Shown: piece by piece, positions 1 through 64,000 of the stretch
Layout of the letters: each line of letters opens with the position of its first letter
How positions within the stretch are numbered: position 1 is the stretch's first letter
Source: Candidatus Firestoneibacteriota bacterium
GTDB lineage: Bacteria; Oederibacteriota; Muellerivitia; Muellerivitales; Muellerivitaceae
Assembly (NCBI GenBank): GCA_013286205.1
Contig: JABDGD010000004.1
Coordinates: 4,293 to 68,292 of the forward strand
DNA: 64,000 nt
Reading direction: 5' to 3'
Position numbers and translations under genes: made by a program
The notes under the pieces: generated by a model
Databases searched by the model: none
Told to the model about the DNA's origin: nothing
Seen by the model: only the letters and a program-made list of their open reading frames with translations

Positions 1-2038
1 TGGCGTTCATATTGGCACCGTCGTAATACAGAAGACCCCCCGCGTCATGAACCAACTTCGCTACTTCTAAAATATGCTCTTCAAATAACCCTAAAGTGCT
101 CGGGTTAGTTAACATCAAAACCGCCGTGTCTTTGCCCAACTTGGCTTTGAGGGCGGCCACATCCATATTGCCCCGCGCGTCGGTGGGAATAGAAACCGTC
201 TTCCAACCCGCCATCGTGGCGGAGGCCGGATTCGTTCCGTGCGCGCTATCCGGCACGATCACGTTCACGCGCTGGTGTTCGCCGCGGTCCGCGAAATATT
301 TTTTGGCCATCAAAAGCGCCGTCAATTCACCGTGAGCGCCCGCCGCCGGCTGAAGCGTCAGCGCGTAGCAGCCTGTAATCTCAGAAAGCCAATGTTCCAG
401 ATCAAACATCACTTGAAGCGCGCCCTGCACTTCGTCCTCACGCTGAGCGGGATGAATGTTCGCCCAGTTATCGGCGAACGCGATTTCTTCATGTACCTTC
501 GGGTTGTACTTCATCGTGCAGGAACCCAGCGGATAAAAACCGTTATCGATGCAGAAATTTTTGCGGGCCAAGGCCGTGTAGTAACGAACCACTTCGACTT
601 CAGCGTGTTCTTTAATGTTGGGCACAGAGCGAACTTTGATCCAGCTGGGCAATTGAGCGGGCTTTTGATGAATCGCGCGCTTAGCTTCTTTGGCCTTCGG
701 GTCGTTGGAAAATTCCGCGCAGGCGGAAACAAAAGATTCCATGTCTTCTAAAGTTGTTAGTTCGGTACAGGCCACCAACACGCAGTCTTTAAATTCAGGA
801 TAGTCTTTAGACAGGTCATAAGGCGCCACCATTCCCCACTCGGCTAGGAAATCCGCGAAACCGGGCGAGGGCGGGCGCACCACAAACTCATTGGCGTAAT
901 TCGAGCTTTCAATTTTGAAACCGGGAATTTTTTTAATTTCTTCAGCGATCGCGTAAGCGGTCGCCGCGCCGTCTTTGGCCACCTGCTGGGCTCCCTTGCC
1001 GCCCTTAAAGTACAGCCAGGCCGAGGCGAAGTTAGCCATCAGGGATTGGGTGGTGCAAACATTGCTGGCCGCTCTTTCGCGGCGGATATGCTGTTCACGG
1101 GCCTGGAAGGTCAGCACCAGTCCTTCTTTACCATTACGGTCAGTCGTCGCGCCCACAATGCGGGCCGGCATCTGGCGGATATCGTCCATCTTCACAGTCA
1201 TAAAGCCGGCATGAGGTCCGCCAAAGGAAAGGATATTGCCGAATGATTGGGCCGACCCGGCGCAAATATCAGCGCCAAGGCTTCCCGGCGAGGGCAACAA
1301 GGCCAAGTCCATCGCTTCCGCCACAGCTACAATCAGGTAGCTGCTCTTCTCTTTGCAAATCTTAGAAATCGCCGCCAGGTCTTCAATGGTTCCAAAGAAG
1401 TTGGGGTATTGCACGATGAGGACTGAATTAGGCCAAAGCTCAGTCTTTAAAAGTTCCAGGTCCGTCTCAGTTCCCTTTAAACCAATCTCACGAATCTGAT
1501 GGCCCAGCGGGTTCAAATAAGTTTGAGTGGTCTGGCGGTATTCAGGGTGGACCGCCTTGGACATATAAACGAAAGATTCGGCTTTCTTCACCCGAAGGCC
1601 CAACAGGGCCGCTTCGGCCACCGCGGTGGCGCCGTCATAAAGCGAGGCGTTCGAGACCTGCATGCCGGTCAGTTCAGTCATGTAGGTTTGGAAATCGAAA
1701 AGCACCTGCAAGGTACCCTGGGAAATTTCAGGCTGGTAAGGGGTGTAAGAGGTTAAAAATTCGGGCCGGGTGACCACCGCTTTCACGGCGGCCGGCAGTT
1801 CGTGGTAATAAATGCCCGCGCCCAAAAAGCAGGGGCGGTCTGAGACCGGCTGGTTGTTCTTGCCGATCATATTAAAGAAGCGCTTCAGTTCGGGCTCCGA
1901 CATGCCCTTGGGCAAGTTGAGACCATTTTTAAGAATCTGTCCTGCCGGAACATCCGCGAAAAGATCGTCGATAGCTTTCAGACCAATGGTCTTGAGCATC
2001 GCCTTTTCATCATCGGCAGTAATAGGAATATAGGCCAA
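1..2038 (-). CDS. gcvP: Glycine dehydrogenase (decarboxylating) P protein, GcvPA-like and GcvPB-like halves in one ORF; 3' end truncated by window edge
   Basis: Manual translation from TTG at 2038: [31 protein letters not shown] (GcvPA-type N-terminus). The same frame continues through [19 protein letters not shown] into [35 protein letters not shown] (GcvPB motif). Absent from the ORF track, consistent with no stop codon before the window edge. Confidence 0.9.
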
Positions 2039-2050
2039 TCTTCAACTCCG

Positions 2051-2132
2051 TTGAATTATGAATTCTCAATTTTTAATTCTTAATTAACGACTTTAAAAAT
2101 TTAAAATTGAGAATTTAAAATTTAAAATTCCC
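2051..2132. repeat. AT-rich heptamer-periodic inverted repeat element (nnnAATT x5 / AATTnnn x5)
   Basis: ttgaatt atgaatt ctcaatt tttaatt cttaatt ... aatttaa aattgag aatttaa aatttaa aattccc between gcvH and gcvP; related copies at 21698-21870 and 29530-29563. Confidence 0.75.
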
Positions 2133-2144
2133 GAGTCGCTTGCG

Positions 2145-2513
2145 TTAGTGCGCAACGATCGTTTTTAAATAGTCTTCTTCGCTGAGGTACTCACTCAGTG
2201 CGTTCGGGTTATCCAGTTGAACGACAGCGATCCAACCTTTGCCTTCGGGGTCTTCGTTCACCAGGCCGGCTTTATCTTTGAGAGCGGTGTTCACTTCCAC
2301 CACGGTTCCCGCCGGACTATAAGCATCGGCAACCGCCTTCACGGATTCAAGGACACAGAGGCTTTGTTTTTCGGCCAGCTTTTTGCCAACGTCAGGAAGT
2401 TCGATAAAAACCACGTCAGAAAGTTCGTGAGCGGCGTGTTTGGAAATGCCAATGCGGACTTTGCCACCGCCCAGATCGTCGTACCACTCGTGAGTTTTAG
2501 CGAACTTGCGCAT
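2145..2513 (-). CDS. gcvH: Glycine cleavage system H protein
   Basis: KTHEW, GISKHA..ELSDVVFIELP, lipoyl-lysine motif ESVKAV, VNEDPEGKGW; in gcv operon. Confidence 0.95.
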   Translation of the reverse strand: MRKFAKTHEWYDDLGGGKVRIGISKHAAHELSDVVFIELPDVGKKLAEKQSLCVLESVKAVADAYSPAGTVVEVNTALKDKAGLVNEDPEGKGWIAVVQLDNPNALSEYLSEEDYLKTIVAH

Positions 2514-2617
2514 GAAAGCTCCTCAAGAAAATTGAACAGAGAGAAAAATTGAGAAGTGTAGGAAGGGCGTGTGGGAAGCGGGATTGAATATATCAAAAAC
2601 GAGTGGGTTTTCCACTT

Positions 2618-3172
2618 TTATCCGAGAGAAATTTTTTTCATCACCGAGCGGATATAAGATTCTTTACCCTTCGTGTAGGCCTCACGGTTGAGGCGGTAGG
2701 CTTTCGCCAGTTTTCGTTTCAGGCTTTCATATTCCCGGGCTTCCGGCTCGTGGCTTCGTAAATAATCCCGAAAAGCCAGTTCGTTTTTCCAGCGGGGGCC
2801 CTGAAACTCATATATATGAACATGGTGCGTGCGCTTCGGGCCCAGCGGGTCAATGCCCTTAATAAAGAGCATATCTTCCTCATGGGTGCCCCAGTAGTGA
2901 TAACCCATCGCCTTGAGCGGCGCCACCAGCTTGGGCCAAAGCTCAAAGTTTTGAACCGCGACCATGATGTCGATAATGGGCTTGGCCGCCAGGCCGGGAA
3001 TGGAAGTACTGCCAAAATGCTCAATCTTGAGACCTTTGAATTTTTTCAGGGCTTTGGCGAGCGCGGTTTTTTCTTTGAGGAACAGTTTAGGCCAGGCCGG
3101 GTCATACTCGACAATCTCGATCTTGTCTTTATCCGGGTTATATCCGGCTGGAAAAGGGCGGCTGTCAGTCAT
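2618..3172 (-). CDS. GrpB/UPF0157 family nucleotidyltransferase-like protein
   Basis: YDPAWP, IEHFGSTSIPGLAAKPIIDI, RTHHVH, FRDYLR, Y..LK..LA, YTKGK motifs. Confidence 0.9.
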   Translation of the reverse strand: MTDSRPFPAGYNPDKDKIEIVEYDPAWPKLFLKEKTALAKALKKFKGLKIEHFGSTSIPGLAAKPIIDIMVAVQNFELWPKLVAPLKAMGYHYWGTHEEDMLFIKGIDPLGPKRTHHVHIYEFQGPRWKNELAFRDYLRSHEPEAREYESLKRKLAKAYRLNREAYTKGKESYIRSVMKKISLG

Positions 3173-3181
3173 GGAACCCCC

Positions 3182-3700
3182 TTATAAACGATTCTCGCGC
3201 AGCCATAAAACTTGTCCGGTGTGGTGGCGGGCATGCCAAGAATAAATACCCAGGGACTGGGCCAACGACCTGGTTTTGCCGTCCGGTTGAAGAAAGGTTC
3301 GGCGGTATTGGTCATCGCTCATGTCACGCATCAAACGGGCCCAGCGCGCCTGCACTCCGTCAAAGAGGGCCAGGGCCGGCTCTAAGTCGCCGCTTTTGTT
3401 CCCTGGCAATTCTGCCCAAACATTATGGTCATAGGCCTTCAGGGCTGGATTTTCTTCGGTCAGAGCGAACTTGAAGCGCAAATAGCCGTACATATGGCTG
3501 TCCACTAAATGGTTCACAATCTGCCGGATGTTCCAATTTTTATACTTCGTGTCCAATTGCGCGTCGGTCAGACCCTTCAAGGCCTGGCGCATCAAAGCTG
3601 GCGCCGCTTCCACCTGGGCAATCAGTTCATTCTTATTCGCCAGAACAAAAGTTTCATCGGCATTCATGGGCCCAATAGGCTGCTGCGGAGCTTCGGTCAT
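3182..3700 (-). CDS. YfiT/DinB-family metal-dependent hydrolase or thiol transferase
   Basis: QLDTKY..WNIRQIVNHLVDSH, RFKFALTEENP, YSWHARHHTGQ (His triad typical of YfiT). Confidence 0.85.
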   Translation of the reverse strand: MTEAPQQPIGPMNADETFVLANKNELIAQVEAAPALMRQALKGLTDAQLDTKYKNWNIRQIVNHLVDSHMYGYLRFKFALTEENPALKAYDHNVWAELPGNKSGDLEPALALFDGVQARWARLMRDMSDDQYRRTFLQPDGKTRSLAQSLGIYSWHARHHTGQVLWLRENRL

Positions 3701-3701
3701 A

Positions 3702-4787
3702 TTATTTCGCTTTCGTTTTGGTCACATGGCGCACCCAAGGCAGTTTGCCCACCTTGGCCGGAACCGCTTTGCCCCGAATATCGACCGCTAAAGGTTTGTC
3801 TTTGTACTCGGTCTTCACATAAGCCAATGCAATCCCCAGCTTCAGCGTAGGAGAGAAAACGCCGCTGGTCACTTCGCCCACTTCTTGGCCGTCCGACGTG
3901 ACTTTATAGTGGGACCGGGGAATATTTTGCCCCTCCAGCGTAATGCCGATGAGTTTCCGGGCCGGCTGGGTGTTCAGCGCTTCTTTACCAAAGAACCCGC
4001 CTTCTTTATCCATCTTCACCGCCCAACCTAACCCTGCTTCATAGGGTTGGGTTTTGTCGTCAATGTCGTTGCCATGCAAGGGCAAGCCCGCTTCTAAACG
4101 CAAAGAATCGCGCGCGCCTAAGCCGCAAGCCGTTACTTCGGGTTGAGTGGCCAGCAGGTCCCATATCAAGGGAGCGTCTTCCACGTTCACCATGACTTCA
4201 TAACCGTCTTCACCCGTATAACCGGTCGCCATAATGAAGACGCTCTTGCCCTGAATCAGTCCCCGGCCAAAACCGAAGTAAGGAATCTTGTCTAAATCCA
4301 CATCGGTCACCAGCCGTTTCAACACCGCGTCGGCTTTTGGGCCCTGTAAGGCCAAGAGGGCCGTCTTGTCGGATAGCACATCGATGGTCAGGTCTTTGCC
4401 CGAGGCTAAAAACTTCAGGTGCTCCACATCAGTCTCACGGCCGCCCGCGTTGATAATCCACAAGAATTTGTCATTGGCCTCTTTATAGATAATCACGTCG
4501 TCAATAATGCCGCCGGTCTTGTTCAGCAAAAAGCCGTAAAGCGCGTTGCCGATGGAAACTTTGGAAAGGTCGTTGGTAAAAGCGTATTGGGAAAGTTTGT
4601 AAGCCTGTGGACCTGAAATGCGTACCCGGCCCATGTGGGAAATGTTAAACAACCCCGCGCTGGTGCGGGTAGCCTCGTGCTCAAAAAGAATGCCCTTGGC
4701 GTAAGACACCGGCATGTTCCAGCCGTGAAAGTCCACCAGCTTGGCCCCGTGGGCCTGATCCCAGGCTAGACAGAATGTATTTTGCAT
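3702..4787 (-). CDS. gcvT: Glycine cleavage system aminomethyltransferase T
   Basis: DFHGWNMPVSY, EHEATR, SHMG, GGIIDD, TGYTGEDGYE, GLGARDSLRLEAG. Confidence 0.97.
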   Translation of the reverse strand: MQNTFCLAWDQAHGAKLVDFHGWNMPVSYAKGILFEHEATRTSAGLFNISHMGRVRISGPQAYKLSQYAFTNDLSKVSIGNALYGFLLNKTGGIIDDVIIYKEANDKFLWIINAGGRETDVEHLKFLASGKDLTIDVLSDKTALLALQGPKADAVLKRLVTDVDLDKIPYFGFGRGLIQGKSVFIMATGYTGEDGYEVMVNVEDAPLIWDLLATQPEVTACGLGARDSLRLEAGLPLHGNDIDDKTQPYEAGLGWAVKMDKEGGFFGKEALNTQPARKLIGITLEGQNIPRSHYKVTSDGQEVGEVTSGVFSPTLKLGIALAYVKTEYKDKPLAVDIRGKAVPAKVGKLPWVRHVTKTKAK

Positions 4788-4881
4788 GAACTTCCCTTTC
4801 GAACAATGGTGAGGAGGTGCTTAGTTTAGCGGGCGTTATAGTGGATTGCAGGAATTTTTCTAAGGTTCCCATTTGGAACCT

Positions 4882-4908
4882 TAAAGTTTCATCTTTTGCT
4901 GCCGTTAG
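4882..4908 (+). promoter_or_regulatory. Putative sigma28 (FliA-type) promoter
   Basis: TAAAGTTT-N11-GCCGTTAG versus consensus TAAAGTTT-N11-GCCGATAA, ending 7 nt before the ATG of a flagellar-rod-like gene; overlaps inverted repeat TAAGGTTCC-N5-GGAACCTTA (4861-4883). Confidence 0.6.
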
Positions 4909-4915
4909 GGTCATT

Positions 4916-5248
4916 ATGAATAACGCCTCTATCAATGCTATTAATGGCATGCAAACCAACAGCCTTTGGCTAGACCGCACGGGAAGCCAGATCGCCAATA
5001 GTTCTGTGGCTGTTCAGGCCCCGCAAAGTTTCGAGACATTTTTGGGGAATGCTTCTGTGACGGGATTAGATGCTAGCGGCACTTTGAGTCCTGGCCTCGG
5101 CGGCTTTTCCGCTAACAGTCTCAGCGCATTGGATATGGGAATGGGTTCGGAAATTTTAGATTTGATTCTGGCCCAAAGGGGTTTTCAGCTCAACGCCCGG
5201 GCTTTCAATGAGACCAGCAAAGACCTGCTGACTTCGACAAACCTCTAA
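4916..5248 (+). CDS. Minimal flagellar rod/hook-like protein (N- and C-terminal D0-type motifs only), 110 aa
   Basis: N-terminal AINGMQTNSLWLDRTGSQIANS resembles the rod/hook SGL..NIAN motif; C-terminal EILDLILAQRGFQLNARAF resembles E..LI.AQR.FQANAK. Start reassigned from 4817 to ATG 4916. Confidence 0.65.
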   Translation: MNNASINAINGMQTNSLWLDRTGSQIANSSVAVQAPQSFETFLGNASVTGLDASGTLSPGLGGFSANSLSALDMGMGSEILDLILAQRGFQLNARAFNETSKDLLTSTNL

Positions 5249-5254
5249 AGTCTC

Positions 5255-6268
5255 TTATCTTTCCGCGCCCAAAATATATTTTCCCATTTTTTTAGACCCG
5301 ACTTTGCGAATAAGCCCTGCCTTTATTAGCGGTTTAAGTAGGTCCATGGCGCCCTGACGCGATACCCCTACTGCTTTCCAAATTTCGCTGGGCGACATTT
5401 CTCGTCTTTCACGTAAGAGGGTTAAAAGCTTTTCTTGTTTGGGCCGCAATACCATTTTCTCGGGGCCGGCTTTAACCGCTAGATGCTGGGCACGGGCCCA
5501 AACCCTTTCCAATGTTAGATGAAGGGCTTCCGCCGAATATTCCAGCCAACTGGTCAGGTCATTACCTTCTTTGCGCACCAAATCCAAATGCTGGTAATAA
5601 AGCTGTCTTTTTTCCCAATAAACCTCATCAACCGAAAAAATGTGGTGGGTGTCAAACCCCCGCCGATAGAGTTCCCATAGTGCCAGCATTCGGCCCGTTC
5701 GACCATTACCATCGGCGAAAGGATGGATATCCTCAAAACGATAATGAAGAATCGCGGAGCTGATAACCGGAGACAGTTTGGAAGATTTTTGATTCCACCA
5801 TTCCAAAAGCTCACGCATAAGCGGACTGACTTGAGCGGGCGGAGGAGGCAAATGGTTGCCGACTCGGACTTGAATAGTTCGATAACCACCTGTTTTGCCC
5901 TGATCCATAACATCCGCGGCAATGATGTGGTGCAGTTGAAAAACATCTTCGTGATTGAAGATTTTTTTACTTGAGTGTTTTTCTACATGACGCAATGCCG
6001 CGAAATAATTCAAGACTTCGCGTTTGGATCTTTCTGTCGCAGAAGGTAACTTTTGCCCTTCTTCGAGAATTCGAACCTCTTCCAAAGTCAGAGGGTTCCC
6101 TTCAATCGCGGTGGAACTGTAGGTATTACGGGCCCTGGCGTCTTTTTGAAGAGCCGGTATCCAGGGAACCTGTACGGTCGCGGCCATTATCTTTTCACGG
6201 AAGACGGCGATTTCTTCCAAGAGTTGGACAAGATGGTTTGTAACAGTAAATTGGGGTTCGTAAGCCAT
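5255..6268 (-). CDS. Fic family protein with C-terminal winged-HTH
   Basis: HPFADGNGRTGR Fic motif; N-terminal STAIEGN inhibitory-type motif; C-terminal SPSEIWKAVGVSRQGAMDLLKPL HTH. Confidence 0.93.
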   Translation of the reverse strand: MAYEPQFTVTNHLVQLLEEIAVFREKIMAATVQVPWIPALQKDARARNTYSSTAIEGNPLTLEEVRILEEGQKLPSATERSKREVLNYFAALRHVEKHSSKKIFNHEDVFQLHHIIAADVMDQGKTGGYRTIQVRVGNHLPPPPAQVSPLMRELLEWWNQKSSKLSPVISSAILHYRFEDIHPFADGNGRTGRMLALWELYRRGFDTHHIFSVDEVYWEKRQLYYQHLDLVRKEGNDLTSWLEYSAEALHLTLERVWARAQHLAVKAGPEKMVLRPKQEKLLTLLRERREMSPSEIWKAVGVSRQGAMDLLKPLIKAGLIRKVGSKKMGKYILGAER

Positions 6269-6281
6269 GAAATTAGCTTAA

Positions 6282-6316
6282 TTATTAGTCAAGTGTAAGT
6301 CAAGTTATTAGTCAAC
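6282..6316. promoter_or_regulatory. Three direct repeats upstream of fic (probable autoregulatory operator/promoter)
   Basis: ttattagtcaag tgtaagtcaag ttattagtcaac, i.e. TTGACT x3 on the minus strand. Confidence 0.5.
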
Positions 6317-6339
6317 CTGCTTTAGCCAGCCTCAGTACC

Positions 6340-6391
6340 TTGGATATGGGAATGGGTTCGGAGATTCTGGCCCTAGATACCCTCTAAAGTC
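6340..6391 (+). repeat. Deleted duplicate of the 3' end of the 4916-5248 gene
   Basis: ttggatatgggaatgggttcgga identical at 5129-5151 and 6340-6362; gattctggccc at 5164 and 6363; cctctaaagtc at 5242 and 6381. Confidence 0.85.
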
Positions 6392-6436
6392 ACAAATTGT
6401 GACCTTAGACTTTGAAATCACAATTTGTGATTTCAA
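6384..6436. repeat. Two tandem palindromes (AAGTCACAAATTGTGACCTT type)
   Basis: ctaaagtcacaaattgtgaccttag (6384-6408) and perfect ttgaaatcacaa-t-ttgtgatttcaa (6412-6436). Confidence 0.8.
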
Positions 6437-6466
6437 GTTGGAAGACCGAAGGGCGTATAACCTGCC

Positions 6467-6602
6467 CGTCCTGCGCCGAGCCCACCAGGCGAGGTGCGAG
6501 ATTTCACCTGTTGTGAGGCATCAAGCCGAACAACATGACTTGGTTGTACCAACGCGCCATATTAGCGTTGGTAGGTCGCTAAAGTTTCCATGGAAACTTT
6601 AG
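6467..6602. repeat. Dispersed repeat copy A (GCCGAGCCCAC.AGGCGAGG family) plus hairpins
   Basis: cgtcctgcgccgagcccaccaggcgaggtgcgagattt; hairpin TACCAACGC/GCGTTGGTA (6547-6573); perfect 24-bp palindrome ctaaagtttccatggaaactttag (6579-6602). Confidence 0.75.
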
Positions 6603-7139
6603 AAGAACCTCTGAAAAAAAACATACAGCATCACCGTCCAGCCAAACAAAGCCGCTTCAATACTCGTCGCGATCAGCAAGGCCTTGCGGGAGGAACGGTC
6701 GGGCGCGATTAAAACCGCGAGAAAAAAAGTTCCCGCCATCACCGGCGCCGCGAAGATGCGGACGATTCCGAAAAAAAGAAATAAAGGCCCAGGGCATTCG
6801 CATGGGCAGGTCTAACAGTCCAAAAGCTTTCATCGCGACGTTGAGCATATCCAGGAAGGGCCCGGTCAGCGCGAAAAGTACCGCCGCCTTGGATAAAAAG
6901 GACCAAAATTTAAGAGAAGTTCGTGTGAAATAAAGCGCTAACCCGGTGGGTATCAGGGCCATCGCCCCGAACAGAAAGAAGAACATGATGGAATCGCCTT
7001 CGGCCACCATACCGCCAGAAGATTGGCTCCGCATCACCTGGGTCAGGCCCTCATAGATGTCCTCACCCACCCATGCCGCCGCGAAAGCGGCGATGTAACC
7101 CCCGATGACAATGCAAACTTTGAGCAGCGTTGATTTCAT
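6599..7139 (-). pseudogene. Integral membrane protein, frameshifted in a T-run at about 6771-6777 (pseudogene or sequencing error)
   Basis: Hydrophobic ORF turns to junk after FISFF; removing one T gives GIVRIFAAPVMAGTFFLAVLIAPDRSSRKALLIATSIEAALFGWTVMLYVFFQRFF-stop at 6599. Confidence 0.65.
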
Positions 7140-7274
7140 AGGAGTTACCTCGAAGGGATTCTATCGCTGTTTCATAGTCGCGTCAAAAAATGAGCAATGC
7201 TTTCCATTGGTGAGAGGCTTTGTTTCAACAACCCTTTCTTTTAATATCAGAGCATTCCTTTCGAAAGGTCTGCC

Positions 7275-8043
7275 ATGCGATTTGATGTTAAAAACACCCC
7301 TCAGCGAACCATCTATAACCTCATCAACGGCCTCGTGGCTCCCCGGCCTATTGCCCTGGTCACTACCCTCAGCCCAAAAGGTGTTCTGAATGCCGCGCCT
7401 TTTAGTTCATTCAATTACCTTTGCATCAACCCACCCATTTTGGGTTTGGGCGTCGCGGCCAAAAACCCCACCCCCGGCCAAATTGAAATCAAAGACACTG
7501 CCCGCAATATTGAGCAAACCGGCGAGTATGTGGTCAATGTGGTAACAGAGGATATCGCGCAAAAGATGAACATCTGCGGCGTGGATTTTCCCTCGGAAAT
7601 CAGCGAACCCGAAATGGCAGGCTTCACCACCGAACCTTCGTTAGTCGTCAAAGTCCCCCCGCCTCAAAGAATCCCACGCCGCTTTCGAGTGCAAGCTCTA
7701 TGACACCCTCAAGCCCGGCACCGCTGGTTCGCGCATTATTTTGGGAGAAGTGGTTGCGGTTTATGTCGATGACCAATATTTAGAAATCCCGACGGAAAAA
7801 GATGTACCTGTGCCGAGCCCACAAGGCGAGGCGCAAGCTTTGGTTACACCCGATCATCCCCAAAAAAGATCGGGTGGCCCTTATGTGAAAGCCGAAGATC
7901 TACATTCCATTGGCCGCATGAATGGGTTGAGCAAGTATGTTCATACGAGAGACGCGTTTTTTGACATGAAGCGGATGAATTATGAGGAATGGCGGAGGTC
8001 GGCAAACGACCGTCCTGCGCCGAGCCCACAAGCCCCTATGTAA
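7275..8043 (+). pseudogene. Flavin reductase family protein (DIM6/NTAB-like), frameshifted at a C6 run (7655-7660), with an in-frame repeat insertion
   Basis: APRPIALVTT, NAAPFS, KDTARNIEQTGEYVVN. Removing one C gives VPRLKESHAAFECKLY...ILGEVVAVYVDD, joining the 7741-8043 ORF (IGRMNG). Confidence 0.85.
7804..7876. repeat. Dispersed repeat copy B inside the flavin reductase CDS
   Basis: gtacctgtgccgagcccacaaggcgaggcgcaagctttggtta followed by hairpin CACCCGATC/GATCGGGTG. Confidence 0.8.
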
Positions 8044-8146
8044 AGCCGACAAGGCGAGACATAAGCTTTGGTGTACCCAATTGCCTATAAAACAATTGGG
8101 TGGCGAGGTGTAAGATTTGGCCGCTACCGTTCCATTGGAACGGTAG
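8011..8146. repeat. Dispersed repeat copies C1/C2
   Basis: cgtcctgcgccgagcccacaag...aaggcgagacataagctttggtgt + ACCCAATTG/CAATTGGGT hairpin, then ggcgaggtgtaagatttgg + CTACCGTTCCA/TGGAACGGTAG hairpin. Confidence 0.8.
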
Positions 8147-8246
8147 AACGGAAGGATCATCAAAAAACTGATAACGGATAATGGTAACTGCTACAAGTTG
8201 CGGGTGACCCCTATATTTGAACACTCGAAAGACTTATGATTTACAA

Positions 8247-8927
8247 ATGAAATACTTCTTCCTTTTATTAACGCTTATGCTCATCAGCCCGTTCAGTTAC
8301 GGTCAAAACCCAGACCTAGCTAAAACCATTCCCGACCAAAGCGGCTATTATCCGATCGACTTGGGCGCGCAATGGACCTTCGAGCTCAAAGAAAAGAATC
8401 AAATTAAAACATCCATCGTCACCTGCGATAAAACCGGAAAAATTCACAACTTAGAATGCGTTCACTTAAAAAGCTCCGAAAACCGCCTTTCCTGTTGGGT
8501 TCGAAAGGAAGGCAACGTGGTGAATATCATGCAAACCAGCCGGTCTATTTTGGGGTTGGCCAATGTGGCGATCACCTTTGACCCGCCCATTCCCATCTTA
8601 AAGTTTCCCCTCACCAAGGGTGACACTTGGGAATATCAGGGCTGGGGCCGCACCTTTTTTCTCAGCAAGCCGCTTCACGTGAGTTATCAAAACAAGGGCC
8701 TCGAAACCCTTCAGTTGGATGGAAAGTCTTACAAAGCCTACCGCATTGAAGCGAGTTATCAGGTGGGTAACGATCCGGCGAAAACCCAAATTTCTTGGTA
8801 TGCCCAGGGCCTGGGTTTTGTTCACAGCCATTCCGACGCGCTGGAAATTACTTTGAAAAACTATGTCTCAAGCCAAGTAGTGGATACCCATAAAAAAATA
8901 GCTCCAATGGATGATTCAGAAAAATAA
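8247..8927 (+). CDS. Exported hypothetical beta-rich protein
   Basis: Signal peptide MKYFFLLLTLMLISPFSYG; YYPIDLGAQWTF, FPLTKGDTW, SWYAQGLGFV pattern. Confidence 0.7.
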   Translation: MKYFFLLLTLMLISPFSYGQNPDLAKTIPDQSGYYPIDLGAQWTFELKEKNQIKTSIVTCDKTGKIHNLECVHLKSSENRLSCWVRKEGNVVNIMQTSRSILGLANVAITFDPPIPILKFPLTKGDTWEYQGWGRTFFLSKPLHVSYQNKGLETLQLDGKSYKAYRIEASYQVGNDPAKTQISWYAQGLGFVHSHSDALEITLKNYVSSQVVDTHKKIAPMDDSEK

Positions 8928-8943
8928 TTCGGCTATTTTTAAT

Positions 8944-8976
8944 GAGGCGCAAGATTTGGCTAACGGCTAGCAGCCG
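8944..8976. repeat. Dispersed repeat copy D (partial) at the left edge of the AT-rich island
   Basis: gaggcgcaagatttgg followed by CGGCT/AGCCG hairpin. Confidence 0.6.
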
Positions 8977-8994
8977 AAGAGCGTCGAAACCGTT

Positions 8995-9690
8995 TTATTC
9001 GATGGAGTCGCTTTTTTGAAGATTGTGTCGCGCACAAAGAAGTTGGATATTTTCAGCCAGTAATGACGTACCACCTTTGGCAAAAGGAAGAACGTGATCG
9101 TAATGGAGATTATCCGAACTTTGGCATTTCGTACATTTGCCCCCGTCTCGCTTCCAAACCGCTAACTTCACTGGCGAAGGGATTAAACGCGTGTGATCTA
9201 AATCAGGCACTTCATGATTTTCTAAATCAAACTCTTCTTGGGCGATTTCAAGACGAAATTTAAAGACTTCTCTTCTTCCAACTTTTTCCAACCAGGCATC
9301 CATTAATTTAAAAACCCCGTTGTAAACCCAAATACCGCTTTTGATTTTTTCATAAACTTTGACTAATTCGGCGTGATTTCCACTCTTCTTAGCTTTATGG
9401 GCGGCCTCAAAAAACTTCCCGTTTTCGGTCAGCTTTCCGGTTTTAGTGAACATAGGCTGATCTTTCTTTTTAACATCCCCAACCCCTCTGGTTTTCGGTA
9501 AATCGTGGCCTTCATAAATAAGAACTTTGCCATCTTCTTGAACTTGGTCCACATAAGGCGCACCTGGCCGAACACTCATTAAAATAACGCTATAGGCAGA
9601 TTTTAAATGAAAGTTCATGCCCCGTTGAAGCATGGAATCTTCTTCAGCGCATAACTGGGTGTGTGAAATAACATCGCCAGATTTAATCAT
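8995..9690 (-). CDS. HNH endonuclease with N-terminal SRA/PUA-like domain (putative modification-dependent restriction enzyme)
   Basis: C-terminal VWKRDGGKCTKC..LHYDHVLPFAKGG..NIQLLCARHNLQKS. N-terminal PYVD....LIYEG, TENGKF, VKVYEK, WVYNGVFKL pattern resembles SRA domains (inference). Confidence 0.8.
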   Translation of the reverse strand: MIKSGDVISHTQLCAEEDSMLQRGMNFHLKSAYSVILMSVRPGAPYVDQVQEDGKVLIYEGHDLPKTRGVGDVKKKDQPMFTKTGKLTENGKFFEAAHKAKKSGNHAELVKVYEKIKSGIWVYNGVFKLMDAWLEKVGRREVFKFRLEIAQEEFDLENHEVPDLDHTRLIPSPVKLAVWKRDGGKCTKCQSSDNLHYDHVLPFAKGGTSLLAENIQLLCARHNLQKSDSIE

Positions 9691-9699
9691 GGGCTTTTC

Positions 9700-9930
9700 T
9701 CATTTAGAGATTCCCTTAAATAAATCTTTAATTGAAACACCAAGGGCTTTGGTTAATGCAGAAAGGGTATGTAAGGTGGGATTTTTACGGCCTTGTTCTA
9801 AATGGGCAATGTAAATGGCAGAAAGATTAGCCATTTCGGCCAATTTTTCTTGCGTCAATTTCTTAGCTTTTCTTAAACGCGTTAGGTTTTCAGCAAACAT
9901 CTCTAAATCTTGGTCTTTTTGCGAGGTCAT
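9700..9930 (-). CDS. XRE-family HTH regulator (RM controller-like)
   Basis: LRKAKKLTQEKLAEMANLSAIYIAHLEQGRKNPTLHTL; directly upstream of the HNH gene. Confidence 0.88.
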   Translation of the reverse strand: MTSQKDQDLEMFAENLTRLRKAKKLTQEKLAEMANLSAIYIAHLEQGRKNPTLHTLSALTKALGVSIKDLFKGISK

Positions 9931-9967
9931 AATAAAACCCACAATAAGTCCAAATTATTCGCATGTC

Positions 9968-9985
9968 CTATTACTATAGTAATAG
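9968..9985. promoter_or_regulatory. Perfect 18-bp palindrome, probable XRE operator
   Basis: CTATTACTATAGTAATAG about 40 nt upstream of the XRE start; C-box-like GACTTATTGT nearby on the minus strand. Confidence 0.55.
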
Positions 9986-10103
9986 TTATTGATGTGTGAT
10001 TTGATTGAGTTAAATGAAGCAGCTATCGACAATCAAAATACGGAAAGCAAAGCGTAAAATGTAGGCGTGACTCTTTGCTCAAAACCCAAATTTCATTCTT
10101 TAA

Positions 10104-11552
10104 TTAGGCAATTTTGCTTTCTATGTCCGCAATTATTGAATCCAAATCATTCGCGGGCACACAATTAGAAATCCAAACCTGGCACATTGTCACCCACAAA
10201 TATTTTTCTTCCTGCACTAATAGTCTCGCCGCCTCTGAAAGCCAATCATGATGATCTGTTATAAGAACGGTTCGTTGTAAAATATCTATAATTTCTTCTT
10301 TTGCCTTTTCCAATCTAACACCTAAGGAAGTTAACGCAGAGTCCACATTTTTAATGTCCATAAAAACTTGTTTTTCTGGTGCCAAACTTCCATAAAACTT
10401 AACGCAACCTACACTTACTGGTTGATCCGCATCCAAAATCCCACAACCTTTGGAACCCAATAAATGACTTTGCTGACTCAATCGTCCAACAAGCTTTACT
10501 TCATTAGCAGGGCCAACAGCCACAACTCTTACTCTTCGCATATCAAATTTTCTAAACCTTAATAGCTCTTGTATTAAAATTACTGCCTCTTCATCTTCAC
10601 AATAAAGAATTGCCTCTGGATGAGACAACGTGTCCATTCTCGACAAAGCAAACTCAGGTGTAACTCCATAAAAAACCTCAACACCAGATACACTTCGTTG
10701 TAAGAAAATACGAGCTTCTGGAGGCAACTCTTCCAATACACACTTACTATGCGAGGAAAGTATTATTTGTATTTGCCCTAAACGCGAAAGCCAGAGTAGA
10801 TAGTGTATTAATCTGCGTTGCGCATAAGGATGAAGAGAAGCTTCGATTTCATCAATAATAAGTAAAGACGTATCTGGTATATTTTGAAGATAGAATAGAA
10901 GGTCTAATGTAGCATCCTCACCAGTGCCTTGATGAAATTGTGATATTTCCGAACTACCGATCTTTACAACCCCAACCGCACGTTTACTATCAAAATTAGA
11001 CTTAGCGAATTTCGCTTCAGTGTATTCACGACCCATTATTCTTGAATAATACTTAATGGTTTGAGGATCTAATTGGTCGACTGAAACTTCGGTTGCAGAT
11101 CTTTTCGTTTGAATTGCATAGCCAGCAATCGCATCCAAAGGTAAGGTTCTGGAAATATCGTGCCATCTAACAGCACGACCATGCCGTACTTTTGGGTACC
11201 TCCAATTTTTTGTTGTTTTCTGTAATTTGAACTCTGTTTTATGGTCCCCTTCCTTTATTTTGTAAATAAGTTCAACATTTTGAACACGTTCCCAAGCTGT
11301 ATCTGGAAAAAAGCTACTCGGATAGTACGTTTCTGTTGGATCATCAGAATCTACGTATGCAGAAGCTGCCGCTTTTAGAATTGTTGATTTCCCGCATCCG
11401 TTTTCTCCAGAAATAACACAAACAGGGAATGGAAACCGAATTTCTTGGCCATGCCATCCACGCAAACCACTTATCTTTACGGACTCAAGGAACTTCGGCC
11501 AAGAATTATTATCTGACATTCTCGATTTTATTTTATTAACTTCGGGATCCAT
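10104..11552 (-). CDS. ABC-type (AAA_15/AAA_21-like) ATPase fused to TOPRIM-like domain (OLD-like ATP-dependent nuclease)
   Basis: Walker A GENGCGKST, signature QGTGE, Walker B LLIIDEIEASLHP, H-loop SSHS; C-terminal LYCED and GILDAD (TOPRIM E and DxD). Confidence 0.8.
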   Translation of the reverse strand: MDPEVNKIKSRMSDNNSWPKFLESVKISGLRGWHGQEIRFPFPVCVISGENGCGKSTILKAAASAYVDSDDPTETYYPSSFFPDTAWERVQNVELIYKIKEGDHKTEFKLQKTTKNWRYPKVRHGRAVRWHDISRTLPLDAIAGYAIQTKRSATEVSVDQLDPQTIKYYSRIMGREYTEAKFAKSNFDSKRAVGVVKIGSSEISQFHQGTGEDATLDLLFYLQNIPDTSLLIIDEIEASLHPYAQRRLIHYLLWLSRLGQIQIILSSHSKCVLEELPPEARIFLQRSVSGVEVFYGVTPEFALSRMDTLSHPEAILYCEDEEAVILIQELLRFRKFDMRRVRVVAVGPANEVKLVGRLSQQSHLLGSKGCGILDADQPVSVGCVKFYGSLAPEKQVFMDIKNVDSALTSLGVRLEKAKEEIIDILQRTVLITDHHDWLSEAARLLVQEEKYLWVTMCQVWISNCVPANDLDSIIADIESKIA

Positions 11553-11584
11553 AATATTCCTTCAAAATTAAAAAAATAAATATC

Positions 11585-12811
11585 CTAGTTTTTTGTAAAA
11601 CTAAGTATCACTTCTTCTCTCATTCTTTTTTGCATGGCTTTTCCACTAGAGCTGTTACTTGGTGGCGGAAGATAACGTCTATTATCTGGCAAAGGTCTTT
11701 TCTTTATAAAATTGAGTCTCAATCCTTTTTCAATTGAAACATTTTTGATGATTTTCGAATTAGAAACAAAAACATTCCCTAAATTACAATCACCTATAAC
11801 AAAAATGGCTTTTCCGTTATTACAAAGAACTCGTTCGATCTCAGATATAACCAAATCAAGATCGAACACATATCTTTTAAGCATTCCCAATTGGGCTCCA
11901 GAGAGAACGCCAACTTCGTTCAAACCACAAAGCTTTAACACCTCCAAATCCCTTCTCGATTCTTCAGCTAATTTTTTTGTCGCGCCAATGTTCTCAGATC
12001 GAATTTTTCTTAGTTCAGATATGTTGTGGCCCATCCAAACCAACGACAATTTATGACCTCTCAAATAATCAATTGCATTTAAATAGGGCGGGGAGGTGAT
12101 AACCATGTCAACGCTTTTATTCCCTAACGATAAACTTCTCGCATCACCTCTTTTAATCAAAACCTTTTCCAATTCATTACAACGAACAAAACTCTCATTA
12201 AAAGGCATTCGTTTAAGAACAATTTTTAATTGCTTTGAAAAAAAATCAAACGGGGAAACAGGTGCACGCCTATATGATTTGTGCGGCCTGCTATGCGAAA
12301 CATCCATCGCCAACGAAACGCCTACTTTTTTTGTAATAATCATTCGCGAGAATGCACACCAAAATAAATTTTTAAACTTTTGATTTTCAACACTGTCAAT
12401 AACAAGGGATAAAGCAGAAAGCTCTTTTCTTGTTTTTTGGTCAAACCAAAAATCTATAAACTCTCTCGTTTCTTCATCTGCATGTTTTGGATAAGCTTTT
12501 CCTGGATCAAGTTTTTCGATCATCTTTTTTGCAGTATTTAACAAAATTTCAGAAGCGGTCAAAATTGCTTCTGGATTAGTAAGGTCCGAACACCAAGTTT
12601 TGGTCATTAACAAGGCCAAGGGATCTGTATCAAATCCAATACCTAAATTCCCCGTAGATCTAGCAACCGCAAGCGTTGTGCCGGACCCCATCATCGGGTC
12701 TAAAACACGAATACGTTTTTTCAATGACGAAAGTTCTTCCAGCGCAATTGCGGAGGCCATTCTTGCCGGAAACGGGTGAATTGGTTGAATTGAAGATATA
12801 AGAGAATTCAT
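11585..12811 (-). CDS. Amino-methyltransferase, alpha arrangement, probable N4-cytosine DNA methyltransferase
   Basis: HPFPARM, motif I VLDPMMGSGTT near the N-terminus, GDAR, motif IV ITSPPY. Confidence 0.88.
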   Translation of the reverse strand: MNSLISSIQPIHPFPARMASAIALEELSSLKKRIRVLDPMMGSGTTLAVARSTGNLGIGFDTDPLALLMTKTWCSDLTNPEAILTASEILLNTAKKMIEKLDPGKAYPKHADEETREFIDFWFDQKTRKELSALSLVIDSVENQKFKNLFWCAFSRMIITKKVGVSLAMDVSHSRPHKSYRRAPVSPFDFFSKQLKIVLKRMPFNESFVRCNELEKVLIKRGDARSLSLGNKSVDMVITSPPYLNAIDYLRGHKLSLVWMGHNISELRKIRSENIGATKKLAEESRRDLEVLKLCGLNEVGVLSGAQLGMLKRYVFDLDLVISEIERVLCNNGKAIFVIGDCNLGNVFVSNSKIIKNVSIEKGLRLNFIKKRPLPDNRRYLPPPSNSSSGKAMQKRMREEVILSFTKN

Positions 12812-14109
12812 TTTTTACTCAAAAACTTCATTGAATTCTCAGCTAAAGAAACAGAAAGCTTATCAATGAATTGTCTAACTTCTTTTCCACCGTCGTTTTT
12901 ACTCATTTCATAAAGCGTATAAACCAATGTTAAATAAAAGACCTCTCCACCAGAATGAGAAAGCCATTCTTTATAAATTTTATTGTCGCGATTTATTTTT
13001 AAAGATGCGCCATCTTTGGTTTCTTCATTTTTAAACATAATCCGGGTGTCGTAATGTGTAAGTTCGATTTTTAAACTTTTGTTTGATTCTCGTTTTATTA
13101 GTTTTTTGAATTTCTCAATTACTCTCGTCTCTTTTCGCGCGGGCGTTTTGGAATTGCGCACAGTCTTAACAACATCTGCAATTTCAACATTCATCTTTTT
13201 GTCTATTGCTTGCCAAAGTGGAGAATCACGGTCTATATCGGTTTTGTTCATTGTAAGAGGAAGATCAAAGTCGATATAAAGTTCGCCATAAAGCTTTTCC
13301 ATTGACCACTTTAAAGTCGCATCTGAATATCCAAAATACTCTTTATCTGCTACACATCGACCATATTGATAAATTCTAAAACCTTTTCTAAAGCCATCTT
13401 TTAACGATTCAGAAGTGACCTGCCCATACCAACCTTTTATATTATATTTTTGACTTAGAAAAGTGATGGAAAGCTTGATATCAGCTTTTACGTCCTCTTC
13501 AAACTCAACTTGTTTAGGCACAACCTTTATGCCATTTATTATAAAATCAACTTCTTCCAACAAAATCAAAGGCGTGTAGATTCTTTCAATGGTGCTCATA
13601 ACCGTTGACTGTCTAAACTCTCTTTTCAACCCAGTTAACTCCAACTTGACAAAACCATTGTCAATATTTGATGGAGAATTTTTTATTTCAAATTTTTTCA
13701 AACCTTCGGATCGATCTTCCCAATTTTCTACATTCAAATAATAAAAATCTTTGCTGCCTTTTGGCTTGGTTTCAATAGCAAAGCTTTTTGCTAAATAGCC
13801 TATCGACGCCTTACCACCTTGACCATATCGTCCTATTTGAGAATCTTTTTTTGAAACACCCCACGCAAAAAAATCTTTAAGATTTTCTGGGGTCATTCCT
13901 TTTCCATGTTCATTTTGAATATTCAAACTATTTTCATCAAAATTTATGGTAACGACTAATTTTGTGCCGCCAACACGATCGTCAACGGCATTATCAATCA
14001 ATTCAAGCAATGCTTCGTATTGGCTAGAAAAATTCTTATAGAGAGCGCTAATAAGTTGTGGATTAAACGTTTCTTCGATGGTCTTTAAGTACTCTTCATT
14101 TTTACCCAT
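12808..14109 (-). CDS. GHKL (HATPase_c_3 / MORC-like) ATPase
   Basis: EALLELIDNAVD (N box), HGKGM, SKK..IGRYGQGGKAS (G2), and S5-like GFRIYQYGR..LYGELYIDF.LPLTMNKTDI; ATGA overlap with the methyltransferase gene. Confidence 0.85.
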   Translation of the reverse strand: MGKNEEYLKTIEETFNPQLISALYKNFSSQYEALLELIDNAVDDRVGGTKLVVTINFDENSLNIQNEHGKGMTPENLKDFFAWGVSKKDSQIGRYGQGGKASIGYLAKSFAIETKPKGSKDFYYLNVENWEDRSEGLKKFEIKNSPSNIDNGFVKLELTGLKREFRQSTVMSTIERIYTPLILLEEVDFIINGIKVVPKQVEFEEDVKADIKLSITFLSQKYNIKGWYGQVTSESLKDGFRKGFRIYQYGRCVADKEYFGYSDATLKWSMEKLYGELYIDFDLPLTMNKTDIDRDSPLWQAIDKKMNVEIADVVKTVRNSKTPARKETRVIEKFKKLIKRESNKSLKIELTHYDTRIMFKNEETKDGASLKINRDNKIYKEWLSHSGGEVFYLTLVYTLYEMSKNDGGKEVRQFIDKLSVSLAENSMKFLSKK

Positions 14110-14262
14110 ACAAAAACTCCCTATGTTCTTTTATCAGAACCGTTCCAAAAACCAATCGATTTGTCACTATTTAAAATTTAAGCGCTAAAGTCTTGGAAAT
14201 TATACGTTTCTTAATTAGCTGTTTACACAAAATCATTTAATAACAGGTGCTAACTTAATACT

Positions 14263-16242
14263 TTAAGTCTCCTGCGAAGATTCAGCCGCAACTGGATGAA
14301 TCACATCAACTTTATAAAGTGCGTCTATTTGAATAACATTCGATTTTGTTGCCCTGGTTAATACTAATCGCTCTTTTAAATACTCGCTTAAAGCCACATC
14401 CTTACACCAAACATAACAACCCTTACGTCCGCGAGACAGCAAAACACGGTATGTGCTTTTAATAATGTTATCAACACGATCTAAAATTGCTTGTTGGGCC
14501 ATAGGATCATATTTAGCTTCTTTAAATTCCCCCTTCCAACCTTTAAGACTGGCGTCCGTCTTAGCTCTTTTGGTTGGATCACCAAGAACATGCTCATTTT
14601 TGTAAGCCAAATCATCACCTATCAAAACGCCCATCCAATCAAATTCTAAACCTTGGCTGGTGTGGATACAGCCCACTTGACCTATTCCATCTTTTGAAGC
14701 GGCCCAACTTTCACCGTCATAATTCCATGGCAAAGCTAGTCCATCTGCCTGCACGTGCATTACTGTTGTTCCCCGTTCACGACCTTTTGTTGGCCAGGGC
14801 CAAGAATAGCCAGCGATTAAACGGGCTTTGTTGTTGTCATTTTTAGCTTTTAAAGCTTCGTACAAGTCTTCAGCTTTATCAAAAACCTTAAACTCATACT
14901 GACCATCACCCCAATTATCGTAATTACCTGTGGGGCGAATTTGCAGAACATCATCTAACCAATTGAGATACCCGGTTGAACCATTACAACGAAATTGAGC
15001 CGTTAGCTTCATCGGTTCGTGAAATTCGGCTTTAAATTTTTTAGCGGCATCTTTAATGGTTTCTATCGACCCAGAATCTTGCCAACTAACCCTTTGTGAT
15101 TCATCAATAAAGAAAACGCTAATGCGCGCGCTTCGCACCATGTCTTCGACCATGCTTTTACCTTTGTATTGATAGGCTTTGTCTTTTAAACGGTGCGCTT
15201 CATCCACAACTAATATTTCGTTTCGTTCATCTTTACGGTAATCAGATTGGTGAAAGCTCCAAGACGACTTAAAGAGCGCTTCACCATCTTCACGATAGCG
15301 TCTATCACCCTTCGACAAACTATCCACCAAGGCATCCCGAAAAGCTTTATTGGGTGCAACGAAAAAAGCCATGCGCTTTTTCTTTAGTGTCTCGGCTAGC
15401 AAGCGGACCGCAATAACGGATTTGCCTGTACCAGGTCCGCCTTCCACTACAAAAACATGTCGATGAGTCCGGTCAGCATCATTAAGAACTTGATGACGAA
15501 TAACTCGAAAAGCTTCATCTTGTTCATCAATCAATTGAAATTCTTCATTTCCTTCTAACATGCTTTCGACGCGACTTATAAGTTCGTCGGCTGGTCGCCA
15601 GCGTCCTTGGTCCAAAAGAAACAAAACATCATTCGTGGCTTTTTTGGGAATTAGTTCTTCAAAGTAATGCCGAAGGATTGAAACGTCGTCAGCGAGAAAT
15701 AATCGTGATTCAGCCAACAAATCTTTATAGCGTGAATCCTCTAAAGGCTCCGGGTTACGGCGGCGAAGATTAAAAAGGTAGGCTGACGGATGCATTTGAA
15801 CACCCTTTTCCAAAATATCTTGGTTGAAGCGCATAATCATGCCCTTGTACTGCCGGGCCTGCAAACTGGGATGTTGTTTTATTTTTCCACCGCCAACGGG
15901 GGCAAAAACCATATTTTCAATTTCAGTAGCGTCTGCTTTATCCCAGGCTTTCAGCTCGATGATCAAACCGTTGTCGTTTTTGCCATCACTGCCGGCCAAA
16001 AGAACATCGATGCGATTACGGCCAATAGATGAAACGTGATATTCAATCGCGACTTGAATATCGTCAGCTACTTCGGCCTTACGTAGTACGCCTGAAAACT
16101 GTGCGTATTCAGAAGCCCAAACTGAACGGTCAGCTGGTATAGAACCCGTCTTAGCTTTAAAGGCGTTTTCCAAGCTGGGTTGCAGAACGTTGTTATCAAC
16201 ATCTTCTATGAAGCCAGCTTTTGTGTTTTGGTAAATGATCAT
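14263..16242 (-). CDS. DUF2075 (Schlafen group 3-like) SF1 DNA/RNA helicase with N-terminal PD-(D/E)XK-like nuclease domain
   Basis: IEY..RIDVLL...IIELKAW; VEGGPGTGKS; VVDEAHRL; QFRCNGS; GCIHTSQGLEFD; YRVLLSRGRKGCY. Confidence 0.9.
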   Translation of the reverse strand: MIIYQNTKAGFIEDVDNNVLQPSLENAFKAKTGSIPADRSVWASEYAQFSGVLRKAEVADDIQVAIEYHVSSIGRNRIDVLLAGSDGKNDNGLIIELKAWDKADATEIENMVFAPVGGGKIKQHPSLQARQYKGMIMRFNQDILEKGVQMHPSAYLFNLRRRNPEPLEDSRYKDLLAESRLFLADDVSILRHYFEELIPKKATNDVLFLLDQGRWRPADELISRVESMLEGNEEFQLIDEQDEAFRVIRHQVLNDADRTHRHVFVVEGGPGTGKSVIAVRLLAETLKKKRMAFFVAPNKAFRDALVDSLSKGDRRYREDGEALFKSSWSFHQSDYRKDERNEILVVDEAHRLKDKAYQYKGKSMVEDMVRSARISVFFIDESQRVSWQDSGSIETIKDAAKKFKAEFHEPMKLTAQFRCNGSTGYLNWLDDVLQIRPTGNYDNWGDGQYEFKVFDKAEDLYEALKAKNDNNKARLIAGYSWPWPTKGRERGTTVMHVQADGLALPWNYDGESWAASKDGIGQVGCIHTSQGLEFDWMGVLIGDDLAYKNEHVLGDPTKRAKTDASLKGWKGEFKEAKYDPMAQQAILDRVDNIIKSTYRVLLSRGRKGCYVWCKDVALSEYLKERLVLTRATKSNVIQIDALYKVDVIHPVAAESSQET

Positions 16243-16263
16243 TTGGCCAAATGCCTTTTCGGT

Positions 16264-16641
16264 TTATAAATCGTTGTATTTCTTGTTGCTACCCTTTGAT
16301 TTATGAACTGGGTACTTTTTATTGTTGATCACCATTTTGCGACTCAAGGCGTGGCTTAAATCAATGTTGGCCATTTGAGCGAATCGCAAAAGCATAAAAA
16401 GGGTATCAGCTACCTCATGTTCTACTTCCAAACGTTTTTTAGGGTTCTTTAAATAGTTACGAGCTTCGTCTTCGGTTTTAAAACGGAAATGATCGAGAAG
16501 CTCAGCCGCTTCGGTGACGACACCAATGCTTAAATCTTTGGGCCCGTGGTACTGATCCCAATCCCGAACTTCACAAAATTGTTGGACAATATTCTTAAGT
16601 TGGTTGATGGTCGTTTTTTTATCCACTGTTTTCTTTCCCAA
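16264..16641 (-). CDS. MazG-like all-alpha nucleotide pyrophosphohydrolase
   Basis: RDWDQYHGPKDL, EAAELL, EVAD, KMVINNKKYP..KSKGSNKKY. Confidence 0.9.
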   Translation of the reverse strand: MGKKTVDKKTTINQLKNIVQQFCEVRDWDQYHGPKDLSIGVVTEAAELLDHFRFKTEDEARNYLKNPKKRLEVEHEVADTLFMLLRFAQMANIDLSHALSRKMVINNKKYPVHKSKGSNKKYNDL

Positions 16642-16663
16642 AATTTACTTGTCTTAAAAGTAA

Positions 16664-17464
16664 TTAAACTGAGACCTCTAAAAACTCGCCATTTAAGCCC
16701 GCAATGATTCTCTCTAGATATTTCATCATACTAGTTTCGATCAACATGATTTCTTCAAGTGACAAATTTATTTCGCTATCTAAAACCAGTTGCTCTTTAA
16801 AATTTCTAGGAAAGACTTCTTCTACTTGTTTTAAAGTTTTAGAATTAACAATCGCTCCATCATGAACAATTGAATGTCGACAAGCTTGACTTACAATAAT
16901 ATTGTTAACATTTACATCTTTGGTGATTGTTAGATGAAGATAATTCTTGAAAGCCTTGTAAACACTTTGCATGTCCTGAAAACTAATTTCTTTCTTAGAA
17001 GAAAAGACTTCTGCCAATATCTCTTTACGCGCGACTTCAATAATTTTTTCTAGTTCGCCAAAAGTTAACTTCATTTCTTCTTTTTTAAGATGGCCAAGCT
17101 TTTTCTTTTGAAAACCATAAGTAAGACTCGAAACAAACACATCGCTTAAAGCCGATGCGAAATGTGAAACCAACAACACTAACGCTTGATTAAAAATAGT
17201 TCCGTAATGTGTTCTTAATGAATCGTTCTTTTGAATATTTCTGAGGTTTTCTAAAGTCTTATCAACTGACAAATGCGGATTATCAAGCTTGTGATGTTGT
17301 TTTAGTTTTTCAGAGAGTTTTTCAAGATCGGTAATTGCCGTGCTTAAAACTATTCGATCGAAATTAATGAGATCGTTCACAATTTGGACGTTTTTTTCAA
17401 ACGTCGTAATAATTTTGGAATTGATCTCTTTTAGAGTTGGTGTTGCTAAAACTGACGCTGGCAA
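16664..17464 (-). CDS. Hypothetical all-helical protein with HEPN-type RxxxxH motif
   Basis: QALVLLVSHF..., ISFQ, CRHSIVHDGAIV; TTG start with GGAG RBS. Confidence 0.6.
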   Translation of the reverse strand: MPASVLATPTLKEINSKIITTFEKNVQIVNDLINFDRIVLSTAITDLEKLSEKLKQHHKLDNPHLSVDKTLENLRNIQKNDSLRTHYGTIFNQALVLLVSHFASALSDVFVSSLTYGFQKKKLGHLKKEEMKLTFGELEKIIEVARKEILAEVFSSKKEISFQDMQSVYKAFKNYLHLTITKDVNVNNIIVSQACRHSIVHDGAIVNSKTLKQVEEVFPRNFKEQLVLDSEINLSLEEIMLIETSMMKYLERIIAGLNGEFLEVSV

Positions 17465-17696
17465 TTTCTCCGCCTTTTAAGCTTTTGAGTCTTTCAAACT
17501 TCATTCAAGCTCTGTCCAATTCTACCCCCACCCCTAAAACACCGGCTGGTAATTCCCTTATGGAAAACGGCAATCCCAAAAAGCCGTTGACGAAGCGTCT
17601 TTTTTAAACAAAATGTCCCCGAAATTTTATTAATCCCCTAGCGGGGACTAACTCCCCCACAAAAAGCGTCGGGGATCATTCGAAAGGACTCCTTAT

Positions 17697-19097
17697 ATGA
17701 CGCCTGAAAACACCGTATTAGCCCCTACTGCCAACTCTAATAATGGCGAGTTGGCCTCCTCTAATTCGGGGATTTCGTCTTCGACTCAACAACCAATACG
17801 TAAAGCCACCCTGACCAAGGTAGCCATCCACCAAATATGGCCTAACCCCCAGAACCCCCGGTCGGTCTATAGCCTCGAAGACATTCAAAATCTGGCGGCC
17901 AACCTGAAGGCCTCGGGCCAGCGCAGCCCTATAAAGCTGGTACCCCTGACCGAGTTAGAAAAGGCCCAGTTACAGAACGGCTATGAGTATAAGCTTCTGG
18001 GCGGGCACATGCGCCGGGAAGCGGCGCTGACCCTGGGTTGGGATAGCCTGGATGCACTGATCTTCGACTTAACCCCCGATGAGGCCGAGTTGGAGATGAT
18101 CTTAGACAACCGGGTGATCGAACTACCCTGGCTGGATCAGTACAAGGTCATTGAGGCCTATAAGGCCAAGAACCCGACCCTGAGCCAAGAAGCCCTGGGT
18201 GCCCGGTTAGGGGTAGACCAGGTGACCATTAGCCGGGCTTTGAAGACCTTAAAGTACCTAAATCAGGGTTCCCGGGAGCTGGTTTATTCAGTCTGCATAA
18301 AACCGGGTGCCGCGCTTCAGGGTGGCAAGATGGTAGCCTTGGCTTTAACCGCCTTAGAAGACCCCGAAAAGGTCGAGCAAGCCCTGCGGGTAGCCCTCGA
18401 CCGGAAGATGACGGAAGCCCAAGCCAAGAAGCTGGTCGAATGGGTGCAGGGGGGCAATGAGCCGGAGGCATACAAACCCGCAAAAGAAGTTAGGAGTTCG
18501 AAGTTAGAGAGTTCGGAGTTAAAGGAACAAACACATCCTCACCCCAGCGCAAATATACCTCTAGGACAACCAAGTCATATCGCTCAACCAAAAGTCTTGG
18601 AGCAGGTGAAAGCCTTAACTTCTAACTCCTCACTTCGAACTTCTAACTCAAAAGCCGTTCCTGCCCCCGCGGCCAACCGCCAAATGTCCGAAACGGAAAC
18701 CGTCTTATGGAGTGAGGCGGTCGGCATTTCTATCGTGAGCCGCATTAAGGCCAAAATTAAAAAGGGCGAACGGCCTAACTTGTTTGAGGTTTTAATTTTG
18801 GCGGTTCATACCCTGGGGACAGGCCTGGCCTGGGTAGCCAAGCAGGTTTGGAAAATGGCTAAGCCGGTCGCCAAGGTTCTTTGGAAACTTTTAAAAGACG
18901 GCGTGAAGCTAACGCTAAAGGCTTTAGGCCGGACGGTCTATAACCTGGTTCGCGTAGTCTTAGTTTTGACAGTGCTGGGGCTATTGGGCTGGTTCGCCTG
19001 GGAATTTTATAAGAATGGCCATCATCCCCGGCAAGCTTTACTCACTATCGGCAAGACCCTAATAGATTGGGCGGTTCTTCTCTGGCGCCAAGGATGA
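17697..19097 (+). CDS. ParB/Spo0J-like protein with HTH and C-terminal membrane anchor
   Basis: PNPQNPR, GQRSPI, GGHMRREA (GxxR box), LSQEALGARLGVDQVTISRAL HTH, hydrophobic VVLVLTVLGLLGWFAWEFY. Confidence 0.8.
   Translation: MTPENTVLAPTANSNNGELASSNSGISSSTQQPIRKATLTKVAIHQIWPNPQNPRSVYSLEDIQNLAANLKASGQRSPIKLVPLTELEKAQLQNGYEYKLLGGHMRREAALTLGWDSLDALIFDLTPDEAELEMILDNRVIELPWLDQYKVIEAYKAKNPTLSQEALGARLGVDQVTISRALKTLKYLNQGSRELVYSVCIKPGAALQGGKMVALALTALEDPEKVEQALRVALDRKMTEAQAKKLVEWVQGGNEPEAYKPAKEVRSSKLESSELKEQTHPHPSANIPLGQPSHIAQPKVLEQVKALTSNSSLRTSNSKAVPAPAANRQMSETETVLWSEAVGISIVSRIKAKIKKGERPNLFEVLILAVHTLGTGLAWVAKQVWKMAKPVAKVLWKLLKDGVKLTLKALGRTVYNLVRVVLVLTVLGLLGWFAWEFYKNGHHPRQALLTIGKTLIDWAVLLWRQG
18486..18650. 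repeat. Heptamer-periodic inverted repeat element inside the ParB-like CDS
   Basis: gaagtta ggagttc gaagtta g agagttc ggagtta (18486-18521) and taacttc taactcc tcacttc gaacttc taactca (18616-18650). Confidence 0.75.
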
Positions 19098-19109
19098 ACA
19101 TCAGGAAAT

Positions 19110-19143
19110 AAAAAAGGCTCCCGGAAATTCCAGGAGCCTTTAA
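19110..19143. terminator. Bidirectional intrinsic terminator
   Basis: aaaaaaggctcc-cggaaattcca-ggagccttt between convergent genes. Confidence 0.65.
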
Positions 19144-19162
19144 ACTTAAAACACATTTTTAT

Positions 19163-19525
19163 TTAAGCTTCAGTCAGATCAACATCTTCCAAAAGATCTC
19201 TAAAACTAACACCTAATGCTTTCGCTATTTTTTGAATAACATCCAACGTGGCGTTATAGCCATAATCCAAATCCTCAATGTAATTAAGCGTTCTCAAACT
19301 AACACCGGATTTATGTGCCAAATCCTTTTGAGTCATATGTTTCTTGGTGCGGATATGGACTAAATTCCAAGCTAAACAAGCTTTAGGATCTGGATTTTTA
19401 AGAGACTTGTAAATTTCAGGATTGGTTTTTTTAAGTTTTTTTAAATTATCTTCATGGCTCGTAAAACCACTGAATGTTTTCTTTTTTTCTACTGTTTTCA
19501 TTTCGCTCACCTTATTTATATTCAC
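19163..19525 (-). CDS. XRE-HTH antitoxin-like protein (HigA-like); alternative start 19501
   Basis: RTKKHMTQKDLAHKSGVSLRTLNYIE; overlaps the upstream RelE-like gene. Confidence 0.8.
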   Translation of the reverse strand: MNINKVSEMKTVEKKKTFSGFTSHEDNLKKLKKTNPEIYKSLKNPDPKACLAWNLVHIRTKKHMTQKDLAHKSGVSLRTLNYIEDLDYGYNATLDVIQKIAKALGVSFRDLLEDVDLTEA

Positions 19526-19821
19526 TCGTCTTGTTCTTCAATCTCCTGTACCAATTTTTTTAGCGCCGCAAGTTCCTTAGGGCTCGGCTCCCCTTTTCTC
19601 ACAATGTGAGCTGTCAAAACAAAGAGCGTGTTCAGCTTATGCGAAAAATAAAAATTAACGCAAATCGTCCTATTTTCAGTTTTTACAAGGATCTCAAAAG
19701 GGCCTTGTTTCGGTTTTTCTAATTTTAACTTTCCTATTTGTACCTTATAAGCCGTGTACTCCTTGCCGTTGATGATCCTATTTGAAAACTGCCCAAAAAA
19801 GTTTGACTCTTGGATGTTCAT
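19522..19821 (-). CDS. Putative HigB/RelE (Gp49-like) toxin; may start at 19864 with a T-run frameshift
   Basis: C-terminal FVLTAHIVRKGEPSPKELAALKK resembles the Gp49-type LLHGF.KK...P..EI motif; toxin-first order with XRE gene. Confidence 0.5.
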   Translation of the reverse strand: MNIQESNFFGQFSNRIINGKEYTAYKVQIGKLKLEKPKQGPFEILVKTENRTICVNFYFSHKLNTLFVLTAHIVRKGEPSPKELAALKKLVQEIEEQDE

Positions 19822-20003
19822 AATGTAACCCCTGGTCGAAATTTGTACTGTTAATTGGTTTCATGGTTATCCCCTCAATGTTTGTCTGTTTTAAAATAAA
19901 GCCTCCGCCACTTGGCCGGGGGTCCTCAGTGCACTCTCCGTAATTTACTGATCAACTTCTCGAACCCTAATCCAGCAAAACATTGGACTAAAGCTTCAAA
20001 TCA

Positions 20004-20032
20004 AGAATATGCACTATATTGCACTTTGTCAA
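20004..20032 (-). promoter_or_regulatory. sigma70 promoter with operator-like near-palindrome in the spacer
   Basis: TTGACA-N17-TATTCT on the minus strand; TGCACTATATTGCA at 20010-20023. Confidence 0.6.
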
Positions 20033-20089
20033 GTTTAAAGAAAAGGCTCTCTTGTCCCATTGCCTAAATCCGTTTAAGATACCGCCCTT

Positions 20090-21688
20090 ATGACTGACCC
20101 AACCTTAACAACCGAAATACGCAACGCCGTCGCCAAACGGCGCACTTTTGCCATTATTTCCCACCCTGACGCGGGTAAAACCACGCTCACGGAAAAGCTT
20201 CTGCTTTATTCGGGCATGATTCAAACCGCCGGCATGGTGCGGGGGCGTAAGGGCGGCAAGGTGGCCGTATCGGACTGGATGGGCATGGAACAAGAACGCG
20301 GTATTTCCATCACCGCCTCGGCCATGCAGTTTCCCTATAAGAACGCCATCATCAACGTGCTCGATACCCCGGGGCATCAAGACTTCTCGGAAGATACCTA
20401 TCGAACCCTCACCGCCGCGGACTGCGCCATCATGGTGATTGACGCCGCGAAGGGGGTTGAAACCCAAACCCGTAAGCTGTTCGAGGTTTGCCGTTTGCGC
20501 GGCATTCCCGTGATGACCTTCATGAACAAGATGGACTTGCCGGGCCGGGACCCGCTGGAACTGATGGAAGAAGTCGAGAACGTGTTAGGCATTCACTCCT
20601 CCGCGATGAATTGGCCGGTGGGTTCGGGCCGGGAATTTGTGGGTGTGGTGGAACGGTCAACCCAGGAACTGATTCTTTTCGCGAAAAAATCCGTCGGCGG
20701 CGCCGCCAAAGCGGGCATCGAAAAAATTCCGCTCAGCAGCCCTGAAGCGAAGACTCATATTTCGGAAGAGCTGTGGGAAAAGCTGCAGCACGATATGGAA
20801 TTACTGGAAGTGGCCGGCAACCCTTACAACCACGAGGAATTTTTAAAAGGCAAAGTGACGCCCGTGTTTTTTGCTTCCGCCCTGACCAACTTTGGGGTGG
20901 AAACTTTCTTTGACGCTTTCGTCGACATGGCGCCCCCGCCCAGCGCGCGCGTGGCTGACACCCCTGAGGGTGAAATACTCATCGACCCGGTGGAAACCCC
21001 TTTCAGCGCCTATATTTTTAAACTGCAGGCCAACATGAATCCCAAACACCGCGACTCGACCGCCTTTATGCGCATCTGCTCGGGCCGGTTTGAGCGCGAC
21101 GTGGTGGTGAAAAATCACCGCCTCAACAAAGACCTGCGTTTGTCCCAGCCCCACACCATGCTGGCGGCGGACCGCACGACGTTAAATTACGCTTACCCCG
21201 GCGACATTGTGGGCGTCATTAACCCCGGCGTGTTTGCTATTGGCGATACCATTTCCTTAAAAGGGGGTTTTAACTTCAAACCCCTGCCGTCATTCCAACC
21301 GGAAATTTTCGCGCACATCCGCCCCAAAAATGTAGAGAAGCGCAAACCTTTCGACAAGGGCGTGGCCCAGATGACCGCGGAGGGCACCGTGCAAATGCTG
21401 AGCAGTTGGGATGGTTTGGACTTTTACGTGGCCGCCGTGGGACGCCTGCAGTTTGATGTGCTGCAATACCGCCTGAAGGCCGAGTATGGCGTGGAGACCG
21501 TGCTGGAAACGTTGCCCTATCAATGCAGTGCCTGGCTGGTAGGCGACCCCGACAGCTTTGACCCGCCGGTGCAGGTACTGAAAACCCGCGACCGCATGGA
21601 CCGCCCGGTGGTGTTGTTTAGAACCACTTGGGATAAAGACTACACGGCGAAGAAGTGCCCCGATCATCAGTTTTTGGATATGGCCTAG
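20090..21688 (+). CDS. prfC: Peptide chain release factor 3
   Basis: RRTFAIISHPDAGKTTLTEKLL, SDWMGMEQERGISIT, DTPGHQDFSEDTYR, QANMNPKHRD. Confidence 0.97.
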   Translation: MTDPTLTTEIRNAVAKRRTFAIISHPDAGKTTLTEKLLLYSGMIQTAGMVRGRKGGKVAVSDWMGMEQERGISITASAMQFPYKNAIINVLDTPGHQDFSEDTYRTLTAADCAIMVIDAAKGVETQTRKLFEVCRLRGIPVMTFMNKMDLPGRDPLELMEEVENVLGIHSSAMNWPVGSGREFVGVVERSTQELILFAKKSVGGAAKAGIEKIPLSSPEAKTHISEELWEKLQHDMELLEVAGNPYNHEEFLKGKVTPVFFASALTNFGVETFFDAFVDMAPPPSARVADTPEGEILIDPVETPFSAYIFKLQANMNPKHRDSTAFMRICSGRFERDVVVKNHRLNKDLRLSQPHTMLAADRTTLNYAYPGDIVGVINPGVFAIGDTISLKGGFNFKPLPSFQPEIFAHIRPKNVEKRKPFDKGVAQMTAEGTVQMLSSWDGLDFYVAAVGRLQFDVLQYRLKAEYGVETVLETLPYQCSAWLVGDPDSFDPPVQVLKTRDRMDRPVVLFRTTWDKDYTAKKCPDHQFLDMA

Positions 21689-21697
21689 ACAACTGAT

Positions 21698-21870
21698 AAT
21701 TTTAAATTCTCAATTTTGAATTATGAATTGTTGAATCCCCTGTCGGGGACGGTTTTATGATAACCGAACCACTATCAAAAAATAATCACATCATCAATAA
21801 AGTGCTTAATAAAATATTCCCGTGAGGGAATTTCCATAATTTAAAATTCAAAATTGAGAATTCATAATTA
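21698..21870. repeat. MITE-like element with heptamer-periodic inverted arms
   Basis: Left ttaaatt ctcaatt ttgaatt atgaatt; right aatttaa aattcaa aattgag aattcat aatt; about 105-nt interior with small GC hairpins. Confidence 0.7.
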
Positions 21871-21873
21871 GTA

Positions 21874-22251
21874 TTATTTCTTAGTCGTCTTGCGCTTCAA
21901 GTCCGACAAAAACTCCTTCGCCGGGGTGCCTTTTCTGTCGCGACCGCCGGCCTCAATATCTTCCGCGCCGCCATCATAAAACCCGTGTCCCAAAATCTTT
22001 TGGGCAGCTGGTTGAATGGCCTCAATGAATTTCTGCCATTGAGGGTCTTGCGCCCGAAGCGAATTGAAAATAGCGGAATCCACCGCGCCCCGGATAAAGC
22101 TGGACAAATCCTTAACACCCAGTTTTTTAGCCATTTCTTTCCAGTGTTTTTCCTGGCTGGGCTTGATTCGAAAATTGACCGGAACGGTCTTTTGTTCCTC
22201 GATCTGGATATGGGAAAACAACGGCATTTTATGAACAGTGGCTTTTGACAT
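21874..22251 (-). CDS. Ribbon-helix-helix-like protein, putative antitoxin
   Basis: TVPVNFRIKPSQEKHWKEMAKKLGVKDLSSFIRGAV matches the RHH pattern. Confidence 0.6.
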   Translation of the reverse strand: MSKATVHKMPLFSHIQIEEQKTVPVNFRIKPSQEKHWKEMAKKLGVKDLSSFIRGAVDSAIFNSLRAQDPQWQKFIEAIQPAAQKILGHGFYDGGAEDIEAGGRDRKGTPAKEFLSDLKRKTTKK

Positions 22252-22328
22252 AGGGCGCCCCTCTTTTCTCTATCTGCAATACATAATGTATTACACAACG
22301 TACGACGAGTCAAGACAGTGGGGTAAGG

Positions 22329-22640
22329 CTATGACTTGGGCTCAAATTCGACAATAAAACATGTTTTTTGTTCGAGGCGGTATTCGACTTTTAACATGAA
22401 CCGCAGCCTGCCTTCACTGACGGTCAGCCAAATACGCATATCGTGAAGCGAGGGTCTGGGGTTTTCGAAATAATTATCATCTGGCGGAAAGGTTTCAAGT
22501 TTAGACACGACCTTTTCTAGAACACCCACTACCGTCGGATGCTTTTCATAATAAGCCGCGACTTTAGACTGAATTGAGTCTTCAAACTCAACCGGCCAGG
22601 GATTAGCTTTGATAAATTCTTCATACAATTTACGAGTCAA
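22329..22640 (-). CDS. Small hypothetical protein, possible RelE/ParE-like toxin
   Basis: 103 aa; beta-helix-helix-P..beta-beta-beta layout ending RFMLKVEYRL..CFIVEF; adjacent to the RHH gene. Confidence 0.4.
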   Translation of the reverse strand: MTRKLYEEFIKANPWPVEFEDSIQSKVAAYYEKHPTVVGVLEKVVSKLETFPPDDNYFENPRPSLHDMRIWLTVSEGRLRFMLKVEYRLEQKTCFIVEFEPKS

Positions 22641-22782
22641 TCATCAACACTCCTAAAATAATGTATACATATGTATACTATTCAGCTTTAGAAGGATTTC
22701 AAGAATTTTTTGATGGGCTCCGTTACAAACAGTTACACCTGCCGTCTTGGTTTCGCCCTCTGCTTCGTGTTAAATAAGCTTC

Positions 22783-23580
22783 ATGAAAAACGCGATCATT
22801 GAAGTAAAAAAACTCACTAAAAAGTTCGGCGACTTTACCGCCGTGAATGACATTTCTTTTTCCGTGGCCAAGGGGGAGATTTTTGGCTTTCTGGGGCCCA
22901 ACGGCGCGGGTAAAACCACCAGCATCAAAATGCTCACCACCCTTTTGAAACCTACCAGCGGAACCATTTTGCTGGACGGGCATAACACGGTCAGCGCCCA
23001 GGACGATGTGCGCGCGTCTTTCGGTATTGTGTTTCAAGACCAGAGTTTGGATGACGAACTGACTGCCGCCGAGAATATGGAATTTCACGGCGTGCTGTAT
23101 AAAGTACCCGCCGCCCTACGCAAACAGCGCACCGAGGAATTGTTGAAGATTGTGGAATTATGGGACCGCCGAAACGATTTAGTAAAACAGTTTTCGGGCG
23201 GGATGAAACGCCGTTTAGAAATTGCCCGGGGCCTGCTGCATCACCCCAAAATTTTGTTTCTGGATGAACCTACCGTGGGACTGGACCCCCAGACCCGCAA
23301 CCACATTTGGAATTACATATTGGACCTGAACAAAAAAGAGGGCGTCACCGTGTTCTTTACCACCCACTATATGGAAGAAGCCGACCGGGTGGCCAGCCAG
23401 GTGACCATTGTGGACCACGGCAAAATTATCGCCCAGGGCACTCCCAAGGAACTGAAGAAAAAGGCCAAAGCTAAAACCCTCGAGGACGCTTTTATCAAAC
23501 TCACCGGCAAAAAACTGCGGGATGAGGACGCATCCGATTTGGAATCGCTGCGCAACCAAAAGAAAATGTGGAGGCGCTAA
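22783..23580 (+). CDS. ABC exporter ATP-binding protein (DrrA-like)
   Basis: GPNGAGKTT, FSGGMKRRLEIARGL, LFLDEPTVGLDP, TTHYMEEAD. Confidence 0.95.
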   Translation: MKNAIIEVKKLTKKFGDFTAVNDISFSVAKGEIFGFLGPNGAGKTTSIKMLTTLLKPTSGTILLDGHNTVSAQDDVRASFGIVFQDQSLDDELTAAENMEFHGVLYKVPAALRKQRTEELLKIVELWDRRNDLVKQFSGGMKRRLEIARGLLHHPKILFLDEPTVGLDPQTRNHIWNYILDLNKKEGVTVFFTTHYMEEADRVASQVTIVDHGKIIAQGTPKELKKKAKAKTLEDAFIKLTGKKLRDEDASDLESLRNQKKMWRR

Positions 23581-23582
23581 CC

Positions 23583-24326
23583 ATGGGACCCATCTACATC
23601 ATGTGGCTCAGACAATTAAAACGCTATTCCCGTTCCCGCGCCCGCATGATCGGCTCGCTGGGACAGCCGTTGATCTTTTTATTAGCCTTCGGTTTTGGTT
23701 TTGGAAACATTTATCAAAAAGCGGGTGGCGGCGACTATTTGCAGTTCTTGGCGCCGGGCGTCATTGCCATGGCGGTTCTCTTTACCGCGATTTTTTCCGG
23801 CATTGAGATTATCTGGGACCGTCAGTTTGGCTTTCTGAAGGAAACCCTGGTGGCCCCCGTGTCGCGCTTTAGCATTATGCTGGGCCGCACGCTGGGCGGC
23901 GCCACCGTAGCCCTGCTGCAGGGCACCATTGTGTTTCTCATCGCGCTTTGTTTTGGCTTTCGCCCCAGCCTGGCGGCGGTTCCGCTGGCTTTATTATTTA
24001 TGTTTCTCATCGCCCTGCTCTTTACGGCCCTGGGTACCGCGCTGGCATCGCAGCTCAACGACATGCAAAGCTTTCCGCTGATTATGAATTTTTTGGTGAT
24101 GCCGCTGTTCTTTTTTTCCGGCGCAATCTTTCCCCTGAAAGGCGTTAACGGTGTGCTGACCATTGTGGCTTCCTGTAATCCGCTGGCTTACGGCGTGGAC
24201 GGCCTGCGGGCCTCCTTTGGCGGGGAATCTTTTTACGGGATGGGCGTGGATATGCTGGTGCTGAGCGCCTTCTGCGCTTTCTTTTTAGGGCTGGGCAGCT
24301 GGCTCTTCTCGAAAATTCAGATATAA
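23583..24326 (+). CDS. ABC-2 type permease (DrrB-like)
   Basis: FLAPG, WDRQFGFLKETLVAPVSR, FSGAIFP, NPLAYGVD. Confidence 0.93.
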   Translation: MGPIYIMWLRQLKRYSRSRARMIGSLGQPLIFLLAFGFGFGNIYQKAGGGDYLQFLAPGVIAMAVLFTAIFSGIEIIWDRQFGFLKETLVAPVSRFSIMLGRTLGGATVALLQGTIVFLIALCFGFRPSLAAVPLALLFMFLIALLFTALGTALASQLNDMQSFPLIMNFLVMPLFFFSGAIFPLKGVNGVLTIVASCNPLAYGVDGLRASFGGESFYGMGVDMLVLSAFCAFFLGLGSWLFSKIQI

Positions 24327-24368
24327 GCCCCGGGCTGGCCCCGTATCAGTCATGCTAAAATTCAGGTC

Positions 24369-26336
24369 ATGAACAAAACCACGGCCTCTTCTTTTCGCTT
24401 AAACCCCTGGGTTCTTTTTGTCATTTTTTTAGCTGCCAATAGCCTGCTTTCTTACGCGGGCTTGCCGCTGCAAGCGCAGCTCTGGGTGGGTCTGCTCGGC
24501 CTGGTTCTGCCTTTTGGTTTAGCCTTCACCCAAGCGCGAAGCGCCGACCCGATTTTTAAAAAATCGGAAAGCTTTGATCAAAAATGTTTCGACCCGCCGG
24601 CGGCCTTGTGGATTCTTTTCTTTTTTCTACTCATCCTCACCCGCTTTTACCGCTTCACCACCCTGCCCGTTTGGCCCCTGGCCGATGAGGCCCAAATTGG
24701 CCTGTTGGGCATAGACCAGGCCCGTCACTGGCACGGAAACCTTTTGTGGTGCGCCACCCGGGTAGAGCCCATGATTTTTTGGGTGATGGGTTTGTACTTT
24801 AAGCTCTTCGAGCCTTCTTTTTTCTCACTGCGGCTTCTGCCCGCTCTTTTTTCGATCGCGGTGCCTTTGGCGGGTTACTGGGCCGCGCGGCAGTGCTTTT
24901 CTAAACTCACGTCTTTCCTTTTCGCCTGGCTGATGGCCTTTTCCTTTGGGGAACTAACCCTGTCGCGCTTTTTATCCACCGTCATGCTGGTACCGTTATT
25001 TCAATGCCTCGTTTTGGTTTTTCTGGGAAAACTTTTGTCGCAAGCCAAGCCGGCCTGGAAAACCTTAATCGGCTTAAGCCTTCTGGCGGGTATCGGCTTT
25101 TATACCTGGACCAATTGGATTTCGGTTTGGTTGGCCATCGCGGCGGTCTTGTTCTTTTATTTCTTTTTGGAGAAACCGAAAAACGCGGGGGGCTTTGCCC
25201 TTTTCACGCTCGTAACCCTGGCGGTGATTTTGCCGCTGATTTTCGCCCGGTTGGAACCGGGTGGAATGAACCATATTACGCAGGTGGGTGGATTTCCCTC
25301 TTGGCGGATTTTATTTCTCTACCTGCGGGGAATTTTTTGGGACGGCCTTTCCAGTTTTCCTTATGGCTCCAACTGGGGCGGCATCTTTAATCCGATCTTG
25401 GACAGCCTTCTCTTGATGGGTATTCTTTATCTGCTTCAAACCGCGAACCGAAAATGGATTCTTTTCGTCTCGGCCTGCGCCTTTTTTCCCCTGCTGCTGG
25501 CAGCCTTGACCTGGTCTGTGGAGTTATACCGAATTCTCCCGCTTTTGACGCTGTTCACCTTTCTGGCGGCCTTGGGAATTCGCGCGCTGATGCCCGGCGG
25601 AAGCCGGCTTCGATCCCTGGGCGTCATCGCCTTATGCCTTTTCGGATCTTTTGGTTTGGACGCGGACAACTTTATTTTTCATTACAGCGATTTTCAAAAT
25701 AATCCCGGCGCTCAAAAGTGGCGCAGCCTGGAACATTTGCACGCTTTTCAAATTATGGAAAAGCTCAGCGAACAAACCGGCCCGCTTTATGTTTTTTCGG
25801 AATTTTTGACCGACTATGATGACCGGACTTTAAACATTGTGGATTACCCGATCGACGCGCTTCAAAACCCAAGACTGTCCCAATCCCATCCCCAATGGGC
25901 GGTCCTGTTGGATCACATCGATTACGCGCCCTATTTGATGAAGCGCTTCCCCGGCATGAAGTATGAGCAATTGGCCAAAGACAACAGCCTGGGTTTGTTT
26001 TTAATTCCCGCGGCTCAAATAGCGCCCGGGGACTTAAAAGCCTGGATTGAAGCGGACCGGGTTTACCGGCAGGTGGATTTAAATATTAAAAATAAAAACC
26101 CGCTCTTCCCCTGGGGAAAATTTACGGAACAATTCGCGGGCTTGAAAAGCTTTGATACGGGAGACCGATTCTTAAACTCGGTTTTCTGGGAAAAAACCGC
26201 TTCGTTTAAAGTGATGGCTGGAAACTTCATTGACGCCGCGAAGGCTTACGGAAAAGCGTCCCAAACCGGCTACCCCGCGGCGCATCTTCGCTACGACGCG
26301 GCTCTGGCGGCTAAGTTAGTGGGCAAATTGAATTAG
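24369..26336 (+). CDS. GT-C fold (ArnT/PMT, GT39/83-like) membrane glycosyltransferase, paralog 1
   Basis: RFYR..WPLADEA luminal DE motif, multiple TM helices, GGIFNP, GPLYVFSEF, GYPAAHL shared with paralogs. Confidence 0.75.
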   Translation: MNKTTASSFRLNPWVLFVIFLAANSLLSYAGLPLQAQLWVGLLGLVLPFGLAFTQARSADPIFKKSESFDQKCFDPPAALWILFFFLLILTRFYRFTTLPVWPLADEAQIGLLGIDQARHWHGNLLWCATRVEPMIFWVMGLYFKLFEPSFFSLRLLPALFSIAVPLAGYWAARQCFSKLTSFLFAWLMAFSFGELTLSRFLSTVMLVPLFQCLVLVFLGKLLSQAKPAWKTLIGLSLLAGIGFYTWTNWISVWLAIAAVLFFYFFLEKPKNAGGFALFTLVTLAVILPLIFARLEPGGMNHITQVGGFPSWRILFLYLRGIFWDGLSSFPYGSNWGGIFNPILDSLLLMGILYLLQTANRKWILFVSACAFFPLLLAALTWSVELYRILPLLTLFTFLAALGIRALMPGGSRLRSLGVIALCLFGSFGLDADNFIFHYSDFQNNPGAQKWRSLEHLHAFQIMEKLSEQTGPLYVFSEFLTDYDDRTLNIVDYPIDALQNPRLSQSHPQWAVLLDHIDYAPYLMKRFPGMKYEQLAKDNSLGLFLIPAAQIAPGDLKAWIEADRVYRQVDLNIKNKNPLFPWGKFTEQFAGLKSFDTGDRFLNSVFWEKTASFKVMAGNFIDAAKAYGKASQTGYPAAHLRYDAALAAKLVGKLN

Positions 26337-26405
26337 GGTTAAAAATGAAAAAGGCCTCGAACGAGGCCTAGTCTTACGATTCCCTTGAACCGGCAGTTTT
26401 AAAAT

Positions 26406-26591
26406 TTAAATTTCCACCACCACCGAGCGTCTTTCTTTAGGGGCGCGGCTTCTTTGCTTTTCATACCAGCAGGACATGCAAAGATGTTGGTCTTGATCCT
26501 CGATGATGCAGGAATCCTTCGGCCCGGCAATCTGGCAGCGGTCGCATTCGTAAAGCGTTTCTCCCAATTCATTTGTTTCGACTAGTCTCAT
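26406..26591 (-). CDS. Small CxxC-CxxC zinc-ribbon protein
   Basis: YECDRCQ...IIEDQDQHLCMSCW; paralog of the upstream ORF. Confidence 0.6.
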   Translation of the reverse strand: MRLVETNELGETLYECDRCQIAGPKDSCIIEDQDQHLCMSCWYEKQRSRAPKERRSVVVEI

Positions 26592-26630
26592 AAAATTCAC
26601 CCTCTTTCTTTTAAAAAATCCCCCGCCCAA

Positions 26631-26813
26631 CTAAAACGAGATTCTGGTTTGCGGCTTCAGCTTTTTCATTTCCAACTGCCGGTTGATGGATAAACATCTC
26701 CAGCAGTGATAAGAACCTTCATCCTCAATAATTTCCGTAATAAGCTCGCCCACCATCCGGCAGCGGTCGCATTGAAACAGAACGCTTTCTGAAAACTGAT
26801 CCAAGATCAACAT
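26631..26813 (-). CDS. Small CxxC-CxxC zinc-ribbon protein
   Basis: FQCDRCR...IIEDEGSYHCWRCL; strong AGGAGG RBS. Confidence 0.65.
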   Translation of the reverse strand: MLILDQFSESVLFQCDRCRMVGELITEIIEDEGSYHCWRCLSINRQLEMKKLKPQTRISF

Positions 26814-26986
26814 AGAGATCCTCCTTTCAGCGGACTTCGCCCCGGGAGGATGTGGATCAAGAGTGGTCCGATAGCGTGACTATAGTTTGGGAATTGAATG
26901 TAAAAAGCGGGTGACGGAGAAAGCCTAGTTTTGTTACAACGCGGGGGATGAAACGGTAGAAAACAAATGGAAAACGGTAACCCTGT

Positions 26987-27340
26987 CTATCTGGCTCGGT
27001 AGTAATAGCTCGGAGGAGTGACGAAATAAACCCCGCCGTAATTTCTGACCGGGTAGGTCCCTGCGGGGAAAAGGTATCCCCACTGATTGTGATAAGTTAA
27101 TTGAGGATTGTGAAACCGGTAAATAGCCACATCTTCGGGGGTCCAATACCACACGTTAGCTTTGTACCCGGGGCACAGGGGCGACGGACAGGTTTGAACT
27201 AAGGTATTCGTTTGAGTGGTGTGATTAGGCGACCAGCCAAAGTGAGTCTCGGATTTACTCGAATAAATAGTTCTCATCGGCGGATCGGCCAGCGCCGCGC
27301 CAGTAACGATGACAGAAATTAGGATTAAGAAGAACCGCAT
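26987..27340 (-). CDS. Small secreted hypothetical protein
   Basis: Signal peptide MRFFLILISVIVTGAALA; GAGG RBS; Tyr/Pro-rich mature part. Confidence 0.55.
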   Translation of the reverse strand: MRFFLILISVIVTGAALADPPMRTIYSSKSETHFGWSPNHTTQTNTLVQTCPSPLCPGYKANVWYWTPEDVAIYRFHNPQLTYHNQWGYLFPAGTYPVRNYGGVYFVTPPSYYYRAR

Positions 27341-27439
27341 AAAAACCTCGATTGAAGTAACTATCCTAACGCCCTTTTTGTCTGTTTCTGAAGTAAAGCT
27401 TAAGGATTTAAAGCTCGGTTTTTCCTTATTTAGTACGAA

Positions 27440-28729
27440 TTAATGGATAGCAAACACTTCATTAAGCGTTGGATGGGGATGAAGAATCCGATCCAGTTGA
27501 TCCACGGTGACCTTTTGAGTCACTAACACGCAGGCTTCACCGATCAGGTCCGTCGCTTCGGGACCCACTAATTGGATACCCACAATGAGACCGGTGTCGC
27601 CATCGGTGACCATCTTAGACCAGCCTTGTATCTCATTCAAAATGCGGGCCTTGCTGTTGGCCGCGAAATTATTTTTATACACCTTCACGTTTTTAAAAAT
27701 CTCGCGCGCTTCGGATTCGCTTAAGCCCACCGCCGCGATTTCGGGTGAGGTGAAAATGACATGGGGCACTTTGGTGTCATCCATCGTTTCGAGAGAATTA
27801 GGATTAATAATTTTTTGTGCCAGGATTCTGGCATGTTCATAAGCGGTATGCGCGTAAGGATATTTACCCGTCAGATCGCCCAGGGCGTAAACATTTTCCA
27901 CAGAGGTTTGTAAAAAGCCGTTGGTCTCGATTTTGCCGTTTTGCGTTTTAACATTTAAAGCCGGAATGCCCGCCACGTCGGAGTTGGGCGCCCGGCCCAC
28001 TGCCACCAAAATCATTTCCTCATCCTTGGGTTCGACCGCCGATAAACCCAGTTCTACTTCCACGCCCAGCTTGCGCAAAGCGTTCAGCAATATCTGGCCG
28101 ATTTCCTCATCCATGTTCGGCAGAATTTTCGGCATCACATCGCCCACCCGCACCTTCACGCCCAACTGGGCGTAAAGACAGGCAAACTCCAGACCGATAA
28201 CACCCGCGCCCACAATCAGCAGCGACTTGGGCAATCGCGGCTGCGAAAGCAGTTCATCACTGGTGACAACATTCCCCCCGACTTTGAAGCCCGTCAACTG
28301 CCTTGGCCGAGACCCCACGGCCAAAATTAAATGATCGCCTTGAAACTCTTCCCCATTACATTCAACCGTCGTTTTGTTTTTAATCACCGCTTCGCCCTGA
28401 ATAACTTCCACCTTCGCGGTCGAAAGCATGGACTGAATACCCCGCTCTAATATCGAGAGCGTCTTTTGAGTGCGGTCCGCCATGGTTTGAAAATTGAAAT
28501 GGATGTTATCGGCCTCAATACCCCAGGCCTTACCCTCTTTGGAGAAGGTATGAAACCGAGTCGCGGCGGATTGAAGTAATTTAGTGGGGATACAGCCAAC
28601 TTGCAGACAGGAGCCGCCAAGTTTCTTTTTCTCAAAGAGAGCGACGGTCTTGCCGCCCTGGGCTAACAGTTGGGCCGACCGGTAGCCGCCAGGTCCGCCG
28701 CCAATAATGAGTACGTCAAAATTTTTCAT
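27440..28729 (-). CDS. lpdA: Dihydrolipoyl dehydrogenase
   Basis: GGGPGGY, GGSCLQVGCIPTK redox disulfide, GAGVIGLE, HPTLNE; start at ATG 28729. Confidence 0.95.
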   Translation of the reverse strand: MKNFDVLIIGGGPGGYRSAQLLAQGGKTVALFEKKKLGGSCLQVGCIPTKLLQSAATRFHTFSKEGKAWGIEADNIHFNFQTMADRTQKTLSILERGIQSMLSTAKVEVIQGEAVIKNKTTVECNGEEFQGDHLILAVGSRPRQLTGFKVGGNVVTSDELLSQPRLPKSLLIVGAGVIGLEFACLYAQLGVKVRVGDVMPKILPNMDEEIGQILLNALRKLGVEVELGLSAVEPKDEEMILVAVGRAPNSDVAGIPALNVKTQNGKIETNGFLQTSVENVYALGDLTGKYPYAHTAYEHARILAQKIINPNSLETMDDTKVPHVIFTSPEIAAVGLSESEAREIFKNVKVYKNNFAANSKARILNEIQGWSKMVTDGDTGLIVGIQLVGPEATDLIGEACVLVTQKVTVDQLDRILHPHPTLNEVFAIH

Positions 28730-28785
28730 GCGTCTCCCCCGTAATGAGGGTGTCATTATCACGATTCAACGCTTCTAAGAAAAGC

Positions 28786-29487
28786 CTATCGTTCAAATTG
28801 AACGCCTTGGGACTTAAAAGCTTGAATCAGCGCCTTTTCTAGTTCTTCTCTTTTAATAGCCTGCAAGGCGGGATCATCATTGAGCCCCGCCATGTTTTCC
28901 ACACTCGAAGCAGGAAAAGCTTTTTTCCAATCGTCCGACACCGATAAAAGAATCACACCCTGCTGTAAAAACACGCCGCCTTCCCGGGCCTGCGCGCCGC
29001 CCGCGACTTTTTTGCCCTTCCAGGTGAGTTCAGCCTGCGAGGGCGCAGAAAAACAATGCGGGTCGCCCAGACCTAAATGCTTTTCGGTGGTCATTTGCAC
29101 GTCGCGCCCCAGGCTTTGGATGCCCTTCGCCAATAGCTTGCTGATCTTGCAATAGCTGTCGATGAGCGTGCCGCCCACTAGCGCGTTGTCTTTAGAAGCC
29201 ACAATGGCGTAGCAAAGATCGCCCGCGCCGTGCAAAACCGCCCGGCCCCCCGTGGGACGCACTTCATAGGGAAAGGGCAGGCTATCGAGTTTGAACCGGC
29301 GGGCTTCTAAACGTCCCAGCGTGAAAGTAGGTTTTGAAAAATAAAAAAAGCGCAGAATGGGAGCGTCGCCCGCCTGAAAGCTTTTAAACAGTTCGGCGTC
29401 ATAGGCCATTTGGTCTTGCGACAGCGATGGGGATGATGGGATAAGCTGCCACCGCCGAGAATCGGCGGAATTTTGAATTAAATCCAA
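28786..29487 (-). CDS. Lipoate-protein ligase family / LipM-like octanoyltransferase
   Basis: LRFF....TLG, RPTGGRAVLH, CFSAPS, KKVAGGAQ. Confidence 0.85.
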   Translation of the reverse strand: MDLIQNSADSRRWQLIPSSPSLSQDQMAYDAELFKSFQAGDAPILRFFYFSKPTFTLGRLEARRFKLDSLPFPYEVRPTGGRAVLHGAGDLCYAIVASKDNALVGGTLIDSYCKISKLLAKGIQSLGRDVQMTTEKHLGLGDPHCFSAPSQAELTWKGKKVAGGAQAREGGVFLQQGVILLSVSDDWKKAFPASSVENMAGLNDDPALQAIKREELEKALIQAFKSQGVQFER

Positions 29488-29567
29488 AAATCACTCCTAA
29501 AAATAAAAGCGGCCAAAGCCGCTTTCCTTAATTCAAAATTCATAATTTAAAATTTAGAATTGTGTGT

Positions 29568-29891
29568 TCAGAAGCTAACAGAGCTGCCGCAGCCGCAGGA
29601 ACCCTTGGTATTAGGATTTTCAATCACAAAACCCGAACCGCGAAAATCATCAATGTAATCCACTTTGGAACCAGCCAGATACTTGGCACTTTGAGGGTCA
29701 ATCAAGATGCGGATTTCGCCCGCTTCGTTAATTTCGTCGTCGTCTTTTTTATCGTCAAAGGTAAACCCATAAGAAAATCCGCTGCAGCCGCCGCCTTCCA
29801 CATAGATACGGAAATCTTTGCCCTGGTAGTCCGCGCTTTGGGTGGCAAAGTTCTTTACCTTGTTAACGGCGTTTTCAGTTAATTGAATCAT
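29568..29891 (-). CDS. erpA: Iron-sulfur cluster insertion protein (HesB/IscA/ErpA family)
   Basis: GGGCSGFSYGF, NPNTKGSCGCGSS. Confidence 0.9.
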   Translation of the reverse strand: MIQLTENAVNKVKNFATQSADYQGKDFRIYVEGGGCSGFSYGFTFDDKKDDDEINEAGEIRILIDPQSAKYLAGSKVDYIDDFRGSGFVIENPNTKGSCGCGSSVSF

Positions 29892-29960
29892 TCAACTTCT
29901 CCTCTGTCGGAAGTCAATCTTCTCGACGCTTCTATTATATCGGCTTCTTCCCGCTGTGCG

Positions 29961-30473
29961 TCAAGACGGGACCACGATCCCCGGCTGACCATCAACTTTT
30001 TTGCCCTGAATAAACAATAAACCCACGCGAGACGGCCCTAAAACACCGCGGGACCCTTCGGACTGCCGGCCCGAAAAAGAACCAGGATTGAAAAAATAAG
30101 TTTCACCCACCTGCCGGGCTTTGGGTTCGAAATTGTTGCCGTATACAATCACATTCACCGGATCATTCTCAAACTGCTTGAGCATCCAAGGCATGAGGGA
30201 ATGCGGTTCTCCGTAGCCATGAACCAACCCGATCTTGAAACCCTGATAGCGCCATACGGATTTGACATAAAGTTCCGAACGAATCTCGAAAGATTCCGCG
30301 TTCCCGCAAACCGCCTCGGTCGGCGCGATTTGTTTGAGCTGATCTATCACCCGCACATCGCCCACAGGTCCCGCGTGTAGAATCGCGTCAACGCCTTTGA
30401 AAACCTGACGGAGTTCTTTTAGTTGGACGGGCGATAACAGTTCTTTGGTGTCCGCGATAACGCCCACAATCAT
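29961..30473 (-). CDS. YfcE/Vps29-like metallophosphoesterase fold with degenerate metal ligands
   Basis: GVIADTK, ILHAGP, VCGNAE, LVHG, VYGNNF, FNPGS. Confidence 0.75.
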   Translation of the reverse strand: MIVGVIADTKELLSPVQLKELRQVFKGVDAILHAGPVGDVRVIDQLKQIAPTEAVCGNAESFEIRSELYVKSVWRYQGFKIGLVHGYGEPHSLMPWMLKQFENDPVNVIVYGNNFEPKARQVGETYFFNPGSFSGRQSEGSRGVLGPSRVGLLFIQGKKVDGQPGIVVPS

Positions 30474-30542
30474 CTAAAACTCCTTATTTTGACATCACAA
30501 CCGTTTAACTTTACACTAGCCGTCCAAACCAAAAGGCACATT

Positions 30543-30634
30543 AACCACGGAGTTCACAGAGTACACGGAGTAAAACGAAGAAAAGACTAATGATTTTGTT
30601 TTAACTCTGTGCCCTCCGTGTACTCTGTGGTGAA
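30543..30634. repeat. Nonamer-periodic inverted repeat element
   Basis: accacggagttcacagagtacacggag ... ctctgtgccctccgtgtactctgtggt. Confidence 0.8.
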
Positions 30635-30636
30635 AA

Positions 30637-32292
30637 TTGGAAGGTCTGAAATTGAAAATCGCCGTCTGCCAGATCAATACAACCGTCGGGGATTTTAACG
30701 GCAACGTTGAAAAGATCCTAGCTTCCCTGAAAAAGGCCAAAGCGGACGGCTGTGCCCTGGCGTTGTTCCCTGAACTGACCCTGACTGGCTACCCGCCGCG
30801 CGATCTTTTGGACCGCGCCTCCTTTCTGGAAGCGTCGAAAAAAGCCGTCGAAACCGTCGCCCAGGGCGCCCAGGGCATTGTGGCCGTGGTCGGAACCCTG
30901 CTGGAAAACAAAGGCTCGGGCAACGCGCTTTTTAACAGCGCGGTCGCGGTGAAAGACGGCCAGGTGCTTTACACCGTTCACAAAACCCTTTTGCCGAACT
31001 ATGACGTATTTGACGAAGCCCGCTATTTCGCGCCGGCTGCCGAACCCGCCAAACCTTTTGAGTATGAGGGACTAAAAATCGGCATCACCATTTGTGAGGA
31101 CATTTGGAACATGCCGGGTTTTGAGACCCATAAGCTTTATCAGCGCGATCCCCTGACCGAACTGGCCAAGCACAAACCGGATGTGGTTCTCAATTTATCC
31201 GCCTCTCCTTTTCACGCCGCCAAACTTTCCACCCGCAAGAAACTGCTGAAAGCCGCCACCGAAACCGTGAACGCGCCGGTAGTTTATTGCAACCTGGTGG
31301 GAGGCAATGACGAGTTGATTTTTGACGGCAATAGCATGGTAACCGACGTGATGGGCAACACTGCCCAGCTGGGCAAAAGTTTTGAAGAAGACTATCTCAT
31401 CTATGACACCTCGGCGCCTTCAAAGATGTCCACCACAGGCCCATTGAGCGACATTGAAACGGTTCATCAAGCTATTGTGCTGGGTACCCGCGATTATGTG
31501 CGCAAATGCGGTTTTGAAAAAGTTCTGATTGGTTTATCCGGCGGTATCGACTCCGCTTTGGTCGCCGCCATCGCAGTGGAAGCTCTGGGGTCCGCTAATG
31601 TCATGGGCGTCACTATGCCGTCGCCCTTTTCTTCCAAAGGTTCTATAGAAGACTCACGCCAGTTAGCGAAGACACTTCAGATAGAGTTTAAAGAGATTCC
31701 CATTTCGCCTCTATTTGAGGAAGCGCTCAAAGACCTGACGCCTTTCTTCGAGGGAAAACCTTCGGACGCTACGGAAGAAAACATTCAGGCCCGCCTGCGC
31801 GGCATCACCCTGATGGCGCTTTCCAATAAATTGAACCGGTTAGTCTTGTCCACTGGCAACAAAAGCGAGATCGCGGTGGGCTATTGCACCCTTTACGGCG
31901 ACATGTGCGGCGGACTGGCGGTGATTTCGGATATCCCTAAAGTGATGGTTTACGAACTGGCCAAACACATTAACCAACACAAGGAAATCATCCCGGAAGC
32001 GACTATCACCAAGCCGCCCTCAGCCGAGCTGCGGCCCAATCAAAAAGATAGGGACTCGCTACCTCCCTATGAAACCCTCGACGCAATCCTGCGTTTATAT
32101 GTGGAAGAGAACCAATCGCCGGACAAAATCGTCAAGGCGGGCTTTGATGTGGGCGTGGTGAAGGACATCGTCAAAAAGATTAACCAAAACGAATACAAAC
32201 GCCGTCAAATGGCCCCCGGCCTCAAGGTCACTACCAAAGCCTTTGGCATGGGACGCCGTATTCCCATCGCGCAAAAATTCAAAGAGAAGTAA
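30637..32292 (+). CDS. nadE: Glutamine-dependent NAD+ synthetase
   Basis: FPEL, LPNYDVFDEARYF, TICEDIW, GLSGGIDS, STGNKSE, YCTLYGD, PSAELRPNQKD. Confidence 0.97.
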   Translation: MEGLKLKIAVCQINTTVGDFNGNVEKILASLKKAKADGCALALFPELTLTGYPPRDLLDRASFLEASKKAVETVAQGAQGIVAVVGTLLENKGSGNALFNSAVAVKDGQVLYTVHKTLLPNYDVFDEARYFAPAAEPAKPFEYEGLKIGITICEDIWNMPGFETHKLYQRDPLTELAKHKPDVVLNLSASPFHAAKLSTRKKLLKAATETVNAPVVYCNLVGGNDELIFDGNSMVTDVMGNTAQLGKSFEEDYLIYDTSAPSKMSTTGPLSDIETVHQAIVLGTRDYVRKCGFEKVLIGLSGGIDSALVAAIAVEALGSANVMGVTMPSPFSSKGSIEDSRQLAKTLQIEFKEIPISPLFEEALKDLTPFFEGKPSDATEENIQARLRGITLMALSNKLNRLVLSTGNKSEIAVGYCTLYGDMCGGLAVISDIPKVMVYELAKHINQHKEIIPEATITKPPSAELRPNQKDRDSLPPYETLDAILRLYVEENQSPDKIVKAGFDVGVVKDIVKKINQNEYKRRQMAPGLKVTTKAFGMGRRIPIAQKFKEK

Positions 32293-32414
32293 GTTTGAAT
32301 TCCCGGTCAATTTATTTTCAATCCGCCTAACAACCTGTGTTATAAATAATCGGTAGGAAAGTTCCCGCTGGGCGTTGCGGGTTTTTTTAGTTCAAAAGCT
32401 AAAATCATTTTCCG

Positions 32415-33137
32415 TTGGAGGCTTCTGTGGCTGAACCGCTTTGGAATTACAGCATCAAGTGCCCTTTCTGCGAAGCCAAGTTTGAGACCACCCGCATGCG
32501 CACCTCCGCCATCCGCACCAAAGAACTCATGAGCGATTTCGGCAATATCTTTGAGGGTGAATGCCCTTACGTTTACGCCATCACGGTTTGCCCGACTTGT
32601 TCTTTCGCCGCGCGCAATTCTGACTTTGAGAAAATCCGCGTTCAATCCGAGGCCAAGATTATGGCCGCCAGCAAGCAGCTGCGTCTTTCTACCAAACCGA
32701 AACCGGATATTTTTAAATTAGGTCCCAGCACTCCTGAGGTGGCTGTGAAGCGTTTTGAACTGGCGATTGCCTTCTACAAAATGCGTTATGTGGTCGAAAT
32801 GGGCGTCTTGGCCAATATGAACCTGCATGTGGTTTGGCTTTACCGTTTAGCGGGCAATAAAGAAAAAGAACAGTTGGCCCTGGCTCAAGCCGCCGCTATT
32901 TATGAAGAGTACCTGGCCAAAGCCTATACCCTGCCCGAAAGCCTGGGCGAACCCGGCGTGATTTACCTGATCGGCGATCTCACCCGCCGCCAGGGAAAAC
33001 TAAAAGAAGCCCGCCGCTTGTTTGAATCCGCTCTCGCCAGCAAAGAAATCAAAGACTATCCCAAAATCGCCGATATGAGCCGGGATATGATTCAGCTGAT
33101 CAAAGACGAGATGGAAAAAACCTCTCAAACCGCGTAA
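32415..33137 (+). CDS. DUF2225 family protein (Zn-finger plus TPR-like helices)
   Basis: CPFCEAKF, SDF...Y.ITVCPTCSFAA, WLYR, YLIGDL.RR. Confidence 0.8.
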   Translation: MEASVAEPLWNYSIKCPFCEAKFETTRMRTSAIRTKELMSDFGNIFEGECPYVYAITVCPTCSFAARNSDFEKIRVQSEAKIMAASKQLRLSTKPKPDIFKLGPSTPEVAVKRFELAIAFYKMRYVVEMGVLANMNLHVVWLYRLAGNKEKEQLALAQAAAIYEEYLAKAYTLPESLGEPGVIYLIGDLTRRQGKLKEARRLFESALASKEIKDYPKIADMSRDMIQLIKDEMEKTSQTA

Positions 33138-33223
33138 TCACGGATTGATTCAACCGCATTCCTAAGACACAATGTCGGCCTGCCCTGAGTTTATCGAAGG
33201 GCCGACATCTTTCCGAGGTCCTT

Positions 33224-33691
33224 ATGCCTAAACCCATTGTCGAGATCACTAAAGAAATTACCTTTGAGGCCGCTCATTACCTTCACAATCCTAAATGGGA
33301 CCGGGCCAAGAATTTAGACGTCTTTAAAAAATGCTCCGGTTACCGCCACGATGATCCCAAAGCGATCTATTATCCCCACGGCCATTCTTACCGCCTGCGT
33401 GTTACCGTCAAGGCCACACCCCATCCCGAAACCGGCTTTGTGATGGACTTTAAGGCCCTCAAGACGGTCCTCGAGGCCAATGTTTTTAACCAGTTTGACC
33501 ACCGCTTTATCAATAAAGAAGTCGAGCCCTTCAAGGACAACCCGAACTTTCAAACCACAGTGGAAAATTTATTATTGGTGATGTGGGCCAACATCAAACT
33601 GGCTTTACAAAAAGAGAAAGTCATTTTGTCGGAAATCAGCCTGTGGGAAACCCCGACCAGCTTCGCCACCTACCGCGGCGAGAAGAAATAA
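33224..33691 (+). CDS. queD: 6-carboxytetrahydropterin synthase (QueD/PTPS)
   Basis: FEAAH, KC, HGHSY, GFVMDF, DHRFIN, TVEN, LWETP. Confidence 0.88.
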   Translation: MPKPIVEITKEITFEAAHYLHNPKWDRAKNLDVFKKCSGYRHDDPKAIYYPHGHSYRLRVTVKATPHPETGFVMDFKALKTVLEANVFNQFDHRFINKEVEPFKDNPNFQTTVENLLLVMWANIKLALQKEKVILSEISLWETPTSFATYRGEKK

Positions 33692-34357
33692 TTAAAAGAG
33701 CGAAAGCGTGCCGGGATTCGTAAAGGGCTCCATACAGCGCGCGTCATTGTGGGATGGACTGTTGACCCAATCGCTGATCTCATAAGCTTCCATTAACTCA
33801 TCCGAATAAGACTTCAACAACGGTTTCAGGCTTTCTTCTTTCTGTTCCCCATCTAACCATTGCTCAAAATGCTGAGACGGCACAATGACCGGCATACGGT
33901 TGTGAATAGCCTGGACTGTGCGATTCGGTTCAACCGTTAGAATGACGCAGCTCTCGGAACCCTCTTTGGCTTTGGACGCTGCCCAAAAACCCGCCAGGGC
34001 GAAGGGCTGCTGGTCTTTAAGCCGTATAAAATAAGGCCGAGTTTCTTTGCCCTCGTGCCGCCATTCATAAAAACCATCCACTGGAATCAGACAGCGACCC
34101 TTTTGAATGGGTTCTTTGAAAGACGGTTTTTCAAAAACCGTTTCGGATTGCGCGTTCACTACCAACCGTTCGCCCAACCGCAGACCCCACGGGGATAACT
34201 TCATTTCACGCTGTTTTGATTTTTCATTCACGAAAGCCAAAGGAATCTTCTGAGAAGGCGCCACGTTATAGCTGGGCTTCCACTCGACGGCTTGTTCAAT
34301 GCCGAGCAGTTTGAGAATGGCCGCCATATTGGTTTTTAAGGTGTACCGGGAGCACAT
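33692..34357 (-). CDS. SOS response-associated peptidase (SRAP/YedK, abasic site protein)
   Basis: MCSRY (Cys2), YNVAPSQ, NAQSET, RCLIPVDGFYEW, IHNRMPVI. Confidence 0.93.
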   Translation of the reverse strand: MCSRYTLKTNMAAILKLLGIEQAVEWKPSYNVAPSQKIPLAFVNEKSKQREMKLSPWGLRLGERLVVNAQSETVFEKPSFKEPIQKGRCLIPVDGFYEWRHEGKETRPYFIRLKDQQPFALAGFWAASKAKEGSESCVILTVEPNRTVQAIHNRMPVIVPSQHFEQWLDGEQKEESLKPLLKSYSDELMEAYEISDWVNSPSHNDARCMEPFTNPGTLSLF

Positions 34358-34373
34358 AAGCGCCTCGAAAAAT

Positions 34374-34404
34374 AAAAACCCCTCTCAGCGAAAGCCAAGA
34401 GGGG
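34374..34404 (-). terminator. Intrinsic terminator downstream of tRNA-Val
   Basis: Minus strand cccctcttggctttcgctgagagggg-ttttt. Confidence 0.65.
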
Positions 34405-34410
34405 TATGAG

Positions 34411-34487
34411 TGGTGGACATTACTGGATTTGAACCAGTGACCTTCGCGATGTGAACGCGACGCTCTAACCAACTGAGCTAAATGTCC
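34411..34487 (-). tRNA. tRNA-Val (anticodon CAC)
   Basis: GGACATTTAGCTCAGTTGGTTAGAGCGTCGCGTTCACATCGCGAAGGTCACTGGTTCAAATCCAGTAATGTCCACCA; cloverleaf with encoded CCA; upstream TTGAAA-N17-TAAACT promoter. Confidence 0.95.
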
Positions 34488-34807
34488 AAAATCATCGAAC
34501 TATTAATATCGATTTGGCGTTTAACACTTGAGCGAAGCTCAACGTGTAAATGTCCAAGATCGTCAATGAACTTGAGGGGGCGTAGTTTAGGGCGAAAAAA
34601 CCGCCTTTTCAACTAACTAATCCTGACAACAACCGCCTGAAAGCGTAAAAGGCTTATCCCAACAGACCTCTTTTTCCAGCGATTCCCCGGGCGTGGGGGT
34701 TGTTGGCGCTTCAGAGGTTTCGGTTTTTTCTAATTCTTTGGGTTCCATAGACGCCTCAAAAAGGATGCTCTTTTATAACCCGAGTCCTGAAAAAAGGAAA
34801 GCGCCGC

Positions 34808-34839
34808 TTGACCCTAGAGTATGCTCTAGAGTGTAGAAT
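34808..34839 (+). promoter_or_regulatory. MerR-type promoter: elongated spacer with dyad operator
   Basis: TTGACC-N20-TAGAAT with CTAGAG-tatg-CTCTAG in the spacer. Confidence 0.8.
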
Positions 34840-34856
34840 TCATCCTTGGAGTTTTC

Positions 34857-35249
34857 ATGAAAAAACTAAAACCTCTTCAAATTGGCGCGGTAGCGAAGCA
34901 AAGCCAAACCTCTGTTCACACCATCCGCTATTACGAAAAGATGGGATTATTGAAGACGCCCGCCCGGGGCGAGGGCGGCTTTCGGCTTTATTCTTCCGAT
35001 ACGGTGGAGAAACTCATTTTCATTAAAAAGGCCCAGGGCTTCGGGCTCACCCTGAAGGAAATTAAAAAAATCATGGTTTGCGGCAATCAGGGGCTGGAAC
35101 CCTGCTGCGATTTAACCACCAACCTCTTCACCCAAAAGATTGATGAACTCGAAGACCGAATTCAAGAGCTCGAAGGCATGAAGGGCCGGTTGAAGTCGGT
35201 CTTGTCGGGCTGGGTCAAACCCAAATCGAAAAAGGATTTAGCGTCATGA
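34857..35249 (+). CDS. MerR-family transcriptional regulator
   Basis: IGAVAK..TIRYYEKMGLL..R.EGGFRLY, FIKKAQGFGLTLKEI; Cys75, Cys83, Cys84. Confidence 0.93.
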   Translation: MKKLKPLQIGAVAKQSQTSVHTIRYYEKMGLLKTPARGEGGFRLYSSDTVEKLIFIKKAQGFGLTLKEIKKIMVCGNQGLEPCCDLTTNLFTQKIDELEDRIQELEGMKGRLKSVLSGWVKPKSKKDLAS

Positions 35250-35668
35250 AACAACGTGTCTTGATTCTCTGTACGAAGAATTCATGCCGGTCCCAAATGG
35301 CCGAGGGTGTGCTGCGCCATTACGGTTCGGATAAGTTTGACGTTTTCAGCGCGGGGTCCGTTCAATCCCACGTGAACGCCAACGCCATCCGCGTGATGAA
35401 AGAGATTGGCATCGACATTTCGAGCCAACGGTCCAAAACCATGGATGAGTTTCTCAGCCAGTCTTTTGACTATGTCATCACCGTCTGCGATAACGCCAAC
35501 GAGTCTTGCCCCATTTTTCCGGGCGCCAAAAACCGCCTGCATTGGTCCTTCCCCGATCCGCCCCAGACTGAGGACCCGGACGAGAAATATTTAATAGAAT
35601 TTAGAAAAGTCCGCGACATGATTTTAGAAAAATTTAAAAAAGCCGCTACGGGAGACTTCAATTCATGA
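35246..35668 (+). CDS. arsC: Arsenate reductase, thioredoxin-coupled LMW-PTP type
   Basis: LCTKNSCRSQMAE, SAG, ITVCDNANESCP, HWSFPDP. Confidence 0.9.
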   Translation: MKQRVLILCTKNSCRSQMAEGVLRHYGSDKFDVFSAGSVQSHVNANAIRVMKEIGIDISSQRSKTMDEFLSQSFDYVITVCDNANESCPIFPGAKNRLHWSFPDPPQTEDPDEKYLIEFRKVRDMILEKFKKAATGDFNS

Positions 35669-36333
35669 ATTTAATCCTCTGGAAAAAAACTGTTGCCGAG
35701 GCTATCGGCACCTTCACCATTCTTTTCGCGGGCTGCGGAAGTGTGATGGTGGCGGAACGATTCCCCGGTTCTATTTCCTCCGGCGGCATCTCGGTCATCT
35801 TCGGGCTGGCGGTCATGGTGATGATCTACGCGGTCGGCCATATTTCGGGCGCTCATTTTAATCCGGCGGTCACGCTGGCTTTCGCGGCCACCCGGAATTT
35901 CCCTCTCAAAGAAGTCGGCGCTTACTGGTCAGCCCAGGTGATTGGCGCCGTCTCGGCCATCGGTCTTCTGACCGTTCTATTACCCCCCGGGCATACTTTC
36001 GGCGCGACCCACACTTCCTTACAGCCGCTTCAAGCGGTCGGCTGGGAAATTGTGCTGACCTTCTTTTTAATGTTCGTCATCATGGCCGTCGCCACCGATA
36101 CCCGCGCGGTCGGCACTATGGCCGGCGCGGCCATTGGCGGCACCGTGATGCTGGCGGCCTGGGTGGGCGGCCCGGTCACCGGCGCTTCCATGAATCCAGC
36201 CCGGTCTTTCGCCCCCGCGCTTTTTGAGGGCAATCTGGGCAGTCTTTGGATTTATCTGGTCGGCCCTTTTATCGGCGCTTTACTGGCGGCTTTCATCTAC
36301 AGCCACCTGCGCCATGAGCCTTCGGGGGAATAA
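35665..36333 (+). CDS. MIP family channel (aquaporin/aquaglyceroporin), probable arsenite channel
   Basis: ISGAHFNPAVT and GASMNPARS; ATGA-coupled to arsC. Confidence 0.93.
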   Translation: MNLILWKKTVAEAIGTFTILFAGCGSVMVAERFPGSISSGGISVIFGLAVMVMIYAVGHISGAHFNPAVTLAFAATRNFPLKEVGAYWSAQVIGAVSAIGLLTVLLPPGHTFGATHTSLQPLQAVGWEIVLTFFLMFVIMAVATDTRAVGTMAGAAIGGTVMLAAWVGGPVTGASMNPARSFAPALFEGNLGSLWIYLVGPFIGALLAAFIYSHLRHEPSGE

Positions 36334-36399
36334 CCCAATTCCGTTGCGCCCATCACCGGGCCTTTCTATATTGTCCTCACCTTCAAGAAAGCGCCAGGC

Positions 36400-37260
36400 A
36401 TGATACCATCCCATTTAAAAACCGCCTATGAGGCCTGCCAAAAGATGGCCTCGGCCCATTACGAAAATTTTCCCGTGGCCTCCCTTCTTTTGCCCGAAGA
36501 AAGCCGTCCCCACATTGCCGCGCTTTACGCTTTTGCCCGCACCGCTGATGATTTCGCGGATGAGGACCGCTATGAAGGACGCCGGATTCAGGAAATCAAC
36601 CGCTGGGAAAAAGGTTTGCGTGCCGCGCTGAAGGGACAAAAATCTCCCGCTATTCTTCAAGCTTTCGCTCATACCCTGAAGACCTTTCGGATTCCCCTCT
36701 CTCTGCCGCTGGATCTACTGAAAGCCTACCGCATGGACCTGACGAAAAAGCGATACAAAACCTGGAACGAAGTTCTTTATTACTGCCGGCACAGCGCCAA
36801 CCCTGTGGGCCGGATGGTTCTTTATATATCCAATATCCGGGACGAAAAACGGCACCGCTATTCGGACTCGATCTGCACCGGGCTTCAGCTCATCAACTTC
36901 TGGCAGGACACCGCTATCGACCTGGGCCGGAACCGGATTTATTACCCCCAGGCCGAATTGAAAAAAGCCGGAGTCAGGGAAAAAGACCTCCTGGCCCTCC
37001 AAAACTCTCCCGCGGCGCGGCTTTTAGTGAGGAACGCGGTGAATTACACCGAGCGTTCGTTTCAAAAGGGCTATCCGCTTTTAAACCAGGTCTCAGGCCG
37101 CTTGCGGTTAGAATTACGCGCCACCTATCTGGGCGGGCAAGGTATCCTCAGCAAAATCCAGAAGATGGATTACAATGTGCTTCAAAATCGGCCAGCCTGG
37201 ACAAGCCTCGATAAAGTCTCTCTCGCGGTGAATGCCCTGCTGGGCCGGGTGAAAGCTTAA
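36400..37260 (+). CDS. hpnC: Squalene synthase HpnC (hydroxysqualene synthase)
   Basis: HYENFPVASLL, YAFARTADDFADE, YCRHSANPVGR, LQLINFWQD, LRLEL. Confidence 0.92.
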   Translation: MIPSHLKTAYEACQKMASAHYENFPVASLLLPEESRPHIAALYAFARTADDFADEDRYEGRRIQEINRWEKGLRAALKGQKSPAILQAFAHTLKTFRIPLSLPLDLLKAYRMDLTKKRYKTWNEVLYYCRHSANPVGRMVLYISNIRDEKRHRYSDSICTGLQLINFWQDTAIDLGRNRIYYPQAELKKAGVREKDLLALQNSPAARLLVRNAVNYTERSFQKGYPLLNQVSGRLRLELRATYLGGQGILSKIQKMDYNVLQNRPAWTSLDKVSLAVNALLGRVKA

Positions 37261-37272
37261 CTCAGGGGTCCC

Positions 37273-38112
37273 TTGAATCCTCAAACCGCGCCTCTTCAAA
37301 ACAAAACGAGCTTTTACTATCCCCTTCTGCTTTTGCCGAAAGCGCAACGTGAGGGCATGGAAAGTCTGTACCGTTTTTGCTGGGCCGCTGATGATATCGC
37401 GGACAATAACGACCCCCTGCCGTTAAAACGCAAAAAACTCGCGCTCTTTAAAAAAAATCTCAAGCTGGCGCTGGCCGGTAAGGCCCAGGATCCCCTGTTT
37501 AAATCTTTTCAGAAAACCATTCAACAGTTCCAACTCTCGCCCCAGCCGCTTTGGAGCATCGTTAAAGGCGTGGAGCGGGATTTAAAACCCATTCATTTCA
37601 AAAAATTCGCCGAGCTGCACCGCTATGCCTTACAGGTGGCCGGCGGCCCCGGCTTAGCCTCGATGGAAATTTTTGGTTTTAAAGACAAAGCTCACCGCGT
37701 TTACGCTGAAAATTTGGGCGTCTTTTTACAAATCGTCAATATGACCCGCGACTACCGGGAAGACATGGCCCTGGGCAGACAATATTTTCCCGAGGAAGAC
37801 TTCAAACGCTTTCATCTGAATCCCCGCCAATTGGGTGACAACAATTCCCACTGGAATCCCTTCGTCAAATTTCAGCTCAACCGCGCCTGGGATCATCTGC
37901 AAAAAGCCCGCAAAGCTTTGACCCGGCATCAACAAAGTGAACTGGCGACCGCGGAGGCTATCGCGGCGGTTTACGTGCGGCTTTACCAGAAATTAAAAGT
38001 ACATCCTCATCAAATTTTGGAAGGCAGGGTGGGGTTGGCTCCGCTAGAAAAATTACTGTCCGTTTCCGGCGCTTCCTTCCGCTGTTTCCTCTGGAAATGG
38101 GCGAAAGATTAA
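37273..38112 (+). CDS. hpnD: Presqualene diphosphate synthase HpnD (divergent)
   Basis: TSFYY, LYRFC.AADDIAD, VAGGPG, LG.FLQIVNMTRD..ED...GR.YFP; between hpnC and hpnE. Confidence 0.8.
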   Translation: MNPQTAPLQNKTSFYYPLLLLPKAQREGMESLYRFCWAADDIADNNDPLPLKRKKLALFKKNLKLALAGKAQDPLFKSFQKTIQQFQLSPQPLWSIVKGVERDLKPIHFKKFAELHRYALQVAGGPGLASMEIFGFKDKAHRVYAENLGVFLQIVNMTRDYREDMALGRQYFPEEDFKRFHLNPRQLGDNNSHWNPFVKFQLNRAWDHLQKARKALTRHQQSELATAEAIAAVYVRLYQKLKVHPHQILEGRVGLAPLEKLLSVSGASFRCFLWKWAKD

Positions 38113-38194
38113 TGAAACTGACAAAAATTTTTTACCAAGATACTAAGCATTTCGAATTTGGGTGTCTTGGTGGCAAAGTATCGGAGTTTCATTA

Positions 38195-39529
38195 ATGCGT
38201 AAGGTTATTGTGGTGGGGGGCGGTTTCGCGGGCGTCGCGGCAGCCACCGCTTTAGCCGAAAAGGGCGTTCAAGTCGATCTGCTGGAATCCCGCGGTTCTT
38301 TAGGCGGACGAGTTTACTCTACGGATAACCCTTCTTTCCCCGCGCCATTTGATAACGGCCCGCATCTGCTGATGGGCTGTTACCACGAGACCTGGAAGCT
38401 GTTAAAACGGTTAGGCGCGCCCGATACCTTTCACAAAATCGACCCGTTAAATCTTTCGTGGCTTTGTCCTGGCGGTCAAAAAGTATCCCTTCAATGCGCG
38501 CCGCTGCCCGCGCCGCTTCATTTGGTCTGGGGGCTTCTTACCACCAACGCTTTTTCCTGGAAAGAAAAAGTATCGCTGACCAAAGCTTTGCTTCTTTTTT
38601 CTAAAAAACCTTTCTCTCTAAACCCCGAAATCAAAACTGTCGCGCAATTATTAGATTTCACCCATCAGGGCCCCCAGGCCCGGGAACGCTTTTGGATTCC
38701 CCTTTGCAACGCGGTCATGAACGTACCCGTCGAAATGGCTCCCCTGGCCGGCTTTGGGGAAGTTTTGCACCGCGTGTTTTTTGGGAGCCGCAAGGACAGT
38801 TCTCTGGTAGTCGCGGGAAAGCCTCTGAGTGATATCGGTTTTAAACAAACCCCCGCTTATTTGAAAAAGCAGGACGGTGCCGTTCATTTTCATGAGGGCG
38901 TTCAAAGCTTTAAAGTTTCAAAAGACAGTTTTGAGGTGCTAACCCGGCTGGGAAATACCTACACCGGAGACGCGCTGATCTGGGCTGTGCCGCCTTCTTC
39001 CTTATCCGCTCTTTGGCCCTCTGACGGCTGGGAGAAAATCAAAACCCTTCCCCAGTTGGGGAAATCACCCATCATTTCAGTTCACCTGATCCTTTCCCGA
39101 TCCCTATTTTCCGAACAACTCGCCGGCCTCTCGGGCGGGCGGTTTGAATGGGTCTTTAACCGCAACGCCAATTGGGGCTGGAAGGGCGGGGGCCAATATT
39201 TGAGTCTGGTCGCCAGCGCGGCCGAGCCGCTCGCCAAACAAACAGAGAAAGAACTGGTGGATCTGGCCGTTAAGGAATTAAAAACCCGTCTGCCCACTTC
39301 GGTCACGTTTGAGGTGCTTCACGCCAAGGCCACCCGCGAGATGGCCGCGACTTTTATTTGGACAGAGGAAACCGACCGCCTGCGCTTATCCACCGAGACA
39401 CCTTATCCTCACGTGAGGCTAGCCGGCGATTGGACCGCCACAGGCCTTCCCGCCACCATTGAAGGTGCCTGTTTATCGGGACACACCGCGGCGCAAAAAA
39501 CATGGGAACATCTGAACCAAACCCCATAA
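38195..39529 (+). CDS. hpnE: Hydroxysqualene dehydroxylase HpnE (FAD oxidoreductase)
   Basis: VVGGGFAG, LGGRVYS, DNGPHLLMGCY, LAGDWTATGLPATIEGACLSG. Confidence 0.9.
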   Translation: MRKVIVVGGGFAGVAAATALAEKGVQVDLLESRGSLGGRVYSTDNPSFPAPFDNGPHLLMGCYHETWKLLKRLGAPDTFHKIDPLNLSWLCPGGQKVSLQCAPLPAPLHLVWGLLTTNAFSWKEKVSLTKALLLFSKKPFSLNPEIKTVAQLLDFTHQGPQARERFWIPLCNAVMNVPVEMAPLAGFGEVLHRVFFGSRKDSSLVVAGKPLSDIGFKQTPAYLKKQDGAVHFHEGVQSFKVSKDSFEVLTRLGNTYTGDALIWAVPPSSLSALWPSDGWEKIKTLPQLGKSPIISVHLILSRSLFSEQLAGLSGGRFEWVFNRNANWGWKGGGQYLSLVASAAEPLAKQTEKELVDLAVKELKTRLPTSVTFEVLHAKATREMAATFIWTEETDRLRLSTETPYPHVRLAGDWTATGLPATIEGACLSGHTAAQKTWEHLNQTP

Positions 39530-39538
39530 AATAGCCTC

Positions 39539-41641
39539 ATGTCAAAGTCCCCTTCGGCCTCACCCTTGCCCTTTCATCCCTGGATTTATTTTTTTATTTT
39601 TTTAACCGCTAATACGCTGCTTTCCTATTTCACTTTTTCAACCGAGACCAATCTTTGGATAGGTTTTCTGGGCCTCGCCCTGCCCTTTGGCCTGGCCTGG
39701 TGGACTAACCGTTCTTCCGGAGACTCCCACACTCCCCTCTATCAAATAGAGTTCTTTAAAAAAATCCCAATCTGGGTTTGGCTGCTGATCGGCGCGGCGG
39801 CCATTTTCTTTCGTTTTTATAAACTCACCACCCTTTCCGCCTGGCCGACTTTTGACGAGGGCATGTTTGGATTCACCGCGATTCAAATGAATCAGAAGGG
39901 TGTTGACCGCCTCTTTTATATGTTTAGCGACATTCCGGTCTTCTACCCGTGGTTTTTAAGCCTGGTCTTCAAACTCTTCGGCCCTTCGTTATTTAATTTT
40001 TGCTTTTGGCCGGCGGTTTTTTCCACACTGGGCGTTCCCCTGGTTTATCTAGCGGCCCGGCAGTATTTTTCAAAATCCTTTTCTTTCTTTTGTCTGCTGC
40101 TGGCCGCTTTGGCTTTCTGGCCCTGTTACAGCGGGCGTTTTTGCGAGAATGAGGTTTTAATCTTCCCCTGGGAAGCCCTGGTGTTTTTGTGGCTGGGGAA
40201 ATGCGCCCAATCTTCCTCTCCCAAAGGAGACCGGTTCGCCGCCCTTTTGGGGCTGAGTCTGGGCCTGGCTTTTTACGCCGTGTATTTGCACTGGATGTCG
40301 GTCACGCTCATCGTGGTTTTCACCATGATTTTTCTCTTTGGGAAAGAACGGCCTTCGCGCCTGATCTGGTTCGCGCTGGGGCTGGCCCTTCCGGTGATTC
40401 CCTTTGTTATCCTCTCCGTTCAAACCGGCGGGGTGAATTACCTTCACTCCCAATCCATTCTTACGATGGCGGAACCCTGGATTAAAAAGATTCAATGGGC
40501 CTGGAATACCCCTCATGTTCTTTTTTGGGGAGCGGTATATGAAGAGGTTTGCTACCGGCCCGTTTGGGGCGGATTGATCAATCCCCTGTTGGGCGCGTTA
40601 TTCGGCGTGGGGCTGTTGGAAATTTTAAAAAACTTAAAAAACTCCTTGTACCTCTGGCTTTTGATTTCGTTTTTTATTTTTTTACTGCCGGGCGCACTGA
40701 GTTTGGGGTTTGAGTTTTTCCGGATCATTCCCATTCTGGTGGTGCTGATTCCGGTCATCGGCTTAGGTTGGGCCCGGCTGACTCAGGCGTTTTCTTTACG
40801 TTGGTCTACCGTCATTTTATTAGCCCTCATGATTCCATCACTCCTGCTGGACGCCTATCAGCTCTTAGGCGTTTATCCGCGCCTTTGGGACAATCCCTCT
40901 TACTGGCTGAAAGAAGTGAAGTCGATCAACAATTACCGGGCTTACCAAATTCTCAAATCAAAATCCCTATCCGATGGCCCAGGGTTTGTTTTCGCGGATT
41001 TTATTCCCAGCCTGGATGACCAAACTTTGAATTTGGCCGACTATTCCTTCAACGCGGTCAATAACAGCCGTCTGGACGGGGAAAAAGCCAAATGGGCCGC
41101 CGTGATGATTAATGTGAACTATCAGCCTTTTTTGGCCAAACGTTTTGGCAAAGGAACTATCTATTGGCTGTCGAAAGACCTGAATGCCGCCGACGGCGGT
41201 TGGATGCTTTGGATCATTGATATCAACGAAACAAACCGCCCCGTTTTCCGCCAATGGCAAAAAGCCAGTCAGTCCCTGAATGATTATTTAACCGACTATT
41301 TTCAGGGCACCAGCCCCGCGGGGAACCGCGTGATCCCCAAGGTTCTCGATACGCTCAACCAGATCGGGCCGCAATTCGCTGGCGATCCTTTTTTGGAATC
41401 CTGCTACGCCGAGAAAAAAGCGGATTTGCTTTATAAAACTCAGGGCGCGGCCGCTTCCAGCCAATACTTGATTCAGGCCCTTCCCCAGGGCTATCCCGCC
41501 GCCCATTTGTTTTACCGCTTGGGAACGCTGCAGCTGCTTCAACATCAGGAAGCCGAAGCTCGAAGGACCTTTCAAAAGGCCCTTCATGCCCCCATCAACT
41601 TCACTCAATCCGCCCAATTCCTGAATTCAACCGCGAAGTAA
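39539..41641 (+). CDS. GT-C fold membrane glycosyltransferase with C-terminal TPR, paralog 2
   Basis: WPTFDEG, WGGLINP, GPGFVFADF, DYSFNA, GYPAAHLFY, TPR-like tail. Confidence 0.75.
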   Translation: MSKSPSASPLPFHPWIYFFIFLTANTLLSYFTFSTETNLWIGFLGLALPFGLAWWTNRSSGDSHTPLYQIEFFKKIPIWVWLLIGAAAIFFRFYKLTTLSAWPTFDEGMFGFTAIQMNQKGVDRLFYMFSDIPVFYPWFLSLVFKLFGPSLFNFCFWPAVFSTLGVPLVYLAARQYFSKSFSFFCLLLAALAFWPCYSGRFCENEVLIFPWEALVFLWLGKCAQSSSPKGDRFAALLGLSLGLAFYAVYLHWMSVTLIVVFTMIFLFGKERPSRLIWFALGLALPVIPFVILSVQTGGVNYLHSQSILTMAEPWIKKIQWAWNTPHVLFWGAVYEEVCYRPVWGGLINPLLGALFGVGLLEILKNLKNSLYLWLLISFFIFLLPGALSLGFEFFRIIPILVVLIPVIGLGWARLTQAFSLRWSTVILLALMIPSLLLDAYQLLGVYPRLWDNPSYWLKEVKSINNYRAYQILKSKSLSDGPGFVFADFIPSLDDQTLNLADYSFNAVNNSRLDGEKAKWAAVMINVNYQPFLAKRFGKGTIYWLSKDLNAADGGWMLWIIDINETNRPVFRQWQKASQSLNDYLTDYFQGTSPAGNRVIPKVLDTLNQIGPQFAGDPFLESCYAEKKADLLYKTQGAAASSQYLIQALPQGYPAAHLFYRLGTLQLLQHQEAEARRTFQKALHAPINFTQSAQFLNSTAK

Positions 41642-41698
41642 AACGCCGGGCGCAAAAAACATGGGAACATCCCGGCCAAAACTCTTAAAATAGCTTCA

Positions 41699-43828
41699 AT
41701 GTCAAAATCTTCTTCCGCTTTCAAATCGCCTATCGCTTTCTCCGCCTGGATTTACTTTTTTATTTTTTTAACCGCCAACACGCTGCTTTCTTACTTCCCG
41801 CTGACGTTTCAAGCCAGCCTCTGGATCAGCCTATTGGGCTTAGCCCTGCCCTTCGGGATAGCTCTCTGGACCGGCAAACCTTCGCCTACCTCGGAAAGTC
41901 CCTTACACCAATTTGAGTTTTGGGCAAAAATCCCTCTCTGGATCTGGATAGTGCTGGGCGCTGCCGCTCTCTTCTTCCGCTTTGATCAACTCACCACACT
42001 TTCCGCCTGGCCTATTTACGACGAAGGCATGGTGGGTTTTTGCGCCCTGCAAATCGCCCAAAAAGGCGTTCATCATCTTTTCTATATGTTCAGCCAGATC
42101 CCCGTCTTCTATCTTTGGCTTTTGGGTTCTGTTTTTAAACTTTTTGGACCGTCCCTGTTCAGTCTTTGGTTTTTACCCGCGCTCATTTCCGCGCTTTGGG
42201 TTCCCCTGGCTTACTTGACCGCCCGCCACTATTTTTCAAAATCTTTTTCTTTCTTCTGCGTTCTGGCGGCGGGTTTGGCCTTTTGGCCCTGCTATATCGG
42301 GCGCTTCTCGGTCAACGAGAATCTCCTTCTGCCTTTGGAGACTTTAGCCTTCTTGTGGCTGGCCAAATGTCTGCGCGCCGAATCGAATCAAAAACAAAAC
42401 CTCTTCTCTTTTATTTTGGGCCTGACGCTCGGCCTTTCTCTTTACGCCGTTTTTTTACACTGGATTTCGGTTCTGTTCATTGTTGGTTTGACTGCCGGGT
42501 ATCTTTTTTGGAAAAAACGCCCCGGCTTATTGATTTTTTTAGTTGTGGGTTTCGCTCTCCCCGTCATTCCTTTCGCGGTGATTTATTTTCAATCTGAAAA
42601 CCTCTCTTACTTTCATCTGTTGTCGAGCGCCAGCCTCTCCGAACCCTGGCTTGATAAATTAAAAGACGCCTGGAATACCCCCCAGGGTCTTTTCTGGGGC
42701 GTGTCGCCCCGTGAGCTTTGTTACAAGCCCCTTTGGGGCGGGTTGATCAATCCCGTGCTGGGCGCGCTTTTCGGAATCGGTTTATTGGAAAGTTTTAAAA
42801 ACCCTCAGCGGGCTTTATACCGCTGGCTTTGCGTCGCGGGCCTTGTTCTTCTTCTGCCCGGTATGCTGGTAAGTGATTTTGAGTTTTACCGCGTCTTGCC
42901 GGTTTTGGTGATTTTGATACCACTCATCGCTTTAGGCTGGGCGCGCCTCACACGGGGCTTTTCGGCGCGATCCGCTGCCGTCATTTTATTCGGCCTGATA
43001 GCGGCCTCCACCGCGCTGGATTTTCATCAACTCTTTCAGGTTTATTCCCATCTTTGGGATTCGCCCGGCTACTGGGTCAAGGAATCCAAATCGATCAACA
43101 ATGATCGGGCCTATCAGCTATTAAAGGCCAAGGCCCAAACCGAGGGGCCCGGTTTTGTTTTTTCAGATTTTGCCCCGGGCTTCAATGATCAAAACCTCAA
43201 GTTGGCCGATTATAGTTTTAACGCCGCGGCCAATGAAAAACTCGACAGTGAAAAAGTCCAATGGGCTGCTTTGGTCGTCAACGTGAATTACCAGCCCTTT
43301 TTGGCCAAGCGTCTGGGGGCGGGCAAAACTTACTGGATCTCGAAAGACCTCAACCTTCCGGATGGCGGATCCATGCTTTGGGTCGTGGAGATCAATGAAT
43401 CCAACCGCGCCATTTTTAACCACTGGCGGGAAGCCCAGCTGGCTTTAAACGGATATTTGAGCGAGTATTTTGAGCACCTGAACTTCAAAGAAAATAACTC
43501 TTACTCCAAAATTTTAAACGCTCTCGACCAAACTTATCCCTTCTTCCAGAAAGACCCTTTTCTGGAAGCCTGCTATTGGGAAAAAAGGGCGGACTTGTTT
43601 TCTAGAATTAATCTCTTTACGGAAGCCGCTGAAAATTTAACGAACGCGGTGAAAAAGGGTTATCCCGCCGCCCATCTTTTTTATCACCTGGGAACGCTTC
43701 AAATGATTACTCAAAAAAATACTGAGGCCGAAAAGGATTTTCGCCAGGCGGCGCTCGCCCCCATTAACTTTACCCAGTCTTCTTCTTTACTGAATCAATT
43801 GAGGGGGAAAACCAATGCCTCCTTCTGA
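41699..43828 (+). CDS. GT-C fold membrane glycosyltransferase with C-terminal TPR, paralog 3 (tandem duplicate)
   Basis: Colinear and highly similar to 39539-41641 (WPIYDEG, WGGLINP, GYPAAHLFY, APINFTQS). Confidence 0.75.
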   Translation: MSKSSSAFKSPIAFSAWIYFFIFLTANTLLSYFPLTFQASLWISLLGLALPFGIALWTGKPSPTSESPLHQFEFWAKIPLWIWIVLGAAALFFRFDQLTTLSAWPIYDEGMVGFCALQIAQKGVHHLFYMFSQIPVFYLWLLGSVFKLFGPSLFSLWFLPALISALWVPLAYLTARHYFSKSFSFFCVLAAGLAFWPCYIGRFSVNENLLLPLETLAFLWLAKCLRAESNQKQNLFSFILGLTLGLSLYAVFLHWISVLFIVGLTAGYLFWKKRPGLLIFLVVGFALPVIPFAVIYFQSENLSYFHLLSSASLSEPWLDKLKDAWNTPQGLFWGVSPRELCYKPLWGGLINPVLGALFGIGLLESFKNPQRALYRWLCVAGLVLLLPGMLVSDFEFYRVLPVLVILIPLIALGWARLTRGFSARSAAVILFGLIAASTALDFHQLFQVYSHLWDSPGYWVKESKSINNDRAYQLLKAKAQTEGPGFVFSDFAPGFNDQNLKLADYSFNAAANEKLDSEKVQWAALVVNVNYQPFLAKRLGAGKTYWISKDLNLPDGGSMLWVVEINESNRAIFNHWREAQLALNGYLSEYFEHLNFKENNSYSKILNALDQTYPFFQKDPFLEACYWEKRADLFSRINLFTEAAENLTNAVKKGYPAAHLFYHLGTLQMITQKNTEAEKDFRQAALAPINFTQSSSLLNQLRGKTNASF

Positions 43829-44174
43829 TTTCCTCAATGAGAACTTGGCCATTCAATGCGACGACCTGGCCGGCGAGATCAATAAGGTCTACCAACATTT
43901 GCCCTGGGCCCAAAAACATGAGGCGGTCGCCCGCTTGACCCGTCAAATTCATCAACTGTCTGAGGAAGCTAAAAAGGCGCAGGAATCCCAAAGCCTCGCC
44001 GCGAGCCAAACCCATTTGAAGGAAGCCCTTTCGCTGATCCATGAATGCGTGCCGCTTTTAGACTTATGTTTGAGAAAAGTTTTGGTCTCGCCTGAACTGC
44101 ATCAGCGGTGGATTGGAAAATTAAACCGCCTGGAAAAAAGCTTTTCCGCCTGGCTGAAGGGGGCCGCCTCTTGA
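43815..44174 (+). CDS. Four-helix-bundle protein (23S-IVP / Avd-like fold), divergent
   Basis: 119 aa; LP..QK....RL.R, L..A.....EC..LL......LVS, ending SFSAWLK, resembling IVP/Avd helix spacing. Confidence 0.5.
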   Translation: MPPSDFLNENLAIQCDDLAGEINKVYQHLPWAQKHEAVARLTRQIHQLSEEAKKAQESQSLAASQTHLKEALSLIHECVPLLDLCLRKVLVSPELHQRWIGKLNRLEKSFSAWLKGAAS

Positions 44175-45286
44175 AGCGCCTGCCCCTGGTCGATCTGGTC
44201 CGGAGTTTCTCTATCTTGTGTGTTCTGGCGATCCACGCTGACGCTTTCTTCGCGCGCCCTCAAAACCCCGCGCTGGCCTGGGTCTGGAATCACTTTCAGA
44301 GAAACGGCACCTATGGGGTTTATCTGTTTTTCCTGGTTTCCGGGTTTCTCATTACGGGCGTGATTCAAAATAACCCGGGCGGGCTTTGGAACCCCTCATT
44401 GAGAAGATTTTATGTTCAAAGAGCGGGCCGTATTCTGCCCCTGCTGCTGCTGACCGTTTGGATTGGTTTATTGATGCTGTGGATTCCCCGGCCGCCCAAC
44501 GCCAGCTATCTGGATGTTTTTCGGCCCGAATCCGGTTCATTGAGTCCGGCGGTATGGATATGCCTGGCGACTTTCACCTTTAACTGGTTTCTCGCCTTTC
44601 AAACCACGGCCACTTTGGGCATGTTTTGGAGTTTGCTTTGGTCGCTCTCCGTAGAGGAGCAGTTTTACTTTCTCTTTCCCCCGCTTTTAAGGCTGATGCG
44701 GAACGAAAAAAGACTTACCCAATTCATGTTCGCCGTCATCGGCGTCGGCCTGGGCTGGCGGTATCTTTGTTACGCCGCTCAATGGAATAACCGGGACCTT
44801 CAGGTTTTTACCTCACTAGGCGCCTTTGACAATATCGCTTTCGGCGTTCTCTTGTACCTGGCGGTCAAACGATGGGGTCCCGCGCTTTCTCAAAGGAAAA
44901 GGGCGGCCGCCGGGCTTTGTATCGCGGGTCTGGCGCTCATGACAGCGGTTTATATAGAAACCTCGCTCAATGACCCCTGGGACCGGGTCTATGCTTCCAC
45001 TTTGCTGGCCTGCGGCTTATTTATGTTTTTACTGGGCGGACTGCAGTTTAACTTCTGGAATGGAAAGCTCGGGGAGCCTTTGACCTGGCCCGGACGCTAT
45101 TGCTACTCGCTTTATCTTCTTCACCCGATTGTGTTGGCTTTTATGTTCCCGCTTCTGTTTCAAATGAACGCCTGGAAGGCTCTTTTGCTTTTTACCATGG
45201 TCAGTACCGCTATAGCCGCCGCTTCTTTTCACTTTTTTGAAAAACCAGCCAATCAACTGATCCGAAACTCTTTAGACAAACGCTGA
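44171..45286 (+). CDS. Acyltransferase-3 (OafA-like) O-acyltransferase
   Basis: DLVRS.SI..V..IH, GVYLFFLVSGFLIT, FYVQRAGRILP, WSLSVEEQFY, YSLYLLH, SFHFFEKP. Confidence 0.92.
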   Translation: MKRLPLVDLVRSFSILCVLAIHADAFFARPQNPALAWVWNHFQRNGTYGVYLFFLVSGFLITGVIQNNPGGLWNPSLRRFYVQRAGRILPLLLLTVWIGLLMLWIPRPPNASYLDVFRPESGSLSPAVWICLATFTFNWFLAFQTTATLGMFWSLLWSLSVEEQFYFLFPPLLRLMRNEKRLTQFMFAVIGVGLGWRYLCYAAQWNNRDLQVFTSLGAFDNIAFGVLLYLAVKRWGPALSQRKRAAAGLCIAGLALMTAVYIETSLNDPWDRVYASTLLACGLFMFLLGGLQFNFWNGKLGEPLTWPGRYCYSLYLLHPIVLAFMFPLLFQMNAWKALLLFTMVSTAIAAASFHFFEKPANQLIRNSLDKR

Positions 45287-45289
45287 CTT

Positions 45290-47521
45290 TTAAAAAGAAT
45301 TACGCGCTTGGTCGGATTTGCTTTTCTCATCCAAAACCCGCATTACCGAAATGCCGTTTCGAAGTTCGACAAACTTTAAGTTAAATCTTTTATTAATTTT
45401 GCGGAGCAGGGTTTTTTCCAAAACCGCCGCCGAATACCGGCCATCGATCAAATCGTAATAAGATGAATCGATATCTTTGGATAAATAAAGATAATCGCCG
45501 GGAGAAATCGCCGGCTGATAAGACATAACTCTGGCAATAGCCGGTCCGCAAATACAAAGTTGCCCAATGTCGTTATAGGGATAAGCTTTCGTCCTGCCCG
45601 TATACATGGAGACATCCAAACCCTTGTTGCCGAAGAAATAGATAACTTCTTTTTTAGAGCCAGAATACTGATTCATTAAATCCGCCGCGGTTTTGACAAA
45701 ATCATCCTCAGCCAACGGCAGGTTTCTGGCCGCGTCGATCGTTTTTTGCGGTAAAGAAGAAAACTCGGAGAAGCTTTGGCTTAGCTTAAACGCCATATCG
45801 GGAACGAGGAATTGCAAATAAAAGCCCAGACCCGCGGCGCTCAACACCAAAATGGTTTTTTTAAATAGTCCGGGAATCGCGAAGCCGTCTTGGCGGCTTC
45901 CCAGCCAGTAAAGCCAATAGGCGCCCAATAAAATACTCGGCATGCTGATATGAAAAAGATTATTGGGATGGGCTCTGCCTAAAAAATACAAAAATTGGGA
46001 AATGCCGTAAAAAGTCAAAAACACCATGACATTAAAATGCGCCGGCCGGGAAGACTCTTTCCACTTTGTCAGGCTCCCCATCACCACGCATATCGAGATC
46101 AATAAAATGCCGATGATGATCCACCAGGCGCCAAAAGCCGGAACCGGCAGCATCCCGAAGCCGTTTTTGTAGAGGAAGATGTAGTCGAAATAGTAGTTCC
46201 AATGGGGCCACTCGGCGGCGCGGCGGTAAATATCCCCATAAATAAAAACCAGCAGTAGAAGGCCAAACCCCCATAAAAGAGAAAGACGGCGGATCCATAA
46301 TTTCCAATTAAACTTCAGACTTTTCAGATCGATGATGGATTCATAACAAACGAAACCCAAATAAGCCGGCAGGGTATAGACGCAAACCTCGAAACTCCAA
46401 AAAATAGCCGCGGCGGCCACCGCGGCCTCGGCGATGTAAAAACGATCGGCCCATTTTGGCTTTTGGTTCCTCAAAACGATCAGCGCCATCAGTAAATACG
46501 CGAAGCTAAAACGGAGCGGCCCCACCGATGGATTTTGAATAATGAAGCCCATAGTGGCGAAATAATTCACCAATAAAAGAACGACCAGACAAAGGAATGA
46601 GTAAAGTCGGGAATGGAATAACTGCCGGACAATAAAATAAAAACAAAAATATTGAAGAACAAAAAGCGCGGTTAACACCAGGCTGAAACTTTCAAATCCC
46701 AGCGGCAGAACTTTAAAAAATAGCGAGAGAAAATAAAAAACAAAAAGACCGTACTGGGCGTTGATATTGACTAAAAAGGCTTTCCCCGCGCGAAAATCCG
46801 CCAGGGGGCCCAGATAAAATGAATCGTGATAAGTTTCCACCCGGTAATGGGGATCCACGACCAAAACCACAATCAGAAAAAGAGCGAGAAGATAGAAAAA
46901 GAATTCCCGTCGAAACAGGGGCCGCGCCGCCGGGTTGGATAAGTTTTCCGGTTTTAGCCCTTCTCTTAAAAGCAAAATAAACAAAAGACCTGCCAACGCG
47001 TTGGAAATCGAAGCCAGTTTCAAAAAGAGAAAGGTGTCCGGTGTTAAAAATAAAATCCAGCAGGCAAAAATAACGCCCATCAAAACCATGAGGCTTTTTT
47101 GCAGGAAAGGACTTAGCTTTTGGCCTTGCCGGGAAAACCCTTTCACCGCCAAACCAACGCCGAGTTGCGATAAACAAAACAGAGTCACCCTGAATAGGTT
47201 TGAGCCGCCCGCCCAGTTGGAGGGCGTGAGCAGATATAAAAGAAGAATAAAATTAACGAAAGCCAGGAGGAAGCCAAAGGAAGAAAAACCGCTGAGCGCT
47301 TTGAGTTTCAGCTTTTCCGCCAGGGCCGAAAGCCCCCAGCCGACAGGTAAAAAAACAATCCAGCCCAAAATATAAAATTTAAAATCATTGGTTTTAATAG
47401 AGCTGTCAGCGGCCTGAAAAGTAATAAAGAAAGTGACGCCGATGAGCGTGTAAATGCCCGCCAAAAATAAAAACCAAAAATCTTCATAGGACTTTTGATC
47501 GCTGTGGTTTTCCCTGGTCAA
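45290..47521 (-). CDS. Large polytopic membrane protein, probable GT-C-like glycan modification enzyme
   Basis: Many TM segments; YHDSFYLGP..D...GK..LVNINAQYG, PSVGPLRF, YFLGRAHPNNL. Confidence 0.6.
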   Translation of the reverse strand: MTRENHSDQKSYEDFWFLFLAGIYTLIGVTFFITFQAADSSIKTNDFKFYILGWIVFLPVGWGLSALAEKLKLKALSGFSSFGFLLAFVNFILLLYLLTPSNWAGGSNLFRVTLFCLSQLGVGLAVKGFSRQGQKLSPFLQKSLMVLMGVIFACWILFLTPDTFLFLKLASISNALAGLLFILLLREGLKPENLSNPAARPLFRREFFFYLLALFLIVVLVVDPHYRVETYHDSFYLGPLADFRAGKAFLVNINAQYGLFVFYFLSLFFKVLPLGFESFSLVLTALFVLQYFCFYFIVRQLFHSRLYSFLCLVVLLLVNYFATMGFIIQNPSVGPLRFSFAYLLMALIVLRNQKPKWADRFYIAEAAVAAAAIFWSFEVCVYTLPAYLGFVCYESIIDLKSLKFNWKLWIRRLSLLWGFGLLLLVFIYGDIYRRAAEWPHWNYYFDYIFLYKNGFGMLPVPAFGAWWIIIGILLISICVVMGSLTKWKESSRPAHFNVMVFLTFYGISQFLYFLGRAHPNNLFHISMPSILLGAYWLYWLGSRQDGFAIPGLFKKTILVLSAAGLGFYLQFLVPDMAFKLSQSFSEFSSLPQKTIDAARNLPLAEDDFVKTAADLMNQYSGSKKEVIYFFGNKGLDVSMYTGRTKAYPYNDIGQLCICGPAIARVMSYQPAISPGDYLYLSKDIDSSYYDLIDGRYSAAVLEKTLLRKINKRFNLKFVELRNGISVMRVLDEKSKSDQARNSF

Positions 47522-47546
47522 TGAATTCTCCCAACAGCGGAATAAT

Positions 47547-48548
47547 TTAGGGCTGCTTTAGATCGGGCCCATGCATCAAAATTTGGGTTGGCGCTTCAAT
47601 TTGAAGGGTCGCGTGCTGAATACCGCACTCTGTTTTTAAAACGCTGGTGGCCTTGGCCACAATTTGCTGGGCCTGGCTTAAGTGCTGGTCATCCACCACC
47701 AAATGCGCGGTCAGGTGCACGCCCCCGGCACCGACTTCCCATAGATGAATATGATGCACTTCGCGGATATCGCTGATTTCTTTTTTCAAGGTCGTTTCGA
47801 TCACTTCAGACGTGAGCCCCTTGGGCGCGGACTCTAAAAGAATATGAAGCGCTTTACGGAGCAGTTTAAAAGCGCCCGACGCGATCAGCAGCGCGATCGC
47901 CAGACTTAAAACCGGATCCACCCAGGTCCATCCGGTTTGAGAAATCACCGCCACACCGATGAGAACACCTAAAGATGATCCCAGATCACCCATCACATGA
48001 ATCCAGGCGCCTTGAATGTTAATATCGTCCTCATGACTGCCATGCAGAAACCAGGCCGAAAGCGCGTTAGCTAAAAAGCCGATGGCCGCGATGATCCCCA
48101 TGGTTTTCCAATCCGGAAGAGAGGGATGGGCGAAGCGTTGAAAAGCTTCCCAGGCCACGCCGAAAACCATCAGGAAAAAGGTAATCGCGTTGCCTAAAGC
48201 GGCCAATACTTCTAACCGCGCGAAACCATAAGTGTGGGTAGAGCTGGCGGGTTTTTCAGCCAGGATCATGGCCGTGAGAGAAATGAGAAGCGCCGCCAGA
48301 TCGGTCAGCATATGGCCCGCGTCGGATAAAAGCGCCAAACTGCCCGAAACCATGCCGCCCACCGCTTCTAAAACCAAAATCAGCGCCGTGATGCCGATGG
48401 CCCAGAACATTTTGCTTTTACGGTTAAGCCCATGGGAATGAAACAAGCCGCCTTCGCCGTGATCGTGAGCATGGCTATGGTCATGCGAATGGCCATGATC
48501 GTGGTCGTGCTGGTGGGAATGGGGATGGTCGTGGTCGTGAGCGCTCAT
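47547..48548 (-). CDS. Cation diffusion facilitator (CzcD/ZitB-like) metal exporter
   Basis: His-rich N-terminus, SLALLSDAGHMLTD, TYGFARLE, HVMGD, HATLQIE. Confidence 0.95.
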   Translation of the reverse strand: MSAHDHDHPHSHQHDHDHGHSHDHSHAHDHGEGGLFHSHGLNRKSKMFWAIGITALILVLEAVGGMVSGSLALLSDAGHMLTDLAALLISLTAMILAEKPASSTHTYGFARLEVLAALGNAITFFLMVFGVAWEAFQRFAHPSLPDWKTMGIIAAIGFLANALSAWFLHGSHEDDINIQGAWIHVMGDLGSSLGVLIGVAVISQTGWTWVDPVLSLAIALLIASGAFKLLRKALHILLESAPKGLTSEVIETTLKKEISDIREVHHIHLWEVGAGGVHLTAHLVVDDQHLSQAQQIVAKATSVLKTECGIQHATLQIEAPTQILMHGPDLKQP

Positions 48549-48658
48549 AAAATCCTAAATTTCTTAAAATCAGGCCAATAAATAAAACGGTCCAAACGCC
48601 AGGCCTATATAATAGGCCCGTTAAATAAAAAAATACTTAGATTTTTTAAGAGTCCATC

Positions 48659-50698
48659 TTGTCCCAGCCTTTCTCCAACCGTTCTTTGGCCTATCATCCT
48701 TTAGTCTGGTTTTTCATTTTTCTATTTTCCTTCAGCCTGCTGGTTTATGGCCGCCTCTCCTTAACGATTCAAATTTGGATCCTCTTCATGGGCGTCGTTC
48801 TGCCGTTTTTTTTAGGCTTGGCTGCCCTTTCCCAACCGCTTAAAAAAGAAAAACCAGCCTGGGAAGAGTCTTTTCTGCCCCCTTTGTCCGCACCGCCTTC
48901 ATGGATGGTGATCATTCTGGTCTTCATGATGCTGGTCAGCCGCTTTCTTTTACTGGGTCAATCCGCCTGGTGGCCTGCCGGTGATGAAGCACTGAACGCT
49001 TTTTACCTGCCCTTTTGGGCGGAGCATTGGCACGGGGCTCTCTTTGTGGCCTCCAGCCAAATTCCCAGCACCCTGAGTCAGTTAGCCTTTTTTATATTCA
49101 AGCTCACTCAAACGCCCCTGCTGAGCGTACAGCTGGTCCCCGCGCTGATTTCTTGCGCGACCGTAGGTATGGCCTATCAAGTTGCCCGGCTTTATTTTTC
49201 AAAAACAAATGCCCTGATTGTCTTTTTACTTTTTGCCTTCAGCTATTGGCCGCTTTTCATCTCCTGGACTTTTTTGCCCGGCATCGCCACCCCTTTATGG
49301 GAATTAATTCTTTTTTATCTTCTCTACCAAATCAAAAAATCACCCGATAAAAATACCGGATGGTTTTTCCTCTACGGCCTCGCTCTGGGCGCCTGTCCAT
49401 ACACCTTTTTCTCCTGGCCGGTTTTGTTCTTATGGTCCGGGGCCGTTGTTTTTCTAACCGGCAACCATTCCGCAAAAAAGTGGGCTTGGTTAGGCGCGGG
49501 CCTCTTCATCACCCTGGCGCCTTATCTCTGGGCCATCAGCCACGGTCCTTACGGCGATTATTTTTGGGGTATCGCGGGTAAAGGGCAGGTCATCACCAGA
49601 CTCACCCGGGCGAAAGTCATGGCCGAATATGTTTCTTCTCTCTTTTGGGGCGTGGGAAGCGGCACCTGGTTTCCTCAAACCGGGGGATACCTGAATGTGG
49701 TCTTGAGCGCCTGCGGCCTGGTCGGCTTCATTGAATTATTTCGGTTCAAACGATTGGCCCTAGTCTGGGCCTGCCTGAGCGCGTTTTTTATTTTCATGCT
49801 TCCCGGTTTATTGTCCCGGGATTTTGAGGGCCACCGCATTCTTCTGGCGCTTCCGGTTTTGTTATGGATCGTCGCCGTGGGAATACAGGCGCTTTTGGTG
49901 AAATTCCCTAAATCACGCCGGTTGGCGGTTTTGGTTTTATTACTGGGGCTGTCTTTGGTCTTGGATTTAAAAAGAGTCAATAACCCCGTGGTAAATGAGC
50001 TGCGCTCCGAACCGGTTTCGAACGAAAGACGATTCAGTTATGAGGCGTTAAAACCCATCGCGGATCACAATGGCCCAGGCCTGATTTTCACCGAATGTAT
50101 CCCCAACACCACCGACTATTCGCTGAGCTGCTTTTCCTATCCTTTTAACGCGGCCTTTAACCCAAAACTGGCGCCTGAAAAGACTCAGTGGGTTTCGATT
50201 TTTACCGCGGATTATTACCAGAACGATCTGAGTAAAAGATTCCCGCAGCTGCGCTGGATTTCCCTGCCCGAGGATAAACACCATGTGCTGGCCCTCATGC
50301 CCCTGACTGAGCAAAACCGTAAAGTCTTTTTGGACTGGGTTCCCTTTTACCGATTCGAAATGAACTTGAATTACCAGTTCGCGGATAACCCCAGCGGAAA
50401 ATCCCGAGATTTTCTTTTAAAAGAGATGATGGACATTTATCCCTCTTTGTCCAAAGACCCCTTTATCCAAAGCTGTTTCTTTCAAAAATTGTTTTATCTT
50501 TATTCCGCCGAGAAGACCTTTAATCTGGAAGACACCTGGTGCAGTTACACCAATTTCTCCGACCTATTCCATGCCGCTTACCGAAACAGCTATCAAAACT
50601 CGACTTTGAGCGCGCAGCTTTTGGGTTTATTAATTTTGGAACATCAGGACGCTGAGGCGCGGAAACTGTTGGAGAAAATTAAGCGGAACCCAGCTTGA
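48659..50698 (+). CDS. GT-C fold membrane glycosyltransferase, paralog 4
   Basis: WPAGDEA, GGYLN, GPGLIFTE, YPFNAAFNPKL, KDPFIQSCF shared with the family. Confidence 0.7.
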   Translation: MSQPFSNRSLAYHPLVWFFIFLFSFSLLVYGRLSLTIQIWILFMGVVLPFFLGLAALSQPLKKEKPAWEESFLPPLSAPPSWMVIILVFMMLVSRFLLLGQSAWWPAGDEALNAFYLPFWAEHWHGALFVASSQIPSTLSQLAFFIFKLTQTPLLSVQLVPALISCATVGMAYQVARLYFSKTNALIVFLLFAFSYWPLFISWTFLPGIATPLWELILFYLLYQIKKSPDKNTGWFFLYGLALGACPYTFFSWPVLFLWSGAVVFLTGNHSAKKWAWLGAGLFITLAPYLWAISHGPYGDYFWGIAGKGQVITRLTRAKVMAEYVSSLFWGVGSGTWFPQTGGYLNVVLSACGLVGFIELFRFKRLALVWACLSAFFIFMLPGLLSRDFEGHRILLALPVLLWIVAVGIQALLVKFPKSRRLAVLVLLLGLSLVLDLKRVNNPVVNELRSEPVSNERRFSYEALKPIADHNGPGLIFTECIPNTTDYSLSCFSYPFNAAFNPKLAPEKTQWVSIFTADYYQNDLSKRFPQLRWISLPEDKHHVLALMPLTEQNRKVFLDWVPFYRFEMNLNYQFADNPSGKSRDFLLKEMMDIYPSLSKDPFIQSCFFQKLFYLYSAEKTFNLEDTWCSYTNFSDLFHAAYRNSYQNSTLSAQLLGLLILEHQDAEARKLLEKIKRNPA

Positions 50699-53600
50699 CC
50701 GAGACTGTTTGGTCGGGGCGTAAGAAATAAAGATAGGCTTCCTTAACGGGCAGTTGGGTGAATTGCTCCAAAAGCCCGCCGTAATAGCCGATCTGTTTTT
50801 GGTAGGCCTCTAATCCTCTTTGGCTGTCTTTATCGGTTTTATAATCCACCACCACCCAGGCGCCGTCTTCTAAAAAGGCCAAATCAATCACCGCGTTGAG
50901 ATTTTTTCCCTCGGCGTTTTTTCCCGACAAGGACAATTCCCGGAATACCTGGGAAGAAGCCTTGGCTCTTTGAAGTAAGTTATTTTTCAGGCCGTTTACC
51001 GTTAGGTCCGCCGCTTCTTGAGCTTTTTCCGCCGGCAAGCCCATGCCGGGCGCCCATAAATTCGCCGCCTTCAGAATGGTTTTCTCGTTCCAGTCCCAAC
51101 CCTTTTCAAGCAATTGGTGGGTTAAAACCCCGAAGGCTTTGCCCAGCCGGTCACCGGAAGCCTGGGGCATTTCTCCCTCCAGGAAATAGCCCTCGCGTTG
51201 GGGTTTGTCATCCTCACTATGAGCCACGGAGGTGACGGATTGAAGTTTGGTTTTACCCCGGCGCCTTTCAACTAAGGTCTTTTTGGTTTCTACCAACTGG
51301 AGTAAATATTTTTTCTGATCTTCCACAGGCTGGCTGTTTTTTTCTTTTTCCAACAGGTCCACCGCCAGCGCGGAGGCCGCGGACCGGTCTTGAACCGCGG
51401 TGACCTTTTGGTGCTTCAACGCTTTGAGATCAAAAGAGCCTGTGATAGGTTTTAAAAATCCTCCGGCTTTTTCCTGAGTGAAGAGTGGAATCACCAGGCT
51501 TTCCTTCGCCCGGGTGCAGCCCACATAAAGAAGACGCAGAATTTCGGCTTTTTCCTGCAGTTCTTCATCTTCCTGGGTTTTCTCGAACCCAGCGGTGAAA
51601 AGCTTTAGCTCTTTATCCCCGGCTTTAAACTGGGCCGTACCCTTTTGGCGGTTCACGATAAAGTCAGACCGGCGGGGCTTTTCCGGCGCGGCGCCGGAGA
51701 GGATCACCACGGGAAACTCCAAACCCTTGGCTTTATGCAAAGTCATGAGAGTCACCTGCTGGCCCGTTTCTTCCGGTCCCGGAGCTTCGCCTTCCATGGC
51801 GTCTTCTTCGCGCTGCTTGGCCAGCCACTTCACGAAAGCCCGATAGGTGAAATTTTGGGATTCTTCCAGGTCTCGGCACTGATTAACAACCTTCATGAGA
51901 TTGGCCACCCGCTGTTCACCGTGAGGCTGACAGGAAGCAACCGCCAGCAGATTGGTATGTTCATATAAGTAGAGTAATGTCTCTGCGGGGCTTAAATGCC
52001 TGGTTTCCAAATACCATTGGCGCAAGTGGCGGAACGCCTCACCCACCTTCCCTTTGGCCCCTCTGAGAAATTGAAAAGCCCCCTTATCCTCACGGTAAAG
52101 AAAAAGCTGTTCGTCTGTAAAACCAAACAACGGACTGCGTAAAAGAGCCGCCAAACTGGCTTCATCCGCTGGAGATTCCAGACAGGTCAACAAAGTTTCC
52201 AGCGCCACAATTTCAGGCCGGTTGTAAAACTTTTTACCGCCCACAATTTGGAATTGAATATGGCGGCGGCGCAAAGCGTTCTCATAAACCGATTCGGTAT
52301 TCGACAGTTCCCGGAACAGAATGGCGATGTCGCCCTCCTGCAAAGGACGCATCACCGGTTTGTCTTTCGGCGACTTGGGGTCAGTAACGAGCGGTTTTTC
52401 TTGGAGCAGTTGTTCAATAAAATCGCCTACGGTTTCCGCCTCCAGCTCACGGAAAGCACCCATGCTTTGTTCTTCTTCAGGGAGTTCCGGCATTTCCAGA
52501 CCAATGAGCGGTGATAAACGTTCAGATCGTTTGTCTAATTGCCGATGAGCCTTTTGAGCGTTATAGGGGAAAGGTCCGCCCTCAAATAACTTTTCGAAAC
52601 CTTGGTTAACCCAATCCACAATGGGCGAAAGGGTGCGGAAGTTTTCAGTCAGTTTTTCCACCTGGCCCCCGCAGGCCTGCAGACGGGCTTTCGCCTCGCT
52701 GTAAATTTCAACATCCGCCCGGCGGAAGCGATAAATGCTCTGTTGGGGATCGCCGACGAGAAATAGTTTTCCCGGTTCCAGTTCTACGCTTTGCCAGGTC
52801 TTAGCTTTTTTATTCCGCAGTTCGGAAAGAAAGAAAACGATTTCAACCTGTAGGGGATCCGTATCCTGAAACTCATCCACAAACAGATGGTCGTAGCGTT
52901 TCTTGAGTTCTTCTCGAACTTCCAGCCGGTCTTTGACCAGGTCTCGGGTTTTGGATAAGAGATCGTCAAAATCTAAAAAACCCTGGCGGGTCTTCACCTG
53001 CGCGTATTCGATCAGATAATCCCAAAGCCATAACGCCGCCTTTTGAACCGCCGCGTTTTTCACCTCAGCGCCAAAGGATTCTTGTCTTTCCCGCAGGGTT
53101 TCAATATGCGCTCTCGCGTCCGCCAGGTTTTCTTTACCCCAGTTGCCCTGAGCGCCCACATTACCCACTTTGGGAATCGTGAGGCCCGCCAGGGCGTAAA
53201 CCCGCTTATCGCCGGACTGAAGGGCTTCATCCCAGCTCTTGGTAAAAGTCCTCAGTTTTTTCATTAGGCTGTCCTCAGGCGCGACCCCTTTGGCCTTTTC
53301 TTGAATGAGAACCCAGGTTCGTTTCAGGTCTTCTAAAGCGCTTTTCGGATCAGGCAAATCAGGAGCTTCTGAAGGTGTTAAAAGCGACCGATTGCTTAAT
53401 AAATGGTTTTTGAGTTTTTCCAGATGCTCAAAGGTGCCGCCCAAACGGAAGAAGGGCATGAGATTTTCCACGGGGCGGCTCAGCGACTTTTTCAGCCAGT
53501 TTTGCCAGGCCTCATCCTCCAGGGCATCGCTTTGCACCTGATCCAGCACAGTGAATTGCGGGTCCACACCCACTTCCACCGGATATTCCCGAAGCAAGGA

Positions 53601-53948
53601 TGAGCAAAAAGAATGAATGGTCGAAACCGATGCCTGTTCCAAATCTTTAATGGCCCGGCGCAGTAATCTTTCACGTTCTTTTTGATCAGCCGGAGACAAC
53701 TTTTTAAAGCTGTCGGAATCAAATTCTTTTTCTAATCTCAAACGCAGACGTTCGACCAGTTCCCCGGCGGCTTTATCCGTAAAGGTAATGGCCGCGATAC
53801 GGGCTAGCGGAGTTCCTTTTTCGAGCAGTAGCGCGGCCAGACGGTCGATGAGAAGTGTCGTTTTACCCGTACCGGCGCCTGCGTCTACCGCGAAGGAAGC
53901 ATCGAGTTCAGAAACAATTTTTTGACGGGCCGATTGGTCGGAGATCAT
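50679..53948 (-). CDS. addA: AddA-like helicase/nuclease (UvrD SF1 + RecB-type nuclease)
   Basis: DAGAGTGKT, ITFTDKAA, TIHSFC, VDEFQDTDPLQ, GDPQQSIYRFR, TLHKAKGLEFP, IDLAF..VVDYKTD..Q..YY. Confidence 0.9.
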   Translation of the reverse strand: MISDQSARQKIVSELDASFAVDAGAGTGKTTLLIDRLAALLLEKGTPLARIAAITFTDKAAGELVERLRLRLEKEFDSDSFKKLSPADQKERERLLRRAIKDLEQASVSTIHSFCSSLLREYPVEVGVDPQFTVLDQVQSDALEDEAWQNWLKKSLSRPVENLMPFFRLGGTFEHLEKLKNHLLSNRSLLTPSEAPDLPDPKSALEDLKRTWVLIQEKAKGVAPEDSLMKKLRTFTKSWDEALQSGDKRVYALAGLTIPKVGNVGAQGNWGKENLADARAHIETLRERQESFGAEVKNAAVQKAALWLWDYLIEYAQVKTRQGFLDFDDLLSKTRDLVKDRLEVREELKKRYDHLFVDEFQDTDPLQVEIVFFLSELRNKKAKTWQSVELEPGKLFLVGDPQQSIYRFRRADVEIYSEAKARLQACGGQVEKLTENFRTLSPIVDWVNQGFEKLFEGGPFPYNAQKAHRQLDKRSERLSPLIGLEMPELPEEEQSMGAFRELEAETVGDFIEQLLQEKPLVTDPKSPKDKPVMRPLQEGDIAILFRELSNTESVYENALRRRHIQFQIVGGKKFYNRPEIVALETLLTCLESPADEASLAALLRSPLFGFTDEQLFLYREDKGAFQFLRGAKGKVGEAFRHLRQWYLETRHLSPAETLLYLYEHTNLLAVASCQPHGEQRVANLMKVVNQCRDLEESQNFTYRAFVKWLAKQREEDAMEGEAPGPEETGQQVTLMTLHKAKGLEFPVVILSGAAPEKPRRSDFIVNRQKGTAQFKAGDKELKLFTAGFEKTQEDEELQEKAEILRLLYVGCTRAKESLVIPLFTQEKAGGFLKPITGSFDLKALKHQKVTAVQDRSAASALAVDLLEKEKNSQPVEDQKKYLLQLVETKKTLVERRRGKTKLQSVTSVAHSEDDKPQREGYFLEGEMPQASGDRLGKAFGVLTHQLLEKGWDWNEKTILKAANLWAPGMGLPAEKAQEAADLTVNGLKNNLLQRAKASSQVFRELSLSGKNAEGKNLNAVIDLAFLEDGAWVVVDYKTDKDSQRGLEAYQKQIGYYGGLLEQFTQLPVKEAYLYFLRPDQTVSVKLGSA

Positions 53949-56900
53949 GGCAGCTCCTCCAACCGGTAATAGGCCTTAACCTTTTGATCTTCTTTTTTAC
54001 GCTTGCCCCGGTCTTCCATGCCCGTGCCGCAAAGTTTGCGGTAGTCGCAATGCTCGCAGGCTGTTCCCACTGAGGGGAAAAGTCCCTGAGCCACGCCGTC
54101 CGCCACCGTGGTCAACACCTGGTTTAGAATCGGTTTCACCTCGCCCACCGCCTCAGGGTCGAAAGCCACTTTTTTATAATCCCCCCGGCGGGTCATAAAG
54201 TCATAGAGAGCCTGCTTGGAAATTTTTTCGGGATAAAGATGACGCAGCGCCCAAAGATAAAAGGGCAATTGTAGTTTAGTGCCCGCCTTCACGCTGTTCT
54301 TCGGGGATTGAGAGGAAGTGCCCGTTTTATAATCCACCACCCGAAGGGCTTTTTCATTCGCGGAAATGTCCACCCGGTCCATCCGGCCCTGCAGTTTCAG
54401 TTTTTGGCCGTTGCCCAGTTCAAAGACCACCTCGTTGCCCTTCTCACCGAAAGCCACCTCAAAAGCGAAAGGCGTCCAATCTGGATCCACCAGCACGTCT
54501 TTGATGACCCCTTGAAGGTCGGAAGTCATTTCCTCTTTTTCCCAATGCCACAATCCCGGCGCGCCGGGTACCCCATTCTTTTCAAACTGGCGGAAAGCTT
54601 TTTGGGTTTCTTCTTCCAAAACTTGTAATCCTTGAGCGACGTCTCTTTGGGCAGCCCATTCTTCTTTGACCCCTCGACTCAGGGTATTTTCCAAAATATC
54701 GTGAATCAAATTGCCTCGGTCCGAGGCTTGAAGCTGAAGAATTTTTTCAGGGTCCGGATAAACCGTCAGGTGCAGAACATAGCGGTAAAAGTAGCGTAGA
54801 GGGCAGGCCGCGAAAGTTTCCAGCCGCGAGGCGGAGATAGAACTGCCATCCAACCCGTGGTTCTCAGCTAACGCCGTCAAAGCCGCGGCGTTGGTCACCA
54901 TGCCATCATGAGCCGTAAAGAAAGGAAGGGCCTGCCGGTTTTTCAAAAGCTCTTTACCCTCAAAATAAAAGGGTATATCCCGGGTGACGGCTAAAGCGGA
55001 CGAATGATTACCCTGACGGGCTTGGCTAACCGACGTGAGCAGCGTTTCCACTGGATTACCGCAAGACGCTAAATCCGGTTTAACCCAGTCATTGACCGTC
55101 ACCACCTTCACCAGGTTCTCGGCGTCGCCTAAGCGGCTGACCCGGCGGTTTAAAACCGCTTCAGCGGACTCGAACAGGTAAATGGACGGCGTGCGGGGCG
55201 AACCGGTGGAAGGATTCAAGTGCGGTGCTGTGAGAATGAGGGACTTTTGGGCGCTGCGCACCGCGAGAAGAAACAACATCCGCTCTTCCAGCGCGCTCGC
55301 CTGCTTGAGCGCGATTTGTTCCTCTACCCGGTCGGTGATGAGAAGTCTTTCCTCGTCGAGCAAAAGAGGGTCCTGGCGCACTAAACGGGGAACAAATTTT
55401 TCAACCAGCCCCGGTAATACCGCCACTTCAAAAGACACCCCCCGGGCCTGCATGAGGTCCACTACCTGGGCTCCGCCTTTTTCCAGCTGGCGGGCAGCGC
55501 TTTGCTTTTGCTCCAGCATGGCGCTGAGCAATTCTTTAAGATCATCCGCGGTCAGATTTAATTTAAAAGACGCGCTCAAGAGCGACAAAGACTCCAAGAC
55601 CGCCGCCACTTCTTTGCGTTGGTCGGAGACTTGAAGAAATTTTTCTAAAAAGATTTTGAGCAGCGAGACCTGCCCGCCCCAGCCTTTTTCTTTGAGGAAC
55701 TGAGCGCGGGCGTTAAAAAGACGGCCCAGCGCTTTTTCAAAAGCCATGGAAGCCTGCAGGGCTTCCGACGCGGGCGAATCTTCATCCTCTTCAGCATTGT
55801 GTCTTTGTTTTTGCTCGCGCCAGGCCAGAAGCCGGGCGATCCATTCTTGCTCCCCCTCGACGACCCTGGCCTCACGGCTGATCACATCCCAGGAAGAGGG
55901 ATTCCAGTCCTCCGCGCCCAGGTCAAACCCTTCGGGGTTCAAGCAGGGACAAGAAAGTAAATTGATGGTGGTATCCCGCGAAAAATCGCCTGTAAAACCG
56001 TCGAGCAGTAAGAGCAGGGCTTTCGCCTCAGTAGATTCGAGCAAAGGAGCCGGCAGACTTTTAGACAGCGGAACACCCTCGGTTTGAAAAGCGTGAGGCA
56101 TGAGTTTGCGATAAGTAGCCGTCTCTCTTAAAACGACCGCGCAGTCCGAGAGAAAAACATTCTGCCGGTCCGCTTCCTGCAGCAGCACCCGGGCGATCTC
56201 CTGCGCTTCTCGCGGCTCTCCCGGGCAAAGAATAATTTGGCAGTCCGTAGAGGCCTCTACCGTTAATACATCGGACGAAGCGGAGTCTTGAAAGAGTTTC
56301 TCTTGCAAACGTTGGCGCGGGCTTTGCCCCAACGAGACCCAACGGCTTTCTTTTTGAACTTTGCCCAAACTTTTGGCCCATTGAACAAAAGGTTTGGCAT
56401 ATTCAAAAACTGGGCTCTCTTCATAGGGAATAAACCAATGGCTCTCGCCCGCCGCGCTGAGGTGGCCCAACACTTTCTTTTGCACCGCTGAGGCGTCATA
56501 AAATCCATAAACCCAAACCACTCCCTGACTCACCGGGCTCTCAAGAACTTTAAAGTAAGTATCTTCCCGGTCCAGCCAGCGGCCTTTCTTTTTCCAATCC
56601 TCGTAAGCCTTGAATAACCCGGCGAATTCTTTGAGTTTGGAACCCAGCCTGGTTTGTTTGGCTTTGGTCAGCCGGGCGGCGTGAGCTGTTAAACTTTCGG
56701 CGGTATAGAGGCCTTCTTTTAATTCACTGAGAGTGGCCCGCAGGGCGTGATAAAAGCCCGGCGTCTGACTGACCGAACCGAAGGAACGGCTTTTGGCGAG
56801 CAGAGACTTCGTCGCTTCTTTAAGAACAAGGGGAACGAGCACATCGGGCAGATTTTGAAAATCTTCCGTGACCGCTTTTTCTTCCGCGATGGCTTCCATG

Positions 56901-57106
56901 TAATGGCGGAGCGTGTGCACTTCGAGATTAAAAAGATTCTGCCCCTTTTCGGTGAGAACCTTTCGTAAGTGGCCCACCAGCAGAAAATTGGGAACGAGAA
57001 CCGTGACCTTCTCAAATGGGTTCTTTTGGCGGAAAGCCTGGAAGCTTTGGAGCAGTTGTTCTTCCAAAAAAGGCTGATAGGGACCCAAATAAAGGGAAAA
57101 ACTCAC
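53945..57106 (-). CDS. addB: AddB-like inactive helicase + PD-(D/E)XK nuclease with Fe-S cysteines
   Basis: SASRLETFAACPLRYF, GRMDRVD, VVDYKTG, LQLPFY, CEHCDYRKLC; coupled to addA. Confidence 0.88.
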   Translation of the reverse strand: MSFSLYLGPYQPFLEEQLLQSFQAFRQKNPFEKVTVLVPNFLLVGHLRKVLTEKGQNLFNLEVHTLRHYMEAIAEEKAVTEDFQNLPDVLVPLVLKEATKSLLAKSRSFGSVSQTPGFYHALRATLSELKEGLYTAESLTAHAARLTKAKQTRLGSKLKEFAGLFKAYEDWKKKGRWLDREDTYFKVLESPVSQGVVWVYGFYDASAVQKKVLGHLSAAGESHWFIPYEESPVFEYAKPFVQWAKSLGKVQKESRWVSLGQSPRQRLQEKLFQDSASSDVLTVEASTDCQIILCPGEPREAQEIARVLLQEADRQNVFLSDCAVVLRETATYRKLMPHAFQTEGVPLSKSLPAPLLESTEAKALLLLLDGFTGDFSRDTTINLLSCPCLNPEGFDLGAEDWNPSSWDVISREARVVEGEQEWIARLLAWREQKQRHNAEEDEDSPASEALQASMAFEKALGRLFNARAQFLKEKGWGGQVSLLKIFLEKFLQVSDQRKEVAAVLESLSLLSASFKLNLTADDLKELLSAMLEQKQSAARQLEKGGAQVVDLMQARGVSFEVAVLPGLVEKFVPRLVRQDPLLLDEERLLITDRVEEQIALKQASALEERMLFLLAVRSAQKSLILTAPHLNPSTGSPRTPSIYLFESAEAVLNRRVSRLGDAENLVKVVTVNDWVKPDLASCGNPVETLLTSVSQARQGNHSSALAVTRDIPFYFEGKELLKNRQALPFFTAHDGMVTNAAALTALAENHGLDGSSISASRLETFAACPLRYFYRYVLHLTVYPDPEKILQLQASDRGNLIHDILENTLSRGVKEEWAAQRDVAQGLQVLEEETQKAFRQFEKNGVPGAPGLWHWEKEEMTSDLQGVIKDVLVDPDWTPFAFEVAFGEKGNEVVFELGNGQKLKLQGRMDRVDISANEKALRVVDYKTGTSSQSPKNSVKAGTKLQLPFYLWALRHLYPEKISKQALYDFMTRRGDYKKVAFDPEAVGEVKPILNQVLTTVADGVAQGLFPSVGTACEHCDYRKLCGTGMEDRGKRKKEDQKVKAYYRLEELP

Positions 57107-57212
57107 GAAATATTCCTTCTCAGAAGAACGGGGGTTTCATTCACGATGGGTCATTATTATAATCAGTTTCTCGCTGGTGAAGAAACTTTCACCGGTCATT
57201 AAAGGACTCGAA

Positions 57213-58058
57213 ATGCCTCGTGAAATTCAAATCGCTAACGCCGCCGGATTTTGCTTCGGCGTAAAAAAAGCCATCCAAAAAGCCGAAACGCTGGAGAAGG
57301 CCTTTATCTTCGGTTCTCTTATTCATAACCCGCAGGAAGTCGCCCGTTTAGCTTCTCTTAATAAGAAGATCGTTCATAAGCTGGAAGACGTGGAAGACAA
57401 CCGGGTGGTCATTACGGCCCACGGTTTAGATATCAATGTCATCGGCCAGATGAAGCAAAAGGGGTTGGAGATTGTGGATACCACCTGTCCACTGGTGACC
57501 AAGATTTATAACGAGGGCCTCAAGCTGGAATCACAGGGCTTACAGATTGTCATTGTCGGCGACCCCAAACACGTAGAAGTCAAAGGTATCGCCAGCCGCA
57601 TGAAGAATCCCATCATTATTTATCACGAAGAAGACCTCGTGAACGTGCCTGAAGGCGCTAAGGTCGGCGTGGTCTGCCAAAGTACCCTTTTAATGGAAAA
57701 GTTCGACAAGTTCGTGAATCTACTCAAAGCCCGCTGTGCTGAAGTTATCCCGGTCAATACCATCTGCAAACCCACTAAAGACCGCCAGACTTCCGCCGCC
57801 GCCCTCTCTAAACAAATGGAAATCATGATTGTTATTGGGGGCCGCAACTCCAGCAATACCCATAAGCTCGCGGATACCTGCAAAATGAACCTGCCGAATG
57901 ATACTTACCACATTGAAACAGCCCAGGAAATGGAATCCAAATGGTTCGAGGGCAAAACCAAGGTGGGCATCACCGCCGGCGCTTCTACCCCGGATTATTT
58001 AATTGAAGAAGTGATCGCTAAGATCCGTACCTACGATGAGCTGGTGCCTGTTTCTTAA
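57213..58058 (+). CDS. ispH: 4-hydroxy-3-methylbut-2-enyl diphosphate reductase
   Basis: GFCFGV, IHNPQ, TAHG, DTTCPLV, H.EVKG, NTIC, SSNT, GITAGASTP. Confidence 0.96.
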   Translation: MPREIQIANAAGFCFGVKKAIQKAETLEKAFIFGSLIHNPQEVARLASLNKKIVHKLEDVEDNRVVITAHGLDINVIGQMKQKGLEIVDTTCPLVTKIYNEGLKLESQGLQIVIVGDPKHVEVKGIASRMKNPIIIYHEEDLVNVPEGAKVGVVCQSTLLMEKFDKFVNLLKARCAEVIPVNTICKPTKDRQTSAAALSKQMEIMIVIGGRNSSNTHKLADTCKMNLPNDTYHIETAQEMESKWFEGKTKVGITAGASTPDYLIEEVIAKIRTYDELVPVS

Positions 58059-58109
58059 CACCGGCCTTGAGGGCTGATCCCCGCTTAACTAAAATTTTCA
58101 CCCTAAAAT

Positions 58110-58144
58110 AAAAAAGCCCGCGTCCCCAAAGGGAGCGGGCTTTT
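58110..58144. terminator. Bidirectional intrinsic terminator
   Basis: aaaaaagcccgc-gtccccaaaggga-gcgggctttt between convergent genes. Confidence 0.7.
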
Positions 58145-58157
58145 ACACATCAGTCGA

Positions 58158-58550
58158 TCAGAAGTAATCGATCGGCAATTTGGCGCGCGGTTTCGCGTGC
58201 TTTTGATACTTACCGGTTTCGCTGGCAAGGCCACGGGCGTTTTTCACTTCGGCGTCCGAAACCGTCTTATGCACTTCAAAATCTTGCTGGGGATAGATTA
58301 AATCTGGATCTTGAATCTTGTCGCGGTTGGACTTGAAGAGCAAAGGCCATTGGAAAGAATCGCCATAAACGCTGGAGCGGCCGGCAATATCCCAAAGAGT
58401 GTCATGCGGCTTCACCGTATAGTGAATAACCTTGTCTTGAACCGGAGCTTCCGTGGGTTCTGTTTTCGTTTCAACCTTTTTGGCACCGCAGCTGACTAAC
58501 AAAGCGGAACCCAAAAATAAGGCGGAAATAAAGAGAAGTGACTTTTTCAT
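58158..58550 (-). CDS. LysM-domain lipoprotein
   Basis: Lipobox LVSC; YTVKPHDTLWDIA..VYGD..W..LF..NRDKIQDPDLIYP. Confidence 0.9.
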   Translation of the reverse strand: MKKSLLFISALFLGSALLVSCGAKKVETKTEPTEAPVQDKVIHYTVKPHDTLWDIAGRSSVYGDSFQWPLLFKSNRDKIQDPDLIYPQQDFEVHKTVSDAEVKNARGLASETGKYQKHAKPRAKLPIDYF

Positions 58551-58824
58551 AGCGTAGCTCCTTAAAAGATGGCTTTAGTTTTATCCCGATTGATGACAAA
58601 ACGCAATGCTTCTCGGCACTTATCTTAACCATAGTATTTTTGATACCACACGAAAAGGAGCCTCAAAATAGGGGTTTCATCGCCAAGTAAAACGTCTTTC
58701 CCACTCTTCTATAAATTTAACTTTAGCCCCCAAATTCACAGTGATAATCTAGAAGTACGAAGAATTACTAACAACCCACTTTTGTCCGCTTGAAATACGG
58801 CTCGAATCCTTACCGAGGAGACCT

Positions 58825-60831
58825 ATGGAGCATTTTCAAGCCCCACCTATACCTGACTCTCAAAAAAAGTTCATGTCGCAATTAGCGCACGATTTTCGCG
58901 CGGCGATCAGCTATGTGTCCTTCTATCCCGTAAACAGTTCCTTTGTGACCCAATCCGTTCAAAAACTGCATAAAGATTTTCAAAAAATACTCCACTACGT
59001 ACAGCCTTTGTACATTCACCTGGAGGATGAAAAAATCTTCATCAATGATTTCGCCCTGTCGCCTTTGGATGATGTGCTGCGCCTTTTTCAAAACCGCGAC
59101 ATTCACGGCGTGGAAATTATGAAGGATATTTCTCTTCAGGAACTCACCGCGTGGCTGCAGGTCATTACTTTCCCCTTTGATGAAAACATTCAAAGTTTTG
59201 AGCAAAATAAAAAAACTAATATTAGACCTTTCAATAAAAAAACTGCCGAACCAATGGCTGAGGTTGAAGAGCTTTTAGATATTTCAGAAGACTCTTTGCG
59301 GGGTTCGTCCACGCTGGATAGCACGCGGACGATTGAACCCGCGGACGCTTCAGGACAAAATCATCAGGCTTTACTGGGCTTTGTGGCGGAGGCCTGGCAG
59401 TTTTCTCAAATTCAACGGCGAACCCTGGGCGCCACCACCGAAATGTCCCATCTCTTAGAGACTTTCGATCAGCTTTTTAACCGTTTACTGGATCGCATGG
59501 AAAAGTCATCGCCTGACTTTAAGAATATTTGCGCCTGGTTTAAAAACCCAACCGGCGACTTCTTGGCTGAAGGCGCGGCCACTTCCATGTATCCCTTATT
59601 AGAGATCGCGGTTAGAAACGGCTGGCCTTCCGTGTTGTTTGACCCCGCTACTGAGGGTTTGGTGAATGACTGCCTCACCCATTGGGGCAATAACAATCAA
59701 CAGGACCTCATTGAGAAGACGGTCTTCTCACTCGCCGACGGCCTTCGCGGCAATCCCATGGAACGCCAATTGGCGCTGACCCACTTAATGGACGCCCGCC
59801 CCTGGGTGAAAAACGCCAAATTGGTTGAAAAAGTTTTAGACCAACTCAATGCTTTGATTGCGGCGGAAGTTTATCCCGGCACTTACCAAAGCGCTTTGCT
59901 TCTATCCTGGGACTTGGTAGAAGCGGCTTTGGACTTAAACATTGAACAGCCTGTGCTGACGCTTTTAGCGACATTGCATTTTCAAGCTGATGACGAGGTC
60001 ACAAATTTTCCAGAGTGCTCTTCCATTGCCCGCCACTGGCTTTATGAGCGTTCCACGCCCGAATTGATCCGCCGGTTGGTCAACTGCGCTTATAAAGCGG
60101 GAAAGCTGCATCACTTCCCCCTGTTAGGCGAAATGGCGGGACCTATTTTGCTCGAAGACTTTTTTGAGGCTTCTGCCGAACAAAAAGCAGACTCTCTCAA
60201 TTTACTTTTTGAAATGAGAGAGTCGGTCTGCTCCGCCCTGGTGGAATGGCTGGCCGCCGCCGAAGAGGAAAAAGTTCCTTCTATTTTCCCTATACTGCGC
60301 CGCTGCGGCCTGGACGCGCCTTTAGCGCTTCAGCTTTCTTCCTGGATCGCCAAGGGAAGCCCATCGCTCAAAACCGATTTGATTGGGATCATTTCTGAGT
60401 TGAATGAACCCATTGGAGCACTGGCTCTCCGGTCCGCGTTATTAGACCAATCGGAAGAAATCGCGGTGCAGGCTGTGCTGGTCATCGGCAAAATTCATTT
60501 CACACCGGCCGCATCCATGCTGCTGAGAACGATCAAGTTAAGAGAAAATTACCCCCATACGACCGAGGCCTTTGTGGCCGCGGTCTGCCAAACCCTGGGG
60601 CAGTTGGGTCGTCCCGAGTCAATTATTTTTTTAGAGGACATCGCCAAGAAAAAATCTCTTCTGAGAGGCAAAAACTTCTCCGATGAGACTCGAATGAAAG
60701 CCATCGAAAGTCTAGCGATGATTGATCAGCCCGAATCCTGGCGGTTCCTTCATGATTTGCAAAAAGAGGATAATCCGGCTTTGAAAGAAATTTTAAACAG
60801 GCTGATGAGCTCTCAAACCCGGGTGGGTTAA
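58825..60831 (+). CDS. HEAT-repeat-containing hypothetical protein
   Basis: N-terminal VSFYP.N.., helical repeats, C-terminal A.....G.I, LGQLG...SI.FL, R..AIESL patterns. Confidence 0.65.
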   Translation: MEHFQAPPIPDSQKKFMSQLAHDFRAAISYVSFYPVNSSFVTQSVQKLHKDFQKILHYVQPLYIHLEDEKIFINDFALSPLDDVLRLFQNRDIHGVEIMKDISLQELTAWLQVITFPFDENIQSFEQNKKTNIRPFNKKTAEPMAEVEELLDISEDSLRGSSTLDSTRTIEPADASGQNHQALLGFVAEAWQFSQIQRRTLGATTEMSHLLETFDQLFNRLLDRMEKSSPDFKNICAWFKNPTGDFLAEGAATSMYPLLEIAVRNGWPSVLFDPATEGLVNDCLTHWGNNNQQDLIEKTVFSLADGLRGNPMERQLALTHLMDARPWVKNAKLVEKVLDQLNALIAAEVYPGTYQSALLLSWDLVEAALDLNIEQPVLTLLATLHFQADDEVTNFPECSSIARHWLYERSTPELIRRLVNCAYKAGKLHHFPLLGEMAGPILLEDFFEASAEQKADSLNLLFEMRESVCSALVEWLAAAEEEKVPSIFPILRRCGLDAPLALQLSSWIAKGSPSLKTDLIGIISELNEPIGALALRSALLDQSEEIAVQAVLVIGKIHFTPAASMLLRTIKLRENYPHTTEAFVAAVCQTLGQLGRPESIIFLEDIAKKKSLLRGKNFSDETRMKAIESLAMIDQPESWRFLHDLQKEDNPALKEILNRLMSSQTRVG

Positions 60832-61838
60832 AACAGTTTGAGCTGATCGTCCGATACGGCTTTGGTTTTTTTGCGGGAAGGGATCGCGGTTCCAAACACT
60901 GCCGCTGTAGCTGCCACGCTCGGCGCCACTGCCGCGACTTCCGCTGCTGGAACTTCCGTATTCACCACTATCGGCGCCGCGGGCTCGGGCCGCTCTTCCT
61001 CTTCTTCATAATTCTTATCTTTGCTTTTCACCCATGCCTTGCCGTCCGCGCAAACCGTTAAAAACTCGCACCATTTACAAAGGATGCTGGTCTTGGTGGG
61101 ATAGCTTTGGGCTTTCTCAATGGTCTCGATCTTGGCGATGTACTTTTGTTTAAGCCAGTCAATTTCTTTAGGATTTCTTTCGCCGATGACCTGATCTTTT
61201 TCAAAAGCCACGAAATGCCAGAGCAGCTTGTATTTTTCTTTAGCGCCAAATTTGGGATTCTGAATGAGCCCCGCTTGATAAAGTGCCAACTGGTCTTCGC
61301 CCCGCGCGTCTTCTTCGGACATTTTGCGGGCACTGGTTTTATAGTCATGAATCCAAAGAGTTCCGTCATCATCCCGGCCCAGACGGTCGATAAAACCCTG
61401 CATTTTAAACTCGCCCTTGGGGTCCAAATTAAAAGCGACTTTTAATTCAATGCCTTCGGTCTTGTCCTGATCAAACGGCTGATATTGGTGGTAGTAGTTC
61501 TCTACGAACAGTTGGCCTTTATGAAAATAATCTTCAACAGTTTGGCCGGCTTTAGCGATACGCAGAGTGTCGTTAAAATTACGGTCTTTTTGCTTTTGAA
61601 GCGATTGCTGCCAATGCTTTTCCCAGTGCTGGTTAAAGTAAGTCACCAGCTCATTCACGGTCGGAACTTTGTGATTCACCTGTTCATAAAGATATTCCAT
61701 GGTCTCGTGAAAACGGGAACCCAAAAATAGCTCGATACCCTCAGCCACGGGCGAGGGCCTGCGTTCGATGTAGCGGAATTGGAATTGGGCGGGGCAGGTG
61801 AAGTAAGTGTTAATGCGGGAGTAAGAGTAAATCGTCAT
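60828..61838 (-). CDS. PD-(D/E)XK RecB-family nuclease with four-Cys Fe-S motif
   Basis: YSYSRI..Y.TCP.QF, GFIDRL, IHDYKTS, QLALY, CKWCEF..VC; start reassigned to ATG 61838. Confidence 0.88.
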   Translation of the reverse strand: MTIYSYSRINTYFTCPAQFQFRYIERRPSPVAEGIELFLGSRFHETMEYLYEQVNHKVPTVNELVTYFNQHWEKHWQQSLQKQKDRNFNDTLRIAKAGQTVEDYFHKGQLFVENYYHQYQPFDQDKTEGIELKVAFNLDPKGEFKMQGFIDRLGRDDDGTLWIHDYKTSARKMSEEDARGEDQLALYQAGLIQNPKFGAKEKYKLLWHFVAFEKDQVIGERNPKEIDWLKQKYIAKIETIEKAQSYPTKTSILCKWCEFLTVCADGKAWVKSKDKNYEEEEERPEPAAPIVVNTEVPAAEVAAVAPSVAATAAVFGTAIPSRKKTKAVSDDQLKLF

Positions 61839-61944
61839 GCGGCGATTATAGCCACCACCCTTGACGGTAGAAACCTTTTTTCCCATTTATTTAATCAACC
61901 GCGACTAAAATAAGCTTCACGTTTAACTCATCAGGAGAATTCAC

Positions 61945-63681
61945 ATGGCCCTTTTAACCGCTCAATCGATTCCGCATAACTATCCCCGGCGCTATTTATC
62001 CGCCCAAACCAATCTAGGCGACTGGGCTGTAGTGGAACCCATTCTCAATGATTTACAAAACAGAAATATTCAATCCAAAGCCGATTTGGAAAAATGGATC
62101 GAAAACCTGAATGAGCTGGAGCAAGCTCTGGGTGAAGAAGGCTCCATCCGTTATGTGCGCATGACCTGCAATACGGATAACCCCCAAATTGAGAAGGATT
62201 ACCTGGATTTTCTGGAGAAAATCGGCGAACCCAGCAAACCCCTCTTCTTCGCCTTGATGAAGAAATACTGGGAGTCTCCCTACCGTAAACAGCTCAACGA
62301 GAAGGATTTCTTTCTTTATGACCGCTCAGTGGAAAACCAGCTCTCTCTTTACCGCGAGGAAAACATTCCGCTTGAGACTGAACTGGAAAAACTTTCCCAG
62401 CAATATCAAAAACTCAGCGGTTCCATGATGGTGCAATACGAGGGAAAAGAACAAACGCTTCAACAAATGGGCCGTTACTTGGAATCCACCGACCGCAAAA
62501 AACGGGAAGAAGCCTGGAAGCTCACCTCCGAACGCCGTTTGCAGGACAAAGATAAGTTTGAGGATCTCTTTGACGCGATGCTAAAAATACGGGTTCAGAT
62601 CGCCAAGAACGCCGGCTTTGATAACTATCGGGATTACATGTTCCGCCGAAAAGAACGATTCGATTACAGCGCTAAAGACTGCGAAGCCTTTCACGACAGC
62701 GCCGAAAAGACGATTAAACCTCTGGTTCATGCCATGCAAAAGAAACGCATGAAGTTGATGGGTTTATCAGAGCTCAAACCCTGGGATATGTCAGTGGATC
62801 CCACCGGCTTAGCGCCCTTAAAGCCTTTTGAAAATGTGGAGAAGCTGATCTCTGGCTGCGAAAGTATTTTGGGCCAGGTCGATCCCGAGTTCGGCCAAAA
62901 TTTTAAGCAGATGAAAGACCTGGGTCTTTTGGATTTGGAATCCCGCAAGGGCAAAGCTCCCGGAGGATATCAAACCGATTTAGAAGAAGCCCGCATCCCT
63001 TTTATTTTCGCCAACAGTGTGGGAATGGATCATGACGTCCGCACGCTTCTGCATGAGGGCGGCCATGCTATGCACAGCTTTGCCTGGAAAAATGTTCCCT
63101 TCTATCCTTATCGCCACGCTCCCATGGAATTTTGCGAGGTCGCTTCCATGAGCATGGAACTGATGGCGGATCCTTACTTATCAGTTTTCTATCCTAACCC
63201 GAAAGACTCTGCCCGTTCGATCATCCAGCACTTAGAAGGAGTCATTACCCTTTTGCCCTGGATCGCTACCATTGACGCTTTCCAGCATTGGATTTACACC
63301 CATCCCCATCACACCCGTCAGGAACGTTTTGACTATTGGGTAAGCTTGAGAAAACGCCTGGGCGGTCTTGAGGATTGGACCGGGTTTGAGGATGTCCGCG
63401 CCAGCCTGTGGCACCGCCAGCTTCACATTTTCGAAGTGCCCTTTTATTACATCGAGTACGCCATCGCTCAATTAGGTGCACTTCAGGTGTGGAAAAACTT
63501 CCGCAAGAACAAAGCCGAGGGCGTTCGCTTATATAAACAGGGCTTAGCGGTGGGCGGCAGTAAAACCCTGCCGGAAATTTTTGAGTCCGCCGGTATTCAT
63601 TTTGATTTTAGTTTGAAAATGATTCAGCCCCTCATGGATGAGGTGGCGAAAGAATTGGAACAGCAGGAAAAGGCTAGTTGA
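61945..63681 (+). CDS. M3 family oligoendopeptidase F
   Basis: KGKAPGGY, LLHEGGHAMH, EVASMSMEL, PFYYIEYAIAQLGA. Confidence 0.93.
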   Translation: MALLTAQSIPHNYPRRYLSAQTNLGDWAVVEPILNDLQNRNIQSKADLEKWIENLNELEQALGEEGSIRYVRMTCNTDNPQIEKDYLDFLEKIGEPSKPLFFALMKKYWESPYRKQLNEKDFFLYDRSVENQLSLYREENIPLETELEKLSQQYQKLSGSMMVQYEGKEQTLQQMGRYLESTDRKKREEAWKLTSERRLQDKDKFEDLFDAMLKIRVQIAKNAGFDNYRDYMFRRKERFDYSAKDCEAFHDSAEKTIKPLVHAMQKKRMKLMGLSELKPWDMSVDPTGLAPLKPFENVEKLISGCESILGQVDPEFGQNFKQMKDLGLLDLESRKGKAPGGYQTDLEEARIPFIFANSVGMDHDVRTLLHEGGHAMHSFAWKNVPFYPYRHAPMEFCEVASMSMELMADPYLSVFYPNPKDSARSIIQHLEGVITLLPWIATIDAFQHWIYTHPHHTRQERFDYWVSLRKRLGGLEDWTGFEDVRASLWHRQLHIFEVPFYYIEYAIAQLGALQVWKNFRKNKAEGVRLYKQGLAVGGSKTLPEIFESAGIHFDFSLKMIQPLMDEVAKELEQQEKAS

Positions 63682-64000
63682 ACGCCAGTTTCAGTTCCAT
63701 CTGGCCTGGGCCCACACCCACCGTCATATCTTTAGGCGTATAAACCACCGCGTTGCCGATGATAATGCCCAGTGCCGCGCCCGCGATCGTGTCGGATAAG
63801 TAATGATGATACCCCGCGATGCGCGCCGCCGCCGTTACTGTTCCCAGCCCATAAGCCAAAGCGCCCGCACCCCAACCCCAATACTTTTGAACTACTGGCG
63901 CGAAACAAAAAGCCGTAATGGTGTGACCAGATGGGAAAGATTGGTTGTTCGATCCATCAGGCCTTTCCCGGCCCACCGCGTATTTAAGTCCTGTGGCTAG
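63674..64000 (-). CDS. PAP2 family phosphatase, 5' part outside window
   Basis: K..VGRERP, SFPSGH, RIAGYHHYLSD. Confidence 0.88.
   Translation of the reverse strand, partial: LATGLKYAVGRERPDGSNNQSFPSGHTITAFCFAPVVQKYWGWGAGALAYGLGTVTAAARIAGYHHYLSDTIAGAALGIIIGNAVVYTPKDMTVGVGPGQMELKLAFN

Follow-up and report, generated by a model that had tools for sequence, protein, structure and literature searches.

Do the eight anti-phage-type genes carried on the minus strand by a soil bacterium make up one undescribed defence system, or are they separable systems lying side by side? The genes, all intact and co-oriented, fill about 8.5 kb of AT-rich DNA at positions 8995-17464 of the window, which is the whole 64,000-nucleotide stretch of DNA that was analysed. 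A first-pass annotation had described them as a single multi-module island in three sub-operons separated by gaps of 150-160 bp. The features of the locus are given below in gene order.

16664..17464, minus strand: HEPN-domain protein, predicted RNase (266 aa), first gene of operon 1
16264..16641, minus strand: MazG-like all-alpha nucleotide pyrophosphohydrolase (125 aa; PF12643, E 4e-10, 40.2 bits, cut-off 27)
14263..16242, minus strand: nuclease-helicase of Nhi-like architecture (659 aa; PD-(D/E)xK at about 1-230, then SF1 DUF2075/Schlafen-group-3 helicase)
14110..14262, minus strand: intergenic gap between operon 1 and operon 2 (153 bp, AT-rich)
12808..14109, minus strand: MORC-like GHKL ATPase of paraMORC type, with a possible second domain resembling a transducer (433 aa; PF13589, E 5.9e-10)
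11585..12811, minus strand: DNA methyltransferase (408 aa; N6_N4 type, N-terminal motif I, TSPPY at 239-243)
10104..11552, minus strand: OLD-family ABC ATPase fused to a TOPRIM nuclease, HEC-04 family (482 aa; 32 bp after the methylase)
9968..9985, minus strand: candidate operator: CTATTACTATAGTAATAG, 18 bp long and perfectly palindromic, within the 161-bp gap that precedes the XRE gene
9700..9942, minus strand: XRE/Cro-type HTH regulator, C-protein-like (80 aa; PF01381 (HTH_3), E 3.4e-15)
8995..9690, minus strand: SRA-HNH endonuclease, predicted to be modification-dependent, type IV (231 aa)

Layout and composition of the island

The open reading frames were located exactly at the limits drawn in the first-pass annotation, all on the minus strand. 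Intergenic distances, read 5' to 3' in gene order, are 22, 21, 153, -4 (an ATGA overlap), 32, 161 and 9 bp, and the two long gaps (153 and 161 bp) therefore divide the genes into three operons, much as had been proposed. Every domain call was also reproduced by profile matches (for the HEPN protein by its motif, family members and fold), and the catalytic motifs reported as intact are so, the residues of the ATPase-TOPRIM protein, the helicase N-terminus and the methylase being invariant or present.

The GC content of the island is 0.341-0.438 (1-kb windows, 9001-17500), compared with 0.467-0.540 at 1-8000, 0.535 at 17501-19000 and 0.545-0.557 at 20001-21500 in the flanks, so that the AT-richness first noted by eye was recovered in the GC profile (34-44% versus about 47-55%). 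The Fic and ParB-like genes of the flanks are 48 bp apart in a genome of the same genus (G045) and 11.4 kb apart in the window. We read the segment as a low-GC defence island that was acquired horizontally and whose genes are intact. Given their common orientation and low GC, all eight may have arrived together, and they could cooperate or be co-regulated. A promoter scan of the island returned 18 sites versus 21.3 ± 5.6 in shuffles, i.e. no excess, and for this reason no promoter is claimed in the gap at 14110..14262.

Occurrence of the eight genes elsewhere

Neither the eight-gene set nor any two of the operons together was found elsewhere in the collections searched. Relatives of the HEC-04-like, DUF2075, MazG, HEPN, XRE and SRA-HNH genes were present in 0 of the 148 loci with a GHKL relative, a survey in which many loci were short contigs or had 1.5-kb flanks only and in which the crude ORF picker missed the GHKL ORF in 47 of the 148. 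An OLD-type nuclease occupies the nuclease slot of the GHKL operon in this window only (0/148 other GHKL loci), and the neighbourhood counts omit the contigs of the closest relatives of the GHKL, nuclease, SRA-HNH and HEPN proteins (63%, 79%, 78% and 68% identical, respectively).

Each sub-cassette is distributed independently of the others. As the parts are found separately in other genomes, the eight genes are not taken to be one undescribed system; of the original interpretation, the acquired low-GC defence island was retained and the single system was given up, the full set being found nowhere else and the other six gene types being missing from all of the GHKL loci.

Operon 1: HEPN, MazG-like and nuclease-helicase genes

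The HEPN gene has an uncertain TTG start, the alignments of its relatives beginning at about residue 11-20. Relatives of its product comprised 454 representatives at E ≤ 1e-3, and the Rx4H motif (R196 and H201) is invariant across 43 sequences. The window protein gave no direct Pfam match; PF18735 (HEPN_RiboL-PSP) was matched by 12 of the 43 family members, with a best E of 2.4e-6. The AF2 model is all-helical (pLDDT 93.4), and the top VIA-align rows for it were HEPN proteins (1ufb, Z 9.2; 4nqf, 9.2; 2hsb, 8.8; 5yep, 8.1), although the tool itself warns that Z 8-9.2 is modest when helical bundles are compared. Further HEPN rows were 1wol (Z 8.0), 8xdj (7.9) and the Csm6 structure 6tug (7.5), and Foldseek with the same model returned no match at E ≤ 0.001. 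The protein thus combines an Rx4-6H motif with an all-helical HEPN fold, the combination by which the superfamily is recognised. Relatives of the gene were found in 2 of 98 other genomes of the phylum, one adjoining a type I S subunit gene and a Schlafen AlbA_2 gene, the other between a weak GIY-YIG gene and a DUF2971 gene. The HEPN gene heads operon 1, yet it has no conserved linkage to the two genes that follow it.

The nuclease-helicase was matched by PF09848 (SLFN-g3/DUF2075) at E 3.8e-88 over residues 261-615. Residues E67, D79 and E96-x-K98, the Walker A motif GGPGTGKS and the DEAHR motif are invariant in 8 sequences. PADLOC matches were partial only (PDC-S41, 4.5e-12; Nhi, 3.1e-11; AbiO, 3.2e-11). 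In 12 of the 16 other loci with a DUF2075 helicase homologue, the gene directly upstream is a MazG homologue; these 12 comprise 9 of 12 in the phylum and 3 of the 4 plasmids that were opened among 34 full-length plasmid matches (Priestia, Halalkalicoccus and Marivirga; not Methanosphaera). No HEPN, GHKL or OLD gene, nor any of the remaining window genes, was seen beside the MazG-DUF2075 pairs of those other loci. An HNH_2 nuclease follows DUF2075 in 6 of the 12 phylum loci, and in the same-genus genome G044 the pair is followed 76 bp on by a C5 methylase. No paper naming DUF2075 and MazG together was found in the literature searched.

The first-pass annotation had grouped the helicase with the GHKL and methylase genes; it belongs instead with MazG in operon 1. 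The core of this operon is a conserved two-gene cassette of a MazG-like protein and a PD-(D/E)xK-DUF2075 SF1 helicase, which may degrade phage DNA or replication intermediates, and a portable HEPN RNase gene appears to have been placed ahead of it.

Operon 2: GHKL ATPase, methylase and OLD-type nuclease

PADLOC gave no match for the GHKL protein, for which 95 homologues were collected. Across 30 sequences, residues E36, D39, N40, D43, G69, G71 and G93-K100 do not vary, and they make up a Bergerat ATP-binding site. The family profile matched MORC3 at 1.7e-6, and MORC4 and MORC2 as well. With the AF2 model (pLDDT 83.3), the best Foldseek match was the MORC3 ATPase 5ix2_B (E 8.2e-15, TM 0.52, rmsd 5.9, 378 columns), followed by TRAP1/Hsp90, SMCHD1 and MORC2/4.

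The GHKL and methylase reading frames share 4 bp, the start codon of the second lying across the stop codon of the first (ATGA, read directly). PADLOC matched the methylase to MTase_II (PDLC03322) at 3.3e-26 over residues 11-404, and its motifs were matched by PF01555 and UPF0020. Identity to the methylases of GHKL operons elsewhere is 22-25%, and the DxFxGxGTT and TSPPY motifs are invariant in 11 sequences. The m4C assignment comes from the SPPY motif, and the enzyme may be of that type.

The 25 close GHKL loci comprised 15 complete methylase-X360-HerA-GHKL operons, 7 contig-end fragments of the same operon, 2 HNH_2 variants (L089 and L091) and 1 uninformative locus. X360 is NurA-like (30/30 ESM Atlas matches in NurA-carrying clusters, score 0.95), and the nuclease of the HNH_2 variants is in the Pfam family of the DUF2075-linked HNH_2 nucleases. 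A methylase and a nuclease module accordingly accompany GHKL in 24 of the 25 close loci. Since either NurA-like/HerA or HNH_2 was present in the judgeable close loci, a methylase and a nuclease module appear always to accompany this GHKL family. The window operon likewise joins a DNA methylase and a nuclease to its GHKL gene, the linkage that marks MORC/paraMORC operons.

The ATPase-TOPRIM protein was matched over its full length by PADLOC model PDLC04149 (HEC-04) at E 1.3e-55 (protein 4-478, model 10-486 of 494), the second-best model being ATPase-Toprim_I-B (4.5e-18). Among 8000 candidates scored, 404 were homologues at E ≤ 0.001; 36 that were aligned share 43-53% identity (one 79%) and come from many phyla. 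Residues K55, D234/E235, H268, E319/D320 and D374 are invariant in 37 sequences and D376 is conserved in at least 90%, so that the Walker A lysine and the TOPRIM E and DxD residues of HEC-04 are all in place. HEC-04 stands for Hma-embedded candidate 04, whose published mutants are K62A and E319A/D375A/D377A, with K62, E319, D375 and D377 essential (Payne et al., 10.1101/2024.01.29.577857). Relatives were solitary in the 3/3 plasmid and 3/3 viral contexts examined, and one adjoins a type I restriction system. No HEC-04-like gene was found in the 98 other phylum genomes.

Predicted complex of the GHKL ATPase and the nuclease

Structure prediction for the GHKL and ATPase-TOPRIM pair gave a complex score of 0.62, versus 0.00 for the best of 3 controls, this score being the model's own confidence from unpaired custom alignments. 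At least 53% of contacts agreed between runs, and partner pLDDT was at least 76. Of 80 solved complexes, 58 attained that mark, as did 2 of 110 mismatched pairs, counts that apply here only roughly because the alignments were custom-made.

The predicted interface is lineage-specific. Identity to other homologues at the modelled interface was 0.29 versus 0.42 overall for GHKL and 0.24 versus 0.48 for the ATPase, and in the closest relative of each protein interface identity was 0.61 (GHKL) and 0.73 (ATPase). A two-residue insertion in GHKL at the predicted interface (236-237) is found in 2 of 30 family members. The prediction supports binding of GHKL to the OLD-type nuclease. MutS, an ABC ATPase, has been solved in complex with MutL, a GHKL ATPase, and the score may be an echo of that structure.

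Operon 3: XRE regulator and SRA-HNH endonuclease

The XRE protein was matched by the PADLOC Control_protein model at 8.4e-14 (model 8-74 of 77). The sole promoter-like site in the 161-bp gap is ATCACA-16-TATAGT at 10000-9973, and the palindrome at 9968-9985 overlaps its -10-like TATAGT. A small HTH gene upstream of a nuclease gene, with a palindromic candidate operator in its own promoter, is the arrangement of C proteins and can be read here from the sequence. The C-protein-like XRE repressor would act through this candidate operator over its own promoter.

In the SRA-HNH protein the HNH match is above cut-off (25.4 bits, residues 186-228) and the SAD_SRA match is below it (27.1 bits, cut-off 30.7, residues 22-148). 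The order of an N-terminal SRA and a C-terminal HNH domain is that of the known enzymes, though with a sub-cut-off SRA match in the window protein. The family profile matched the SUVH5 SRA domain at 9.4e-4 (residues 22-149) and the IscB HNH at 2.5e-4. Relatives were very numerous (7851 at E ≤ 1e-3 among 8000 scored, with about 60% identity across phyla), and most carry precomputed PF02182 and PF01844. Within the phylum, the gene was found in 1 of 98 other genomes and in neither of the two same-genus genomes (89% and 99% complete). Of 13 other full-length SRA-HNH loci, 2 have an XRE gene directly upstream; these two (L158 and L171) are the closest among the 13, at 64% identity. The enzyme probably cuts DNA with modified cytosines, and because of this predicted activity it may cover phages that escape operon 2 by modification.

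Interpretation and alternatives

The best explanation, and one that we consider fairly probable, is a horizontally acquired mosaic island of separable cassettes, in which operon 2 is of the paraMORC kind with its nuclease replaced, rather than one eight-gene machine. We infer the activities of all of the window proteins from their sequences. Operon 2 would belong to the predicted paraMORC kind and resemble a restriction-modification system, and its methylase would mark host DNA and thereby protect it. The GHKL ATPase, probably an ATP-driven DNA clamp, would sense or hold unmarked DNA and license the nuclease, and the usual nuclease module (NurA-like and HerA, or HNH) would have been replaced in the window lineage by the HEC-04/OLD-family nuclease. 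The layering of defences suggested in the first-pass annotation is plausible in terms of predicted activities, with methylation-based restriction, modification-dependent cleavage and an RNase/nucleotide-hydrolase arm.

More tentatively, and with less than even confidence, we propose that operon 2 is a new three-gene system resembling restriction-modification. The MORC-like GHKL protein would dock on the ABC-ATPase head of the OLD/HEC-04 nuclease, somewhat as MutL pairs with MutS, and license cleavage of DNA without the mark of the co-encoded methylase, and the nuclease slot around the GHKL-methylase core would be exchangeable (NurA-like/HerA, HNH or OLD). If true, the mechanism of prokaryotic MORC-like ATPases would become approachable for the first time, and an 'embedded' HEC-04 would prove capable of functional integration with the system that hosts it.

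The same three genes could also be divided differently. HEC-04 is a single-gene defence that works alone in E. coli and was discovered embedded in other systems (10.1101/2024.01.29.577857), and since its relatives are otherwise solitary (6/6 contexts, one of them adjoining a type I restriction system) the window nuclease, too, could be an embedded gene and nothing more. The ATPase-TOPRIM protein would then be an autonomous defence inside the operon, and GHKL and the methylase a nuclease-less modification module or a borrower of a neighbouring nuclease; the lack of a HEC-04-like neighbour in all 148 GHKL loci is in keeping with this. Close GHKL operons have a nuclease module of their own in every judgeable case (24/25), the predicted complex scored far above its controls with custom unpaired alignments, its interface residues are lineage-specific, and the gap between methylase and nuclease is only 32 bp, all of which leaves an embedded nuclease possible but rather unlikely.

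Operons 1 and 2 might instead be one system, the DUF2075 nuclease-helicase serving as restriction and motor subunit for the MORC-like ATPase and the methylase, on the model of the MORC-helicase-methylase operons predicted in 2008. The linkage of MORC/paraMORC genes to helicases, nucleases and methylases (PMC2292703) speaks for such a pairing, as do the C5 methylase that follows MazG-DUF2075 in G044 and the Pfam family shared by the HNH_2 nucleases after DUF2075 and that of L089/L091. We regard it as improbable, given 12 MazG-DUF2075 loci without GHKL, 148 GHKL loci without DUF2075, the 153-bp gap between the operons, and the SF2 helicases of the 2008 associations as opposed to the SF1 helicase DUF2075. 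A single integrated system of all eight genes would account for their contiguity and common orientation, their common low GC and the motifs intact throughout; it is very improbable, as neither the set nor any operon pair was found elsewhere in the collections searched, each cassette has its own distribution, and two parts are already known as systems in their own right.

Comparison with known systems

As the first-pass annotation had held, no match to BREX, DISARM, Gabija, Septu, PARIS, Menshen or Dnd was found beyond domain-level PADLOC matches. Its view of the island as undescribed needs narrowing. The ATPase-TOPRIM protein (HEC-04, which it had not listed) and the SRA-HNH protein (the very abundant TagI/ScoA3IV type IV family) are already known kinds; the GHKL-OLD combination was found nowhere else searched.

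The SRA-HNH protein has the domain order and similar size class of the modification-dependent endonucleases TagI, ScoA3IV and TbiR51I (PMC6212794); direct sequence comparison with solved SRA-HNH chains gave nothing at E ≤ 0.1. Unlike these, the window clade has a C-protein-like regulator and a palindromic candidate operator ahead of it. Nhi (nuclease-helicase immunity) has a PD-(D/E)xK nuclease at its N-terminus and then an SF1 helicase overlapping DUF2075 (10.1101/776245), an architecture that the window nuclease-helicase shares. It differs in being paired with a MazG-like gene and in matching the Nhi model over part of its length (3.1e-11 for residues 233-421, model 179-332 of 470).

MADS (methylation-associated defence system) spans 22 kb and eight genes in one operon; its methylase is type-I-like and comes with a specificity subunit, and MAD6-8 are mandatory (10.1101/2023.03.30.534895; PMC13662399). 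In outline it works alike: a methylase marks self DNA, MAD3/MAD4 supply an OLD-like ATPase-TOPRIM nuclease, and there is an HTH regulator. The window genes do not fit MADS: mad6 and mad7 had no match, mad8 matched 46 P-loop residues of the helicase (9e-5), and mad3 matched at domain level only (8.2e-15), with NCBIfam MAD3 at 25 bits versus a cut-off of 420.

The window ATPase-TOPRIM gene resembles HEC-04 in also lying inside another methylase-containing locus. It differs in being closely packed into one operon with GHKL (MORC-like) and methylase genes and in its predicted GHKL binding, whereas published HEC-04 acts alone. Hma, the host system of HEC-04, consists of HmaA (a Snf2 helicase with DUF3883), HmaB and HmaC, whose ATPase is a DUF499 AAA+ protein and not GHKL (PMC11232893). 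HmaA was absent from all 9 PADLOC matches of the window helicase, and no Hma model was among the matches listed for the other window proteins (best 25 of 38, best 25 of 137).

Prokaryotic MORC/paraMORC ATPases have been predicted in restriction-modification operons with methylases, helicases and nucleases (PMC2292703; 10.64898/2026.09.30.754977), the genes to which they are most often linked, including paraMORC1 cases with HNH (Iyer, Abhiman, Aravind 2008, PMC2292703). In the available parts of the two former sources, no experimentally demonstrated paraMORC system was found. The window operon is alike in its small GHKL ATPase, its MORC3-like fold and its methylase and nuclease linkage, and the ATPase may also share the second domain. 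It is unlike them in its partner, as neither an OLD/TOPRIM nor a NurA-like/HerA partner was found described in the available text of PMC2292703, where 'HerA' has 0 mentions. PADLOC v2 has no models for the GHKL or NurA-like proteins of these operons. The nearest arrangement is the unnamed methylase-NurA-like-HerA-GHKL operon (L002-L004, L070-L087, L124), which has a 42-47% identical GHKL protein and a homologous TSPPY methylase. There the methylase comes first and GHKL last, and the nuclease module is NurA-like plus HerA; in the window, GHKL comes first and the nuclease is of the OLD/TOPRIM type.

Gene layout and genomic setting

Eight co-oriented open reading frames (ORFs) on the minus strand were found to fill 8995-17464 exactly as the first-pass annotation had claimed, and ORF spacing bore out its three sub-operons with gaps of 150-160 bp (153 bp and 161 bp).

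Operon 1, minus strand: HEPN gene, 22 bp, MazG-like gene, 21 bp, DUF2075 helicase gene
Operon 2, minus strand, after the 153-bp gap: GHKL gene, 4-bp ATGA overlap, methylase gene, 32 bp, ATPase-TOPRIM gene
Operon 3, minus strand, after the 161-bp gap: XRE gene, 9 bp, SRA-HNH gene

The domain calls for the eight genes were reproduced using Pfam, PADLOC and NCBIfam, with four refinements (ATPase-TOPRIM, helicase, HEPN and GHKL), and the reported AT-rich contrast was also recovered (island GC of 0.34-0.44 versus about 0.47-0.55 in the flanks). All activities ascribed to the island proteins below are predicted. The flanks hold ordinary genes. Left of the island are gcvT, a Fic/DOC gene and a flavin-reductase-like gene; right of it are a ParB_N-domain gene and prfC. 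The island borders were searched for flanking direct repeats, att-like sites, an integrase and a tRNA, and none was found. Neither the promoter scan (18 sites versus 21.3 ± 5.6 in shuffled sequences) nor the terminator scan (11 versus 7.6 ± 3.3) exceeded chance, an Rfam search of 8000-20000 returned no family reaching its gathering score, and no similarity to E. coli genomes turned up when 8500-18000 was searched by megablast.

The window is part of contig C4 in an assembly of 2.23 Mb (76 contigs, 67% complete). Public runs holding its DNA are soil metagenomes, with no RNA run listed among them. Contigs from three further soil metagenome runs (X2-X4) matched parts of the island and both flanks within 6000-20000 at identities of at least 99%, and one of these contigs bridged the left island border (8337-9159). 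These samples represent the same population, in which the island occupies an unchanged position, and are not independent support. The Fic and ParB-like flank genes are 48 bp apart in G045, a genome of the same genus, versus 11.4 kb in the window. Because the flank genes of G045 also differ from those of the window in order and orientation, the region was considered rearranged, with no clean insertion and no definable simple insertion site. Both same-genus genomes (89% and 99% complete) lack the SRA-HNH gene, the HEC-04-like (ATPase-TOPRIM) gene and the HEPN gene.

Several features were recorded around the island. A GC-rich, REP- or MITE-like repeat of about 35 nt occurs at 6470-6504, 7807-7841, 8014-8069 and 8944-8962, where several copies lie to the left of the island and a partial one sits at its left edge, and fragments of the repeat match numerous sites in the same-genus genomes. 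The Fic/DOC-domain protein (5255-6268, minus strand) carries a C-terminal winged-helix (MarR-like) domain and is conserved in G045 (E 4e-211). The ParB_N-domain gene (17697-19097, plus strand, 466 aa, GC about 0.53) is divergent from the HEPN gene; a different HEPN family occurs in operons with ParB nucleases and methylases according to the 2013 HEPN survey, and a link between this gene and the island is possible. GC also drops (to 0.38 at 19001-20000) in a second patch that lies between the ParB-like gene and prfC; its ORFs at 19163-19821 (minus strand) encode an HTH_3 protein of 120 aa and an overlapping product of 99 aa without a family, and look like a toxin-antitoxin-type pair.

HEPN, MazG-like and nuclease-helicase genes

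The N-terminus of the helicase carries a PD-(D/E)xK nuclease motif in which E67, D79 and E96-x-K98 are invariant; phmmer and profile searches of the PDB returned nothing for this protein. Matches were obtained in 105 plasmid records, and in 34 of these they span at least 80% of its length. A MazG-type gene lies directly upstream of the helicase in three of the four plasmids opened (Priestia, the archaeon Halalkalicoccus and Marivirga, the last with a broken helicase) and is missing from that position in the fourth, from Methanosphaera. Within the window's phylum, 12 other genomes hold a helicase relative, nine with MazG upstream, giving 12 of 16 other loci for plasmids and phylum combined. No HEPN gene was present in any of these 16 loci. 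An HNH_2 nuclease gene adjoins the helicase in six of the 12 phylum loci and a C5 methylase takes its place in one; next to the closest helicases (76-80% identical), HNH_2 occupies the place of the window's operon 2.

The loci in which the MazG-DUF2075 pair is accompanied by an HNH_2 (PF13391) nuclease gene (303-318 aa) are L186, L187, L195, L185 (identical to L165), L194 (identical to L167) and L189, the last having this gene between MazG and helicase, unlike the usual place after the pair. Several HNH_2-associated helicases of the phylum measure 793-812 aa and extend about 150 aa further at the C-terminus than the 659-aa window protein, and in one other genome (G046) a second, divergent DUF2075 paralogue directly follows the HNH_2 gene. 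In the same-genus genome G044, a C5 cytosine methylase (L166:4301-5392) lies 76 bp after the MazG-DUF2075 pair and a Fic gene precedes it; even in the closest relatives, therefore, the surroundings of the cassette are of the restriction type. An earlier paper already recorded DUF2075 NTPases adjacent to modification-dependent enzymes (PMC6765204). Literature searches gave no mention of DUF2075 together with MazG, and no joint mention of MazG, Schlafen and helicase in defense.

The 266-aa HEPN protein has no direct family match. Its family (454 representatives) has an invariant Rx4H motif, and 12 of 43 members match HEPN_RiboL-PSP. The predicted model is helical and confident (pLDDT 93.4), and its best structural neighbours are HEPN proteins (Z 8-9.2, modest for helical bundles). 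Foldseek with this model returned nothing at E ≤ 0.001, and phmmer and profile searches of the PDB returned nothing for the family. The protein was assigned as a HEPN protein. Its family was not found in viral contigs, and the gene is present in two of 98 other genomes of the phylum, both lacking the helicase; one copy has a type I specificity subunit and a Schlafen AlbA_2 gene as neighbours, and the other is flanked by a weak GIY-YIG gene and a DUF2971 gene.

XRE and SRA-HNH genes

The SRA domain of the window protein scores just under the Pfam cut-off (27.1 versus 30.7 bits). Among 8000 candidate relatives scored, 7851 reached E ≤ 1e-3, most of them carrying an SRA domain, and the family profile matched the SRA domain of SUVH5 at 9.4e-4; a single-sequence search of the PDB found nothing. 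TagI and other SRA-HNH enzymes form a characterised type IV family. A direct comparison of the window enzyme with the HNH_2 enzyme of locus L091 revealed no homology (E 0.079).

The XRE protein matches PADLOC models of restriction-system controller proteins at 8.4e-14, and the sole promoter-like site preceding its gene is overlapped by a perfect palindrome of 18 bp. XRE directly precedes SRA-HNH in two of 13 other full-length loci, which are the two closest (64% identical). The SRA-HNH gene occurs in one of 98 other genomes of the phylum, and viral contigs yielded only three partial loci.

GHKL relatives and the HEC-04-like nuclease

The GHKL family profile matches MORC3, MORC4 and MORC2, and the best match of the predicted model (pLDDT 83.3) is the MORC3 ATPase module (E 8.2e-15, TM 0.52), so the protein is MORC-like. 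The eukaryotic MORC chromatin silencers are presumed to descend from prokaryotic MORC-like ATPases. No match was obtained by tblastn against PLSDB plasmids, viral matches are distant (28-43% over the N-terminal domain), and a single-protein scan of genome contigs found no relative. An alignment-based repeat of the scan recovered 148 loci, 68 in genomes and 80 in metagenomes, although the crude ORF picker missed the GHKL ORF in 47 of them, mostly high-GC loci.

The first-pass annotation had proposed the eight genes as one undescribed multi-module anti-phage island and had named conservation of gene neighbourhood as a check that could refute it. None of the 148 loci contained a relative (phmmer E ≤ 1e-4) of the HEC-04-like, DUF2075, MazG, HEPN, XRE or SRA-HNH genes. 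The proposal of one new system is thus not supported, as the co-occurrence test fails and the parts have separate contexts.

Close GHKL relatives (40-47% identical, about 430 aa) were found in 25 loci, near-duplicates such as L079/L080 and L072/L073 included, with a strongly conserved context unlike that of the window. A complete operon of methylase, 360-aa protein, HerA/DUF87 ATPase and GHKL is present in 15 of the 25 and contig-end fragments of it in seven; two hold methylase, HNH_2 nuclease and GHKL, and one is uninformative. The 360-aa protein has no Pfam or PADLOC match, and 30 of 30 ESM Atlas feature matches fall in NurA-carrying clusters (score 0.95). The methylases of these operons all have the permuted layout and invariant TSPPY of the window methylase, at only 22-25% identity. 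The remaining GHKL loci encode forms of about 500 aa (27-37% identical, mostly Chloroflexota) and have no neighbour in common with the window.

Complete methylase-NurA-like-HerA-GHKL operons lie at L002:5925-11290 and in L003, L004, L070, L072, L073, L075, L079-L081, L083, L084, L086, L087 and L124 (where the GHKL gene is split into two ORFs), from metagenome-assembled genomes labelled Smithella, Chitinophagaceae and Bifidobacteriaceae and many metagenomes. The operon has an NYN-domain gene ahead of it in L002 and L087 and a WYL/WCX regulator behind it in L003. Neither the GHKL nor the NurA-like protein is covered by a PADLOC v2 model, and a literature search found no relevant account of HerA, GHKL and methyltransferase as a defense system.

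The ATPase-TOPRIM protein belongs to the HEC-04 family over its full length (PADLOC E 1.3e-55), and its residues in Walker A, Walker B, the H-loop and the TOPRIM E/DxD motif are invariant. Its closest relative is 79% identical and encoded on a 7.3-kb contig, whereas the GHKL protein of the window has its closest relative at 63%. Its gene was found in none of 98 other genomes of the phylum; at E ≤ 1e-40 it was also not found in 401 Bacteroidota genomes, which shows little since only three candidates were scored in each genome. All six relatives examined in context, three from plasmids (24-29% identical) and three from viral contigs (36-40%), stand alone among unrelated genes, and one of them adjoins a type I restriction system.

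Predicted contact within operon 2

Because the GHKL family always has a methylase and a nuclease module, and the OLD-type nuclease (ATPase-TOPRIM) occupies that place here, the GHKL and ATPase-TOPRIM proteins were chosen for complex prediction. The pair scored 0.62 (runs of 0.60, 0.62 and 0.65) versus 0.00 for the best of three controls, with contact agreement of at least 53% and partner pLDDT of at least 76. Of 80 solved complexes, 58 reached this mark, as did 2 of 110 mismatched pairs; the calibration holds only roughly because our own unpaired alignments were used. The model supports binding of the two proteins, with a predicted interface formed by GHKL residues 164-171, 192-194, 233-242 and 271 and ATPase residues 69-73, 160-165, 223-227 and 258-259.

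Interface positions are poorly conserved in both families at large and kept in the closest relative of each protein, and they include a two-residue GHKL insertion present in only 2 of 30 sequences. This pattern fits a lineage-specific change of partner, but ordinary surface variability could also account for it. The score itself may echo the solved pairing of MutS with MutL, an ABC ATPase with a GHKL ATPase. The ATPase-TOPRIM gene might also be embedded beside GHKL and uncoupled from it, as its association with GHKL is unique to the window and HEC-04 is a proven stand-alone gene, shown by Payne et al. to defend alone and to need its Walker A and TOPRIM residues, that is typically embedded in other systems. 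Operon 2 (MORC-like ATPase, methylase and OLD-type nuclease) is given slightly less than an even chance of being a functional unit.

Meaning of the locus

The locus is a mosaic island whose parts are of known or predicted kinds, and its novel element is the operon of MORC-like ATPase, methylase and OLD-type nuclease. Taken with the 22 NurA-like/HerA loci and the two HNH loci, it presents a constant GHKL-methylase core with swappable nuclease modules. Operon 2 is a compact, three-gene version (3.9 kb) that would be easy to clone and mutate, and the predicted contact, if true, would explain how a nuclease of this type comes under methylation control. If the modules are independent, the locus is an ordinary defence island of known kinds. 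Two widespread unnamed cassettes are defence candidates: one joins a MazG-like gene to a PD-(D/E)xK-DUF2075 helicase gene, in many cases with an HNH_2 nuclease gene after the pair, and the other is methylase-NurA-like-HerA-GHKL.

Comparison with known systems

The window helicase has the domain architecture of Nhi, although its PADLOC Nhi match is only partial. MADS has in common with the island the logic of methylase, OLD-like nuclease and HTH regulator; membership was rejected, as MADS spans 22 kb and eight genes and its mandatory MAD6-8 are absent here. Hma was likewise rejected, its Snf2-DUF3883 helicase, DUF1156 methylase and DUF499 ATPase all being unmatched in the island; HmaC is a DUF499 AAA+ protein and not a GHKL ATPase. 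In the descriptions consulted, prokaryotic MORC-like ATPases have no more than a proposed or putative part in defence, their MORC/paraMORC operons having been predicted bioinformatically in 2008 (PMC2292703) and being still "proposed" in a 2026 preprint (10.64898/2026.09.30.754977). These operons are the right frame for operon 2, although the descriptions consulted name no OLD or NurA-like/HerA nuclease partner such as those of the window and the L002-type operons.

Follow-up and report, generated by a model that had tools for sequence, protein, structure and literature searches.

A probable three-gene unit encoding a MORC-like GHKL ATPase, a predicted DNA methyltransferase and a HEC-04-type ATPase-TOPRIM protein may combine two separate defence modules

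Three adjacent minus-strand genes in a 64,000-nucleotide stretch of a Candidatus Firestoneibacteriota bacterium genome (contig JABDGD010000004.1; hereafter the window) appear, on balance, to be two defence modules that probably share a transcription unit, on an island of low GC content next to prfC. One module would be an ABC ATPase of the HEC-04 type that senses infection and cuts DNA with its fused TOPRIM domain, unaided like its tested relative; genes of this family lie habitually inside or beside methylation-based systems. The other would most likely be a modification module, in which a predicted methyltransferase modifies a short motif in host DNA, on N4-cytosine or N6-adenine. Translation of the methyltransferase is coupled to that of a bare MORC-like GHKL ATPase, which would serve as its accessory and presumably act, by analogy with MORC, MutL and GyrB, as an ATP-driven dimerising DNA clamp. 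Part of the support for this interpretation is synteny among the metagenome matches listed. The three genes, as given by the ORF list, and the gap upstream of them are as follows.

10104-11552, minus strand: ATPase-TOPRIM gene, HEC-04 type, 482 aa
11585-12811, minus strand: SPPY methyltransferase gene, 408 aa
12808-14109, minus strand: GHKL ATPase gene, 433 aa
14110-14262, minus strand: AT-rich gap of 153 bp upstream of the GHKL gene, with a perfect TATAAT inside

The gene packing described in the earlier note, an ATGA overlap followed by a 32-bp gap, was borne out by the ORF list and the sequence. At the GHKL/methyltransferase junction the window reads AAAAAATGAATT, and therefore the GHKL stop codon TGA and the methyltransferase ATG overlap by 4 nt, the ATGA lying at 12808-12811. 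The gap between the methyltransferase and the ATPase-TOPRIM gene (11553-11584) holds a GAAGGA ribosome-binding site, read from the sequence, 7 nt 5' of the downstream ATG, and prediction of terminators and promoters between these two genes gave none. The TATAAT upstream of the GHKL gene is a possible promoter of the three-gene unit's own; a consensus scan of 14110-14262 for promoters and terminators returned none. Co-transcription of the three genes as one unit is probable. The GC content of the triad region is 0.35-0.39 compared with 0.48 for the window, and a GC3 of 0.28-0.32 is common to all three genes. The island is foreign and was acquired horizontally, since window positions 8864-16270 have no DNA match in two genomes of the same genus and since HEC-04 and the GHKL protein are each found in a single genome out of 99 from the phylum; a search of E. 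coli genomes for a DNA match also returned none. Pfam, PADLOC and NCBIfam profiles matched no REase family in the three-gene unit, and HEC-04 is the only nuclease inside it, an observation that counts against the two-module reading.

Pfam, PADLOC and motifs upheld the domain calls made previously from the sequence (GHKL, SPPY methyltransferase and ABC-ATPase/TOPRIM), and the membership of the last in HEC-04 agrees with the earlier description of ATPase-TOPRIM proteins as defence effectors. Pfam assigned the protein to AAA_15, AAA_21 and SMC_N, and PADLOC to the HEC-04 profile PDLC04149 (E 1.3e-55, 186.9 bits, residues 4-478 on positions 10-486 of 494), with the next-best family at 4.5e-18; judged by this match, it is a full-length HEC-04 member. 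It carries GENGCGKST at residues 49-57, E319, and D374 and D376, and an eight-sequence alignment of relatives showed that K55, E235, H268, E319, D374 and D376 are invariant. K55, E319, D374 and D376 correspond to K62, E319, D375 and D377 of the tested HEC-04 member, whose mutation is reported to abolish defence (bioRxiv 10.1101/2024.01.29.577857). That member is reported to defend as a single gene, and HEC-04 stands for Hma-embedded candidate 04, having been discovered inside methylation-based systems (Payne, Hughes, Fineran and Jackson, bioRxiv 10.1101/2024.01.29.577857). The TOPRIM protein would therefore need no GHKL or methyltransferase partner.

The window protein also resembles HEC-04 in being a single polypeptide whose ABC ATPase is followed by an OLD-like TOPRIM domain at the C-terminus, in the nearly identical positions of its Walker A Lys and Glu/DxD metal site, and in being embedded beside a methylation-based system, but the host system is not Hma. 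Hma consists of HmaA, a Snf2 helicase, HmaB, an m5C methyltransferase, and HmaC, a DUF499 ATPase; membership was rejected because the window methyltransferase is of the N6_N4 type, not m5C, and no Hma model occurred in the PADLOC matches of the DUF2075 helicase encoded upstream (9), the GHKL protein (0) or the methyltransferase (best 25 of 38). Coupling of an ABC ATPase to TOPRIM is likewise a feature of class 1 OLD, Gabija GajA and PARIS AriA/AriB. The partial PADLOC matches of the HEC-04 protein to GajA, AriA and PtuA cover the ATPase C-terminal lobe alone, the ATPase inserts differ, and the window has no GajB or AriB partner gene.

The relatives of HEC-04 found in this analysis, which are at most ~46% identical to the window protein, occupy diverse positions. 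Seven chromosomal loci had usable flanks. In five of them the gene is surrounded by housekeeping or mobile genes and has no R-M or defence neighbour; in another (L219) HEC-04 sits between type I hsdS and hsdR with 1- and 4-nt overlaps, and in the last the gene lies 271 bp before a methyltransferase-Bpu10I ORF. On plasmids, one copy lies 215 bp after a type I hsdR and another is near Vsr and Dcm. Taken together, the relatives stand alone, within a type I R-M operon or next to type II R-M genes. Since HEC-04 can be packed tightly in a complete R-M system elsewhere, tight packing is no mark of a subunit. No GHKL gene was found by blastp at the seven chromosomal loci, and no GHKL or histidine-kinase-type product is annotated beside HEC-04 at the four plasmid loci inspected.

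The methyltransferase was matched by Pfam to N6_N4_Mtase (E 3.6e-08) and by PADLOC to MTase_II (E 3.3e-26). Its motif I, DPMMGSGTT at residues 38-46, precedes TSPPY at 239-243 (SPPY at 240-243), an order permuted relative to the beta-class enzymes (PDB alignment to 2zie), and TSPPY is invariant among 28 relatives. From these motifs the enzyme classifies as an amino (N6/N4-type) DNA methyltransferase, predicted to modify either N4-cytosine or N6-adenine. An SPPY/F motif IV is typical of N4-cytosine methyltransferases, though not exclusive to them; a PDB search gave weak matches to an N4-cytosine methyltransferase (E 0.008), and one relative bears the automatic UniRef name 'cytosine-N(4)-specific'. 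The family is very large, with 6024 members found, and elsewhere it pairs with ordinary restriction enzymes. For example, in a genome of the same phylum (G030) the gene of a 51%-identical methyltransferase has a 4-nt overlap with the gene upstream, which encodes an Mrr_cat restriction protein and fills the slot held by GHKL in the window; other partners are HerA with a NurA-like protein (L179) and a double-HATPase protein (L182 and L198). The three-gene unit was rejected as a type II R-M system because it has the methyltransferase and lacks a cognate REase.

The GHKL protein (Pfam HATPase_c_3, E 5.9e-10) contains E36-N40-D43, NEHGKGM at residues 66-72 and GRYGQGGKAS at 93-102. Across 25 aligned family members E36, N40, D43, G69, G71 and GQGGK are invariant, the G1 Asp (two residues before G69) is absent in nearly all, and the residue three before the G1 glycine is Asn in most and Asp in few. 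In other GHKL ATPases the canonical G1 Asp contacts adenine. The atypical G1 box noticed earlier thus holds up, and by this alignment it is real and a trait of the whole family. An AlphaFold model (pLDDT 82) had MORC3 as its top Foldseek match (E 4e-15), and VIA-align superposed residues 14-323 on MORC3 (5ix2_A) with Z 21.6 and an rmsd of 3.5 over 284 aligned residues; a PDB profile search also found MORC3 (E 1.6e-06). On the model, the protein is MORC-like, with a GHKL domain and an attached transducer domain of the S5 fold at residues ~14-330, followed by a C-terminal domain of ~100 aa with no assigned fold. This ATPase keeps all its other catalytic motifs and is ATGA-coupled to the methyltransferase, and it seems to demand a restriction arm, which counts against the two-module reading.

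The GHKL family is rare, with 90 cluster representatives at E <= 1e-30 among 1.84 billion, and its closest relative among the matches listed (P0005, 63% identity) lies on a 2649-nt contig; none of the 120 methyltransferase relatives listed is on a contig of that length. PADLOC gave no match to the window protein, and no relatives were found in plasmids or viral contigs. The best 150 profile matches are 103-681 aa long, and the finding of no fused forms among proteins of 759-2165 aa is weak evidence. Tiamat membership was rejected for want of a PADLOC match and because the window protein is far shorter; a sacsin-type NCBIfam match fell below threshold (26.8 bits against a cut-off of 50). As described by Iyer, Abhiman and Aravind 2008 (PMC2292703), MORC and paraMORC proteins share with the window protein a GHKL domain plus S5-like module, a sporadic, horizontally spread distribution, and gene linkage to DNA methyltransferases and nucleases. 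The window protein differs from them in lacking the canonical G1 Asp and any nuclease or TIR extension, and in that the usual partners of its family are HerA and a NurA-like protein, in place of an SFII helicase.

The gene neighbourhoods of GHKL relatives were sampled at 159 loci among the metagenome matches listed, where at least 159 exist. The window type of ~430 aa accounts for 11 of these, and 8 of the 11 carry a full cassette in the order methyltransferase, NurA-like protein (c15), HerA and GHKL, one is the cut-off HerA-GHKL end of such a cassette, and two are on contigs too short to judge context. The link between MORC-type GHKL proteins and R-M operons drawn in the earlier note therefore holds for this family, with an R-M-type neighbourhood at the eight complete cassettes, and the usual nuclease arm of the ~430-aa type is, by sequence comparison, the NurA-like protein plus HerA. 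The NurA-like assignment is based on an Atlas score of 0.95 to clusters with PF09376 in 21-33% of members; for the 360-aa cassette protein, Pfam at E <= 10 returned nothing credible, a PDB profile search returned nothing, and the predicted structure (pLDDT 55) was left out of the fold search. In the literature searched we found no published description of the four-gene cassette. A ~500-aa GHKL subfamily has no conserved neighbour among the 159 loci listed.

The window triad has neither NurA nor HerA. In the cassette these two lie between the methyltransferase and GHKL, whereas the window order is GHKL, methyltransferase, HEC-04, and the window methyltransferase is just 27-28% identical to the cassette methyltransferases compared with 51-55% to many other relatives among the matches listed. 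With no NurA-HerA arm, a different gene order and a methyltransferase of another lineage, the GHKL-methyltransferase pair would be a recombined, nuclease-less variant. HEC-04 relatives occur at none of the 159 GHKL loci listed and GHKL at none of the 11 HEC-04 loci inspected, so the conserved three-gene synteny proposed as a check in the earlier note was not found; its members occur in unrelated contexts, the outcome named there as speaking against the triad, as far as synteny goes. Its proposal that the TOPRIM protein is a licensed restriction component retains the defence effector, now placed in HEC-04, but the triad is not conserved at the loci sampled and the tested family member is reported to work alone.

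Among alternatives to two modules, an integrated triad, in which the methyltransferase marks self, the GHKL clamp recognises or holds unmodified DNA and HEC-04 is a captured restriction arm, is unlikely but survives best. It would explain why the unit contains no second nuclease and is so tightly spaced, through the overlap and the short gap with its own ribosome-binding site and no predicted terminator; GHKL taking the place of Mrr_cat and the free swapping of partners by the methyltransferase family (L179, L182, L198) also favour it. A further point in its favour comes from Pseudomonas aeruginosa, whose methylation-associated defence system (MADS) joins a methyltransferase to a MAD3-MAD4 module that is OLD-like and essential: mad5 is reported to be deletable only jointly with mad2 or mad3 (bioRxiv 10.1101/2023.03.30.534895; PMC13662399), which shows that methylation-based systems can include such an ATPase plus Toprim module as an arm they cannot do without. 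The absence of a second triad from the loci sampled, the reported solitary defence by one HEC-04 member and the equally tight embedding of HEC-04 in a complete type I system (L219) stand against integration. As a corollary, HEC-04 would stand in for the NurA-like/HerA arm that the ancestral cassette had, giving a minimal MADS counterpart, but the window gene order does not fit an in-place replacement. The fuller proposal, a minimal immune system in which the methyltransferase and a MORC-like clamp without the adenine-binding Asp license a captured HEC-04 in place of NurA-HerA, is slightly more doubtful again.

MADS and the window both contain a methyltransferase and an OLD-like ATPase/Toprim module, and MADS resembles the ancestral GHKL cassette in its HerA-like ATPase-nuclease module. 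It differs in having eight genes, of which MAD6-8, mandatory in the authors' detection model, are all missing from the triad, and in that MAD3 and MAD4 are separate proteins, not a fused ATPase-TOPRIM. Membership was rejected on weak or generic PADLOC matches (mad2, 2e-05; mad3, 8.2e-15, a generic ATPase; mad8, 9e-05), the mad8 match sitting on the P-loop of the DUF2075 helicase, outside the triad. The MADS precedent, the common GC3 and the lack of a predicted terminator or promoter before HEC-04 are a further set of observations that count against the two-module reading.

Less probable still is a guard or backup role, the other option raised in the earlier note, in which a chemically autonomous HEC-04 would fire when the methylation module is disabled by a phage anti-restriction protein, for example one that mimics DNA or inhibits the methyltransferase. 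We know of no trigger for HEC-04. The recurrence of HEC-04 relatives next to or within various types of R-M system is consistent with this role, but five of the seven chromosomal loci have no R-M neighbour to guard, and the GHKL-methyltransferase module has no restriction arm worth inhibiting. The Payne preprint proposes such a role for ABC-ATPase systems that are embedded, and points to Ocr, which triggers PARIS and Gabija.

The genes flanking the triad fall into modules of their own.

8995-9690, minus strand: SRA-HNH endonuclease (SAD_SRA 3.9e-06, below the Pfam cut-off; HNH 1.5e-05)
9700-9942, minus strand: XRE-type HTH protein (Pfam HTH_3, E 3.4e-15)
14263-16242, minus strand: DUF2075/Schlafen-type helicase with an N-terminal PD-(D/E)xK-like motif (Pfam SLFN-g3_helicase, E 3.8e-88)
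16264-16641, minus strand: MazG-like pyrophosphohydrolase (Pfam MazG-like, 4e-10)
16664-17464, minus strand: 266-aa protein of the upstream neighbouring module

The HTH and SRA-HNH genes (8995-9942) look like a separate module, a regulated, methyl-cytosine-directed type IV-like nuclease. The DUF2075 nuclease-helicase groups, by its gene context, with the MazG-like gene and apart from the triad: a MazG-like gene lies immediately upstream of its relatives in three of the five plasmid loci inspected, and 21 bp separate the two genes in the window. That this helicase is the missing restriction arm is very improbable, even though it lies on the same strand 153 bp upstream of the GHKL gene, keeps D79, E96 and K98 invariant (5 sequences) and would fit the MORC, helicase-nuclease and methylase systems predicted by Iyer et al. 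2008 (PMC2292703), who report that ~70% of prokaryotic MORC neighbourhoods have helicase-nuclease partners, because its relatives occur at none of the 159 GHKL loci listed and pair instead with the MazG-like gene, a TATAAT lies in the intervening gap, and it is SF1-like, not SFII (RecD, AAA_19/AAA_30 and Nhi/AbiO matches).

If the two-module reading is true, the locus is another case of embedding, in which the operon of a methylation module carries a nuclease that works alone; embedding would be supported as a general rule, and tight gene packing would be poor evidence of a complex. If instead the triad is integrated, its three genes would parallel the eight of MADS, and a 'stand-alone' defence gene would have been domesticated by its host system to serve as restriction subunit. 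We consider two by-products of the analysis more interesting, the rare MORC-like family without the canonical G1 Asp and its four-gene cassette, which together may offer a tractable bacterial model of a MORC-type clamp cooperating with DNA methylation.

The three minus-strand genes described in the earlier note were recovered at their exact positions in the ORF list, and their assignment as a GHKL ATPase, an N6/N4-type DNA methyltransferase and an ABC-type ATPase was supported by Pfam, PADLOC and NCBIfam:

12808-14109, minus strand: GHKL ATPase gene, 433-aa ORF, first of the three
11585-12811, minus strand: N6/N4-type DNA methyltransferase gene, 408-aa ORF, second of the three
10104-11552, minus strand: ABC-type ATPase (HEC-04-type, ATPase-TOPRIM) gene, 482-aa ORF, third of the three

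The junctions reported for this triad also hold: the GHKL stop overlaps the methyltransferase ATG in an ATGA, and 32 bp separate the end of the methyltransferase gene from the start of the third gene, which is preceded by a GAAGGA ribosome-binding site. All of the named sequence motifs were located in the three proteins, and motif I of the methyltransferase lies ahead of TSPPY, a permuted order. The GC content of the region is 0.35-0.39, versus 0.48 across the window.

The search for conserved three-gene synteny that the earlier note proposed found none at the loci covered. When all 1,248 ORFs of 90 aa or longer from the 159 listed loci of GHKL relatives (80 from species-representative genomes and at least 79 from metagenomes) were clustered, the HEC-04 protein and the helicase encoded upstream of the triad were singletons, present at 0 of the 159 listed loci. 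Conversely, no GHKL relative was found by blastp at seven chromosomal HEC-04 loci, and none is annotated beside the HEC-04 gene in four inspected plasmid records. The most economical account, which we favor by a modest degree, is that the triad represents two modules in one unit: one would be an autonomous HEC-04 nuclease and the other a recombined GHKL-methyltransferase pair without the NurA-like/HerA arm of its relatives.

The third gene encodes a HEC-04 family member: the protein matches the PADLOC HEC-04 model over its whole length (E 1.3e-55; runner-up family, 4.5e-18). As described in the available text of Payne et al. (bioRxiv 10.1101/2024.01.29.577857), HEC-04 is an ABC ATPase with a fused OLD-like TOPRIM domain that was first met embedded in Hma systems and was cloned as one gene, and its defence is abolished by mutating K62, or E319/D375/D377. 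The window's protein has K55, E319, D374 and D376, all invariant across eight relatives. HEC-04 matches (E <= 1e-25) occurred in 7 of 401 genomes from another phylum; six of these, together with one from another genome, gave the seven chromosomal loci with usable flanks, the match left out being on a 1872-nt contig. Five of the seven have housekeeping or mobile genes as neighbours, one gene precedes a methyltransferase-Bpu10I ORF by 271 bp, and one is located within a type I system, between hsdS and hsdR, with overlaps of 1 and 4 nt. In that last operon (L219:3512-13083), a Macro-domain protein is also encoded between hsdM and hsdS. Among the plasmid genes (four inspected of 27 records with a match), one comes after a type I hsdR, one is near Vsr and Dcm, and two lack a restriction-modification (R-M) neighbour.

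A rival account, in which the GHKL protein, the methyltransferase and HEC-04 act as one system, has in its favor that the unit contains no nuclease other than HEC-04, that the GHKL gene takes the restriction-enzyme slot, and that there is a precedent in MADS, where, according to the available text of the sources (bioRxiv 10.1101/2023.03.30.534895; PMC13662399), the OLD-like MAD3-MAD4 module forms one arm of a methylation-based system and is essential to it, mad5 there being deletable only along with mad2 or mad3. Set beside the lack of shared loci, we consider this account unlikely, and a guard role for HEC-04 somewhat more doubtful still. Because the type I case places HEC-04 between hsdS and hsdR with overlapping genes, tight coupling to a neighbouring system does not imply that HEC-04 is a subunit of it. 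Hma, MADS and Tiamat as identities for the locus were rejected on each system's defining proteins.

The AlphaFold model of the GHKL protein (pLDDT 82) has the MORC3 ATPase module as its nearest structure (Foldseek E 4e-15; VIA-align Z 21.6, rmsd 3.5 over 284 residues, model 14-323), and its C-terminal domain of ~100 aa had no convincing structural match. The family is small: its cluster representatives number 1420 at E <= 1e-3, 426 at 1e-10 and 90 at 1e-30, of 1.84 billion, and the best 150 matches have lengths of 103-681 aa. All members of the alignment keep E36, N40 and D43 of motif I, both glycines of G1 and the GQGGK box. The G1 Asp, which contacts adenine in other GHKL ATPases, is missing from its usual place in nearly all of the 25 aligned members; the position of N66 in the window's protein (P0001), one further from the glycines than the canonical Asp, is Asn in most members and Asp in a few.

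A subfamily of ~430 aa (11 of the 159 listed loci; 40-46% identity to the window's GHKL) is found at eight of its 11 loci as the last of four genes in one fixed order, after those for a methyltransferase (~433 aa), a 360-aa protein and a HerA/DUF87 ATPase. One further locus holds the cut-off end HerA-GHKL, and the contigs of the other two are too short to tell. The subfamily has ~45 members in total, and the nearest to the window's protein is P0005, at 63% identity. The 360-aa protein had no Pfam match and was grouped by the protein atlas with clusters having NurA in 21-33% of members (score 0.95); it also has a C-terminal motif in common with NurA. Our literature search found no published description of this four-gene cassette. 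The ~500-aa subfamily, most of whose members come from Chloroflexota and Dormibacterota MAGs, had no conserved neighbour at all in its loci (many of those in L004-L081 and L090-L145), and its proteins may function by themselves or together with unlinked genes.

The window's methyltransferase shares only 27-28% identity with those of the cassettes and is one of a very large family (6024 matches, many ~50% identical). Another genome of this phylum encodes a 51% relative whose gene overlaps, by 4 nt, that of a 579-aa protein bearing an Mrr_cat domain, an ordinary R-M pair. Some relatives of 37-44% identity, on viral contigs and one plasmid, lie beside HerA and a protein homologous to the 360-aa one (hhalign 99.2%); others accompany a second methyltransferase plus a protein of 756-774 aa having HATPase_c_3 and HATPase_c. 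Given these varied neighbours, the family swaps partners readily and repeatedly meets GHKL-type ATPases. A viral contig (L182:339-6535) and an Allorhizobium plasmid (L198:1058-7197) share a common architecture, in which the window-like methyltransferase is divergent from the second methyltransferase, the 756-774-aa protein (HATPase_c_3 N-terminal, HATPase_c C-terminal) and a ~410-aa protein of no family.

The following genes surround the triad:

14263-17464, minus strand: three-gene module of a 266-aa protein of no family, a MazG-like pyrophosphohydrolase and a DUF2075/Schlafen-type helicase
8995-9942, minus strand: XRE-type HTH gene (80 aa), then SRA-HNH endonuclease gene, a few bases apart, downstream of the triad
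17697-19097, plus strand: ParB_N plus HTH protein, 466 aa, of host-like GC (0.53) within the low-GC island
19163-19821, minus strand: 99-aa ORF of no family and 120-aa HTH_3 protein, 4-nt overlap, low GC

That the helicase (659 aa) is the restriction arm is highly improbable, despite an N-terminal nuclease-like motif (D79...E96-x-K98) invariant in five relatives: a 153-bp gap carrying TATAAT parts it from the GHKL gene, only 21 bp part it from the MazG-like gene, and relatives (36-37%) directly follow a MazG-like gene at three of five plasmid loci inspected (the pairing is seen on Priestia, Halalkalicoccus and Marivirga plasmids). Judged by gene content and spacing, the helicase-MazG-like unit is a module separate from the triad, possibly a nucleotide-depleting or nuclease-helicase defence pair. 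The 8995-9942 genes resemble a C-protein-style regulator before a methyl-cytosine-directed nuclease, adjoining an amino-methyltransferase, and those at 19163-19821 resemble a toxin-antitoxin pair at the island's prfC edge.

In two same-genus genomes, prfC and other flanking genes are 77-85% identical and window 8864-16270 has no DNA match; HEC-04 and GHKL are each present in a single one of 99 genomes from the phylum. The ParB_N protein is partially matched in a same-genus genome, adjoining the Fic gene there, and therefore the region has been rearranged between relatives. Elsewhere in the window (24369-50698), the AT skew swings strongly, between -0.41 and +0.35, at five large genes (655-743 aa), four of which match PMT_2 (family 39 glycosyltransferases); the skew is ordinary, as these are probably paralogous membrane glycosyltransferases. 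In a Smithella MAG (L002:1338-9290), the four-gene cassette adjoins prfC, divergently, as does the island in the window. Insertions may recur at prfC as a hotspot, coincidence being the alternative. Returning to the two-module account, the locus is best described, from its predicted proteins, as a HEC-04 member joined to a paraMORC-like R-M accessory, such accessories having been predicted by Iyer et al. 2008 (PMC2292703).
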